From Nageia nagi (taxonomy: Eukaryota; Plantae; Pinophyta): a stretch of DNA of 64,000 nt. Positions within the stretch are counted from its first letter, which is position 1. Each line of letters begins with the position of its first letter. Position numbers and translations under genes: made by a program. Under the pieces are notes generated by a model that was given only the letters and a program-made list of their open reading frames with translations, had not been told where the DNA came from and did not search any database. Of this stretch, positions 1 to 64,000 are shown piece after piece. The stretch is from the NCBI GenBank assembly GCA_050084985.1, contig JBITNC010000001.1, forward strand, positions 204,662,001 through 204,726,000, read 5' to 3'.

Positions 1-109
1 TTTCATGGATTTCAATGATGCAGACATAAACATTGATCTATTAAAAGACCAACATGGTTTTGATGAGATACAACATAAATGAGTTTCTTATAAAAAAATC
101 ATTTCCATT

Positions 110-417
110 ATGAGATGTGATTTCTCGAACTACAATGGTCACAACATATGCACAAAATCATCCATCAAATAGTGGTTGAAAATGAGTTTTCATCAAATGT
201 TATTGTTGTGAGTGCCTTGGTCGACATGCATACAAAATTTCAAAGAATGTAGAAGGCCCATAATTTTCTTGACACGAGAAATCTATAAGGTAGGGACATC
301 CATCAAAGAGTGGTTAAAAGTGGGTTTTCATTGGATGTTGTTGTTGTGATCGTCTTGGTAGGCATGCATGCAAAATTAAGAATAATACATAAGGCCCATA
401 AATTATTTGACATGATG
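110..417 (+). pseudogene. PLS-class pentatricopeptide repeat (PPR) pseudogene, part upstream of the LTR insertion
   Basis: Manual translation gives DVISRTTMVTTYAQN, HQIVVENEFSSNVIVVSALVDMHTK and GRDIHQRVVKSGFSLDVVVVIVLVGMHAKLRIIHKAHKLFDMM. These match plant PLS-PPR motifs and contain stops and deletions. Confidence 0.75.
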
Positions 418-1149
418 TGTAGACACCTAAAACTAATTTATTATTTATTTAATAAATCATATTTAAACTTCTTAAATGATTAATAGCAATAATACATATA
501 TCAAGATAAATTTGATATTACAATGCAATACCATATGCGAGGACCAATACAATATAATTTATCATGGTTCATATTTTAATTTATCTTGAATGCAACAAAG
601 CTTATTATTATTGTTGGAATTCAACCTCATTCCTCTCTATGTCCTTTATAGCCTATAAATATGGGTGGAATAGGTTGATTTCCAGATATCATAACTCTTT
701 TGATATTATAAAGAACTTTGATAAGTGGTTGTCGACTATAATGGTGTCTCTAGATGCCACCTATCACGAATGTTTTTTATACTCTGAGTTCTAAACTTTT
801 TATCTTTCATGCATGGCATAATTCATCTTGTTCCACGTAGTCAATGATATTTTGCTCCTACGTTGGTAATGATGTGCTCATTTTAGATCAAGAGTTCCAA
901 ATTTTGATGGTCGACTCATTGCTTCATACTTGTGAAGATCTATCATGATCACATCTCAAATCCAATCCCAATCCTCTGAATATTAATTGCTACTTATTGC
1001 TTGAGGATTGTACATACACTCCATATCATTTTCATGCATTTCTTGTATATATTTTGTAATCTGATAGTGTATATTGTATATTTAGTTGTATATTGTAGAT
1101 CATTTATTTAATTATGTTTATTCGTATTTTACACAATTTGAGGTCTACA
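418..1149 (+). repeat. 5' LTR (732 bp)
   Basis: Direct repeat of 8318-9013, roughly 90% identical by eye, with an extra segment of about 40 bp near 840-880. Confidence 0.9.
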
Positions 1150-2459
1150 TTTTGGTGAATGCAACATTCTTACACACCTAGATTTTGATCTAGGGTATCC
1201 CTTCTAGATATTCATGAATCCATTTTTGTTATTATTTATTCCCTTACCTGAAGCTCTTAGAATAGTAGCTAGAGAAAATGATAAAACTAGGGTTTGTTCT
1301 ACTTGTCTCAAAAATGGATCTAAATGTAGAATAAATTAGGGTTTCTAGGGGTAAGGTTCATTTTAATTATATTAGGAGAAGTGTTAGGATTAACCCTAAT
1401 TTACCTCTATAAGATACTAATCCCAATGATCGAATGGATACTGATAAAAATAATGATACTAAATCTACAAGCTCTAGCAAAAAATGGATATTATTGGAGA
1501 AACTCTCAATAAGTTTAATATGACTATTAATGATTTTGATTTTGACAGTGTAAGCTTGGGAAGTCATGGTGATACTTTTGATAGTAATGCTAAAATTAAG
1601 GAGTTAGAATTCCTATCCATGTTCGCTCCATAAAGGAATTGCTATCTAATAAATAAAAGTTGGAATATTATCTTACTCATAATGTTGAAATTGTTATTGA
1701 TATTTTAATTGATTATGAATTATTAGAAGCAGACTCTACAGCTTTGCAGTCCTCAGATAGTTTGTTCTCATGAAAATGCAAGTTCTTCAATATGGAGGGT
1801 CTCTACTATTAATCAGGATGACATCAATGATGTGCTAGAATGTATACATGTCGCTAGCAGCATGGAAGAGTATGTTACAAATCCTTCGAGTGAAGTAGTT
1901 TTTGAGGATGATTATGAACACCTGATCCTTAATCTCGAACATTATAAAATAGGTACACTTTCTAATAAAGGTAAGGGTATTTTGCAAACTGAAGATACTA
2001 ATATGAATGTCAAACAACAACTTGCTACTACTATTAACAATGCTTATAAACATCAACTTGATTGGTCAAAAGAAGAACACAATATCAAACTTGATGTCAT
2101 TCATGATGCTCAAGAAACTAAATTCTTTCAACAAGCTAATGAGGAACAATAGTTAGAGTTTATGTTAGTGTTGGTTGATAAGATTGACCATGAAAGGAAA
2201 AATAGAATAGGAATATTTATGTCACTTAAGGAAAAGGAAGTTAGAGATGCAAATAAATCTTCTTTGCAAATCAACAATGTTCCACCTCAAACCCCTCCAC
2301 CACCCCCAAAGGCTACTATCCCTATTGTCCAAAAATAACAACCAAATCAAACTCCTGTAGTATCAAACAATGACAAAACAACATAAGAAAAAATTCAAAA
2401 ATTAGAAAAATAATTGCTTGTTGATGATGAAGATGATTTCTTATTTTGTTTAAAACATC

Positions 2460-3330
2460 TTTTGACTGATAGAATTATTTCTAAAGTATTTATTGGTAAA
2501 AGGAGTGTGAAATTTACAAAGTTTGATGGTTTGCAAGATCCAAAAATGCATGTTAAAAAATTTTAAGAAAAAGCTATGGAATATATTCATGATAAAGATA
2601 TGTTAGCAAAATTGTTTTCATGTAGTTTAAAAAATGATGCATTGAAATGGTATTTTCTTCTTCCTGAAAAAAGCATTGATAAATATGAAGATTTGATACA
2701 TCAATTCTTCAAGTACTTTAGATACAATATTATAGAAAAGGTTCAATTCAAAGATTTATGTAAAATTAAGCAATTACCTAACCAATGTTTGTCTCATTTT
2801 GTGAAAATATGGAAACAAACTACAAATAAGATTACTATGCCTGAGAAAGATTTGAAAGATCTTTTATAAATTCTTTATTGCCTATATCTAAATTATTGGT
2901 TATCTCTAACAATGATTTGGTTATCTATATTTAAATGATGGCTATCTTGTTTAAAAAGTAGGTTTGCATAAAGAAACTTTATGATATGCGTTCTAAAAAA
3001 CCCCAAATATATGAAAATAAAATAAAATCTCAAGAAAATGATAAGAAACCTGAAGTGAATAATGTTGATAAGAGGAATAATATACTACAAAAGAAGTTTA
3101 CAAGGTTAACTGATACAATTGATAGTATTCTCAATGTGTTGTTAAAAGAAGAACTTATTGATCTTCCACCAATAGTTCAACCTCATTTTCCTAACTGTGT
3201 TCCTAAAAATTATAGATGTGAAGAATTTTGTAATTATCATAGAACATCGAGACACCTAACAAGATATTGCAGGGTTTTAAGAAACATCATTTAGGTCTTC
3301 ATTGACAAGAAAGCAATCGATGGATGATCA
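2460..3330 (+). pseudogene. gag: Degenerate gag (retrotransposon gag domain plus Tat/Ogre-type CxYH..H..C knuckle)
   Basis: KFDGLQDPKMHV..., LAKLFSCSLKNDALKWY (ORF 2576-2869) and FCNYHRTSRHLTRYCRVLRNII (ORF 2986-3294), broken by stops. Confidence 0.8.
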
Positions 3331-5071
3331 TTTTGTTGCAAATGAGAGGCCTATACACCCTAATAATGGACAATTGTAGATATTTACAAATCCTTTACCA
3401 GCTTCACAACCAAAATGCTTCATTGGTGCATTAAGTATTTCAAATTACATGAGTTATCATTTATCTAACAAGAATGGATGTAGTAGATGTTTGAAGCAAA
3501 CAAGCAGGGATTGCAGTAATCAAAGATCAAAATGTGCTGAAAAAATAAAGGAAATGAACACCACTAATGATGTGCACACCTGTTTGCATGCTTCCAACGA
3601 CATGAAATATGTCACAAGAAAGGCACATCTCTTTGTATCTACGTTTGCAAACTATGTCCGGGTTGCAAAACCATTCCAGGTACGTAAAGTTATTGCTTAA
3701 AGTGTAAAAAATCTAAATGGTAGTGTATACTAGCTAGGTTTTTTCTTGATTGGGAAAATGTGTATGGTTCATTGTTGTCTATGTTAGGTCATTATTTTAC
3801 TGGTCTCCTTGAAAACTTTAGAAAAACTATCCCATAGATTTTTCTTTTGTAATGATCAAAAATCAAATTGTTGATAGTGTACCACCTATTATCACATCAT
3901 TAACGATGTGTGTTTCCTGAAACAAAATTAAAAAGAATAGTATCTTCCTTATCCTCAGTTCATGGTTGTCTATTTAAAAAGGTCAAAATCTAGTTTTATG
4001 ATTGTTCATCCAAAACATCTCAAACTTGTTCATTATTGTTTAACTTTTGTACTAAGGAACCTTCATTTCATTTTCGAGATTGATTCTTGTGTTATTGATC
4101 AAAATTTCATACATTGGATCGTGCTAGATGTGTGCATTAAGAATGTTATGTGCTTGCATTAATTTTATAGGTTATGTTATTACTTGGTGTTGTACATGAT
4201 GTTGTTAAGTGAATGATTTGTTGCTTCCAACTTTGAAATTTGTACTTTGCAATTTAATCATTAAAATTATAAACATGTACAACTATATAAGCAAGTATCA
4301 ACCATTCAAACATATTTCACAAAAATTTGAGCCAGAAAAGGAATTATATATATATATAACAAAAATATACAAAATAGGGGTGGATCCATGTCCATGGTAC
4401 AAAATTAGTGGTGTGCACTACTGCCCCTACTCCTAGCCTTGCTAGTCCTAGGTCTAGTCCTCCTACTCTTGCTACTAGGTTCCAAAAATTATACCCCACC
4501 CGACACCTCACTAGTGCTAATCCCATGAGTGGCCATGATTACCTTAGCCCTCTCAAACTTTCCCCTAAGCATTGCAATATCGCTCTCCTTCTCTATCTAG
4601 TCCATCAAGCTCTAGATGAATGCCCATTGCTCATTTGGAGGGGGCATGTCAACTTGCTTCTGTAACCTCTTCAAGGATTGCTCCGACATGGTTATCTGGG
4701 CATCCATGGTTTTCACGATAGCCCGTAGGGTGGCTACCTCTATCTCGAAAGGCTCAAGCCTCTCGATCTCCACCTCTAGGGCTACCATCTATGTATCTCT
4801 CCCTCTTACGAGCATGTTCAAAAAATTCAATCTCTTGATCATATAATAACTTACATGTGATAAGTATATAGCTATCACATAGTTACATGGGGCCACTAGT
4901 GGTATGGTCCCGTTGATGCAACTAATCCTAGGGCTACAGGTTCCAATTGCATGAGAATGTTGTGCATCAAGTTTTCAACCTATGAGGGTCCTCATCCAAA
5001 GATCCCTCGGATGCATCCGGCTCATCATCCTCCTCATTATCATCTAAGCCCAAGGGGGCTAAACGCATAAT

Positions 5072-6030
5072 CTACCACCATGCCAAGAATCCTTTGGAGG
5101 TCCCAGGTGCTATAGAGACATCCGTTGTTGTGTCATGTTCCCTAGGCTCCTCCCAGATCAACCTCCATGTAGGTATGATATGAGCTCCTGTTGGAGTATC
5201 ACTATTCATCATGTACCATCTATAATATATCAGAGCTAGAGGGATTCCTTGCTGGATCCTAAACTTCCTGAGTACCCATTGTGGCAAATACAGCTCCACT
5301 AGATTCCTTAGTGTCTGGAGAAAGTAATCTTGACTTACTTAGGCAAGCTGGTGGGCATCCTCGTCCCACACATAGTCCGCATATGACACCCAAACTAGAT
5401 CTTCAACCTAGAGACCATCTATCTCACTCCTTTGATCCTCTAAAGTCTGTGGATACCTATATCTATGTGCCCTCAAAACCTAGCATGTCAATGCGATGCT
5501 CCCTAGGTTGTCTCTAGCTCTCTGTAAACCTATGGGTTAGATGAACACTATCTTCTCATATGCCCACACCTGAAGAAGGCCTACATGTGCAATCATGATA
5601 TTGAATTTATTAGCACTCACAAAGTTAAACAAATCCTTGTATAATTGGGCTAGCACTAGTGGCACCCATGCAAATCGAGTCCCTCATGTGCAAATCTCAT
5701 GTACTACCTAGACTAGGACAAGAGCAAATGAAGAGTTGCTCTTATCTGAGCATAAGTAGGTTGTAATAATTGAGGCGGTGTGTAACTTCAAGTAGTAGTT
5801 AGGTGATGCAATATAGCATGCCTCTACAAGATATGCAACCTGATGCTCCCATTTGTGATCCTCCTGCATATTATTATCTACAATTTTAGCTTAATGCACA
5901 AGCTAACCTCGAATGGGTACACGCCAAATCCTATACATGTCCAATAGTGTGATATTCATTTCACCTAGGGGTAGGTGAATCCATTATAGTTTGGATCCCA
6001 CCTCTCAGCCAAGGCGGTAAGAAGGGGCAA
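5072..6030 (-). pseudogene. Plant Mobile Domain (aminotransferase-like PMD) ORF, antisense within the retroelement
   Basis: Reverse-strand motifs appear in PMD order: LLTALAERWDP, HLPLGEMNITLLDMYRIWRVPIRG, RFAWVPLVLAQLYKDL, GLLQVWAYEK, ELYLPQWVLRKFRIQQGIP. Frameshifted. Confidence 0.85.
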
Positions 6031-8317
6031 GTCCTGCTGGATATGCCTAACTATTGCGAAACTACCAATCCCTAATGCATAATGATGTCATCTTCATGGT
6101 TCGTCCTTTACCATGAGCAAGCCTTCTCCAAAGTTGCAATGGACATGAGTCCTCCCCTAATGAGAACCTTGCGATCTTGCAAGAATTTAATGAAAGGAAT
6201 CAATAATTAAGAAAATAAAAATCAAACTAAAGTGCAACTAAATCAAAGTAGGTAAAATGTAGTGTATAATAATTAAAACCCAAAACCAATTTGAGATAAA
6301 AAGGTAAGGAATGGAAACTTACAATATGCTCAAAAGGTAGACTTCGAACGTACTCTACCACAAGACCTCTCCAACTGATCAAAGGCCTCCCTACACCATG
6401 CCAATGATCATCTGCCATAATGGAAAAAGAAGATTGAACGAATGGCTAGAAGCAAAGGAATTTGGTAAAGATCCAACAGCTAACCAGATCACGAACAAGC
6501 CAATAGAGTCGCCATGTTGGACCATGCGCACTAGAGAACCTTAAACATAGCAACCAATAGGAAAGCGATAACTCAAATGAGCTAAAAATCAACCAAAAGA
6601 TTGTTTTATTCAATTTTTTCCCCTAACCCTAGCTCCACGTAGGGGTTTTTGAATGTTTACTTTCTTTTACCTCCTAATTGCTTGAACATGTGTGCAAAGT
6701 GTTAGAAAATATATTACAATGTTGTCGTTTCTTTTAGAAAAACCAATTTTGTTGATCCCACATCGCCAATGGTGTGCAACTCATAAAATTGGTGACCAAT
6801 TCAACGTCGGATGATCAAGAATGGTAAGGGTATTAAAAAGCACAGTTTACATTATGCATTGCTATGGAAATTGAATACATTTCATTTTTACAATTTATTA
6901 ATATTAAATGGACGCCATCAACGACATGCTTTATGTAAAAATGGAAAATGCTTAAAGTGCTATGATCAAATTCTTTTTTTGATAAGTCAAAATAGATGCA
7001 TAACATGAATGTTGTATAAGTACAAACGTGAAATTTTAATTGTGGAAATCAGTTTTAATTAAATGTATGTGCATATTTTTCATTTCTACATATGTGCATG
7101 GTTTTAGAATGGTAAATAACTGAATATTCATTTTTCAATACCAATTGGGTGCGCTCTTTTTCTTGAGAATAAATTCATTCATTAACAAGTCATTAATGAT
7201 GTGCATAGAGCAAAATTATGGGTTCTTTTAAATATCGACCATTTTAGCATAATATTAATAGATCAAAAAGATTGATATCTCAATTGTATGATTGTTACAT
7301 AGACAAAATGAACATGGGGTCAAAAACTGAGGATTTATTGCTTATAATGAAAATGTTATGCTATGTGCATATGTGATTTCACAACTGATATGATACAAAA
7401 CATTATTTTCAAGTTTTAATTGAATATCATTTCAATTTATAGATCTAATATGACTACTCTCACACCACCAATGATGTATGTTTAATACAAATTCTTTGCA
7501 AATGGGGCATTATACAAAATCTTTGAATTTCTATTTGAAAATACCATTGCTTTACAAATATGCACTAAAATGGAAACAATGGACAAAAATGTAGAAGACA
7601 TGATTGAAAAATTCTATGAATATCACATCGTCAATGACATAGGTTTACTTTGAAAATTAATCTTAAGATGTAAGGCCAATAAATATTTGGTATGTTTATG
7701 AAAATTGAATGATATTATTCAATGTTATGCTAACAAATATTTTCAAGAACATGGTCACTCCATGAGAAAATCTCTTATTCATTATAGGTTATTCCAAGCA
7801 TGAGTCATTAAAAGTTCTCATCAACTTGATAATTGTGGATGTTACAAGTTTGGACCATTAAAAAGGACCTCATGAACTTGATCTTCATAAACTATGAGTT
7901 GCAATCACAATAGTCTATATATCATAGTTTATAGAACTATGAATCACATCGACTATAGTGACATAATGGGTATTATATTAATTTCATCCTTGCTCTTTCA
8001 ATTGATTATTTTTTAATAGGATGTGATCTATGTGGGTATTATATTGGTTTTTTCTTCAAGTATTGTCCAAGTGAGTAGGATTCACATAAATCGCTCTTTT
8101 CATATAGGGATTCCGATTTTTGGCTTGATTACCTGAAGCAACATTAGATAAGGGAAACCAAGATGAAAAAGGGGAAAAACAACATACCATACTCAGCATA
8201 TTGATCGAAAAAGGGAAATCCACTTTACTATTGAAAATTTTATTCTCTTTCTTCTCTAAACTTCTTTAGATTATATAATTTCAATACTTTCTATTTCATA
8301 ACCAAAGAGGGGCAAAA

Positions 8318-9013
8318 TGTAGATGCCTAAAAATAATTTATTATTTATTTAACAAATCATATTAAACTTCTTAAATGATTAATAGCAATAATACATATAT
8401 CAAGATAAAGTTGATATTACAATGCAATACCATGTGCTAGGACCAATACAATATCATTTATCATGGTTCATTTTTTAATTTATCTTGAATGCAACAAAGC
8501 TTATTATTATTGTTAGAAGTCGGCCTCATTCCTCTCTATGTCATTTGCAATCTATAAATACGAGTGGAATAGGTTGATTTCTAGATATCAGAACTTTTTG
8601 ATATGATAAAGAACTCTGATAGATGGTTATCAACTGTAATGGTGTCTCTAGACACCACCTATCATGAATGTTTGTTATACTCTGAGTTCTAAACTTTCTA
8701 TCCTTTGCACATGGCATAATTCATCTTGTTTCACACAGATGATGCTAGTTGGAGAGTTCCAGATTTCAGTGGTCGACTCATTGCTTCATACTTACAGAGA
8801 TCATTCGTGAGCTCGTCCCGAATCCAATCCCAATCCTTTGAAGATTCATTGCTACTTATTGCTTGAGGATTGTACATACACTCCATATCAAGTTCATGTG
8901 TTTTATGTATATCTATTGTAATATGATATAGTGTATATTGTATATTCAATTGTATATTGTAGATCATTTATTTAATTGTGTTTATTTGTATTTTGCACAA
9001 TTTGAGGTCTACA
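8318..9013 (+). repeat. 3' LTR (696 bp)
   Basis: Direct repeat of 418-1149, preceded by the PPT and followed by the TSD. Confidence 0.9.
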
Positions 9014-9018
9014 TGATG

Positions 9019-9265
9019 AAGATACAATTTCATGAATTAAGTTTTCATCAATTAAGTTTTCATCAATTGTTGTTGTTATGAGTGCCCTGGTAGACATACA
9101 TGCAAAATGGATCTCTAGAAGAAGGTATGGACATCTTGAAAATGGGCTTTCGTAGAATGTTTTTGTTGTGTTTGCCCTAGCATACATATATGCAAAATAT
9201 CGAAGAAATATTCACAAAGATTGATGCATGGTGCAAATGAAATTTCATCAACTGTAAATCATGCA
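9019..9265 (+). pseudogene. PPR pseudogene, continuation after the LTR insertion
   Basis: FSSIVVVMSALVDIHAK, LENGLS*NVFVVFALAYIYAK and MHGANEIS are PPR-like motifs resuming right after the TSD. Confidence 0.65.
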
Positions 9266-9489
9266 AGTACAATAAAAAAAAGATTTCTCACCACTTACTT
9301 TCACAAATCGAGCAAATTTGTTGTAGGAAATATTGTTGGAGGATTCTCCCAAGGCTCCTGTTGGCTAGGGTTTCGAGGTCAACTAAGTGAAATGAGAGAA
9401 TAGGCTAGGATTTTGGATGCTTACAAGGTTTTAAACAATACCACTTAGCTGCATGAATAAAACTTCATGTAGGTTGGTGGCCTTAAGAA

Positions 9490-9885
9490 TCGTGGTTCGC
9501 TCTTTTTTCAAATTTTGGTATTCAAATTCGCGAAACTATTATGAAACTTTAGTTTCGCGAATATGCAACATAGTTTTTTTTTCAAATCAAAGTTTACATA
9601 TTCACGAAGCTAATTCTACATATTAGTTTCATGAATATGCAGTAAATCTTTTTTTGAAAATCTAGGTTTACATACTCACAAAGCTAATACATGTTTAGTT
9701 TAACAAATATATCATATTCGTTTGGCAAATATGTGAACATGAAAAAAATTGGCGTGCACATTAACTAAACCAATATATAATTAACTTTGTGAGTATGCAA
9801 CCATGATTTTTTTGGAGAAATTTACTTTGATGCATTTATTTCATGAATATTGACATATCCTCATCGGAAAGCGAACGATGCCCAA
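9490..9885. mobile_element. Possible degraded MITE with internal TTCGCGAAACTA/TAGTTTCGCGAA inverted motifs
   Basis: Weak terminal inverted match (GTTCGCT near 9498, AGCGAAC near 9870) and repeated internal palindromic motifs. No clear TSD. Confidence 0.3.
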
Positions 9886-9971
9886 ATTTCCTAACCAATG
9901 TGTAAAAATATTAGAAGTCGCACATCATTATCGATGGGTGAAAAATCCCTTAACTAGACAACTCGTATATA

Positions 9972-10162
9972 ATATATAGTTTTGAGTAGTTAGAAATATT
10001 GCAACAATAAAATGGTATTTATTACTACATATTAATTTCATTATTTGAAATATCAAAATACTTTATTATTATAATAAAATCGATATTTCAACTAATGAAT
10101 TAATGTGTAGTAAATAAATACCATTTTATTGCTGAAATATTTGAAACTAATCATCTATATAT
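9972..10162. repeat. AT-rich inverted repeat of about 190 bp (fold-back or MITE-like)
   Basis: Arms of about 68 bp (9987-10054 versus 10082-10149) are reverse complements with few mismatches. Confidence 0.8.
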
Positions 10163-10296
10163 ATTTGCACGGAATAATACTTATAAAAATGAATTAGCTA
10201 ATAAAAACAATACCCTCTCAACTCATAATAAAATTATAAATTAATTCCTAAATTCAAATCTTTAATATGTACAAAATTAAGTTGCAAACAATCATA

Positions 10297-10470
10297 ATAC
10301 GACTCGGATGTTGGTTGAGTTGATCATGTGTTGACCTTGCTGCGACCTGTGTCCCGTGTTCTATTCCCAGTACGAGACTACATGCTATGTAATAACCTAC
10401 TGCAAGTTATCCATCTCATAGATCAATTTATCTCTAGTAAACGTTAATATAATTTACCTTTACCTTTTAT
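10297..10470 (+). mobile_element. tRNA-derived SINE, family A, copy 1
   Basis: Box A-like TGGTTGAGTTGA, box B-like GTTCTATTCC and a (TTTACC)n tail. Homologous to 15563-15731. Confidence 0.65.
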
Positions 10471-11791
10471 ACAATCTATACAATTATTTATATTAGTTAA
10501 TTAATAATTAATATAAATGATTATATTTATATAATAATTATCTAAGAAAAATTAAATTAAACAATTATATTTATTATTTAACAATTTTTAAAGTATGATC
10601 AAATTTGTTTTTAATCTAATTTTGAAAATATATCGTTGCCCTCCTCTTACTACCATTGTAGGAAGCCTCTCACGTAATGAAATAGGTCATAGCAATTGTT
10701 CGGTGGGTATATTGACTGAATCCGTCTTCATCACGAGCGAATATGCTATCGCGTTATCGCTGATAGGTGAGGTTTGCCGTCGCAAGAACGATGAGTCATC
10801 AATGACCATCGCTTGTCAAACGTTGGGCAAATGGATCATTTGTCATCAGACATTCGTGTCATTGCTAGACAATTATTAATCATTATCAATCGTTGATCGT
10901 CAGAATGACAACAGACATAATTAGATCTGGGTCATTGATTGGTTGATATCTATCAATTAAATATTGATATGCATGTCGATTGATCTGCGAAATTGTCAAA
11001 AGAATCGATGAGTGTTGACACTGAATTCTTATGAAGCAATTATAGTTCTTGATATGAAAGAAACTCGATTGAAAATTCCAACTTAAGTACCTACTACATC
11101 AAAAATAACATATTCTGTACCTAATCTTACCTTGATGCCTCGGCAAAACCTGAATTGGTGTTATGACATGTAAGATAACTACCAAACGAATATTAAATAG
11201 GCAAAACATAATAGCCAGAATAACCAATAGAAATACTAAAAGATGAAGGCATTGCCATCCAGACTTTGACACTATCCTTACAATATTCCAAGGAAAAACT
11301 GTAAATATTATCATTTAGGTCACACGCAACAAAGAAAAAGGAGCAAATGGGTGTTTGTCCCCATTTTTCTAATATTAAGAATCAAAAGTAGAACAGCATA
11401 AACAGACTCTTTGAACATATTATGACTTTAAAAAATATGATAAGACAAATTCCAACTTGAAGCAAACCTCAAGTGAGCCATGCTCAACTCAAAATTGGGA
11501 ATACTTTCAATCTGTTGTACGTGTATTTACACATAATTTAGCACCTATTTTCATCTCACCTCTTCAATATTTGGTACAGGAATGTCTCACATTGCCTCCA
11601 CTGTAAACGATACTTTCTACAGGTTATACCTTGCAGAAGTGTCAATAAAATATGGTACGTCAAGTGGTAAACTTGTAAAAGGAGACTAAAAATCAAATTT
11701 TACAAAACCAATTTATCAATGCTAAAATCGTTAAAAAACAGATTAAATGAATTGAACACCTAACAAACACCACAATTTCTGCAAAAGAACA

Positions 11792-11992
11792 CTATTCACT
11801 CGTTGATTGGTTTCCATTGTCTGCTAATAAAGAGGCTCCCAATTCACTAGCACTGTCTGCAGTTGATATGCTAACCGATGCTAGTCCATTTTCAAGTTCT
11901 GAAGATGTTGCAGACATATCTCCACTTGTTTGATTTGAATGACTCCAAAGCATAATACTTGCTGTCAGTGTCAGTATCATTTTTGGGTTAAC
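11792..11992 (-). CDS. FIM: Fimbrin, last coding exon (end of CH4 plus Ser-rich tail, TAG stop)
   Basis: CAG acceptor at 11995-11993; VNPKMILTLTASIMLWS...STSE*; phase 0 matches the previous exon. Confidence 0.95.
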   Translation of the reverse strand, partial: VNPKMILTLTASIMLWSHSNQTSGDMSATSSELENGLASVSISTADSASELGASLLADNGNQSTSE

Positions 11993-12107
11993 CTGGAAAA
12001 TTAACAACACCAAAACTTAGCATAAAAATGTAACCAGAAATCACATCAGACAATCATAGGTAAAATTGTGACATCAATTAACACTAAATAATGTAGAATG
12101 GTATTAC

Positions 12108-12199
12108 CTCTACAATGTCTTCTGGCAGAAGAAATATTGAGCATCCCAACTTTCGTGCCACACTAATTATGTAAGTAGCATTCAATTTTTTTTCTTCCT
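12108..12199 (-). CDS. FIM: Fimbrin exon (CH4)
   Basis: [30 protein letters not shown]; CAG and GTAAT boundaries; 92 nt, phase 1 to 0. Confidence 0.95.
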
Positions 12200-12504
12200 C
12201 TGAAAATAAGTAAATAATTAGAGAGCGATATTTCTATCAACAAAAGCTACAATTCCTCAAACAATGTTTCTCCATCATAATATATTAACTAGAAACACAT
12301 AGATGTACGGTACAATATAATATCCCACTATATGTTTTGATTTAATTCTGAAAAATGTCTAATGATTCCTAACAATGTTGTTAACAAGACTTGCCCACTT
12401 GTGCATTGAACATGTATAGAAATTTCATGACAGTTCCGAAAGAAATTCCACTGTTAAGTAAAAATTTTGCGAGACACAAATATGCCTGGCTAGAGCTTTC
12501 TTAC

Positions 12505-12601
12505 CAGTCTCCCCTTTAGTGACAACACTCCAACTCACCACCCTTGGTTCCACAGCACTCAGAAGTTCGAGGAAAAAAAGTCCATTCGCCAGACTTTTAT
12601 C
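12505..12601 (-). CDS. FIM: Fimbrin exon (CH4)
   Basis: [32 protein letters not shown]; CAG and GTAAG boundaries; 97 nt. Confidence 0.95.
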
Positions 12602-12774
12602 CTGGAAAAAAACATTTTCAACAATGAGAACCTAAGAAACAAATACGAATTATTGATCATGCTATGAACCAAGAAAAGTCAAAAGATGGTATGGATGGCC
12701 AAGGGCAATCCTCAGATTCAATGGACTCATCTGAACAGTGTTGACGTTTAACATGTCAACTGATATTCCTGTAC

Positions 12775-12932
12775 CTTAAAGCTTCCCATCTGGGATGTTT
12801 TGCCTGAGCTTTTAACTTTTTCATTTGCCCAGTGCAATATATCACTGTCTGTTATCTCTTTACCATGAGAATGATGTCTCAGATTCCTCAGAAGCTGAAG
12901 AATGTTGTGCCGCATCAACTGCCAGAGGAATG
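12775..12932 (-). CDS. FIM: Fimbrin exon (CH3 to CH4)
   Basis: AFLWQLMRHNILQLLRNLR...EITDSDILHWANEKVK...SFK; CAG and GTAC boundaries; 158 nt. Confidence 0.95.
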
Positions 12933-13542
12933 CTGCAAGTTGAGAACAGACATGATTTCAGCGAGATTTAATTATTATGCCTCAACATGAAACAACGTTT
13001 GGAAGAAATAAGTCACACCAATATCCAAACTCAATGCTTTTCTTTGAATTCAGATAGCCATAATGGTAATATTGTCAAAGATCAACAAAAGAAAGGGGTA
13101 TTTAAGACACATTATACTGCATTGAGCTCTACTTTGAACTGATAAGAGGCAACAAAAACAAAAAAATCCAATACCATAAATAGATATTTTTCTAAAACAC
13201 ATGAATCTGCATATGAAACTCGGAATAACATGTGAACCCAAATATAATTTAACATGAAATGAACGGTCTTTGCAACATATAATAAAAGTATAGATACCAG
13301 CATAAAAATTCTGTAGAAGGAATGGGGCACATGCACTTTGACAATCTATATAATCTATCATTTGCAGTGGAAAATGAAAAAGCAGGCATCAATCAAAAGA
13401 CTGGTGATCATGTGAAATAATAATTAAGCAATATGGGAACATCAAACAATGAGCCAATAGGTGATAAACCAACTAATGAGCTCGCAGATTGCCAACTGGC
13501 AGTGAACCAAAAAATTGTCAACTGTCAGTATTGCAAATAAAA

Positions 13543-13658
13543 AGGAAAATTGCTGAAATAGCCCTGACAAATGCCTAATTTACTAAAATGACCCTAACAA
13601 TTTTGTCAGGGTCATATTAGTAAATTAGACATTTGTCAAGGCTTTTCAGTAATTTCCT
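13543..13658. mobile_element. Mutator-like fold-back MITE (two TIRs head to head)
   Basis: Arms of about 56 bp starting GGAAAATTGCTGAAATAGCCC form a near-perfect hairpin. Approximate 9-bp TSD CAAATAAAA/CAACTAAAA. Confidence 0.7.
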
Positions 13659-13697
13659 CCAACTAAAACACTGACAAAAAAAAGTCATGATGATCAA

Positions 13698-14740
13698 CAT
13701 AGTTACAACTGAGCAAATTGGTTGTCAAGTAGTTGAGTTAAAACATAAATTTGGAAAAACTGCATTATGTTTTGCCCTTTCCTTATATGCCTTAACTTCT
13801 TTTCCTCTCAAAAGGGACTTATTCTCCTCTCTGTCAATTTATCTATTTCATCTTTAAAACCTTAACTAAGCATCTACTGAGTTGATTTACAATACATATG
13901 ACTCGATAAATCCTAGTCTGTTTAAAAATATTCTATATGCTCTGATTAAATCATGTCATGTAAGAATAATAGTTCGAAAAAATTAATGATCAATAATTCA
14001 TTTGATCAATCAGATAAATGATGATAGACAATATGCACAGAAAATTGATTTCAATAAAGCATTTTTTTCATTAATAATAATAACAAAACATATAGTTACA
14101 TCAAAATACACATTAAATAAATTTAATTATTGTTTAATTTTAAATTTATTATTTAATTATTCATTAAATAAACTTATTAAATTTGAATTTAAATAAATAA
14201 AAAACTAAATTTAAACTAATAAAATTTTAAAATGACATATAAAATTGATAAATATATTTAATTTAACAAATACTAAAATTAATTAAATATATTTAGTTTA
14301 ATAAATAAAATTTATTATTAAATATTTTTAAATTTAAATAAATATTTTATTTAATTCAATAAATATAAAATTTAAAATGATAAATAAATTTACTTTTATT
14401 TATATTTAATTTAATTTTAAATTAAATTAAACTTAAATTTACCATTTAAACTTAATAAGTTTATAGGCCTGTGCCAAATTATCGGCCAAAAATCAGAAAA
14501 ATCTCATATTACCGGAATTTTACCAATTTGAAATTTATCCATTTGGAGAATAATTGCCGAAATACCCAAATATTCACCAGATTACAAAACTATGAGCCAA
14601 AATAAACGCACAAAAACAGTAAAAAAGCACATATGCCTTGAGATGCAATTTTTGCCCTTTTTTGACAGGATTCTTTGAATTTATCCATTCGATGAATAAT
14701 CACCAAAGTCCCCAAATATTCACCAATTTATAAAACTATG
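13698..14740. mobile_element. Possible non-autonomous hAT-like relic with very AT-rich interior and duplicated right end
   Basis: CATAGTT at 13698 and AACTATG at about 14594 and 14740, the same TIR type as 53369-53733. The 65-bp subterminal segment is duplicated. No TSD found. Confidence 0.35.
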
Positions 14741-14880
14741 GTTAAAATACAAGTTTCTTTTAACACAATAAAGTCGAAGTGTTGGAAAATGAACCCTGTC
14801 GACTCAACTCAGCTGCACTTCAGACAATAGCTTCTGTTCGATTAGCCATATGCAACAACTGATTCAAACATTCTAAGGAG

Positions 14881-15010
14881 CTTTCATAATCACAATGTAC
14901 GTGCTGAACGCAAAACTGGATTTGGGTCTTGATCAAAACAGCTATCTTTCGTAATCACAATGTATGTTTTGAATGCTACACTGGATTTGAGTCTTGATCA
15001 AAACAGATAA
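14881..15010. repeat. Imperfect 65-bp tandem duplication
   Basis: CTTTC(A/G)TAATCACAATGTA...GTCTTGATCAAAACAG occurs twice, at 14881 and 14946. Confidence 0.75.
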
Positions 15011-15562
15011 CTAACAAAATGGACGCAAGTTCAAATTTCCAATCCAAAACTAGCTTTTGGCATTGATTACTACACCTAATGTCAAAATGCAAATCTTTCA
15101 AAATGGTTTATAAAAATCAAAGCTTTTCAAAATGATAAACAGGTTCAACCAATAGACCTCATAAACAAAGGGCACAATATAGAAGCACTGGTTGTGAGAT
15201 TCAAGAATCATAATCCAAACATGATTCAATAGCTAATTCTTGTCTAAACCTACTTCGTAGAGGTACCAGTACATAATCTAGCTGTCTATTAATTATCATC
15301 ATTTTCTTCAATGAAACACACATACTTCAAGCAACAAACACTTTACACAACACCATGCATTTGGCATAACAGGAAGTCATGAAATGAACCAGAATAGAAC
15401 TAAAGATCAATAGCATATCACCATAACCATGAGACAGAAGCCCCAAACAAGATTCTCAAATGCACAATAGATGAATAAGAGGATTACGAGTAAAACTGCA
15501 AAGTCCCTCAATAGAGGACAAGTATAAGATGACATGATAACAATAAGATAGGGTCATTACAT

Positions 15563-15731
15563 GTATGTCTCGGTTGTTGGTTGAGTTGGTCATGTGTTGA
15601 TCTTGCTGTGTCTCGAGTTCCATGTTCGATTCCCAATACGAAACATACATTCTATGTAATGGCCTATTATAGTCGTCCCATAAACCGGTTAGTCTCCTGT
15701 AGAAGTTAATTTACTTTCCCTTTACCTTTAC
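15563..15731 (+). mobile_element. tRNA-derived SINE, family A, copy 2
   Basis: Box A TGGTTGAGTTGG, box B GTTCGATTCC, acceptor-like stem GTATGTCTCG/CGAAACATAC and a TTTACC-repeat tail. Confidence 0.75.
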
Positions 15732-15870
15732 TCACACAACATGATGAACTTCATTATTTCAAATGCCAATGAGAATCAATTGTTTAATTTTTTAACCATT
15801 ACTAAAATCAAAAGATAGGCCTTGAATAAAAGCACAATACCATTAACTGAGCAAAGTACACCAAATACAA

Positions 15871-16055
15871 TACCTAGGAGCCTAGCATAGTGGTCAAAGC
15901 TACTCCCTAGGGGAGACGAATTCCTAGTATCAATCCCCCACATCTCGTAGAACTAGATGGACGTATTGTGCCAGTGTTGTTGGCTTTGTTAAAAAATTTA
16001 CCTGATGTAACTAAGGTTTAAAGAGGGGTTACCTGATTCCCTAGTATAATTTTAA
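15871..16055 (+). mobile_element. tRNA-derived SINE, family B
   Basis: Box A TAGCATAGTGG, degenerate box B GTATCAATCC and an 18-bp TSD AAAGTACACCA(A/C)ATACAA at 15853-15870 and 16056-16073. Confidence 0.75.
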
Positions 16056-16645
16056 AAAGTACACCACATACAAGGAATTACGACATTGGTCTGAAGTTAA
16101 AACACCAACTTTGTCCCACAAGGCCACCTCCACCAAAACAAAGTGTTTTGACATTCCAAAACAAACTTATATTAAAAAAAATATCACTATGAGATAAGAA
16201 ATATATTTTGTCAAAACTACAATGTGAATGTAGAACAACCTCTCTTATAACGAAACTCGCGACAAATCGGGACAATAATCATAGTAAGATCGTGTAACAT
16301 ATACAAAAATACAATGTGATAAGAGACTAAGAAAGATCACGATATAGAATGTTTAAAAGGCAAAGAACTCTTTGTGATACATATAACCCAATTGCCAATG
16401 ATAAATTATGCAAGAGTTCTGAAGAATCAAACACCATGAGACTTCCATACATTACAAAGACCAAACTAAAAGAAAATGTACTAAGAAATGATACAAGAAA
16501 GAAAAAAACAAAAGGAAATATGGTTGGCGATAAGTCTTGCAAATAGTGAATATATAATAATGAAAATCAAAATGATACAAATGATAGCTAGGAATGTCCT
16601 TAAAATAGGAACAACAACTCCTACCAAGGAATCTTCTCCAAAGAC

Positions 16646-17736
16646 CAAGGGTCCATGGGAACACTTTCCCCCTTTGGAAGAGGTGTTCCCATATTCCTCC
16701 ATTTTGGGAATGCGAAAAATGTCTCCTTGTCGTTTCCTTTTTGGGGAATGATAGAGAGACATTCCCAAGAATGTTTCCTGAGGGTGGGGAGTTGTTCCCT
16801 CTCAGTGCCCCCATTGGGAACACATGGTCGTTCTTGGGAACGGTTGGTTGTTCCCTGGCCATTCCCTAATGTGTGGGCAGCTACTAAATTTGAAAAAAAA
16901 AATCACTTCAAAATTAAAAAGTAAAGTGCAAAATTACATGGTGAATGTCTCCACCCCCTCGAACCCCCAAAGTTGTTAGAACTCAACAAGTAGACTATAA
17001 TAGTTGTACAGCTGGGAAAATTTTTGATTGAGGGCTATTGTCCCTAACCCCCGCAAAAGATACCAAGGCTAGCTCCCTTGCAACCCCCTCCAAGCCGCGG
17101 AGGAGGCTCATCAAGGGGTGCAACGTTATACACCATGCACCAAAATGCAAAAGAACATCAAAGATCTGAATATTGACTTCACCTACTAACAAAAGTGACA
17201 TTATATATGTATGCAAAGACAAACACACTTCATTTTATACTTACTCTTGACATTTCGATTTGACATATTCATTGCAAAGTCTAGCCTATGTATTTACTTA
17301 GTAGTACTATTTAGTTTTACAATTTTAGTACTATGATTTCAGACTTCAGTATTTCTGATTTGAGATTTCACATCTATCATTATTTACTAGACCAATTTAG
17401 ACTTAATGACATGATTATGTCTATAGTCTTATGATCATTGATTATGGCTGATTTTGATATTTTGGTTTATACTAGATTTCTAATTTAAGTTCTATGTTTT
17501 GTATACATGATTGAATTGATAATTATAATGTATTTGAAACAATGAAATTTCAAAAAGCTGAAAATTCCTGGAGTTTTTACTAGTATTATACTTGTGGTTT
17601 TTGGGGTGTTCCTCAAAAATAACCTCCCCTATTCCTAGGAACGGATTCCCCTTTCATTTCTAGGGCATTCCCCAAAAATGACCTCCCTTGTTCCTAGGAA
17701 CATGTTCCCCTATATACGGGGCCTTGTGGAACCTTC
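16646..17736. mobile_element. Non-autonomous hAT element (about 1.1 kb)
   Basis: TIR CAAGGGTCCA/TGGAACCTTC, 8-bp TSD CCAAAGAC/CCAAAGAT and many GTTCCC/GGGAAC subterminal repeats at both ends. Confidence 0.7.
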
Positions 17737-17859
17737 CCAAAGATGAATCCATACAACCAATTGTTCACCAATAGGAGTTAAACACATAGTCATAGTGTTA
17801 AGAAGTAGTAAGTGTTAATAAACTCAAGGTCAGTCATGAAATTGAGCTTATCATCCAAC

Positions 17860-20800
17860 ACCCTCCTTAAGGTTGACTTTGGGGAGTCAACATTCACTCT
17901 TGAATCCTCCCTTAATAGCAATTTTCCTCCATGTCTTCCACATATCAATCATCTATCTCAAGCAAACAAAGTTGACTTGTAATAATGGTTTTTTTAATAT
18001 GTCCACCAACTAACCCTTCACAACAATGTACTACACATCAATCTCTCCATTTTGCACTCTCATAAATCTAATATATATCTTAATCTCAATGTGCTTGGAC
18101 CATTGATGCAACACAAAATTCTTAGTCACGTAGAATGATAGATTGTACTTCGATTATCAATTGTAGTCAGTATGGTTCATCGTATTTGAAGCCAAGCTCC
18201 TCAAGTAGATGATGCAACCAATGAAGATGTTATCCCACTATCAAGCAACTTCAATACTCAAACCTTTGTAGAAGACTCCGACACTATAGATGGCTTCTTT
18301 CTCATCCACATAATAGCATCACCATAGGTGATCCATAAACTATAAGATTAAAATTTCAATTTAACCTTTTCTTAGGATCAATTCACACTTAAAATAATTA
18401 AGTGCTTGTAAAGGAAAATCAGGAACAAATTTGTAAACACTGAGAAGAGAAAAGCATTCACCATAGGAAGAGACAAGCAAAATTATCCTGGTTCACCCGA
18501 TGTGGGCTACGTCCAGCTCAAAAGCTCTCTACTATCAGTGGGTGGAATCACTTTACAAGGCCTCCACGGTCCTTCAAAACCTCCTCTCACATTCACAACA
18601 CACTCACAGCTCTGAAAATCACAACAAGAACTGAAAACAACTTTCCTAAAATCCTCCCTCTCCCTCACGTCTAATTGGCTCCCCTTTTATACAATTTTGG
18701 GGTCTAAAATTGGAGAGTATTACAACTAGGAAATTTAATACAAAACCTATTTTCAGATACCCATTAGCCTCCTTGATCTTCATGTCAAATTTGGGCTCAA
18801 ATGGTTGTAAAAATTTCCCCAAAATGAGCTCTAAAATCAAAATAATACGCTCACTAGATTGTTTCAGGCTTACAGAATTAAATCAGCCTAATAATAGGAC
18901 CTTAGGCGAGTTAAAATCACCATAAACCTTTGAAAACACCAAAAATACATCAAAAAATCTAAAATTGGGCGGGTGCATTGTGGTGGCGACACGTGGCGCA
19001 TGCTTAGAAGAAGTCAACCTCCTGTTGACTAGCAGTGTAGGCTCCAAACGTGGGCGGCTTGGCTAGCGATCTCCAACAGGCGGTCACACTGCATCATTCC
19101 ATGCGGGCCCCTCTTTCACCTGCCTCATCACCTCCACGCAAGCCTGGTCACGCCTCACCTCCTCCTACGTGGTCTTCATGGTGGCAAGCGGGTCCCCTCT
19201 ACAATGGCCGCCCAAAACATTTAAATATATATATATATTTTTTTATCCTTTTAATTTTTCACAAACGGAATTAATATCATATCTTCCACATACGGACTTG
19301 AATTCACGATCTGAAAGAAACGTCGGAAAGCTGAAGACAAAGCGATCACAATGAACACATTGAAATGGAGATTACTGAATGTCGAAGGGATCCAAATTTT
19401 CGATCAATAGGATTCCTATTTGATGCCAAGCTCCTCAAGTAGATAACACAACCAATGAAGATGTCCCACTATCAAGCAAATACAAGACTGAAACCTTCGT
19501 AGAGGACTTTGACAATACACACTACTTTCCATATGCAATAGGACCCACACCAAATGTGAACAAGTACCTTGAAGTAGACCTCTCATCCTTGCAACCACCA
19601 TAATCAAATCTGATTATCCGAACTATAGAATAAAAAAAACTCCGTTTAAACACGTGTTTTCCATTTAAACACGTGTTTTCCATTTAAATGCATATTTTCA
19701 AGGGTCTCGTATTTAACCTTATTTTAAAAAAACTTACCTTCTATAGTGTTTTTGGCATTTTTTCCCGTATTTTTCTATCGTTTTTACCCTTTTTTCATAT
19801 TTGACCTCGAGCCGTATTTTCAAAAAACTGTAATTTTATTCTATGATCCAAACACACAATCTCGAGGATATCCCTTAGCTACTACTCGAGTCTTATACTT
19901 CACCTCACCCTCAAAAGTATACTTGGCATTATAAAGTTACTTACACCCAATAACATTCTTACCCTTCAAGCTAGGAACTCCCAAATTGTGCTTTTCATTA
20001 AAGTATCATATTCACTCTAATAGTTCCATTTCATTCAAGAATCCCATGAGTCTGCTTAAAAGTAGAAGGATCCTCCCCTCCCTTAGCCTTAGCCATGACA
20101 GCAAATTTGAAATAATTCTTTCATCCATAAATCTTTCCCTCCTTATCTGCCAAGTTCAATAACTCCATTACAACCTCCTAAGTTTCTAAGCATGCCTAGG
20201 ATGAATTGAGATGGATATAATAACAAAATCTGAAGACCTCAAAGAAACCAAAAAGCCATAAGAATAAGTAATGTGACCATGATCACCATAACCATGCTCT
20301 TTAACATTGCCACAATCTCTACACCAAAAGTGAAGATCCATCCCATTACTATCACCATTCATACTACCATGGCGCTCATAATAAGAGGATAAAGGTGTGT
20401 GCTCAATCGACTCACCAAGAAAATATTAAGAAGTTGGAGATGAAGAAAACCCCACATCAAACCCCAACAATGAAAAAGAACCAACATAAGTAGATGAAGT
20501 CAACTTATCGAACCTCACAACGCAAAGCATATATCCTATGGATACATCAATGTACCCAACAAAAATACACTTCTTATTCTTTCGTTGTAACTTAGTTCTC
20601 CTCTCATCAAGAATGTAGACCCATGCACCACAACCAAAATAACCACCACAAGTACTCCACATTAAGCTTGACCCCACTCCAATTCTCTTCTAATGTGATG
20701 TCTCTCAATGCCCTAGTTGATGAGCACTTTACAATGTAGAAAGCACAATTAAACACCTCACTCCACAATCTCTAATCAAGATTCCTAGCATGCATCTCAC

Positions 20801-21973
20801 CATCTCAAAAAGTACGCTATTCCTCCTCTCAACTACCTCATTCTACTATGGAGTATAAGACAGCACTATGCTATTTGGCTTGCAAAAGGAATCAAATTCA
20901 TTTCTCATATAATCATCATTATCGATCCTCAAAACCTTAATGAATATTTAAACACCCAAATTTGATTTTTGATTTATTAAAAATACTAATTTAAGTATCT
21001 AAAATGATTTAATTATGCAATTTCAATAAAGCAAATTCAAATTTCAAGTAAAAGGTCGGCTAATGTGTTATTGTCTTATTTCTTTTGCAATGTTTAAAAG
21101 GAAACCTCAATTGCATTCCAAATTATTTACTCTTATTAATTATTATGATCGAGCAGCTCTCCACAGAAAAGCAATTAATTCTTTTGTGATCAAGCAATTG
21201 TTGTTCTTAGTATGAATCTGCAACTTCATAAGCTCTTCAAGATTGTCATTTTGAAGCTAAAGCATCAAGGAATTCGTTGCAAGCAGTTTGTGACAAATTG
21301 GAGAGCATTTTACACCAAAACAAAAAGTTTTAAGCTGAATTGAACAAGTGAACCTAAGATCGGGAACCCCAAAGACATCTGACAACCTCCACAACTTTCA
21401 GTTCTCCAAAATACCTCCAAAACAGGACCCACCACGGTCCTATTTTCTAAGAATCTTCAATTCTGAAAAGTGGCAGCAGGATCTGTTTTCAGTTTCTAGG
21501 GTTCCCATGACCTCAGTTTCTCCATTTTAGGTATTTCATGCATGTTTGAGCTCTTGTTTCATTTCTATTTTGGTTTTGATTACTAATCCATAAGGAGGAG
21601 TATGATCATCATCAAGGTTACTAAATAACTTTGGATGTGATTTTGGAGGGTAAAATGGCAATCCTTGAAGATGTGCAACTGCACACCACCCTATGTTTTT
21701 GCATAGAATACAAATCTACAGTTGAATTTACAAAAATTTTGCATGGTTAATCAATTTTTTTCAATTTGTGAAAAATCTTCAAGAGAGAGATCTCCCAATC
21801 TAACAATCAAAATTTGGACCGTACCTAGAAAACAGCTTTCTCTTCAATCCTACCAAACAAATTTGCAAGTGATCTTCCAAACTCATAAAATTGCAAAATT
21901 ACCTCTGATCACAAGCAAAAGGTGTTAACCTTCAATCTCATTGCAATGGAATCTACCTATAACTCTCGTACCA
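17860..21973 (-). mobile_element. Fragmented Ty1/Copia remnants (integrase, duplicated RNase H fragment, PPT, PBS-like site, internal LTR-like segment)
   Basis: On the minus strand: IKVLRID and YTP**NEVVERRNS (about 20810-20940), KKCIFVGY (ORF 20426-20677), KNFVLHQWSKHIEIK (about 18080-18123), a PPT followed by TGTTGG at 17860, and a decayed Met-PBS at about 21961-21973. Confidence 0.7.
19624..19845. mobile_element. hAT-type MITE (222 bp) inserted in the Copia remnant
   Basis: TIR TATAGAATAAAA/TTTTATTCTATG and 8-bp TSD ATCCGAAC/ATCCAAAC. Confidence 0.8.
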
Positions 21974-23731
21974 TGATGAATTATACAATAGTCTAAAATA
22001 ATGAAAAACAATGTAGAAACAGACAAAACAGTACCTTGAGTAGCAAGTGCCCATATAAAAGGACATTGTCCTTATTATAATTTAATCAAATTACTCTTCA
22101 AATATTTGATTCCTGACCCTTTCTGCCATTTATTATTTTTGAAAAATAGCTAGAGTGTGTGGGCATTCATATTATATCCCACTTCTGTTTGGTAAATCCC
22201 TTAGGCATCTGGTTTTCATGATAGGTTCTACTATATGTTGCAGATATGGACTTAAGTTGATTACTGACATGGAATGAAGTTATAAAAAAGAACATTTTCT
22301 TTTTAAATCTTGGTGGGGTGCTTGATTGTTTTGTGAAGGTAAAATTATATACAAGATAAAGGAGGAAAAAGGCTTATATCCAAGAGCATGTTTTATCACT
22401 TGCATCATGTATATAACACTGTGTGATGTCTGCTTTGTAAAAACTGGCATTTAGTGTCTCTATGGAAGTCACAAGTATGGCTAGTATTTTTTTTTTTTTT
22501 TCTTATCAAATACTGATATATGAATAAGAAGAATTACAGCATGCAGTAACCTAAAATATGGAAAACAGTGAAGCGGGAATTATGAGATTGTGGCTCTGTG
22601 AAATCCTATAGCAAGGAAACAGTTGAGAGGCTTTAATAATCATAAGCCTGTTAATCTGTGGACTGACAATCCCATACATGTCGAATGAAGATAGCGCTCA
22701 AAACATATAGGCATAGTTGAATACATTGCACAAGAAAATTAAAGTCAGAAAGAGTTGTGTGCGGAAAAATCTTCCATGTAGCACAAAGGAAGATGACAAG
22801 AATAAATGTAATGTAATAAAGGCAAAGGAAATATGACATCAGCTTATAGTTATTATGAAAATGCAGTGATTACGAAACTATTCACACCACAAAGACAATA
22901 AGAGCACTCAAGAATACTGCAAATGCACTAACAAAAAAATATGAAGCTTGGTAGATCAGCTCTTGGAGAGGAAATAAATTAGCCAGGATAAATAACATCC
23001 ATTGTAAAGTAGAAGCATTTGTAAGTCAAGAAAGAGGCAACTATAAAAGGAAAATAGAACTTCGAAATGGCAAAAAGAACTTGTTATTGAGGAAACCCAG
23101 TTATCTTGATCGTTACAATAAATTAAAATGAAAGTTTGCTCGCCAGGGACAGCAAGATTAAGCCAGAGGTATGAATATGTTCTGGCATGTGGCCACGTAA
23201 ATCCAGGAATATGACCTATGAGGAATTCAACAGCAATTTTCAGATTGAAAACCTGGATTTACGTTGTGAATAAACATACAAATTCAATTTTGGATCCATT
23301 TACAAGGGCCATCATTATACAGAAGAGTTAAATTATAGTTGATGAAGAAATAAAAAGAGACTTTGGTAGCTCAAGAGATTGGTAAATTTTTGAAACGTGA
23401 AGATTACTTTGTAATCTATTGCTTAAAGTTTCTTGTAATGGAAGCTTATAGGTGATACATATCATTTCTGTATGCTGTTTATTACTTACATTTCTGTATG
23501 AAAATGTTCAGAATCCCAACAAAGAGAAAAGATAATAAATAAAGTTAAGGATAAGAACAAAGACTACAGAATATAACATGCACAATGGAAGACAAATGGA
23601 AATGATTTCCAGCTATTTTCGTATCAAGAAAGATTGCTGAAACTTGTATGCTCGTTGTAGAGCAAGAGTAAGTTGAACAAATTGGAAATAGTCAAGGCTT
23701 GTACATAAATATATATGAAAAGCACACTTAC

Positions 23732-23931
23732 CGAGAATAAGTTTTTTGTTTCCCTGCACAATATCATTTCCAGCAACATTCACTAGGGAAAACTTCAGCT
23801 GCTTTCCAATCCTAACAACTTGGTTGCAATTTTCTACTTTTTTGAATGGCATCTTTATTGGAGGCTTGTTGGCAAGTTTCCAATTAACAATCCCAGGCGA
23901 TATCTTATCCAGCACCTCCAGCAGGACCCAG
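23732..23931 (-). CDS. FIM: Fimbrin exon (CH3)
   Basis: [66 protein letters not shown]; CAG and GTAAG boundaries; 200 nt. Confidence 0.97.
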
Positions 23932-24421
23932 CTGCAAGAACAATACAAGCATACCCAGATGAAAAGTAAACAAGCATATACTGATCATTAAAAAGAAACC
24001 TCAGAAATGGAAAGATATAATAGTATCAAAAGCAAATAGTATGTTAAACTTGACCTTTCTTATATACTACAAGAATTTGTGAACAGTGATTTGTAGAAAA
24101 CATATCAGCCATTCTTGATAAAAACTCATGAGGTGCATCCCGTATGTGGATGCCAAGCTAGTTTTGAAAACTAGAATGCGGTATTTGTATAATTAACCCA
24201 TTACTAAAAGGCTAATGCAAATCCCGTCACCGACACCCCAATCAAACACAAGGGTAATTAAGGAAATAAGAAAAAATGCAACACTGTACTATAAAGATGA
24301 ATACCTAAGGAAACATCAATCAGCAAACCATGTGATCAGATTAGCACCGCAATGCAGTTGATAAATGACATTTTAATGAGAATTAAGCATAATGAAGTTT
24401 CTTGTTCTAAAACCAACTTAC

Positions 24422-24574
24422 CCATTTCTCACATCTTCATAAGAACTGTTGATGTGTGAGTCAATACCAAGGCTGTTTATCCAAAAGCGGAAGGCTCGTT
24501 CCTCTCTTGCAACTTCATCATCTTTCAGAGTCTGGGCAATGGATGCCTTACTTGAGTCCATTGACAACCCTTTC
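24422..24574 (-). CDS. FIM: Fimbrin exon (ABD1-ABD2 linker and start of CH3)
   Basis: KGLSMDSSK...AREERAFRFWINSLGIDSHINSSYEDVRNG; CAG and GTAAG boundaries; 153 nt, phase 2 to 2. Confidence 0.95.
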
Positions 24575-27179
24575 CTGAAAAATAATCATGAAAGTACAGA
24601 AACTGTGGTGAATTTAAATTTGCCTTAGGACTTCACGCATCAGAAGGAAATAAAAGCTTGCCCATCTTAAAGAGAACTAATGGAAAGCTTCAATGAGAAT
24701 TACGAGAACAAATAGAAAGATTTAACAAAAATTCTTTTATGTTCTTTTTCATGCAAAGACCTATACAATTTGAGTCAGTTTGACCATAAGCAAATAGGGA
24801 CAAAACAAAACAATAAAAGTAACTAAGTGGCAGATAACTGGCAAGGACGCAGACCCAGTGGATACTGAGTTACAAGAGAAACAGGCAGAAAAACATCACC
24901 ACCCAGATGAATATCTTATGAACCTAATACTAAATAATCAAAATAATGATAGGCAAAACATAAAAATTAGAAGCGCAACTTACATGGTGGAAGACCAATT
25001 TCAGCATCATAAAATATAATATAAAATGTTGCCCAATAATATATACTTATTTTCACAAACCTTTGGGCTTTTGCAGATGTAATGTTTTTTGAAAGAAGTA
25101 TAGAACATTTTCTTACCTTTTCCCAACAAAAGAAAAGTGGGACAAAACAATTATGAATTATCTATTTCAGTACATGGAGAAATCTTTACCTATTTTGGTA
25201 AACTCTCAATTGAAAAGTTATAGAAAACATGGAGCTCAACGGTAAGAAATACTTCCATGCAATTTGTACTTCTCACAGTAGTCTCTATTTATTTGCACTA
25301 AGATGCAATTTAATATGAACCTGCTAAAAGAAAGTCAACATGCTCTATTGAGTATCAAATTTTGTGCATGTATTATAGCAGTAATTCCAATATGCCATCA
25401 TCTGCATCATTTAGAAGTTAAGTGGTTTTATATTTAGACAGAGCATTAAGAGTTTAGATAGAATATGTGACCTTTCGGTGAGCAAAACATCTATATGATT
25501 AGCTAAAAAGATCAATTGTGTCTACTGCCCGACAACAAAGGCAACGAAATTGGGGGCTTAAAACTCTACATAATTTACAAATTAGGGCAACTACGAGGAT
25601 CATTATAACCACCTTGGCCATGTAATATTTCATTCAGGGCCCAAGTTTCCTTTGAAAATGTAATGATATTATCCTCATTTATAGAAGTTTGGGTGTTTCC
25701 AAACAAATTAGCAGCTCATCCTTACAAAAACGTGTCCTCTACAGTATTATTAAGATGAAATTGGAGAAAAAGTTTAAGCATACAGACTGAGCACATATTG
25801 AGTGGCTCTAGATTCACCTAGAGTAAATGATCCATTTGGCTGATAAATTGGCTGGGGAACATCATCAGAATCATCTTTCATTTCAAAAGACTCCGATCAA
25901 TTGGCAATTCTACAGTTGGTAGGGAGAGATATTTGTATATTTTACCGATTTGCTCATCTTAGTGATTGCATTAAGAGTCTAGGTGGTTGAGAACATTGCT
26001 GTTATTTCACTACAAGCTTCTTCATTTTTTGGCATCTCTAGAGACTTACATCCTCCCATCAAAGAGTATATATATCCACTGTATATTCTATTTATATGGT
26101 CCTCAACACTCTAATTTCTTCTCCCCATATGGTCTTTCTATGCCCAAAGTTTCTTGCAACTTGAGGATGGGATCACCACTCATCCAAGACATATTCAACA
26201 ACATTGACCCATGGCCTTGGGATTTGTTCTACCCGCACAACACACCCCAAGATGCAGCATTTTGGGGACCCAATTTTTTCAAACGGCATCAAGCAACATT
26301 GTCTGGGCATGATCAACTTACAGCCGATATGGAGACCCAAAGCGACGAGATGATCAAACAATGCAAGAGCATGCCCGAAGTCATGAAGAGAGTTCAGCTC
26401 AGCCAATGGCCAAGTCAGGGCCCTGTTTCAAGCAACATCTCACAAGATGGAGTTGTGGATCACGACAGCAACGAGACAGTGGAGTTTTGAACGAATAGCC
26501 ATCAGGCAAAAAAGTTGTCGTTTTGGCAAGTTTGAGCAACAAAGGTGCCAAGACAACAAAAGGTGCATTTTTCGTCAAGTTTGAGCCTAGGAGTAGTGGA
26601 TACAGTTAAGATGACGAAAATGCACATTTTGGTACAAATTGAGCCCGGAAAGGGTATCTATAGCCAAAGAGTGCGTTTTTGTCAATTTTGAGCCCAGAGA
26701 GCCAAAAAATTGTCAACACAAAAAAGCGCATTTTGGTCGATTTTGAGCCCGACAATGGTCAATATAGTGAAAATGTGCATTTTTGCACAATTTGGACCCG
26801 AAAAGCTCGGGAATGACCAAAAATGCAAGTTTGGCCTCAGAGTGCTCAGAAATGCTCGGGAATACCGGAAATGATCTTTTTTCACCGTTCAAGCTCAGAA
26901 ATGTCCGAAAATAGTTGAAAAGTGTACTTAGAGCCCGGAAAGGCCGAAAATGCACCGTTAGGGCCCGTAAAAGATGGGAAAGGTCGGGAATGTGCTATAT
27001 AGCCCGAAATAAATGAGGAAAGCAAGTTTGAGCGCCCTTGAGGTCTAAAATAAAAAAATGAGCAGTTTGGCATCTGGAAAGCTTCGGGTTGAGCCCGAAA
27101 AGTGAGTTTTTTCAAAGTGCTCAGAATGAAAATCCGAGCGAGAGGTGTGGTGACAAATGATGAATTAAGGCCATTCTAC

Positions 27180-28900
27180 TCTTGGAAATTTCGAAAAAAC
27201 TTGAGTTTTGACCCCCGAAAAGTTAGGGGGAGTTTTACAAGTTTTCCCTCAATCAAATTTCAAAAAATGGTCTATTCTCTTCAAAACCTGCGCCTACCTT
27301 TTAGGAGGCCCAGATTGATCCGAAATGGCCATTTTTGAGCTCAAGAGTGCAGAGATCATGATTCTACATCAAATTGGTTTTTCAAGTTCGCGATTTCGAT
27401 GAGTTTTGCTCCACCGAAAGTGAGAAAAATAGGAAAATGAGTAAAAGGACAGCCAATAGGAATGCTCCAAAATTTTGAATATTTCAAAATTGCAAAAACG
27501 AAAATCCAAAGATGAGGTAGGGTGGCAAATCAAAAATTAAGCACTTTTCCTCTTGGAATTTTCGAAATTGGGCAAATTTTGACTCTCCTAGAGCTAAGCG
27601 CTGATTTTGGGTGTTTTCCCTCATTTTTCAAATTTTTCAAAACACCCAAAATGTCTCAAAACCTGCACCTACCCTTCTTGTGCCCCAAAAGTTAAAAAAA
27701 TTGGAAATTTTGACCTTCAAGGGGTATAGGATGGGATTCCACATAAGATTGATGATTTGAGTTCTTCAAAAAAATGAGATCTAGCTCCTCAAATCATCAT
27801 AATGTGATTGGCCAATGGGAGAGCTCCAAAATATTTCTAAATTTTTCAAAGTTGGCCAAATAAAAAAATAAAAGTGAGGTAGGGTAGCAAATTTGAAGAA
27901 GACCAATATTGCCTCTTATAAATTTGCAAAAAAAACAATTTTTGCCCCTCGTTTTCCTAGGCAGCAGTTTTGGCATGTTTTCCATATTTTCCAAATTCCA
28001 AAAAAACATGCCAAGACTCTCAAAACTAGCGCCTAGCCTCGAAGCCTCCTTTTTGCTCAAAAATCAAAAAAAATGATCTGAGAAGCATGGGAAATCCAAT
28101 TTTGCATCTTTTTCAAGTTTCGAGTTTTTTTTAAAAAGCGGATCTACTCACCCAAAATGACAAAATTTGGATCAGCCAATGGGAAAGCTCCAAAATTTTC
28201 CAAATTTTTCAAAAAAATCTCAAAATCAAAATTGGAAAGAAAGGTAGGATGCAAAATTCCAAGGAGATCAACATTGCCTCTTGCAATGTTGCAAAAAAAA
28301 ACAAATTTACCTCCTCAAAAAGCTAGGTGGCAGTTTTGGCATGATTCCCCCATTTTCAAATTCTTCCAAACCATGCCAAATGTCCTAAAACCTGTGCCTA
28401 GCTTGCAAGCCCTCATTTTTGCTCAAAAATCAAAATTTTTGATCCTAGGAGCATGGGAAATCCAATTTTGCATCTCTTTCATGTTTCAAGTTTTTGGAAA
28501 AAAGTTGATCTACTCCCTCAAAATCCAAAAATTTGGATCAGCCAATGGGAGAGCTCCAAAATTTTCCAAAAATTTCAAAAATCCCAAAAAAACAAAATTG
28601 GAAAGAAAAGTAGAGTTCAAAATCCAAATGCAAGCATCTTTGCCTTTGCAAATTTGCTCAAAAACCAATTTTTGCCTCCCTAAAAGGTAGGCGCTGGTTT
28701 TGCAAGTTATACCCCATTTTGTTTTTTTTCCAAAACCTGCCTAAACATCCTAAAACCTGCGCCTAGCCTCCTTGGTCCCTAAAAGTGCCCAAAATTGATA
28801 TTTTTCACTTCTATGAGGTAGGTGGTGTGATTCTACACCATTTTGACCTAACATTTGTGCAATTTGGCTCACACAAATTCCCAAAAACCACTTTTTTGCA
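27180..28900. repeat. Tandem array of about 365-bp units (4.5-5 copies)
   Basis: AAAACCTGCGCCTA-like marker at about 27284, 27658, 28022, 28387 and 28752. GCCAAT(G/A)GGA marker at about 27450, 27812, 28173 and 28538. Confidence 0.85.
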
Positions 28901-29174
28901 TTCAAAAAGGATCTAAAGGCTGAGAAAACTCAAAAAATTTGGATTTCCTTCAAAAATCTCAAAATTCAAAATCCAAATCTGAAGCATGGAGGTTGTAGAG
29001 CATTCCAAGGCCATCATCTTTCCTTCCAAGACCCCCCATGTTGCTCCAAAACTGCCCCTTCCACACTTAGGCGCAGGTTCTGGGTTGTTTTCCCATTTTC
29101 CTCCACTTTTCCAACGTTGGGCATGAAAGGGAATGGTCTAAATTGCAAGTTTTTCACTTAGGGTTGATATGGAA

Positions 29175-29213
29175 GTGACATGTGACACTTTTGAACCCCT
29201 TGAGTCTATAAAT
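29175..29213 (+). promoter_or_regulatory. Putative core promoter of ORF-X copy 1
   Basis: GTGACATGT...AACCCCTTGAGTCTATAAATA, similar to GTGACACGT...AACCTTAGAGACTATAAATA in unit 2. Confidence 0.45.
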
Positions 29214-30074
29214 ATGACCATACCCCCTCTTTTTGGCTCACCTCTCATTTTTGCACCCTTATGCTGCCCAGATTTTTGAGAATTTGAGAGCCAAGTGAGA
29301 AAAGAAGCCATTTTTTCAGCCTTGGAAGATTTTTCAAACACTTAGCATCTTAGCCACTCACCCAAACTCCATTGAAATTCGAAATCCAAGCATCCTCCAT
29401 CCACATGAGCTCTTTTTTTTCCAAGTTTTAAGGATTTTTTCACAAAAACCCATTTTTCAAACCCTCAAACACTTGAAAATTTATTTTTTCAGATTTCAAG
29501 TTTGATCACTTTTTTAGATACGCTTTATCCATATGATCAACTTTTATTTTCAGCTAAAAAACACAAAAAATTCATAAGATCCAAGATCGGAGTACTCAAA
29601 ATCCTTATTTCTTGAAAAAAAAAATTAAATCCAAATTTTTTCAGAAAACTCCAAAAATTGTTTCTGAAGTCTATTTTGGCCATTTCAAAGTCTAAAACAC
29701 CTTCCCCATTCATTTTCCATCCATCTAAGGTGTCAAAACTTGATTCCAACACCATTTGCCAATTTTGCCAAATTTCACCACTTTTTCCTGTTGAAAAAGT
29801 AAACTTTTTCGAGAAAAAATTGAAAATTCTCCAATCATCCTAATTTTTTTACCAAGGCATTCCCCTTTGAGGCTGTTACCTTTGTGTAATCTCAAACTCA
29901 CCTAGAAAGCCTTGAAAATTGCAAATTACGACACTTTTCGATGATGGCACACTTAGAGTGAAAAACACCAAAAAAAATCCAAGTTCTTTAGAAACCCCTC
30001 TTTGCTTGCCTAGAAAGTGCCACAAGCTTCCCAGGACTCTTTTAACTCTTGTTGTTCTCTTAGACAGGGATATA

Positions 30075-32110
30075 ATGGTGTTAGTCGCTCAAAACATCAA
30101 AGATCGGAAGCAGAGAAGGCTCACAATGGACAGTCTCATCACGCTCGAACACACAACAAAGCCAGTAATGCCTGCCGCAAGAATCATAGACCAACTGAGT
30201 GAGATCGGGGACACAAATTATAACTCCCTCAATCCAATAAAAACTCTAATGAAAATCCAAGCATTGGATCCAGCTTCGCTAGCAAAGGACACTTTGAAAA
30301 CCTCCTTACTAGTAACAGATTCTATGGTGCCATTCGCCACCCCCTTCCTTGAGCTATGTTATGAGCTAGGAAAGCATTGTGACATCAGAAATTGGAGACT
30401 CCTCGATAGAAGGAATGAAGTAATCATGGACTTCTCTAAGGAATGAATAGAAAGCGCTTTAGCTTGGAAAAATGAAGGCCTATCATACAACATATAGGAC
30501 TCCTTAAGGTTCTCCAAAAGTTTGAAGCCCCCAGCTGATTTGGTCAGAGATTGGTTGGCTGACGACTGTAAGCACCTCATATCAATGCTTTCCAGAGTGA
30601 CTGGATAGAAAGACGACACAAAATTCGTAGGGTTTATAGAGTTGATTAGCACTGGTAGAGGCATAAGGTGGAGTAGAGTAATTAGTGATTTCTTGGCTCA
30701 ACAACTGAAAAATATCCAGAAGAGTAGGAAATTTTATATGAACTCCTACCTGGTTTACCTATTCCTTCACGGTAGGGAGAGGGTGACCTCAGTCGCCAAT
30801 ACCCAATATCTTTATGACCCCACACATCCATTGTGGAAAACTAACCACGGTTCTTTGTTCATAACAAGTGGAACGAGGGAAACTGGAAGATGATGACCAA
30901 CGATTTTGAAGGGAAAATTTACGAAGAGATCATGGGCAGAGCAAATGTACTCAGAATATCCAATAAGGCTGCTCCCACTATCAAGGGACATGCGGACTTC
31001 TTTGTAGAAAACATAGAGTTCACCTAACTCAGGGTCTATGGCTCCAAAGAAGCCCCTTACAAGCTACTCTGTTACGCAAGTGACCGCATCATCCTTATGG
31101 AATTTTCAAGACACTTGCTAAACGTACACAACAAAGTATGGGTAAAGAAGGCGGCGACCACTTACCAATTACCTATTGTCATCGGGAATTATGAATGCAC
31201 CACCTGGCGACAGATTGAAATGATCAAACAAGAACTAGCATTGTATGAATTCTCGACAGAAGTAGCTACGGATCACTATGATCCCGATGGAGTGATTGAT
31301 GCATTTTTCAAGAAGACTTGGAGTTCGTCATATCCACATCAGTCCCTTGGTAGCATTGAGAGATACGGGAACATTCAGGATGCCCTGTAGGTTCAACAGA
31401 TTCACAAGGAGCTGAAAAAAGAACAAAAACAACGTGAAGCCGAAGAAGCTGCTAGGATAAAAGCCAATGCACAAGTCATCGTACCCCCGAGCCATGGGTA
31501 TGTTATTCCAATAATATCCCCTTCAGTAACCCTGGCTCAAGGACAGAACAGGCAATATGCTACCAATAGCATCCCCGGACAAACCATTGAAACAACAGTC
31601 ACGGGTACGAGGAATGAAATTTTGGACCTCAAAAGAGCAGGCCTGATCTGTCAACCATTCAAACACTTGCAAAAAAAGATAAACCTCCCACAAGGATTGA
31701 ATCGGAGTGGTATGAGCCTAAATAAAAACCCTAGCACATCATCATCCAGTTCCGACAAATATGGACCGAGCGACTCATCGAAGACCGATGAAGAGATGGA
31801 TTTTGCTGCAGTCATCAACACCGACATGGAGATAAACCAAGATATTGCCTTTGAGCAGGCCGACACTGATCATTCAGTAGAAATCCTCAATGAGGGAAAT
31901 CCCTCAATCGATATGATTGTACAACAAGTAGCAGGAGCAAGTACCTCAAAATCCGCTCCTCGGAAATAAGCATCGTAAATGCCACCATCTCGAAGGACTA
32001 CGACAACATCAACTCAGAAGGGTACTTCAAGACCCAAGATGATGGCATCATCTTCAAGGGGAGATGATGGAAATCAAGAGGATGAGGGAGAAAATGAGGA
32101 ACAAGGGGGA
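30075..32110 (+). pseudogene. ORF-X copy 1: uncharacterised TE-borne protein, decayed
   Basis: Pieces 29919-30446, 30642-30893, 31097-31390 and 31622-31969 align colinearly with ORF-X copy 2 (VIMDFS, WSRVISD, FYMNSYLVYL, RVYGS, SDR.ILMEF, YDP.GVI). Confidence 0.75.
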
Positions 32111-32111
32111 A

Positions 32112-32349
32112 TGTTAGACACATAATCCTTAGGGATTATGGTATCTATAATATAGTAGTATTTATTTACTATATTTAGTAAATTCAGCTATAGGAATTTA
32201 CTTGCTTTTTAGGTGTAATAACGAAGTGCATATGAAGAGTCCATGTGTAATCCAAAGGTCACCTATGGAGGTGAATATGTAAAGTCATATTGTGATGTAT
32301 TTATTCTCATATCAAAGCTAATACAATGCCTTTTTATTGTGGAGTTACA
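32112..32349 (+). repeat. Short orphan LTR-like sequence (238 bp)
   Basis: TGTTAG...GTTACA termini, preceded by PPT-like AAGGGGGAA, with an internal TATA-like site. No TSD and no partner LTR. Confidence 0.5.
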
Positions 32350-34800
32350 CTTGGCCTTGCATCATTGAGATTGTTCTTGAAATATCGGTGGGACATCCAC
32401 ATGAATTCAAACTCGAAGGGAGTCCTTCTCATTTGCTGCATTTCAATTCTTAATTTAATCGGCCTATGACTAGAAGCAAATCTTAGGTAGAGATGATAGG
32501 ACTGAGTTTTGGTGTTCCTCTACCCAATTTACTGAAACAACCATTCTATCCAGACTTCTTTGGATGAAATTCTTACCCCATCTACAATTTGACCATGTGA
32601 ATCTATTTCCTTTCAAAGGGATATCTATAAGCTTTGACTCATTTAAGAAATCTCTCAAGTCCAGCATAACCCTAGTTATTGTTGTTTATCCTCCAAGTTT
32701 AAAGGAGTGTTGAAGTCTCCTCTAACTAGCCAAGGTTCAGATATAAATCCCATTCTATGGGCTTTTACAAAGTCCTAAAAATTTCTCTCCTTTAAATTGT
32801 TTGGTGCATAAATATTTGACATAACAAAGGAAACATTATCTTGGATATCGTTTACTCTCACTATGATACATCTTGGGGAAGGATAGTGGATTCTTTGAAC
32901 ATCAACATTATGGGGGTTCCACAAAATGAGAAGCCCTCCTGACTTTCCTAATGCATTACTGAATTCCATTCTTGAGTTTCTCCATATTCTTTTATTTATT
33001 TTTTCCTTGACAGTATCCTTAATTTTTTATTCCTGTATCATAACAATGTCTGGTTTATGTTTCCTCCATTAGTTCCTCACAACTTTTTGTTTGTCGGGGA
33101 AGTTGCAACCCCTTATAGTCCATGATAAATTGATCATTTATTCCTCCTAGCAGCTTTCCCGTCTCCACTTTGCTCTGTAGTGTTTGATCTCTTTTTCTTT
33201 CCAATGTTTTCTCCTTTCCCTTTCCTTCTCACCTTCAAGCTTTTTCTTGTATTTTGTATTAGTTTGGAGTCAGGTATATCATTTTCTGTCATAATTATTT
33301 TGCATCTTCTTTCTTCTTCTTATCGATCTTCTTTCCACTTTGATGGATTCATTAGATTCCCTATCTTTTGATTCTATCTCATTTTCATTCTTTGTTTCTT
33401 CCTCATCTTCTTCCATTTGTTGCATTCTTACTGAGAGGCTATTAGAAATATCATTCAATTGTCTCTCTCTTACTTGTGAGATAGTCTCAACTTCCCCCTC
33501 CCAAAATTAATTCTTGTTGCTACCTCGCTATAAGTGGGTGTAGATACCTTTTTGGCAAATTTTGGAGTATGCACCGTTGTTTTACTAGGTGTGGTTTCTT
33601 TCCTCACCTCCATCTTTGTTTGAAGAGTTGTCACTTCTGAGGATTGACGTAATGGTTTGCTTGCATTTTGGATCAGTTGAGTTCCTTCTATTCTTTGAAC
33701 ACTTGTTTCTTTTTCCTTCTCCTTCCAATACTATTCCATAGTTTCAAAGGTCTTACCCATTTGTTGTCATTTGGAGTTTTGTCCATTTTCAGATCTTTTC
33801 ATCATGCAAACCTTTGTTTCATGGTATTCTTTGTTACATATACTATATCGTTTGTTCCTATTTTGTGTTAGAGGACATTGTGAAGCTATATGGCCAATCT
33901 CATGGCACCATCTGCAATGAAAGAGGACTCTCTCATAGTCCAAGGATTGCATCCATGCCCCCAATTTAGTGTTAATCTTGATCTTCCTTGCGAGGGGTTC
34001 CTAGATATTAAGGTTCACACAAATTCTTGTTGTCATGGCATTCTCCCTTCTGAAGAAGTTTTCATCGATCTTTACATATTCTCCGATAGCATCACCAATG
34101 ACTCTAATCACTTTCTCGATCCAGAGGTGTTGTGGTAGATAGTAAAGACGCACCACACTAGCACCGTCGTGATGTTCTCAATCCATGGGTTGAAACCCTC
34201 ATGCCATCTTTTAACAAAAAGACCATAATTTCCCAAAAAACAATGGTCGTTATCCAACACAAAAGAAACATCCTCTAGTTCTAAAAAGTAAGCTGCAAAG
34301 AAACCCTTAGGGAGGATAGTAAAGCTTACCTGGCCTTTTAGTTCCCCTTTGTCCTGGGCCCATGTTTTGAGGGTTGAAATGCCTGGCCAATGGCCAGTAA
34401 ATTTCCCCACAAGGCACAATTGTAGTTCTTCAAGGGTCTCCTCAATCAACTCATCATCAATATTGATTTCTGGAGTTGTTTCTTTCAGTTTGCACAAGGT
34501 GCCACTTCCTCCTTTGTCCGCTCTACCCTATCCCACAAAACGTTGATTTCCAAGACTGTTCTTGTTCCCTATTCCCTACACCTAGCTAAACGTTTTGCCA
34601 CCCTTTTCCCATTCGCTTTGTCCACCTACCACTCCCAAATCCGTCCCAAAACCAACCCCCTTTTCAGAATATCTGCTACTCGATCCTCCTTGCCTATCTC
34701 CCCCGTTGTCCTCCCTTCATCCCATTTGGTCCTCCAACTTGCCTCCTGTTCCGCTGCCTGCACCTTTCCCTCCATTTGCCATTTTCAAAAATCTTTGCTT
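32350..34800 (-). mobile_element. L1-clade LINE with 5' portion retained (ORF1 plus endonuclease of ORF2), RT missing
   Basis: ORF1 DUF4283-like LCLVGKFTG...VKRWHEGFNP and knuckle CRWCHEIGHIASQC. Endonuclease motifs GKSGGLLILWN, NIYAPN, GDFN, FTWSN, LDR and PFEFEFMW. Confidence 0.88.
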
Positions 34801-35002
34801 TTAACAAAGGAATATAGAAATGGAACAAGAACTTTCCAAAACAAAAGTTTGATGGAAGATACAAAATCAAAAAGGCAAAATTTTACCACAAAAAGGCCCT
34901 CATAATTCTATTAAAAATATTGTCACAAATTTCGAGATGGTGAAAAGAGAAAGGTAGCAAACCAATATTAAAAGCATAATTGAATTAACAAGTTGACCTC
35001 TT

Positions 35003-35963
35003 TGTCATGTGCCTTTTTTCAAGCTATGCCTTTTGACTTTGGCAATGACCTAAGGGGTCCACTTAGAGCTTGATGTCAACCCTTAGGGGACATCCAAGCA
35101 CATGATAAATGTAATTTAGAGGTGAATTTGGTAGATAGGAGCTTTTATTGATAGTTTCGCATGTATTTAGGCATCTTTGTAACCAAGCGAAGGGAATTTG
35201 TGGGTCCTAGAGACCAATTTGTAAGCCCAATGTGGGATGTCTCACTCCTTGGATAGATAATAGGTTTTTAGTAATGTTATGATTGATTGTTGAGATCCCG
35301 AGATTGATTATGTACATCCCAAGACAAATCCAGGCATTAGAACATTGGTGCCAAGCACTTGATGACTTCTAGGTGAGATCTAGAAATCAAGGTAAGGCAT
35401 CTAGCTAGTTATAGACCCAGTGCAAGGTTGAGAGAGAGCTTATGATGATTTCTAATATTTGTCTTTGACATTTGGGAGTTGGTGTGAGCTATCTCTTGGG
35501 CCTCTTGTTGGACAAAAACCTAGCAAGAGAAGAATCTAGTGGGATGCAACCCCTACCAGATTTAGAAGCATTACTTCTATCGACTCGTGGAGCACCAAGT
35601 GTTAGGAAAAGCACTTTGGTGGAGCACCTAGCTTGTCTGAGGAAGTAGAGCTTCAGTTATTCATTTCTAGATCTGGGTGAGAGACCCTAGTGCAAGATGT
35701 TAGCCTTCTGAGAGCATTTTTGTTGTTTGATCTACCCTCCATAGCTAGACTTCAACCCTATTGGGCCATATATGCATTGTACTTGCTCCATTTGATGATA
35801 TATTGATACGTAGGCTTTTGGATCTCATATTTTGTGTGGTGTTTGAGCATCATTATGTGACATTGGCATTTTTGCATTATTTTTGAGCCTAGAAGTTGCC
35901 CTAGTTAGTTTGTTGCATTTTTGGCTTAATAATTTCGGCATACAAATATTTTGGTTCATCATA
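35003..35963 (+). repeat. Chromovirus 5' LTR
   Basis: Direct repeat of 47322-48282; 10 differences in the first 120 bp, mostly transitions. Confidence 0.95.
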
Positions 35964-36282
35964 GTGGTATCAAAGCCTGATTTTGCCAACCTATGGAAAT
36001 GGAAAAGAAAGAATCCTTCAGATCTGCATCAAAATTGAAAAAGATGGACACAACTGTAGACATGATGTCAAATTGCTTGAAACAAGCAAGAGGAGATAAG
36101 GGAAAGCAAGGATGAAGATCTGCAACATAAGGGCATCACACAAGGTAGAGAAGGTGGAGAAAGGACAAATCTAGAAGCTCCAACGTGTCCATCAGCCACT
36201 TTCCCACCACCACCTCCTTGGCCACACTTGAGCCAAATTTATAACCCTAGCCCTCATGGATACGTCCGACTCTTAAAGGAAA

Positions 36283-36555
36283 ATGAAGTGTCATGGAGAG
36301 ATGAAGAGTTCGAGTCTAGAGAGGGTTCCACACTTTGATCGTGAAGGGAAGATCTCTCCTAGGGCATGGTTGCAAAGGCTACAAGCATTTACCGCCCTCA
36401 ACCGCCTATCAGCGGCAGATTCAATGCAAATGGCCATCTTATATCTAGATGGAGTGGCGCAAGCATGATGGCACCATGGGGAAGAGACCGAGGATCATAG
36501 TTTCATTTGCTCATTGGAAGAGTTTGGCCAACAAATCCTAGATCACTTTGATATC
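36283..36555 (+). pseudogene. gag: Chromovirus gag, N-terminal part up to the nested insertion
   Basis: RVPHFDREGKISPRAWLQRL...YLDGVAQA*WHHG...QILDHFDI; the reading continues at 44033 as KDEEEYFLDLVSLKQQGSL. Confidence 0.85.
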
Positions 36556-38462
36556 TATTGTGCCTGCACAACACCCCCCAAAATTCTACATTTTGAGGAC
36601 CCTCGTAAAATCAAACACAAATGCATCGAAGAAATTTTTTCTAAGGGAATGCATGAATCATAGTCCAGTTAGAGGAAACATGTTAAAATTTGCACGTCCA
36701 TGATCAAATCCAGTCAAGAAAATGGCATTTTTCCTTAGGCGCATGTTTTGAGGGACATGCTTTTGCAAGTCCCCTAAAACGTGCGCCATCCTTCATTCTG
36801 CATTTTTAGTGTTCAAACTTGCATTTTTGGCCATTCAAGTTGCATTTTCAGGTCCATCATGCAGCAAAATTCATCCCCCTTCATTTGCATTTGCATTCGG
36901 GAATCATTCTGGTCAAGTTATCAAAGAAAAATCATGTTTTTCCCCAAAGTTGCATGTTGGTGCAACCAAGGAGGTGGACGTCACATACTTAGAATTTTTT
37001 TGAAGTCATTCAGCTTGCAAGGAAAAAGAGCAAGGTGCATGTTTTGAGGGACACGCTTTTGCATGTCCCCTAACAGTGTGCCCAAGGAAATAAGGCTCTA
37101 TACTTAGTCATTTTTTTAGCAAAGTTCCAAAACAACCTAGGTGCATGTTTTGAAGGACTTGCTTTTGCATGTCCCCTATATTGTGCACCCAACTTCAAGG
37201 AGTCAAATTTGGCTAATGTTGAGCTCCGACATTGACAAGTGTGACTACATGCATTTGACCCCAACTTGTACCAATCACAAGGTGACACCTATCCATCCCA
37301 GAGAAGGCTATAAAAGGAAGGTCAACCTCAGTTAATTAGTTTGGAAAGCTAAGTCTGGAAGCCTACGTGGAGTGAAGGAATGAAAGCACATCCCCTAAAA
37401 TGTGTGCCCTATTCCAGATTGCAATTTTTCAAGTCAATTTCATTTTTTTAAAGGTTTCCTACAATGGGAGGCATGCCATAGGCCCAAGTGCACCATTTTT
37501 GGTACATGCTTGGGCACCCACTCCAATTGGTGAGCCCGATCCCAAACGCCTTGGCCTAAGGGTAAAATTGACTAAGTGTGGAATTTAACTTAAGGAGGGC
37601 CAAACGCATGCTTTCAGGTGCATGCTTTTGCACCCATCTCAAAGGGTGCGACCAAGAAACAAAGCTTTCAAGTGGTATGAAAATTGACTAAGTCTTTTGT
37701 CCTTGGGCACATACATTCCAATACATGCTTTTCCACACCTCTCAAACTATGCGCCCTTCATTCCAGCCCCATCATTTGACCTCAATTTCAACCAAACAGA
37801 GGGTGACACGTTGCAACCTTAGAGACTATAAATACTAAGTCACCCCTTAGTCATTTTCATTACTTCATTTCAGATTAGCACCAAGATCCCTAGTCGCACC
37901 ATTCCAGGGACATGTTTGAGCACTCATCCAAATTGATGCACCAAGGAGAAAGGAGTTAAAGGCTTTCTTGTACAACCAATTAGCCATTTTTGGCTAAGGC
38001 ATTTCATTTCGAACCCAAGGAGCTGAGGCGCATACTTTGCAATATATGCTTTTCCACTCACCTGAATCCATGCACCTAGGTGTGAAGTGATGAATTGTGC
38101 CCTAAAATTGACTAAGTGACCAAGATTCCCAGTCACATGTTTTCTAGGCAATGAAAAAGCACCCATCTCAAACCATGCGCCTTGCGGTTAGGAGCTAAAA
38201 TTGACTAAGTGTGAGATGCCAAGAGTTGAGAAGTGAAGAAAACAAGTGGCAAACATACATTTTGCCATGCATACACTCCATGCATCAACTATAAAAGAGG
38301 GCAGCCTTGATTCATTTTTGTTGGATGTTCTGTAACCCAAACCTACACGTTTGGCCTCTTTTGCTACATCCTTTAGGGTATTCAGATTGATACTTAGTCA
38401 GTTTTTGAGGCATTTCCATCCATTTTCAGTCCTTTTCCTCCTCATTTTTTCAGGATTCAAAC

Positions 38463-41400
38463 ATGACTTCCAAAATAAGACCGCCCCCACTCAAGGCCAA
38501 GAAAACTCAGGGGCAGTTGTTTGAAAGACATGTAACTAAGGATCATATGACAAGGCTCTTGAGAGAGAGTCAGATAGAGTTTCAAGAAAGGGAAAGACCA
38601 AAGCTCCCTAAAGCCAAATTCAAGGGAGATACATCTTCGTTGGAGACACAGACTAGGGAAATGTTGACCCCATCCAGACCATAGCCTCCACTGCCTCCAT
38701 CAGTAAGGAGGACCCATTAGATGAACTCATCCACACCTATGGATTGTTCAATGCCACCATGATGTCTTTTGTAGTTCCATTTCATAACTTGTGCTACAAG
38801 GTAGCCAAGAGATGTAAATTTGACAAGAGAGTCCTCCAGGACACATAGGGGAATGTGATTATGGATTTCTCCCTCGAAGGATTTGAAGCAACCTTTGGCT
38901 GGAAAAGATATGGGGACGATTATACATTGGAAAATTCAGAAGAGTTCCATGATTCCACTGCCCGGCCTGGGGACTACATAAAATCATGGCTATATGAAGA
39001 TTATCTAAACATCCAAGGCCATAGATTGGTCAGCGCCCGTAGGGGTGAATTCCTGCCTATTGTGGCCAAGTTGATCACTTTGTTGTCCATAGTCACAGGT
39101 TGAGAGAATGACTCTAAATATAGGAAGGAGTTTACTGGATTCATTGCAGTAATCAGCTCAAGGAGAGCTATCATATGGAGTAGGGTGATCAGTGATGCCC
39201 TGCATCACCAACTAGCTTACTTTGGCTCTTCGAGAAGATTTTATATGAACTCCTATCTTGTGTATTTGTTGTTGCATGGCAAGCTCAGAACCAAAGAGCT
39301 TGCGAATGAAAGGTATTTGGGTAAGAAAGGCATTCCTGTGTGGCAGGTTTACCCAAAGTGGTGGTATCACAACAAGTTCCAGCATTTCTATGAGAGAAAT
39401 GATCAGTGGGAGTAGTCCATCTATAAATACATCAAAGGGGAATCAATTGTTAAGAGGATTTCTGATGATGCCATTCAAGCCATCAATGCATATGCAGATT
39501 TCTATCTGCAATATATTGATCATACATCCATCAGAGTTTATGGTTCCGAAGAGCAACCCCTACTGCTGCCCAAATATATTAGTGACAGACTCATTCTCAT
39601 GGAGTTTGCTAGATAGTTGTTGTTTTTGAAGGAACGAGTATGGAGAAAGAAGAATGCAACTATCAACTTGCCCATCTCCATCGCAAATTATGTTTGTTAG
39701 ACGTGGGTTGAGGCCAGCAATATGAAAAAGGAGCTGCAACAGTACATCTTCTTCAAGGAGATTACAGCTAGAAATTATGATCCTAGAGGTGTGATTGCTC
39801 ATTTCTACAACATTCCAGAAACCAATCACTTTTCAGCACAAATCTTTAGGGAATGTGGAGAAGTATAAAATGTGTAGAGTGAGAAGGAGATTACAAGAAT
39901 AGATGCTCTTTTAAGAAAGAATAAGACCCGCCTCTAGGCATAAAGGCCACATCAAAAACCACACACTATCAAAGCATGATCTAAAGAGGTCCCACTCAGG
40001 ATCAAGACATCTACTCCTTCCACTAGTCCCGCACAAGACAGAGTGCCCTTGCTTCCTATTGGCAAAAGACAAGGAGCTCCAAGGGAGCACACCCCAGGCC
40101 CTAGCAAACGTAGTGTAGTGATGGCCGATTTGAGAGATGTTGGCTACCGCACTGTCCCCTTGAGCATGCTAGAGGAGGCCTGTGCCAATGATTCACCCAA
40201 GGAAAAGTTCCCTCGCCGCAACCAAGTTCCAATTCTTCTAAGCATTCCACTTCTTCTTTCGATGCAAAAACTGATGAGGAACTCGTCCGTACAGTAGAAG
40301 ACTCTGACGAAGAGACAAAGAGCCAGAGGAGTGATGAAGAGAGCCATGGTGAAGAAGAGGAAGAAGAAAGAATATGATGATGATGATGATGACAACGCTG
40401 CTGATGAACAGTACCCCGAGCAAGACAACGTAGTTGCAGGTGCTTCTGCACCTGATGAGACGAAAATTAAAACTCTCCAAGATAATGATGAGATTGTGGA
40501 TGTTGGGACCTATGATGATGAGGTCCGAGTTGTTGGAGTAAAGTGTGCCAAAGAGGTGGGTGCCTCCAAACTATCTCCTGCCGAGCATACAAAGAGGTCA
40601 CCCTCGTCTTCCCAGAAGCCCTCCAGGAAGAGGACCAACCCTGAGAGATCCCCTCAACCACGAAAGAAAGGCATGTCAATTGGTGGCGATGGCAAACACG
40701 AAGATGATGAAGGGGAGACTGAAAAGCAAAAAAATAAGAGAAAGCAAGACGAACACCCAGGCAAGGATGTTGCCCTTGTTCGGACTACTCCGACCAAAGA
40801 GGTCAAGAACATCAGCAAAGGTCAATTGTTGGTGCAGAGGCTCCCTCCTTACCCAGCAACCGAACATTCGAACCTTGACCTGGATGCCTACCTTAGAGGC
40901 CTCAGCACGAGTACGGCTCATGATGAGGAGATAGACCAGGACCTGCGTTCTAAGGATGAAGAAGAGGAGCTCTCCGATGGTGAGAAGATTAGAAGAGTAT
41001 ATACATTTGTTTCCACCTCCCGAAAGGAGATCTCCATTAGTCATTGCTATTCAAAGGAGAAGCATCCTCAAAGGGCAGAAGATTGTGTGATTGAGATGTT
41101 TACGATGCCTATAAAGTTGGGATTGACGGCCCACAAGAACATATATACTTAGAATGTTGCAGTCATGGAATAGGAGAGCTATGAAGCCAAAAAAGAGGTG
41201 AAGAGATTGAAGAAGAAAATCATGGCCAGCAAGAAAACCATCAAGGAGTTCCAGAACATCAATACCAGCCCTCTTGATCTAAAGAAGCAGACCTTGTTCC
41301 AGGAAGGATGGGAGTTGATGAAGGAGGAGTTGAAGAAGGAGATGATGGAGACCATTGAGAAGTTATCTTCTCAAATCTACAGCCTCCTCAAAGAAGATGT

Positions 41401-42020
41401 TGAAATCTAGGAGCTCAAGTCCCAAATCACAGCACACCTCGAGAAGTTGTGCTGAAATCTAGGAGCTCAAGTCCCAAACATTAGTAACTCCCTAACGTCA
41501 CCTACTTACAGCAAAGTTTGCCGACTGGCTCGAGAAATTGGTCTACTTCAATGAATTTACTTACCATCACGACTGGTTGAAGCATGCACTTGAAAAGTGC
41601 AATGCAGTTTTGAAACTCAGAATCCCCTTGAAGAAGCAAGTCGAAGAGCAAATGAGCACATATGTCTACCAGCTCAGGTTCTAGAGGGAGAATAACAGCG
41701 TGAGGAAAAAGGAGGCAGTATTGGCAAAGGCCCAGAATTTGATCCAAAAGCATCTAGACGTCGATGACCTCAGTTTGTTGAAGGCAGGGCATCCCATCAT
41801 CCATGAGAGACAGATGGTCATCTAGAGATACCAAATGCAAGCTACATCCATACAAATCGGGGACTATTTTTGATAGAACAATAGCATTGTTGGCATGATC
41901 TCCAAGGGTGTACGGAAAACCATGGCATTTTTAGAGGAGACCATTAAGTCGTACGGTCTCACCAGCAAGGAGTGGAACTCCGTCGATACCGAATCATATT
42001 TGGCCTATTGAAATGTATAA
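38463..42020 (+). pseudogene. ORF-X copy 2: about 1.2k codons with conserved N-terminal domain, acidic low-complexity middle and coiled-coil-like C-terminus; decayed
   Basis: Colinear ORF pieces 38463-38684, 38855-39103, 39185-39415, 40331-41152 and 41198-41410. Polypyrimidine tract plus CAG at 38451-38453 just before the ATG. TATAAAT at 37827. Confidence 0.75.
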
Positions 42021-42227
42021 TGCATTATTGTAAAGGTTTGTATTAAATCTTCTATGTAAGTTCACTAATACTTAAGGGTATCATTTGATACCTTAAGTAT
42101 TTAAGTGAATATGATAATGTAACTTGTCCTACACTCCATGTCATGAGCATGCCCCTTGGGTAAAAGGATGTGCATGTCATGCTTTTGTACATTGGATAAA
42201 AGGGTGATCCAAAGAGGGATTTTAGCC

Positions 42228-42234
42228 TATAAAT
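42228..42234 (+). promoter_or_regulatory. Putative main LTR TATA box (U3/R boundary region) of unit 2
   Basis: GCCTATAAATAAAAAG lies downstream of ORF-X and is followed by about 1.8 kb of T-rich R/U5-like sequence. Confidence 0.45.
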
Positions 42235-44032
42235 AAAAAGCTCCTTTTTTGTGATTACACACCAATTGTGGAGTAAAGTTATGCCATAGGATAGTGGTTA
42301 GGAGAAAAGAGTAGGAGGATTGTAAAAGATTCATGTTTGTGAATGAAGTGAGATCTAGTTAGTGGATGTACTCCTAGTTGGAGGAACCACTTACATCGTG
42401 TGTCACTTTGTGAGATTGTCTTATTTGTGAGTTTGTTAGATGTGTATTGTGAGCTTTCATGTGATCTTGGGTGTTTAGGAATTATCTTGTTAGTGTTAAT
42501 TCCTTCATGGCCTAGATCCAATCCACTCACAAATTCTGTTTGCGATAATCTTTGTTTTGTTTAATGCATATCGATGATGGTGGTTGTTGTTTGTCATACT
42601 TTATTTACTTGATTTGATTGGTGTAGGGTTGAGGTTTTGCTCCCGCCAGATCAAATCCGTCAGACTCATTTATGACTATGACCGATGCAGGGATGAGGTT
42701 TTGCTCCCTCCGGTTTAACTGTCAGACATTTATTGCATATTTGATCTGCTTTTGCGTAGTTTAGAGGTAGATTAAATGCATTTTGGTAGTGGCATTTATA
42801 TTTTGTTAGTTTTTAAATGCCACTTGCATCGTTTTATGTGAACAATTTGATTTTGTATTGGTATGTGTGTTGCATGTGTGCACACCATATCGGATTTGAT
42901 GCCTTTAGGGCAACACTTCTAGTGGCCTATTTATACCCGATTAAGGCCATTTAGAAAGGGATTTTTGCATTTGGATGCACGTAATAGAATCTTTGCATAT
43001 TGACGATTATTACATTTTGGAATGTCTGTAACAAGTTTTTGCATATGTAAGGAATTTTGAGACTATTGCACCTGCTATAATTGAGGATTTCTACATTTTG
43101 AATGTGTAACAAGATTTTTACATATGTTTGGGTTGTTGCATACGTAAGGCTTTGCATTTGTAAAAACTGAGGACTTATGCATTTGTAAAGCTGAAAAATA
43201 CAACATATGTGTCATTTCTGCATATTATTGCCTATCTGTAAAGGTTTTGCATATACGTGAATTTGCATCCGAAAGATTTCAGCATTCCATTGCATAGAGG
43301 TTTGTTGCATAAGGGATTCTATGCATATTATGTCATTTAATATCATCATGAATGGATTTCTTTCAAGAATAAGGTTATAAAGTAAATACTGTGAAGATTG
43401 TCATTTGTGGGATCATGTATGTCTGAATAGTTTTCCTTTTGAAGCTGCATATTGAATATTTGTTGAAGTGGTTTAAGCTATTCATTGCATGGTTTGCACA
43501 AAAGTGAATGTATGTTGAGGAGTATAGCTTGTCTCTATATCATTCAGTTAGGCTTATGTATTCACGCCCTCAATTCATTTACCGTTGTTCCACCTAATCT
43601 CGCACCAAAACCCTACAACTTCCTGCTCTCGTCTGGTAGCAATTTGAGCGCATATTGCTATTTGTTTCCCGGCTTGATAGTGAATACACTTCCATTAATA
43701 AATCCGAAGATGACCTACCAAGACACTGCATCATCGATGATATCTTCATAAGTTCATCGTTCTTTATATTCCTATGCATTTATCCCTACATTTGTGATCT
43801 TTCTTTGCTTTCGTTCACGTTTGCAATCTTTCCTCATTGTGGAAAACGAACTCCAGTGGTGTATTTCCCTTGTATGCGGTTAACAACATGCATCTCTGAC
43901 CATTGTGCCCTAGAACATATTCCATGTGAGCGCTTGGGGTAACCAGTCCTTTCAAGAGGAAAAAAATAACATTATTTCCTCCAAGTCTTGTGCATATTTT
44001 GGGCGAGAAAAGAAAAACATACCAACAATATC

Positions 44033-47000
44033 AAGGATGAAGAAGAATATTTTCTTGACCTTGTCTCACTCAAGCAACAGGGATCCCTAGATTCATATTT
44101 CATAGACTTTCAGTAGAAGAGCATTTTGGTTACTCACATTTCGCCAAGGGAGGCTAATTCATTCTTCTTGGAAGGTTTGAAGGAACCATTGAGAAGCCTT
44201 GTCAAAGGATGTTTGCCACCATCATTGAGCTTGGCCATCCAAAAGGTTTATGCATTGGAAAAGGCCTCTAAGCATGAAACGATTGCACCTAGGGAGCATG
44301 GATGTCCATCTAACAGGAAGAAGGGCGAACACAAGGGCCTCAAATGGCCAGATCTGAGAGAAGAGATGCTAGATTTGAAAAAGAAAGGTGAAAGGAAGGT
44401 AACTCTAAGGAATAAACCCACGTTGGGGAGGATGGAGGAAATCCCTCAATTTGTGATAGCCAAAAAGATGGAAAAGATAGTGAGGCAAGGAGATCTTGAA
44501 TAGGGAGCTACGTTTATCATGGCCAAGGGAAAGCCAACAAACTATGATGAAGGGGAGCAACATCCCAAAGAGATCCAAGCCATTCTTGAACATTATGGTA
44601 GTGTTTTTGGAGAAATCCCAAAGGGTATGCCACCGAAGAGGGGATTTGACCACATTATTGAGTTGGAGCCTGGATCCCAACATATGATGATCACCCCCTA
44701 TAGACACCCACGCATCTATAAGGATTAGATTGAGAAGACCATCAAAGAATTCTTGGAGATGGGGATCATTCGTTCTAGTTCTAGCTCTTTTGCTTCATCG
44801 GTTGTGCTTTGTGGATGTACATTGACTATAGGGTACTCGACAAGAAAACAATCAAGAACAAGTATCCCATTTCTAGGGTTGATGAGCTCCATGGAGCCAA
44901 GAATTTCTCTAATATAGATCTAAGATCTGGTTACCATCAAATCCATATGAGGGAGGAGGACATCCATAAGACAGTTTTCCGTTGTCATTATGGCCACTTT
45001 GAGTTTTTAGTCCTGCAATTTGGATTAACTAACGCCCCAACCACATTCCTATCAGCCATGAACGAGGCCTTCAGGGAGCAACTGCACAAGTATGTCTTGG
45101 TATTCTTTGACAGCATACTCATCTATAGTTCATGGGAGGAGCACTTGGTACACTTAGATGCAGTTTTGGAGATCTTAAAGCAATAGCAATTTTATGCCAA
45201 GAAATCCAAGCGTGAGTTTGGCATGACAGAGATCCTATACCTTGGGCATGTGATCAGCCATGAGGGAGTACATGTGGATGAGCAAAAGATCCAAGCCATT
45301 CAAGAATAGCCCACACCCACCACACTCACGCATTTGAGGGGATTTTTGGGCTTGTGCAATTACTACATGAGGTTCATTTAAGGGTTTTCACATTTGGCTG
45401 CCCTTTGACACAACTCACCAAGAAAGAAGCATTCCTTTGGAGTGAGGAGGCCCAAGGAGCTTTTGAGGAGCTCAAAAGAGTAATGTGCACTTGTCCCTGT
45501 TTAGCGATTCCTGATTTTTCTATTCCATTTACTGTTGAGTTTGATGCATCCAAATATGGAATAGGGGTTGTCCTTACGTAAAAAGGGAAGTCAATTGCCT
45601 TCGAAAGCAAAAAATTCACCTCCATGGAGCAAACTTTCAGCATTATTGAAAAGGAAATGTTGGCCATCATGCATGCGTTGGCAAGATTTAAGCAATACCT
45701 AGGGTGTGGAGGTTTTGTGGTTAAATTTGACCACAATAGCTTGAGGTATTTCTTTGGGAAAACAAATGTGAGTGAGAAACAACAAAAGTGGGTGAGTAAA
45801 TTGCAATCCTACGATTTTGAGATAGAGTACATCAAGGGCAAGAAAAATACAATTGTTAATGCCCTCTCATGCAACCCTTCTTTTTATTCTATTTCTATCA
45901 TCACTGTTGATTGGAGAATGACGATTGTGGCTGAGTACGTGAAGGATGAGTTTGCTACCAACGTCATTGAGGGGCACATTAAGAATGAGAATTTCAAGGT
46001 GAAGGATAGGTTGATTCTTTACAAGGAAAGGATCTTTCTTGTACCAAGATCCAAGGTGAAAGTGAAAATCCTCACTATCATGCATGACGCACCACTAGCT
46101 GGGCATCCAGGGCTCCTCAAAATGTAAAAATCTGTTAGGAAGAGGTTTTCATGGAAAGGTCTCAAGGAGGATGTCTACAAGCATGTGAAGGAGTATGTCA
46201 AGTGCCAAGAGAACAAAACTAAAAATGTGTTTCCTCCAGGTTTGTTGCAGCCTTTAACCATCCTTGTACAAAAATCGGAAAGTATCTCCATGGATTTCAT
46301 CAAAGATTTGCCCAGATATCAAGGTAAAGACTATCTTTTAGAAGTTGATAGATTGACAAAATATGTACACTTCTTTGCTATTACCATGGCATATACAGCC
46401 ATTACAAGTGGCTGAACTTTTCTTCAAAAAAGTTTTTAGTTTGCATGGACTGCCAAAACAAATTGTGAGTGACAGGGACAATAAGTTCATGAGCATATTT
46501 TGGCAAGAGCTTTTTAAGCTAAGTGGTACAAATCTATCTCCAAGTACTAGTTATCATCTCCAAACTGATGGGCAAACAGAAATAGTAAGGATACCTAAGG
46601 CACTATGTAACAGAGCAGAAATTAGCATGTGTGAAATGGCTTCATCTTGGGGAGTATTGCTGCAACTCCACATACCATACTTCCATCCAAATGTCTCCTT
46701 TCTTTGCGTTGTATGGTTATGAGGCCTCAAATTTTGTGGATATGATTTTTGGGGAAGGAAGGGCCCCAAAAGCTAAAGCGTATTTGCAAGATAGTCAAGA
46801 CATTTTGAGAGCTCTCAAGGAAAATATACAGGTAGCCCAAAACCGTCAAAAATGGTTTGCTGATCAAAACAGGACTGAACGCATTTTTGAGGTTGGGGAC
46901 ATGGTATACTTAAGATTGCAGAGTTTAAGCAATCCACGTTGAGGGGGAAAGGAGCAGGGAAGCCAAAACCATGCTTCTATGGGCCTTACAAGATCCTACA

Positions 47001-47290
47001 CAAGGTGGGAGAGGAGGCCTACGAATTGAATTTGCCAGTTGGAAGCAAGATCCACAACACATTTCATGTCTCATGCTTGAAGAAGGCTATGGGAAGATCT
47101 ATCTTTCCCTCACCAGATTTACCATCAAGAAAGGAAGTTAATCCTTGTTCTTGAGCGCATATTGGACACCAATGAGAGGAAATTAAGATCCAGGACGGTC
47201 AAAGAGCACTTGGTCAAATGGAGTGACTTTCCAGATGAGGATGCTACTTGGGAAGGATCAGAAATTCTCTCACACCCAGCTTTGAATTGC
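44033..47290 (+). pseudogene. pol: Chromovirus gag remainder and pol (RT, RNase H, integrase, chromodomain), frameshifted; protease not seen
   Basis: [84 protein letters not shown] and HLVKWSDFPDEDATWE. Confidence 0.93.
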
Positions 47291-47321
47291 TTGGGAACAA
47301 GGAAAACGGGAAGGGAGGGTT

Positions 47322-48282
47322 TGTCATGTGCCTTTTTTCAAGCTATGCCTTTTGACTTTAGCGATGACCCAAGGGGTCCACCTAGAGCTTAACGTCACCC
47401 CTTAGGGGACGTCCAAGCATATGATAAATGTAATTTAGGGGTGAATTTGGTAGATAGGAGCATTTATTGATAGTTTCACATGTATTTAGGCATCTTTGTA
47501 ACCAAGCAAAAGAAATTTGTGGGTCCTAGAGACCAATTTATGAGCCCAATGTGGGATGTCTCCCTCCTTGGATAGATAATAAGCTCTCAATAATGTTATG
47601 ATTAATTGTTGAGATCCCAAGATTGATTATGTACATCCAAAGATAGATCGAGACACTAGAACATTGGCACCAAGCACTTGATGACTTTTAGGTGAGATCT
47701 AGATGTCAAGGTGAGGCATCCAACTACTTATAGACCCAGCGCAAGGTTGAGAGAGAGCTTATGATGATTTCTGATATTGTTCTTTGACATTTCGAAGTTG
47801 GTGTGAGCCATCTCTTGGGCCTCTTGTTGGAAAAAAACCTAGCAAGAGAGGAATCTAGTGGGACGCAACCCTTGCCAAGTTTAGGAGCATTACTTCTATC
47901 CACTCGTGGAGCACCAAGAGTTAGAAAGAGCCCTTTGGTGGAGCGCATAGCTTGTCTAAGGGAGTAGAGCTTCAGTTATTCATTTCCAGATCTGGGTGAG
48001 AGACCCTAGTATGAAAGGTCAACCTTCTAGAAGCATTTTTGTTGTTTGATCTAGCCTCCAAAGCTAGATGTCAGCCCTATTGGGCCATATTTGCATTGTA
48101 CTCGCTCTATTTGATGATATTTTGAGACGTGGGCTTTTGCATCTCATATTTTGTGTGGTGTTTGAGCATCATTGTGTGACGTTGGCATTTATGCATTATT
48201 TTTGAACTTGGAAATTGCCCTAGCTAGTTCGTTGCATTTTTGGCTTAATAATTTTGGCATAAAAATATTTTGGTTCATCACA
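47322..48282 (+). repeat. Chromovirus 3' LTR
   Basis: TG...CA termini, preceded by the PPT and followed by TSD CTCTT. Confidence 0.95.
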
Positions 48283-48864
48283 CTCTTCCTACCAAAGTAA
48301 GCAATGTGGTCTTCTAGGCCAGAAGCTTTCCTTGAACCCTACTTACAATAAGACCCCATTGCTCTTTTCTCATCCTCCCCTTGAGAAGGGCTTGTCGCTT
48401 CCTCCATTTGAACAATATTGCATATATTTGCTTGCATCAAAAATAGATGGGGTGGCATTGGGATAGCACAACCTAGCACTGAGGATGACATGACCACCCT
48501 AGACCATGTGGCAAAGACTAGTGTCGGCTAAAGTCTGTCGATGCCTTAGCTTAGTTAACCACTAGTATTGTTGTAGTCCCATGGTTCCCTGTTCTTGTGA
48601 TAGATTTCATCTAATTGTTTGGTTTGTATTATTTCAAGATACAAGAAATTTATTTTTTGTTCTAATGTCAAAACTAATATTAGGGTTCCTGGAAGTGCTT
48701 GGTAAAGCATTTTCATATGATTATGGATTGTCTCTCTTCACAGATGAAGAAGCAGTTCACTGCTGATCTTGGATTCATCCTGTTTATAGTGTTGGATAAG
48801 ATATGCATATGAATAGAAATGAGATCATTTGTGATCAAATTTTGGCCACAACGGAAAGAGGAAA

Positions 48865-49181
48865 TACTAGTAGCAGAACTCTGCGAGTTTGGCAACTATT
48901 CACAAATAAACTAATCAAACCAATTGAAATTGAGTACTCGCCGCTCTACCAAGACTCTTTTAGTTAACTGAGTTTTGATAAAATGTTCACAAGATGTTTT
49001 CTGAGTTATGAATTTTTACCATGTTGCGAGTTTTTGTTGGACTTTTTGTCCAGCAACTTTCTTTTTCACAGGAATCGAAGTTTTCCTGAGTGTTTGCCGA
49101 ATCTGAGTTTACTATTATAGTTCTTTTTCACAGGAATCGAAGTTTTCCTGAGTGTTTGCCGAATCTGAGTTTACTATTATA
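48865..49181. mobile_element. Probable hAT-type MITE with a perfect 61-bp tandem duplication of its right end
   Basis: TAGTAGCAGAACTC versus GAGTTTACTATTA inverted ends and GAGTTT subterminal repeats. 49059-49119 is identical to 49121-49181. Confidence 0.5.
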
Positions 49182-49863
49182 CTGTAAATAAAAATCAGCT
49201 AGAGTGCCAGTCACCTTCATAATGTTAAACTGCCATGATTATTATGATGATTATATGATTCAACTAAGAAATAAACATTGAAATGAACGTTCCATTAGCA
49301 CTTGAAACATCCATGCTTGATACGATAGTAAACTGAAGAACAAAAGTGTTAAGACTGATAAACTACTAGCCAAAAACTTTGATCTTAAATATTTAATCTA
49401 CCTATAGTAGCACAATTTTTCCTAGAAATTTAGCTTTTTTATTTTGATTATATTTCCAACACCTTTCAATTTTAAGTTTTGAAGTTTCCCATTTCCTAAG
49501 ATTTAACTACTTTAGCTTTACATTAAACTTGCTATCATGTCTCCAAAAAGATTATAATTTGGAAAATAATATTACCATATATATTGTAGTGAAATATGAT
49601 ATTTCATAACAATCAACAAATACAAAGAATATCATGATTCATAGACAAGTAACAAATAGTCAATAGTTTTATCTCTCACTCCCTGTTAGGCTTCAGTAGT
49701 TATTTTCATAGCAGCTGTGTAACTATGTCTGAATAATATTATGTACACTACGAGTGGGGAAATGGTATTTTACAGATTGTTCTCTTCGGTGCACAAGACA
49801 TTGATCAAATACTTTACATGCAAATCAACATAAAGAGGCAAGAGAAGTGCATAAGTTCCTTAC

Positions 49864-50075
49864 CTTTGATGGAAAATGTGAGCAACAAAAGCAAGGTTTA
49901 AATTTGTAGATCCCTCAACAATGTCCTTAGGCGTCAAATATCTTCTACAGTTGATTTTTTCTGCTTGCAACAGAATTAGTTTAGCTCTTTCCATAAGGTC
50001 CTTGGATTGCAAGGGAGACAAATTGCAGGACTCTGGCGCAAGGGCATTTAGCAAATAAACATATGCTTCTCCATC
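49864..50075 (-). CDS. FIM: Fimbrin exon (CH2), the most 5' exon in the window
   Basis: DGEAYVYLLNALAPE...RRYLTPKDIVEGSTNLNLAFVAHIFHQ; CAG and GTAAG boundaries; 212 nt. Phase 2 joins the exon starting at 24574. Confidence 0.97.
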
Positions 50076-52459
50076 CTGTACTCCAGAAAACCAAATTGTG
50101 AGATCCACATATATGATAGGAATGATCCATCCACATACTGAAAGAATTATCATATAATCAATGCAAAAAATGTTCTTTTGGTGCCTGCTGAAAGCTGTAA
50201 TCAACATAATACATTTTTTATTTATGCAAAATTCAAGTTTGATATAACAGACATTGACAATTTTGAGTCATAAAAATTCAATGAACTAAATATTGTATCC
50301 AACATAGGTTAATCCATACTTCTCTGAAGAGTTGACCATTGCATAAACATTTTGACATGTTTATTTTTTCAAAAATAGACAAAATTAAAATAAAATAGAA
50401 AAGTCCACATCTGTTGAGCTTCAAGAAAGCCAAGAGATATGTGGGAGTTAAAAAACTTCCATGAGAATCCAACTGGCATGGGAAACTAAAGAAGTATACC
50501 CCAAATATATTATGTTATACACTTGTTTCTTTTTTTTGTATGTGGTGTTTCTGTGTGTATGTACTCAGAATGTATTTACTAATTTGAAAACAATACAAGA
50601 CTCCACTGAAATACCAAAATCTAGTCTTGAATTTCTTATTCTGCTATGTCAATCTATGTATGAGATATCTTCATTTGGTTTTGCTAGATTGGTGTCGTAC
50701 TTATTGGGTGTTTAAAAGTAATTCCCAAAATGAATAAGTGCAATCAAAGTCAGCAAAATTAACATTTTGTACCAGAGACAGTTGGAATGTAGGTTGCGAA
50801 AAATCATTTTTCTTCCCAAAAGAAGGTTGGAGAGTTTTTTCCAGTGTCATTTGTGAGCTATGATGGCAAAACACAAAGGCAACGCAAACCTTCCTTTTTC
50901 TGAGTTTAATAGTGAAGACTATGATTATTGGAGCATCAAAATGCAGATTCTCTTAAGGTCTAAAGCATTGTAGACAAGTGTGAAAAATCAGTGTGTTCCT
51001 CCAAAGGATAGCAAGATCTTGTTAAAGGCTGATAAGGACACCAAGGAGAAGGAGCAAAATAATTTTTAAGCATTCTACAACATCCTTTCAGCCTTGGATA
51101 AACCTATTTTTTCTCTTGTGAGAATCATGGGAACTGCAAATGAAGCTTGGAAAGCTTTAAAGGATTCCTATGGTGGATCAAATGACCAAATCAAAATTAT
51201 GAGGCTTCAAAGTGCATTTGTGAATCTCAAGATGATCGAAGGAGAAAAAATGGAGGATTTTGTACGAGTCAAAGATCATGTTAACAAGATGGCCAGTAAT
51301 GGAGAAAAATTGGACGATTCGGTTACTTGCAAGAAACTATTGAGGTCATTTCTCCCAAAGTTTTGCTAACTCGCAACAGTGCTTGAGCATACCAAGGACT
51401 TTAAGAAACTGAAGTTTGATGAACTTCAATGAGCTCTTGTCATATGAAGAAGGCTTGGAGGAGGATGAAGTCACTTTTGACAAGGATCTTGCCTCGAAGG
51501 CAAGTGTCTCAAAAGGAGCCTGTTTTTAGTTCCAAGAGCTAAGGGAAAGGCCAAGAAAGTGGAGCTAATGGGTCTAAGGGGAACAGACAACCAAAGAAGA
51601 AAGGTCTATTATGTCACTATTGCAAGAAACCAAGCCATTTTACAAGAAAAAATAGACAAAAAGTTGTTGATAAAGGAAAAGTCGTAGAAACAAAAAAACA
51701 AGGGAGCTAAAAGCAAACATTGTCCATGAAGTGGATGAAGATGATGATGAAGAATTTATTTTCTTGAAAATTAATAAATTTGAAAATTTATGTTCTTGAA
51801 AATTAATAATTGAACTGTTGACTCGCGTTGTTCCAACCATGTGATAGGAAAGAAGGAGCTCTTCACCAAGTTGGGCACTTCTCATAGGAGTTAGTTGAAG
51901 ATTGATAACATGATTGCACTCAGTGTGCATGGAAAAGGAGTCATGAAAGAGAACACTAAGCATGGTAAGAAAAAAATGCTTGTTACATACTATGCTCCAA
52001 ACATGAAATATAATTTGCTTCTTGTGGGACAACTTACAAAACATAAGTATGAGATCACAGTCAAAAAGGATCAGCTTGGGAGGGTTGTCTACTTCATCTT
52101 GGAACATGGTAAAATTGTGACAATGGTTCCTATGACCAAAAATAGAACTTGGTTTGGAAACCTTAATGTCTCTAGTTTGAACAGAATGTCCACCAAAGAA
52201 TTGGTACTTGGGCTGCCAGTTATTGAAGAAAATAAGGATTTTTGTGAGGGGTGTGCTTCAAGAAAGCATGCTACAAAGAAATTCCCAGATTTGGAGGGCT
52301 TCTGCAATACTTTAGCTTGCGCACACCAATCTATGTGGACTCATGAACAAACCAAGCATTAGTAAATCTTTTTATTACATGTCTTTGATTGATGATTTAT
52401 CAAGAAGATGTTGGAGTTTCTTTTTGAAATCCAAAGATTAGGCATTTGGTGAAGGAATT

Positions 52460-55010
52460 TATTTCTTCATGATTAAGATTGCAATGTTTTATTTTTAATT
52501 GGAAGAAGGAAAGTTTGTAGAGTCAACTTCCATGCCATGTAATATGGAGGAAAAATCAAATATATGCATGGGTTTTAAAATTTGCCCACGTGCACATCCC
52601 TCCAATTTCAAACTGCAACATATTAGTGAGACATTAATATCTCCACATACTCCTCCCTGTAGTTGTTGGTCAAAGGAGACCCATAATAGATTTCATAGAC
52701 GGATCCTTCACATGGAAAAACATGGACCACCGTTGACTTTCCAGTTGCAGTCTTCAACACTCCAGTGCCCACAAAGTACTCCACTACAGCACTATCAATC
52801 ACTCCTGCCTGGTAGATGCTCAATTAATGCATTTGTGGAGAACATTGTGCTATATAGACTAATTTTTTTACCATTTTTGTGGTTGTTACCTTCACCATAG
52901 TAGGCAACAGCAGCCCATGAGTGCCATGGCACCATGTATCTCTTTTGCAAACAAGTCATAGGTGGCTTGCTTAGATGCAGTCTTTTGAGCCTACAGGAAC
53001 TGCACAGATGAATCCTTTGTAGTTTACAGGTTGAGCTTTTGTAGCTCATAGCAAAGAGATGTAGAGATAGTATTTGTTATTGTCCAAGCCTTTAATGGCT
53101 TTGTGTGAGTTCTCTTTGAAGACCCACTTGATGTATTTTGTTGATCCTTACAACAATGAAGACCATGGCACTTTGTTTCATGCATGGCAATGTTCGGTGC
53201 CTCAAATGCACTATAACCAACACACTTTGTATGTGAAAAATAAAGTCTATAGCTCTTTTTTTACTGAAGCAATGTGTAACATTATTTTGGAACAATACAA
53301 AGTTCTTTATTCCATATTTGGCATTCATATACTAAGTATTTATTTCCATTCATTTTGTGTATTTTCCTCATAGTTAGAAAAATCGGAATCGGATCAGAAT
53401 CATTTGGTTGCAGAATTCCGATTTTTTGAAAAAACGGACAAAATCGGCAAAAAAATCAGATAAAATCGACAAAAAATTGGCATGAGAAAAAATGGAGGAA
53501 CTTCTTCGGTTTTAGCTAAATCTCAAAAAATCGGATAAAATCGGATAGAATCGGCAAAAAATCGTCGGCCGATTCAATGCCGATTTTTTTCGGAAAAATC
53601 ACAATTTTTTTATCTAAAAAATCAGAATCGGAATCGGGAAAAATCGGATAAACACTTATTTGAAAAAAATCAGATCCGATTCGAATTGGATCGTTGCTTG
53701 GCCGCCGATTCCGATTTGATTTTTACAACTATGATTTTCCCTGTATGAAAACATGTTTTCCATGGTAAAACCAGCAAGCTTTTAGGATCCATATCTTTTT
53801 CCTCACATTTTTATATGTTATGGGTATTATATAATTGGAAAGCCCTTTTTAAGAGCTTTCCATCCATATATAGCATGTCATACTTTGTGTGATTATTTAC
53901 CACCCTTTCATCATAATTTTCACACATAGTCTAATCAGTCCACAGTTTGATAGGCCTTCATATCGCCAGTGTTTTATCCATCCTCTTGAGCTGATTCTTG
54001 TTCCATTGGATAACTCTTTTCAAGAGTTTTCCAATGATATATAACACTAGGAATATTTGTTGTAAATTGCCAAAGTTACATGACATTCTTTCCAGCCCTA
54101 TGTGTAGCCTATGACTTGTAGTAACCTGTAGCAACTATGTTTGTTTGTCGACTATGTTTGTTTTCCGTCATGAATCACCAAAGTTTCATTGCTCCATTTA
54201 TGTTGAGTCATACACCATTGGAAAGCCCTTTTGAAGAGATTTCCAACCATATATAACACGACCCCCCCTTTGCTCCAAAATCATCACTTTGAACATGACC
54301 TTGTATTTTGGTGATACCACTACATTTTGGCGACTCAACTTCCTTTTGTCAACCTGAAGTTCAGACTTGAATCACCAAAGTTATACTGAGTCAAATTGGT
54401 GATGGGTTATATATCATTAGAAAAGTCTCTTTGAGCAATTTCCAACCATATATAACTTGACATACTTTGTTGAAGTTCATTTTGGTGAACAAATTGCCAA
54501 ACTTCCAAATCATCAAGTTGATTGCATTTTGGTGACCCAACTTCAAATTCAAATTGTCAAAGATCTACAACTCCATTTGAGGTGTGAGTAACCGTTGGAA
54601 AGCTCTCAACAATCTCTATCCAACCATGTATAAATATTCAAATTTTGTGTTGATTCATCTTGGCAACCATGCCAATCTTGACAGCACTATATTCTCACAT
54701 GCGAGCTGGCGAACGAGTTTGCTAGGTCATTGGAGCATCATCAAACTTCAGCAAATTCTTCACATCACCATAACTCGTTTAGCCACAAATCTTTGGTAGG
54801 AAGCTCTTCAAATCCTTCAACCAGTGTCCTAAAGGTTGGTATCAGAGTTTGGCAATATCCGAGGTTATTTGTCAACCCTTCCAGTCTGGCGATATATAAA
54901 ATTCTAACATGGTATCAAAGTCAGAGCTTCAAGCCTCCAACTCCAAAATCTTCATTTGGCATATTCAAAAAAAGGATGGCCATAATGGAGGAGATGGGGA
55001 TTGTAATAAA
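52460..55010. mobile_element. Unclassified insertion splitting the Copia integrase, probably DNA-transposon-derived
   Basis: The integrase stops at about 52450 and resumes at about 55010. A TTGGAAAGCCCTTTT.AAGAG.TTTCCA..CATATATAAC-like motif recurs at about 53836, 54006, 54218, 54417 and 54595. Confidence 0.5.
53369..53733. mobile_element. hAT-type MITE (365 bp)
   Basis: TIR CATAGTT..AAAATC/GATTTTTACAACTATG, 8-bp TSD ATTTTCCT/ATTTTCCC and dense AATCGG/CCGATT subterminal repeats. Confidence 0.85.
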
Positions 55011-55438
55011 AAATTGAAGAAGTGATTGAGATGGTGAATTTTGTTCAAAAGAGTTCATTGTTGAAGTATTGTAAAGACCATGGCATTAAAAAGCAATTGA
55101 CCACATCTTATACACCCCAACAAATTGGGGTTGCTAAAAGTATAAAACGGACTCTTATAAACATGGCAATGAGCATGATACATCATAAAGGTTTGGGCTA
55201 TTCAAATTGAGTTGAGGTAGTTGATGTGGCAACACATATCCAAATGCTCAATCCAACAAGTGTAAACAAGGACAAGACTCTCTTTGAGATATGGTGTGGT
55301 TTGAAACACAAGGTTGGGCACTTGAAGGTTTTTGGATGCCTAGCACATGTCCATGTTGAGAACAAGTTAAGGAAAAATCTTAAGCCAACGAGTATTCCAT
55401 GTGTGTTTGTGGGATATTCAAAGGCAAGCAAACAATAC

Positions 55439-57410
55439 TGTTGTGCCCACATAACACGCTCCAAATTTTTGCAAATTTGGGGACCCAATTTGGATCAAGC
55501 CAATGAAGAGAATTGTCTTGGGCGACAAAAAGATGATTTTGAGCAGTCTAAAGAGACAAGATTGTGGATCGATGCACAAAGATTGCTCATGAGGGGCCTT
55601 GAGGCGATTCAAAGTATTCAGTCACCATTTTTGGAGCCAAGAAGTCATGATTCAAGCAACACATCAGAGCAAAAGTTTTAGGGTCATAAAAAGGCTTGTT
55701 GGAAATGAGCTCATTTTTATCTTCAGAATTTGCAAAAACTGACAAGATGGGTTTATAAAGGATCCCAGGTCATGCACTTTTAAACTTGGAATTTTCTAAA
55801 AATGACCAAAGATGCTCCTCCTACAACTTTGGTGGCATCAATGGGAAAAAAGGAGCGCCTAAGAGCAAATTCATCCATTTTTTTACTTTCACATGGAAAT
55901 TTTGAAAGTGCAATAGGGTAAAATATAAAAAACCATGCAAATTTAAGCTTGGAGATATTACCAAAAGATCTAAATTGCTCTATCTATAAGAAGGCACTCA
56001 TTTTATAGGATTTGGTCGTGTCAAAGGCATAAGATGTGTGCTTAGAGGATAAGGGCACAATTTTGACCAAATTTTGAAAATATTTTTAAAAACATGAGCA
56101 AATGTAGAATAGAAAATCAAGTATATTTGACCTTGGGACTTTTCCAAAAGAGTAAAAAAGGCATCCAAGAGAGTGAAATTTCATTAAAAGTGAAATTTTG
56201 TGGTTTGAATATTTTTGCACCTTTTCCTTGAAAACGTTTTAGGATAGTTTTGTTGAAAATATTTCAAAGTGTTTGAATCATCTTAAGATAGTTGCTTTTT
56301 CCATGGCTTGCATGCTAAATGAATGTATTCTGAATTCGCTTTCTTTCTATGCCATGTGATTAGAAGTTTCATTTGTTCTTCGCTAAGTTCTTTTTACTGC
56401 TAATTAGTCCTGTAAAAAAAGTATCGACAGTCAACTTTTCTCTTCACTCTTGATTGAAATGACTTGAACAACAATCATTTATTTCAAGCTTGATGAATTG
56501 AATGAAACTATCTTAATTGATCCGGAAAGAAGGAAGTTTAGACAATGCTTCATTGTGGTGGTCACTTTGAAACCTAACCAGCATTGTGTTGAAACACTCT
56601 CACCTATTTGTTTACTTATCCTTTTCTTGCTTTCCTTTTTTTGAAAACCACAACTTTCAATCTTTGCATAAAACACCTCAGTGCCCTATAAAAACATGAG
56701 TTGACTTCCATTACCTCTATTACACCATTGAGTTGATTCCTAAACAAGTGTTACTAAGCTATTAAAATTGAACTTGCATTTTTTGTAACTTTGAATACAA
56801 AAGCTTTGGAGTATCAATCCTTACAAGAGGGGATAGGTAATGCTATCTCACCTAAATGTTGGGTTGCTTTTCCATTTATCCCCATTTTGATAATCTTTGT
56901 TAGAGGAAAGATTTCCTTCCCAACACATACCAATTTAACAATCCAAGGATCAAAAAAATCATAGAATTTAGAGATATGATCTTTGATGAAGGGGGAGAGT
57001 ATCTGCAACAAGGTTGTAAAAAACTTTGTGAGTATTGGAAAGACAATTGGAGCTTTGGACCAGCCTTCTATACCACCTCCAAATCCACCCGCATCACCAC
57101 AATAGTGGAGAGGCACAAGTGGCACCTCTTCTTCAAGTTAATATGATCATGATGGTGAGACTAGTGATTATTCTACAATCAACAAGGTTAGCATGCCACT
57201 AGAGGTAAGAAAATTATTAAAGATCATCATCAATAAAATTCCAATGATGATAATGAATATTGCATGTGCTCCTACTCATATCTATTTAAAGAAAGGGAAT
57301 TAGCCACTTCTCTAGGTGGCCAACCTATCATTTTTAAATAACCTAGAAATTGATTATTTGACTAAAAATGGGTTATGGGTGCTCAAATAGACCTATTGTA
57401 CACCCTCACA
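55439..57410 (+). mobile_element. LTR-like unit 3 (same 5' terminus family), right end uncertain
   Basis: Starts TGTTGTGCCCACATAACACGCTCCAAATTTTTGCAAATTTGGGGACCC exactly where the Copia reading frame (SKASKQY) breaks. No matching right TSD found. Confidence 0.6.
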
Positions 57411-57663
57411 ATATTATCATAGAGCCAACATCCTAAGGGCATGACTTTACATGAAAGAGGAGATTAGCTTCATAGAAGAAACTGATACTCGAGCACATTG
57501 TGAATTGTCTAAGGGTAAAAAAAGTTGTGGGGCAAACCGGATGTTTAAGACTAAGCACGAGAGTGATGGAAGTGTTGAAAAGCACAAGGCTAGGTTAGTG
57601 GCAAGAGGTTTCACACAAAGAGAAGAAATAGATTATGATGAGAACTTTGAATTTGTAGCTAGG

Positions 57664-58206
57664 AACAACCCTCTTTTAGTGTAATTCGCAGTTTGGAAAA
57701 GTTTGGTAACACCAAACTTTTGAAATCAAAGAACAGCCCTCTTTTAGTGTGATTAGTAGCTTGAGAAAGTTTGGTGACATCAAATTTTTGAAATCAGCAA
57801 ACAACCATCTTTTAGTGTAATTCGCAACCTGGGAAAGTTTGGTGACGCCAACCTTTTGAAATCATCAAACAACCCTCTTTTAGTGTAATTCGCAGTCTGG
57901 GAAAGTTTGGTGACACCAAACTTTTGAAATCAACGAAGAGCCCTCTTTTAGTGTAATTCGTAGCCTAGTTAAGTTTGGTGACACCAAACTTTTGAAATCA
58001 ACAAATAGCCCTCTTTTAGTGTAATGCGCAGCCTAGGAAAATTTGGTGACACCAAACTTTTGAAATCAACGAATAGCCTCTTTTAGTGTAATTCGCAGCC
58101 TGGGCAAGTTTGGTGACACCAAACTTTTGAAATCAACGAATAGCCCTCTTTTAGTGTAATTCGCAGCCTGGGCAAGTTTGGTGACACCAAACTTTTGAAA
58201 TCAGCG
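57664..58206. repeat. 68-bp tandem repeat, 8 units, followed by about 3 degenerate units to about 58400
   Basis: Unit starts at 57664, 57732, 57800, 57868, 57936, 58004, 58072 and 58139. Each unit contains the palindrome AAGTTTGGTG-A-CACCAAACTT or a close variant. Confidence 0.95.
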
Positions 58207-60709
58207 AACATGCCTTCTTGATCCCCTTAGTCGCCAATTTTGAAAGTTTGGTGTTGCCAAATATTAAGAATGGCAAACAAGCTCCTAGCCACCAATTTTG
58301 AGATTTTGGCATCACCAAACTTTGAGAATGGACGAACAAGCTCCTAGTCTCCAGTTTTGAACTTTTGGCATCAGCAAACTTCCAAAATGGGCGAACAAGC
58401 ATTTTATGGCTCATTTGTCACCAATTTCAACCTTTTTGAGTTCAACAAACTCCCATATGTTGCGAACTTTGGGAACTTGATCATTTTAACTTCAAAATTT
58501 ATCCTTTTTCTTTGTTATACTCTTCTGAGATGAGAAATTGTTCTTGTAACCCCTTAAATATCCCTGATGAAGTTCAATTGATTCTTGGCTTTTTGAAAGT
58601 GATCTTAGCTCCAATCCCTCTAAAGTCTCAATAATGCCTTCATCTCATGCTTCCAAGCTGATTTTCTCTACTACTCTGGCCAAAACAGGGCCCCCAAAAT
58701 TGCAAACAACAATAGCTAAAACAAAAACAAAACAAAACAAAACTAGAAGGAAAATTTTGGATACACAATGATATGCATCGTTCATTGGGTACGAGCCCTT
58801 GTCAACAATGTCACTCATGGTTGCATCACCATTTTGCATTATAGTGAGTGAACTCTCACTATCTATTAAAGTAGTCATCAAGACACCTATGTTATTGTCT
58901 AGGTTCCAGAGATGTTTGTGGCACTGTTTCCTCGTTTCCCACTCACTAGACGGATCCCAACGACGTATAACATCATTTCAAATGTCCTCATCTTTCTCTT
59001 CACTCACCACAATTGCGATAGTAGCTTGAGGCTTCTTGTACTTTGTTTGTGCTTTATCAGTAGCATGAGGCTTGTTGGTCGCACTCCCATTTTATACCCC
59101 TCATCTGTCATCCATGACTTTGGATAATCTCTTATTCTTGGATTTTCACCGATTGGCAGGGGACCAATGTTAGCATTCCTATTGCATTAAATAATTTGTG
59201 TTAGCATCATCCAAAGTGTCTGTTCCAATTGTAGTCTCTGGGCCGGAACAAATAGTTCCTGAGATCAGTATGCTCTCTTGAAATTTTCTTCTAAGCTCTC
59301 ATATGCCGATGGTGTCAAAAAAACCTACACTTGAATGGTCAAAACCTGAATGTTGTCTCAATGAGGAATCATCAAATTTGATTGAAAGCTTACAATATTG
59401 AACAAGTAAAAACACCAAACAAACACACACCAAACATAATGCAAAAATTAAAAGAAAACATAACAAAACTACATTAAAAAATCAAATATATGCCACTGAT
59501 ACCAAGGCCAAACATCTTATTTTGATCTCCTCTCAAGTGGATAAAACGAGTGGTTCCACTTTCATTTGACATATCCTCGTGATGTCCACGTGAGCATGAT
59601 AAGGTACTAAGATATGTCAAAAGAAACACACTTGAAAAATGGAAAGGGCCCCTCCTTCTAGCACTATTTATGTTGGAATGGAAATCCTTCCTTTTACAAA
59701 GTACCCTCGATGATGGCAAAATGGAAAGGAATCCCAACACCTAGGTGAGGTAGCATTACTTACCCCTTTTGAAAGGACTGATACCCCACTGTTTCTATCT
59801 TGAATTGTCTATGCTTTGTGATAAAATCTTGGAATAAGTCGGTCAAGGAGAGATATAACTATTAACCCACGTTGTATAAGGCATCTGGAATTTATTCCTA
59901 GCTTTGAAAATGTCTTCCTAGCTTCACCATGGTTCGTTTGAATTTCAATTCTTTTCAAGGTTTTGAAGTAGTAAAAGGTGAAACATTGTGTTTGAAAGAA
60001 AAGAAAAGAAAGAAACAAGAAAAAGCTTAAAAGAAAAGAGAGTAGAGGATAAATAAAGGTAGGCACGTTATGTTCACAATAGATCACACTTCACTAGCAA
60101 TGCATTGTCTAAGTTACTTATCTTTTGTTATTATTGAGAAACACTATCCATTCATCTAGTTTGCCATAAATGACATTGTCCAAGTTATAAGCAAACACGA
60201 GCACCAAGCAATTCAATCAAAGATGAAAGGGAATAGAAAATATGGAAGCATAAAGCAATATTGAGTAGATGTCTCTAACCAAATGACATAGAAGAAAGTT
60301 ACACTAAGATTACATTTACTTGACATGCAATTTGTGAAAGATATCAATCAAGTAACAACTCCAACGTTTTAAGAGAGAGAGACCACTCTATTTACACGAC
60401 GAGAGGTGAGTTGGCGGCATAACATGAGCGGGGCTATCATTTCTCGAAGTCCCACGCTCAAATCTGGAATTGAAGTTGGAGAGGAACCAAGGACATCATA
60501 CTTCGAGGTCACTCACATGAGGGAAGCAATGGAGTTGGAAGGAGATTCGGGAAATGATGCATGCGAATTCATTGATTGGACATTTGCGGGGTGGGAGGCC
60601 TAGCTTCGGGACTTAAGAGAAGGGCGATGGGCTGAGGTATGACCATTAACTAAATCGAAATTTGCAGAGCACATGCAAAGAGCGTTAGTGTTAATGGAGG
60701 AATTCAAAA

Positions 60710-63700
60710 CAAGGGGAGGCGATGGAGGGCACAAGGACTTGCGCCAAAGTTGGCGAAGCTCCTTGTAAGTGATGATGTTCAAGAAGTGTTGAAGAAGGTG
60801 GGCTACTGGAACTTTTGGAGCTTTTTGAGGGCTATGATGTCAATGTCTGCCACATCACTGGGTGGAGGGGTGTGTAACGGTGGGGGCCTTTTCATTTGAA
60901 ATCTCCCTGGCAGTCTTGGCGGAAATCTTTGGTTTGGAAGATGAAGGTTTGAAGATAACAAGGGACAAACACCCGCAACAGACAGAGCTCAATTTTTTCT
61001 CCTCCTCGAAGAGAATTGGGTGGGACGGGAAATACATCTTGAGAGAAGGATTGCCTCAGCCATGTGTTGGGGGCTTTTTCTTTCCTACCCTTGCTAATTG
61101 GTAAATTGGATCACAAGGCTTGTAGAAAGACTCCAACACCTGAGTGGCGTGACCCCTACCCGCTATGAGGACTTTTACCTTAAAGGTTTGAAAGTGAAGG
61201 GTGCAAGGGTTCAGTCAGGTGATAAGGTGGAGATGTTTGAAGCTGTTAGCAACTCAAATGAAATTTGTTGATCAAGGACTCAAAGGATCCCTAATCCAAG
61301 AATAATTCTCTCAAAAAGAAGGAAAAAAGGTTTGTTACGAAAGCCACACAAAAAAAAATAGAAAATAAAGAAAAAGAGTTGTGAAAAGACGATGATATAT
61401 GAATTCAGCTCTAGGGCAATGTTCTCACCGATTAGTATGATTTTCTAAGACCGAACTTATGCAGGTTTGGCATAGGCTCCACGCACCCCAAATCCAACTC
61501 GAAAGGCGACAACACAAACGTCCCAACGAGAGGAGCTTGGCGCTAAGGCGATGGATAAGAAAGGTATCATGTGGGTAGAACTCAATTGTGGAGTGAAGTT
61601 CCTATATTAAACGGCATACACAAGTCATCTTAGAACACACTAATCCCATGTGCAAACTATGAAACTTTACAATCAAACACTTCTTGATATATTTCAAAAG
61701 GATATACAAGCATTCTTTTATCCACGAACAAGGTTTATAAAATGTCCCAAATACTCAAGATAGCATAAAAATGTAACACTCATTCACTTTCAAAGTCCCA
61801 AATGAAAACAAGCTCACTTCAATTTCTTCGAATTATATCACAATTGCGAAAAGGGAAAACTTGCAAGATTGAAAGTATTATGTAAGTAGTCCGATTTGCA
61901 AAAAAATGTCTGATCCTTCACAAATGAGCCCAAATGGGCTATAAATAGTTTTTAGAGCAACCTTGGATGTTGCCTTAACCCTAATTACGAGTTCCAAGAA
62001 ATAATACGTGGTCCAATCAATCATTGCCACATGGCATTACAAGATGTCCTCCAAGTTTGTGGGAGCAAATCCTCAAACATCACAAACTTGGGAATTAATT
62101 ATCAAATAATAACATTATTTAGTAAAATAATTGCATTTTCTTAAAAATTAAATAAAACTAAAAATTGTGACTATGGCACTCGTGGGCCAACACCTCAACG
62201 TGTTCCTCAAAGTTTTCATCTAAGAACTTCACCATGAGTTCTAGTCCGTGCAGCATTTCTGACACCTTCGGCCTGTTCCTGATGATACAGCATCCCACCT
62301 TGTTCACCATCCTTTGCATATCAACCCCCCATCTGGCCAACCTTGAGATATATGTCGGCTCAAAAACTCATGAAAAGCCACCTGTGCCCAAACGTTGGGG
62401 TTTTAGAGCCCAAACTAACTTGCTGCATGACAAAAAAAAGACAAAATTATGACTTTTTAAATCATGCGCCAGCCTTGAGGATGAGCATGCTCCCAACGTT
62501 GGGTCTCTTGCTTGCTTGCTTGCCTTCTTTGATCACCAAACTCACTCAGTAACCCGATTTCTCCTTATTTTTGGTCTTCCTGTCAGCTGGACTTGACAAT
62601 TTTGTTCTTTCATTTCAACTTGGGCAGCCTGTTAGCTTGGCGCATGGTTCCAAAAGTCAAGTTTGTGACTTTTTGAGGCATGCACCAGCCTTGCCTGCCC
62701 ATCCACCTTGGTCGCATAGTTCAAAAAGACGATATCATTCGCCAACCTCTAGATGATCTCATTTTCATGATTTGGTACTTAAGTGCTCATGCCTTTGCCA
62801 ACTTTTCATCTTTCTTGGATCCTGGAGGCTTCCTGGGCTTGGTGCATGCCTCAAAAAGTCAAGAATTTGTCCTTTGAGATCATGCGCCAGTCCTCCTAGG
62901 TGAGCTTGATCGAATCTTGAGGTTTTGGGCTTTATGACTTGTTCATTCTTTTATGTTTGCTCGAACTGGCAACCCTTCCAAGCTTGGTGCATGGTTCGCG
63001 CCAACCTCCTAAATGCCTTAGGTTCACACCCTGACCCTTGAACTCGCTCAATTCTTCCTTCTGGCCAAGTCGCATGGTTCAAAAAGACAAGATTTTGTCT
63101 TTTGAAACCATGTGCCAACCTTGTTGTGCCTTTGCCTTGGACTTTATGTGCTCCATTTCGTTCCAGCCTACTTCATGTGCTTGGCGCATGCCCAGAAAAA
63201 ACAAGATTTTGTCTCTTGGGGGCATGCACTGGGCTTGCAAGTGCCCCAAATTGCATATTTGAATATCTCTTCTAGTTTGGACAGTCTCTAAGCCCAGTCG
63301 CATGATTTCAAAAGACAAGATTTTGTCTTTTTTAACCATGTGCCAACCCTTGGAGATGCCCAATTTGAGTTGATCGAGCTCCGACTCATCCTGGACTCCT
63401 TGGTTCTCCTAAAGTCGACTTTACTCTTTCCAAACTTAATCATTTTTTTGGGAATTTCAAGATTTCTAACTTAGTATAATTGACCCTGGGCGAAGAATGA
63501 GGCTTGGACCAAAGAGGGATGATCCATGAATCTAGGTCTTTGTGACACAACTTGGGTGAGACAAGATGACGACAGAACGAAGTATATAATTGACACATTG
63601 AGGGTCCCCAAAATCGCAGGATTTTGGGGCATGTTGTGTTTTAGTCACAGCACCATGGCCGAAGGTAGTCGATACGATAATGAATTACTTCACCTGAATA

Positions 63701-63900
63701 CTCAGATGACGTGGGTGTGGGGATACCATCTGGCGATCCTAAACCATATTTGATGGCGAAAAAGGGTCAATGTCCCTTATTTTCTGTTCAAAGAATTGGA
63801 GAAATCAGCAAAAGACTTTCAAAAGGGGAGAATAAAATTTTCCTTTCATCAAGGGCTCTTTTTGCTTATTGCTAAATTCATGGTCAAAAACAAGGTTGGA
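60710..63900 (+). pseudogene. ORF-Y: uncharacterised TE-type accessory ORF split by a solo LTR
   Basis: ...SFEISLAVLAEIFGLEDEG...LREGLPQP[W] resumes after the TSD as PWPKVVDTIMNYFT, then after a frameshift as LNTQMTWVWGYHLAILNHI*WRKRVNVPYFLFKEL...HQGLFLLI. Confidence 0.6.
61065..63652 (-). mobile_element. Solo LTR (2588 bp), unit 4 of the double-hairpin-terminus family
   Basis: TG...CA termini and perfect TSD CCATG (61060-61064 and 63653-63657). Minus-strand start TGCTGTGACTAAAACACAACATGCCCCAAAATCCTGCGATTTTGGGGACCC, end AAAGAAAAAGCCCCCAACA. Confidence 0.9.
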
Positions 63901-64000
63901 CGGGGGACCCTACTGACCTAATGCTAATCATCAAGAAACTTGAGAATGGAACCCCTAGAGGGAACCGAACATGCAAGAAAAAAGTTGAAGGAGGGAGGTG

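Follow-up and report, generated by a model that had tools for sequence, protein, structure and literature searches.

ORF-X, a retrotransposon gene family with a predicted VANC/DUF1985/PMD fold and a likely location inside a very long LTR

The window (the whole stretch of 64,000 nt that was analysed) harbors two decayed copies of a gene, ORF-X, which belongs to a family under purifying selection at the protein level. For the N-terminal domain of the protein, the VANC/DUF1985/PMD fold is predicted, and the gene likely sits inside a very long LTR. We tentatively propose, at somewhat less than an even chance, that ORF-X, now decayed, served a plant non-chromovirus Ty3/gypsy retrotransposon as an accessory gene, likely located in the U3 region of the LTR, and that its predicted VANC/DUF1985/PMD-fold product bound a motif upstream of the gene and acted against silencing of the LTR.

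The two copies and an element nested in one of them have the following positions:
30075-31969, plus strand: ORF-X copy 1, a pseudogene with a conserved core at about 30159-31330 and a frameshift near 30850.
38463-42515, plus strand: ORF-X copy 2, a pseudogene of about 1,180 codons without the nested 502-bp solo LTR.
About 38630-39460, plus strand: predicted VANC/PMD-like domain of copy 2; a second conserved subdomain extends to about 39830, followed by a charged low-complexity linker and a heptad-like helical tail.
42006-42507, plus strand: nested solo LTR (502 bp) of another, high-copy family, with target duplication TGGCC.

All sequence blocks that the earlier note had named for the two copies were found on the plus strand and in colinear order. 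In BLASTP, copy 2 shared 92 of 251 residues (37%, E 3e-51) with one frame piece of copy 1 and 70 of 181 (39%, E 2e-35) with the other. Chance similarity was rejected. BLASTN among the units carrying the copies (units 1 and 2, listed below) detected only a 40-bp match at their start and one 27-bp coding stretch. The C-terminal parts did not align (best E 0.011), in agreement with the earlier note, while its size of about 400 aa falls far short of copy 2. Both copies are indeed pseudogenes: copy 1 has 5 stops before 31967 in addition to the frameshift, and in copy 2 a frameshift near 38625 is accompanied by 15 stops in 38630-41452. With a profile built from 135 relatives, these two copies and no others were recovered in the window (next match E 0.41).

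The assumed purifying selection on the ORF-X protein was supported by the comparison of copy 2 with a third copy, L001, over 383 codons. The dN/dS ratio was 0.177 (bootstrap 0.126-0.255), compared to 1.49 and 1.08 for the same comparison in shifted frames. Between copy 1 and copy 2 the ratio could not be computed because synonymous sites were saturated (pS 0.805); differences amounted to 45, 32 and 68% by codon position. L001 was colinear with unit 2 across 38286 to 42892 and lacked the nested 502-bp LTR, which was also skipped by contigs of three of four runs. The family comprises at least 151 representatives at the 50% level and many subfamilies that are 14-59% identical to one another; 4 of 153 relatives had a length of at least 400 aa. 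No relative was present in the viral contigs searched. In metagenome contigs 1 of 52 candidate stretches was confirmed, and the longest related locus spanned 4.6 kb. Word-index searches with the ORF-X alignment returned three members that were already known, and none among proteins of 1,769-5,000 aa, which is weak evidence.

Pfam did not match any of three ORF-X core pieces at E <= 10 or any of 26 relatives at the curated cut-off, and neither PF09331 nor PF10536 gave a match to ORF-X above this cut-off. When 135 members were searched, weak matches were scattered over 44 families at E <= 1; PMD, DUF1985, Transposase_32 and ATHILA were absent among the best 25 of these families. No PDB entry matched by sequence, and the best profile match had an E value of 1.5. 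The Pfam searches and protein scans also found no gag, pol, env or transposase signal, as the earlier note had observed.

Structure prediction, which the earlier note had proposed together with a Foldseek search, gave a fold match of moderate strength. Foldseek against the PDB found nothing at E <= 0.001 for the AlphaFold models of the intact relative P0026 (pLDDT 86.9) and of the copy 2 domain (pLDDT 86.4); VANC21 ranked seventh for P0026 (E 4.1, probability 0.12) and was absent among the matches listed for copy 2. A fold comparison by Z score, on the other hand, identified the crystal structure of VANC21 with DNA (9lnk_A) as the only clear match for both models, with Z 8.4, rmsd 4.5 and 232 aligned residues for P0026 (next Z 2.6; 48,161 chains) and Z 7.6, rmsd 4.8 and 236 of 277 aligned for copy 2 (next 3.2), where Z 7-8 falls inside the range that the tool deems typical for models without a clear match, the rmsd is high and identity is 5-10%. 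The two models are not independent because their alignments are shared. The ESM Atlas returned DUF1985 (0.84 and 0.86) and PMD (0.82), scores below 0.9 that count as leads only. VANC carries DUF1985 and resembles PMD (10.1101/2024.09.27.615353; PMC13547354). The VANC21 matches and the Atlas leads support, at the level of the fold, the remote PMD-like relationship that had been considered. The description as an unannotated domain holds with respect to Pfam, but the domain is less of an orphan because its predicted fold joins a structural group already represented among the extra ORFs of Tat/Ogre. Nothing matched the second conserved subdomain above Z 2.6; it covers P0026 residues about 303-431, contains a near-invariant Asp (38 of 41) and is followed by a long helical tail.

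The units and their surroundings are:
26225-26271, plus strand: start of unit 1, with TG terminus and the LTR-start motif common to unit 2.
36556-44027, plus strand: unit 2, a 7,472-bp insertion with T(A)TTG...CCAACA ends and target duplication ATATC.
43944-44027, plus strand: LTR 3'-end motif and CCAACA terminus of unit 2, common to the LTRs at 55439-56925 and ending at 59671.
35003-48282, plus strand: host chromovirus (Ty3/gypsy with chromodomain), target duplication CTCTT, with unit 2 inserted in its gag.
32350-34900, minus strand: L1-type LINE fragment with DUF4283 ORF1 and endonuclease, adjoining unit 1.

ATATC flanks unit 2 on both sides and the host gag resumes beyond it; on these grounds ORF-X was rejected as a part of the chromovirus gag-pol. 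The LTRs of the host (about 35003-35963 and 47322-48282) are 89.8% identical (K2P 0.103). Unit 2 contains no internal LTR pair and no repeat of its own start or end. We found no credible PBS in unit 2, nor a PPT with an LTR start behind it; a single PBS-like and a single PPT-like match lay inside the ORFs without LTR context. The LTR-start motif, a pattern picked after seeing the sequence, had two matches versus 0.00 expected, and the 3'-end motif had three versus 0.00. The 3'-end motif of unit 2 recurs in the solo LTR at 55439-56925 and in the minus-strand LTR ending at 59671. These related LTRs measure 1.5 and 4 kb and lack ORF-X. Beyond the end at 59671 a non-Met PBS-like stretch is present, which may resemble tRNA-Asn; a PBS for tRNA-Asp, Asn or Arg instead of tRNA-Met is characteristic of the Tat clade or Athila. 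Unit 2 is most likely one giant solo LTR. The earlier assignment of ORF-X to LTR units is supported for unit 2 by its ends and 5-bp target duplication, and is likely for unit 1 from its start only, since a 3' end was not found and no target duplication was present within 26300-36000. The window contained no complete two-LTR element with ORF-X. Toward the 3' end of unit 2, contig depth increased several-fold.

The minus strand carries a gene with calponin-homology domains, and both ORF-X copies lie within one of its introns. ORF-X as a host gene was rejected in view of this position.

Repeated motifs and putative promoter elements precede both ORFs:
27283-29081: motif array of unit 1, 7 copies of AGGCGCAKGTTTT in both orientations, K being G in 6 of 7.
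27811-28627: 366-bp tandem repeat, part of the unit 1 array.
36737-38182: motif array of unit 2, 8 copies of AGGCGCAKGTTTT, K being T in 7 of 8.
29206-29214, plus strand: putative TATA-like box upstream of copy 1.
37826-38297, plus strand: putative TATA-like boxes upstream of copy 2, at 37826 and 38289, with another one at 37308.

The upstream repeats had been described as completely different, which is not correct: the LTR-start motif and the repeated 13-bp motif AGGCGCA(G/T)GTTTT are common to both units, the latter with a one-base difference between the two subfamilies. The window contains 20 matches to the motif versus 2.26 expected, for a motif that was picked after seeing the sequence and whose copies within a unit arose by duplication. 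Besides the 7 and 8 copies in the arrays, 2 are in a related LTR, 3 elsewhere and none in the ORFs. The unit 2 array includes five dyad units, each 49-50 bp long and bounded on either side by the motif core. CpG observed/expected values at the arrays (0.13-0.75 and 0.14-0.42) were not consistently higher than those of the host element (0.11-0.45). The order of LTR start, array, TATA and ORF is the same in both subfamilies, which are 37% alike.

According to the proposed anti-silencing function, transcription of ORF-X would start at the TATA-like box that separates the array from the ORF. The protein may oligomerise via its helical tail and bind AGGCGCA(G/T)GTTTT, with each subfamily favouring its own variant, and binding would locally deplete the LTR of DNA methylation or Polycomb marks. 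A location in U3 would mean that gene, promoter and sites are copied into both LTRs and stay intact in solo LTRs, so that solo LTRs carrying ORF-X could act in trans on related copies. Rather doubtful to us is the further-reaching idea of a gymnosperm retrotransposon lineage in whose 7-kb LTR a VANC-fold gene, its promoter and a co-evolving array of binding sites form a complete, self-contained module against silencing, with solo LTRs making the factor and unsilencing related copies in trans.

A shared fold alone is no proof of function, and host PMD proteins also function in silencing. It is conceivable, though on balance unlikely, that a protein of the same fold and LTR location activates LTR transcription, pairs LTR ends or steers integration, or acts as a decoy for host PMD partners, leaving silencing marks unaffected. 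The unmatched second subdomain with its long helical tail and the lack of a CpG signature at the arrays would suit such roles; yet the sole matching solved structure is a DNA-bound, sequence-specific anti-silencing factor, and ORF-X adjoins an apparently family-specific repeated motif just as VANC genes do. A somewhat smaller chance is given to an ordinary internal extra ORF, placed upstream of gag like that of Ogre or downstream of pol and before the 3' LTR like those of Athila or TatII, with the units being deletion derivatives that resemble single LTRs. Tat lineages are known to carry their PMD and coiled-coil extra ORFs in the internal region (PMC4408406), a length of about 7 kb is above the maximum of about 5 kb for LTRs in PMC6317226, and the related LTRs without ORF-X as well as the rise in contig depth are in favor of this view. 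Against it, unit 2 is younger than a host with 90%-alike LTRs and yet has no end repeat, no credible PBS and no PPT with an LTR start, and therefore two deletions would be required; moreover, the divergent subfamilies keep the same order of elements and L001 is colinear with unit 2.

We regard it as improbable that ORF-X is useless cargo, i.e., a MULE DUF1985 or host PMD gene piece captured by an LTR. DUF1985 was the top named Atlas lead, every copy in the window is dead, and few relatives are long; a dN/dS of 0.18 between two element copies, the many divergent subfamilies and the absence of introns, TIRs and transposase near ORF-X speak against capture. An env-like membrane protein is very improbable: sense orientation and a heptad-like tail occur in so-called env-like ORFs (PMC7264820), but in a simple scan of five proteins no segment was strongly hydrophobic (Kyte-Doolittle mean of the best 19 residues 0.95-1.58), the model is globular and soluble, and Foldseek against a viral library gave no fold match at E <= 0.001.

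What extra ORFs do for plant Ty3/gypsy elements is a long-standing question (PMC7264820, PMC4408406). ORF-X ties one of them, by its predicted fold, to a protein of known mechanism, and next to the gene lies a candidate target motif with a one-base difference between subfamilies. New is a Pfam-invisible family that is probably located inside an LTR, while PMD extra ORFs were already known in Tat/Ogre. If a large gene does reside in the LTR, solo LTRs can no longer be regarded as inert, and programs for LTR detection that are tuned to short LTRs would overlook or misread such elements. Should the more doubtful idea of a self-contained module be true, plant retrotransposons would have their first sequence-specific anti-silencing system, as far as the searches show; this would also give the PMD-type extra ORFs of Tat/Ogre/Athila a function and help to explain why such elements fill conifer-type genomes.

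VANC21 (PDB 9LNK; DUF1985), from VANDAL Mutator-like DNA transposons, is the best and only clear structural match and covers most of the ORF-X N-terminal domain. Both are element-encoded accessory genes whose products have a helical tail. VANC genes adjoin a short motif that is repeated in non-coding DNA and varies between families (PMC5735166), and the 13-bp motif is a candidate counterpart for ORF-X. VANDAL is a DNA transposon with VANA transposase, whereas ORF-X belongs to a retrotransposon with TG...CA-type ends and 5-bp target duplication, without TIR or transposase. ORF-X has 5-10% identity to VANC21, no Pfam match and another motif, and its DNA binding and demethylation are hypothetical. 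VANC has been described as dicot-specific (PMC13547354), while the window appears gymnosperm-like.

Genes in or overlapping U3 are known from retroviruses (MMTV sag, HIV nef, foamy virus bel); the proteins are unrelated to ORF-X, and the LTRs of these animal viruses are far shorter. Among plant elements, the PMD (PF10536) or PMD-coiled-coil extra ORFs of TatIII and Ogre combine, like ORF-X, a globular domain of the same structural group with a coiled-coil-like tail (PMC4408406). They are internal (5' sense or 3' antisense), while ORF-X is in sense orientation, apparently inside the LTR and without PF10536 match. Athila ATHILA ORF1 (PF03078)/Transposase_32 (PF20167) is a sense accessory ORF of the same superclade as the presumed element of ORF-X, and ATHILA ORF1 is predicted to oligomerise via coiled coils like VANC (PMC13547354). 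It lies between pol and PPT and has a predicted transmembrane helix in sunflower (PMC11728184); ORF-X has no ATHILA Pfam match. The extra ORFs of gymnosperm TatII elements (REXdb) are unannotated like ORF-X, a likeness by description, with no pol linked to ORF-X here. In 27 TatII elements with a tRNA-Asp/Asn PBS, extra ORFs were 23% 5' forward and 26% 3' forward, with no CDD domain listed (PMC6317226), and these near-equal shares would fit an ORF located inside both LTRs.

The blocks that the earlier note had named in the two copies of ORF-X were all found in the window in colinear order, and both copies are indeed pseudogenes now, interrupted by stops and frameshifts. Protein comparison (stops read as X) of copy 2 with the two frame pieces of copy 1 gave 37% identity in a 251-residue alignment (E 3e-51) for one piece and 39% in 181 residues (E 2e-35) for the other. 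The DNA common to units 1 and 2, the LTR-type stretches carrying the copies, was limited to 40 bp at the start and a single coding stretch of 27 bp. Copy 2 begins at 38463; comparison with L001, a third ORF-X locus outside the window, indicates an original length of about 1,180 codons and an end near 42515. Among 1.84 billion representatives, 151 ORF-X relatives passed E ≤ 0.001; 59 of them also passed 1e-10, and 13 passed 1e-30. Only 4 of 153 relatives had at least 400 aa (median 146 aa) and one was an unbroken protein of 1,010 aa; such short lengths are expected where a repeat family consists mostly of dead copies. Pairwise identity among the sixteen long rows was mostly 14–59%, and none of ten relatives looked up carried a name beyond hypothetical protein.

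Long purifying selection on the protein had been proposed from the sequence, and the dN/dS check supported it. Copy 2 and L001 (79% DNA identity) gave a ratio of 0.177 over 383 core codons (dS 0.554, dN 0.098; bootstrap 0.126–0.255), which understates the constraint because neutral decay after insertion is included. The shifted-frame control on identical columns yielded 1.49 and 1.08, and the linker of the same pair 0.38. Between copies 1 and 2, synonymous sites were saturated.

Pfam and PDB sequence searches with ORF-X gave no match. We modeled P0026, an intact relative, by AlphaFold2 (pLDDT 86.9) from 135 aligned rows, which comprised 133 of the 153 database relatives and two window pieces. 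When compared with 48,161 solved chains, this model had a sole match at Z ≥ 5, the DNA-bound VANC21 (Z 8.4, rmsd 4.5, 232 aligned; next chain 2.6). A model of the copy 2 domain itself (277 residues, alignment of 90 rows, pLDDT 86.4) also matched VANC21 (Z 7.6, rmsd 4.8, 236 aligned; next 3.2); a Z of 7–8 can reflect a common arrangement, and the match spans most of the domain, far ahead of other chains. By Foldseek, VANC21 was not significant for the P0026 model (rank 7, E 4.1) and not among the matches listed for the copy 2 model. The ESM Atlas, a different method, gave DUF1985 (0.84 and 0.86) and PMD (0.82), all under the 0.9 line. Two sources report that DUF1985 is part of VANC and that VANC is similar to the PMD of MAIL1 and MAIN (10.1101/2024.09.27.615353; PMC13547354). 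The structure search and the Atlas leads support the remote PMD-like fold that the earlier note had considered possible, and on these models ORF-X likely belongs to the VANC/DUF1985/PMD structural group. Of the 49 columns conserved at ≥60%, most were hydrophobic, Gly, Pro or aromatic; Arg accounted for 5, Asp for 3 and Glu for 2, and His was absent. This composition would suit a binding protein more than an enzyme. The tails of copy 2 and of P0084, another relative, had heptad-like stretches, which were absent from copy 1.

The features around the ORF-X copies are as follows.
36556–44027: unit 2, 7,472 bp, with TATTG start, CCAACA end and ATATC on each flank
42006–42507: nested solo LTR of another family, 502 bp, inserted just before the end of copy 2
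55439–56925: solo LTR, 1,487 bp, with unit 2 start and end motifs, without ORF-X or motif array
about 63652–59671, minus strand: LTR of roughly 4 kb
about 23613–24600 (domain about 23613–23984) and 49860–50267, minus strand: exons with calponin-homology domains

The window consists of AT-rich plant DNA. The ~25 kb intron between the calponin-homology exons, which belong to a putatively fimbrin-like gene, houses both ORF-X copies and is packed with nested elements at no fewer than three nesting levels. An architecture of this kind suggests a gymnosperm. The gag of the host chromovirus breaks off ahead of unit 2 and picks up again beyond it. Since the host LTRs are 89.8% identical and unit 2 is younger, an LTR pair within unit 2 should be obvious; none was found there, nor any credible PBS or PPT. 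The unit 2 start motif also opens unit 1 (26225), the 55439–56925 solo LTR and the minus-strand LTR (near 63652). The 3' motif (3 matches, 0.00 expected) recurs 70–110 bp ahead of the ends of the latter two, and the end of the minus-strand LTR is followed by a PBS-like stretch not of tRNA-Met type. The simplest reading, which we consider probable, is that unit 2 is a single LTR that contains ORF-X and measures about 6,965 bp once the nested insert is taken out. In unit 1, the order of LTR start, repeats, TATA-like box and ORF is the same; the unit adjoins an L1-type LINE, and no end of it could be recognized.

Some further observations were made. The start of unit 1 is CpG-rich (26550–27200; observed/expected 0.75–0.87, above most elements of the window) and contains repeated GAGCCC-type words. 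The family of the 502-bp solo LTR is extremely abundant; its summed contig depth exceeded the ORF-X depth several hundred-fold in three DNA-like runs. The minus-strand LTR contains a 280-codon stretch (61200–60360, minus) with 6 stops in one frame and 11 and 15 in the others, without Pfam match or ORF-X likeness, which may be a second, unrelated gene within a related LTR. The 55439–56925 solo LTR sits in a copia integrase-like stretch, and a tandem array (57596–58400; 8 × 68 bp, then 3 × 59 bp) immediately follows a copia RT-like fragment. The direct repeats 418–1150 and 8318–9014 (84% identical, starting TGTAGA) are probably LTRs of another element, inserted in a putative PPR-like repeat region.

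The repeats upstream of the two copies had been described as completely different. The upstream regions do not align, but they have the repeated motif AGGCGCAKGTTTT in common. At ≤2 mismatches it occurred 20 times in the window versus 2.26 expected, a shuffle expectation that overstates the case because the motif was picked post hoc and its copies are duplication products. Seven matches lie ahead of copy 1, eight ahead of copy 2, two in the minus-strand LTR and three elsewhere, and none within ORFs. The eighth base is G in 6/7 unit 1 copies and T in 7/8 unit 2 copies. In unit 2, the core is often arranged as 49–50-bp dyads (five found). The minus-strand LTR, which lacks ORF-X, contains imperfect 48-bp palindromes delimited by GGCGCATG...CATGCGCC (62400–63350) that resemble the 50-bp dyads of unit 2 and are a possible target in trans. 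In their CpG content, the arrays showed no trace of earlier low methylation.

As the most likely mechanism, tentatively held at somewhat below even chances, a promoter of its own in U3 would drive ORF-X, whose product would oligomerize, bind the motif array and keep silencing marks off the LTR. We infer binding and anti-silencing by analogy only, and a host transcription factor might just as well be the user of the motif. A different DNA- or chromatin-related role, which the predicted fold would also suit, is a lesser possibility. The single-LTR layout is opposed by three points: a full-length element was not found, ORF-X is missing from the related LTRs of the window, and contig depth increases close to the 3' end of unit 2, so that this end is common to more copies than ORF-X is. 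That ORF-X is an ordinary internal extra ORF and the units are deletion derivatives is rather unlikely. A passive cargo, against which the low dN/dS ratio speaks, is improbable, and an env-like ORF-X is very improbable; no strong transmembrane segment was found in the ORF-X proteins.

Extra ORFs with PMD and coiled coil are described for the internal region of TatIII and Ogre elements, and such ORFs were not found in lineage II in that study (PMC4408406). Additional ORFs were likewise assigned to the internal region in PMC7264820. Among 27 TatII elements, forward extra ORFs without CDD domain are listed in 23% (5') and 26% (3') (PMC6317226, Additional files 4 and 5); these may represent ORF-X in both LTRs, in which case the ORF was perhaps captured earlier without annotation. 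The idea of an anti-silencing role for transposon-encoded PMD proteins was already raised for DNA transposons (10.1101/2024.09.27.615353). No description of a plant LTR that encloses a VANC-fold gene was found in the literature searched, mostly papers outside subscription journals. ORF-X is a real feature. It is not a VANC, from which it differs in element class and in having no Pfam match, but it may well work like one.

Follow-up and report, generated by a model that had tools for sequence, protein, structure and literature searches.

A single 7.47-kb insertion in a 64,000-nucleotide stretch of the Nageia nagi genome (hereafter the window) is likely the solo LTR left by a plant gypsy element of the Tat/Athila type. 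It carries a decayed protein-coding gene, termed ORF-X, which on the evidence of the sequence probably lies inside the LTR, in U3. Structural modelling suggests that the encoded protein has a VANC/PMD-type fold, which we consider probable, and the two properties in combination remain the favoured reading by a smaller margin of confidence. ORF-X is likely a Tat/Athila-type accessory gene that was relocated into the LTR.

Structure of the insert and its setting

The insert occupies positions 36556-44027, starts with TATTG and terminates with CAACA. These ends are of the TG...CA type with a short inverted repeat, one substitution away from TGTTG, and they are flanked by the perfect target-site duplication ATATC (36551-36555 and 44028-44032, plus strand). 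The host reading frame resumes across the insertion site, with the 5-bp duplication around one copy. An earlier note, made from the letters alone, had reported the LTR-type ends and the duplication, and both are present. It had also described the insert as devoid of terminal direct repeats, PBS, gag and pol. Self-BLASTN agrees for the repeats. Motif scans and tblastx revealed neither a PBS or PPT nor gag or pol, the one exception being a weak PBS-type match on the minus strand within ORF-X. The interiors of four further retroelements in the window gave zero tblastx matches to the insert, and no ORF of at least 120 amino acids was located on either strand outside the ORF-X span.

The 5' terminal motif (36556-36610) is followed by a U3-like region (36611-38462) with diverged repeat units, motifs of about 50 bp and six TGACTAAGT words, which form a candidate binding array. 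TATA-like sites occur in this region at 37309, 37827 and 38290. A pyrimidine tract with an AG (38430-38453), a candidate splice acceptor, precedes the ATG of ORF-X at 38463. ORF-X extends to 42515 including a nested LTR and is succeeded by a 3' untranslated stretch (42516-42905), which lacks a purine tract followed by TG. A TAGGGCAAC ... CTATTTATA site (42906-42935) and an R/U5-like tail with the terminal motif of the lineage, ...GAAAA...CCAACA (42936-44027), complete the insert; all of these features are on the plus strand. The repeated motifs, the TATA at 37827, the acceptor AG at 38452-38453, the ATG and the decayed ORF were found as previously described. Two of the TATA-like sites, those at 37309 and 38290, had been overlooked, as had the lineage-type promoter site at 42906-42935.

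The nested piece is a 502-bp solo LTR of a different, very abundant repeat (42006-42507, plus strand) with the ends TATTG...TTCA and a TGGCC duplication at 42001-42005 and 42508-42512. Without it the insert measures 6,965 bp. Five related loci, L001-L005, were found among 245 candidate stretches; L001 and L004 lack the nested LTR, and their alignments stop at 42007 and restart at 42508. In 4 of the 16 listed sequencing runs, whose contigs were too short to cover the insert from end to end, summed contig depth, which does not equal copy number, reached 87,000-360,000 over the nested LTR, compared with 6-1,800 in the bins between 36567 and 41906. The nested LTR also contains a long internal palindrome near 42065-42105 and is almost free of CpG (o/e 0.07). 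A second TATA, at 42228, had been counted as part of the large LTR by the earlier note; it was rejected as promoter of the 7-kb LTR since it belongs to the nested one and is missing from L001 and L004. The site near 42928 is instead the likely main LTR promoter, judged by its TAGGGCAAC...CTATTTATA-type match to the gene-less LTRs, L004 and L005. It is located 1,101 bases before the insert end, and similar promoter-like sites are found 985 (L005), 1,030 (L002) and 884 bases (a 2.6-kb gene-less LTR) before the respective ends, i.e. at 0.9-1.1 kb in all four; in the L004 LTR the distance is 2,234 bases.

The gypsy element into which the insert is integrated is complete: its LTRs, at about 35003-35963 and 47322-48282, are 89.8% identical, it has a CTCTT duplication, and its PBS lies at 35965. 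A Pfam scan of the interrupted host gag pieces yielded no name, the left piece having been read in the wrong frame, and the label "gag" therefore rests on the position between PBS and pol. Minus-strand host exons with a calponin homology domain (Pfam E 3e-13) lie at 49860-50080 and about 24420-24580; we take them to be fimbrin-like. The entire nest seems to be contained within one intron of about 25 kb. Other occupants of the window are a minus-strand LINE remnant (about 25975-34900, DUF4283 E 6e-8) split by an element at 26225, an LTR pair at 418-9014 (about 0.7 kb each, 84% identical, with a 7-kb interior between), a tandem array of 68-bp units (57596-58274) and an exact 62-bp tandem duplication at 49059-49181, possibly an assembly artefact.

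The identity of the insert ends was assessed by comparison with gene-less LTRs. L004 harbors a 3.95-kb gene-less LTR on the minus strand that is followed by a PBS; its first 100 bases matched the insert with a score of 59 and its last 150 bases with a score of 45 (0 of 200 shuffles in both cases). The resemblance to the 2.6-kb solo LTR at 61065-63652, which the earlier note had proposed for both ends, was clear at the 5' end (score 52, 0 of 200 shuffles) and weak at the 3' end (score 28, 2 of 200). Two controls, the host LTR and the nested LTR, scored at chance level. A profile built from three gene-less LTR starts matched at 36558 (E 6.7e-7), at 26235, where a second ORF-X-type element begins (E 2.9e-6), and at 55439 (E 1.1e-7), so that the 5' terminal motif of the insert is common to the gene-less LTRs of the lineage. 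The corresponding 3' profile matched the ends of L002 (E 9e-4), L005 (E 0.04) and, weakly but in the right position, the insert (E 0.085). Gene-less LTRs with the same ends are found with lengths of 1.5, 2.6 and 4.0 kb, one of them followed by a PBS. The 2.6-kb copy, on the minus strand, is indeed a gene-less solo LTR as the earlier note had described it, with a CCATG duplication and repeats that are palindromic. Also of this lineage is the 1.49-kb solo LTR at 55439-56925, which has the flanks AATAC/CATAC and lies within a copia-like integrase region. Gene-less LTRs in reverse orientation occur in or beside ORF-X elements at two of the five loci (L002 1-1687; L004 103-4054 and 14791-14899). 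Assignment to the Tat/Ogre/Athila (OTA) group is likely, judged by the length of the LTR, the non-Met PBS of L004 and the type of ORF. Ogre LTRs of up to 6.5 kb are described in the available part of PMC6431247.

The ORF-X protein and the upstream motif array

After removal of the nested LTR, ORF-X comprises about 1,180 codons (about 3.5 kb) with a natural stop at 42513-42515, directly after the nested piece. The copy in the insert is dead: about 20 stops interrupt it, and the frame changes at least four times. However, dN/dS was 0.08-0.35 in seven of seven pairwise comparisons, with most changes at third positions; by this measure ORF-X is a real gene with purifying selection in its past. The pyrimidine tract and AG upstream of the ATG recur in L001 and L004. 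A folded N-terminal domain, an acidic low-complexity middle and a charged helical C-terminal part make up the predicted protein, and an intact relative of 1,010 amino acids (P0111) shows the same layout. A profile search with the ORF-X family retrieved 295 clusters at E <=0.001. An earlier search of 7,990 candidates had yielded no longer homologue, a negative of little weight; the profile search later found the intact one.

Sequence-based searches gave no name for the protein. Neither PMD (PF10536) nor Transposase_32 nor ATHILA of Pfam matched any of 3 window segments or 17 relatives, none of the three was present among 25 of the 28 families listed for 90 ORF-X members, and a sequence search of the PDB returned 0 matches. 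No usable match was obtained from the named Atlas clusters. An Atlas lead to Transposase_32, at 0.81, stayed under the Atlas bar, and the Atlas taxonomy reached no further than Streptophyta.

Two structural models were compared with known folds: one of the relative P0026 (25% identical, E 5e-32), folded with 90 of about 157 sequences, chosen by their length, and one of the window's own N-terminal domain (38702-39601, plus strand), folded with X at stops and 89 sequences. Their pLDDT values were 86.6 and 86.4, respectively. Against 48,161 chains, the single clear structural match of both was the anti-silencing factor VANC21 bound to DNA (9lnk_A), with Z 8.4, rmsd 4.3 and 232 aligned residues for P0026 (next Z 2.8) and Z 7.1, rmsd 4.3 and 220 aligned residues for the window domain (next Z 3.2); values of 7-8 are middling, fall within the tool's stated range for models without a clear match and may be due to chance. 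Identity to VANC21 is 6-10%, and the two matches are not independent because both alignments have most rows in common. Foldseek comparison of the models with the PDB and with viral models yielded nothing at E <=0.001. The fold of VANC is also that of MAIN, a PMD protein, according to the available text of PMC13547354, and PMD-coiled-coil extra ORFs are described in Tat elements in that of PMC4408406. Together with the VANC21 match, this suggests that ORF-X is likely a distant member of the VANC/PMD superfamily.

Repeated 50-bp units are present in the 1.9 kb upstream of ORF-X. The word GYGCAKG, chosen post hoc, occurs there at 3.7 per kb, compared with 0.34 per kb in the first 26 kb of the window, and TGACTAAGT, likewise chosen post hoc, is found in six copies in the 1.9-kb U3 and in none in the remaining 62.1 kb. 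In a 9-mer census of GC-rich words the excess was marginal (four copies against a shuffle maximum of four). Such repeats need no adjacent gene, since gene-less LTRs have similar ones. VANC21 binds dense arrays of short motifs in the non-coding DNA of its element and reduces methylation there, as stated in the accessible portion of PMC5735166. From the predicted fold and by analogy with VANC21, an anti-silencing or transactivating role may tentatively be proposed for ORF-X, though we hold it to be somewhat short of an even chance. About as likely is a general chromatin-binding accessory factor that is encoded in the LTR and serves integration targeting or a particle or nuclear function, rather than being aimed at its own U3 repeats. 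A common fold proves no function; the VANC fold is shared by MAIN-type silencing proteins (PMC13547354), and the functions of Tat PMD-coiled-coil ORFs are given as unknown in the part of PMC4408406 that was available. On the other hand, the only match with a solved structure binds DNA in a sequence-specific manner, and ORF-X adjoins a family-specific motif array as in the VANDAL elements (PMC5735166, available part).

Position of ORF-X relative to the LTR

In the insert, the whole ORF is positioned between the LTR start and the putative main promoter. The 3' side of this arrangement is also found in L001, L004 and L005, three of the five related loci, where the ORF-X stop leads into the LTR tail without an intervening purine tract and LTR start; the similarity of L004 extends beyond the promoter site to 43565, and L005 continues to an LTR-type end. 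The 5' side recurs in a second element of the lineage at 26225-32104, which has the same 5' motif, 365-bp tandem units, a TATA near 29207 and an ORF-X homologue from about 30074, and which is truncated at 32104. Its protein is about 40% identical to that of the insert and the element is about 80% identical to L002 and L003. The order start, repeats, TATA and ORF is thus common to both elements.

Alternatively, ORF-X could be a typical extra ORF from the 3' part of the internal region, equipped with a promoter of its own, and the insert a deleted or recombined element that kept the LTR start, the ORF and the LTR end. We regard this as unlikely, although L002 provides an argument for it: here the stop of the relative directly precedes a purine run and TGTTGG, and a CCAACA end follows 1,194 bases on, so that the run is possibly a PPT in front of a 1.19-kb LTR. 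A purine run before TGTTG occurs twice in the 128 kb of window strands. An internal location would also agree with the available parts of published work, in which Tat/Athila extra ORFs are internal (PMC7264820, PMC4408406) and the same location is given in reviews for extra ORFs of plants (PMC7264820, PMC6317226), and a two-LTR copy was not found among the five related loci. However, an internal ORF should be followed by an LTR start, and in two subfamilies the start was observed before the ORF, while neither the insert nor L001, L004 or L005 shows a PPT and LTR start behind it. Because the element at 26225 has the same order, two separate double deletions would be required. The L002 tail, moreover, matches the 3' part of the 55439 solo LTR (58% over 444 nt, E 1e-9), and as that LTR has the usual start of the lineage, the short-LTR-like tail of L002 is possibly a relic.

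That ORF-X arrived once, by an independent insertion nested in a short LTR, is very improbable and largely excluded. Such an origin would fit the gene-less LTRs with the same ends (1.5, 2.6 and 4.0 kb) and the frequent nesting in the window, but copies at dS 0.5-2 have both ORF flanks in common, the ORF remained under selection in that setting, and the 502-bp LTR is the only nested piece found to have a duplication.

The U3 position of ORF-X is therefore likely and yet unproven, because no full-length element was found and because of the purine run and TGTTGG after the L002 stop. None of the five loci contained a full element or both ends together with ORF-X, and L003 is interrupted and uninformative about the position. 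Further loci were absent from viral contigs (none among 206 candidate stretches in one scan and none among 281 in another) and prokaryote genomes (0 of 87), and a pattern of LTR end plus PBS had 0 matches in either collection, both of which are poor in plant DNA. The earlier note had placed the gene in U3 of a solo LTR, a reading that fits the anatomy and the relatives; its downstream promoter was misplaced, and the PPT-like run of L002 speaks against the U3 placement. It had named short LTRs with an internal ORF-X, or an ORF-X nested with its own duplication, as observations that would contradict this placement. Neither was observed in the subfamily of the insert, where ORF-X lacks a separate duplication and diverged copies still have it joined to the LTR tail.

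Proposed mechanism and known systems

In the proposed course of events, ORF-X would have been captured by an LTR in ancient times. A full element with two 7-kb LTRs would have inserted into the host gag, and LTR-LTR recombination would have removed the interior and left one LTR. Transcription from an upstream TATA (38290 or 37827) might produce a spliced ORF-X mRNA with its 3' end in the R region of the same LTR, and the site at 42928 might give rise to genomic RNA. By binding to the repeated motifs of U3, the ORF-X protein would maintain the activity of the family's LTRs, and it could also activate gene-less LTRs in trans. The complete scheme, an LTR-borne counter-silencing module consisting of a VANC-like DNA-binding gene with its own promoter and an adjoining target motif array, in which solo LTRs retain the gene and trans-activate gene-less kin, is doubtful in its entirety.

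If true, it would be a retrotransposon counterpart of both VANDAL/VANC and retroviral LTR genes. A gene in U3 would be present in two copies per element and would survive LTR-LTR recombination, the main removal route of the host, and annotation tools that expect short non-coding LTRs would overlook such copies or wrongly annotate them as host genes. Extra ORFs are widespread in plant gypsy elements, and for ORF-X the link to VANC21 and the candidate array make binding to the own LTR directly testable. No plant ORF inside an LTR was found in the literature searched, though Repbase, Steinbauerova 2011 and the supplements of PMC6317226 (REXdb) may list some.

The closest known proteins are the PMD-coiled-coil extra ORFs of Tat/Ogre elements, as far as they are covered by the available text of PMC4408406, PMC6317226 and PMC5418596. 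They share with ORF-X a globular N-terminal domain, for which a VANC/PMD fold is predicted in ORF-X, and a helical charged C-terminal part, and their elements resemble the insert in long LTRs and a 5-bp duplication. However, these ORFs are described as preceding gag or as lying between pol and the 3' LTR, whereas ORF-X is apparently in U3, and the extra ORF of gymnosperm lineage III is antisense, whereas ORF-X is sense and lacks a Pfam PMD match. The gene of VANC21 in VANDAL21 (PDB 9lnk), like ORF-X, lies beside short repeated motifs in the non-coding DNA of its element (PMC5735166, available part). In contrast to ORF-X in a retroelement LTR, it belongs to a VANDAL Mutator-like DNA transposon, its motif is a different one, identity is 6-10%, and the binding and demethylation documented for VANC21 (same source) would be conjectural for ORF-X. 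The LTR-type ends and the 5-bp duplication argue against ORF-X being encoded by a VANDAL transposon. Gene23 of maize Grande is an accessory nuclear protein with its own promoter, as read here for ORF-X, but it is antisense and internal in the description available (PMC7264820), and as an internal gene it is lost on solo-LTR formation, while ORF-X is sense and apparently in the LTR. With respect to position, MMTV sag and partly HIV-1 nef are the nearest parallels, since the available text of PMC12789967 describes an entire ORF in U3 and additional promoters upstream of the main LTR promoter. The sag product is an unrelated membrane superantigen, however, whereas ORF-X is a gene of about 3.5 kb in an LTR of about 7 kb.
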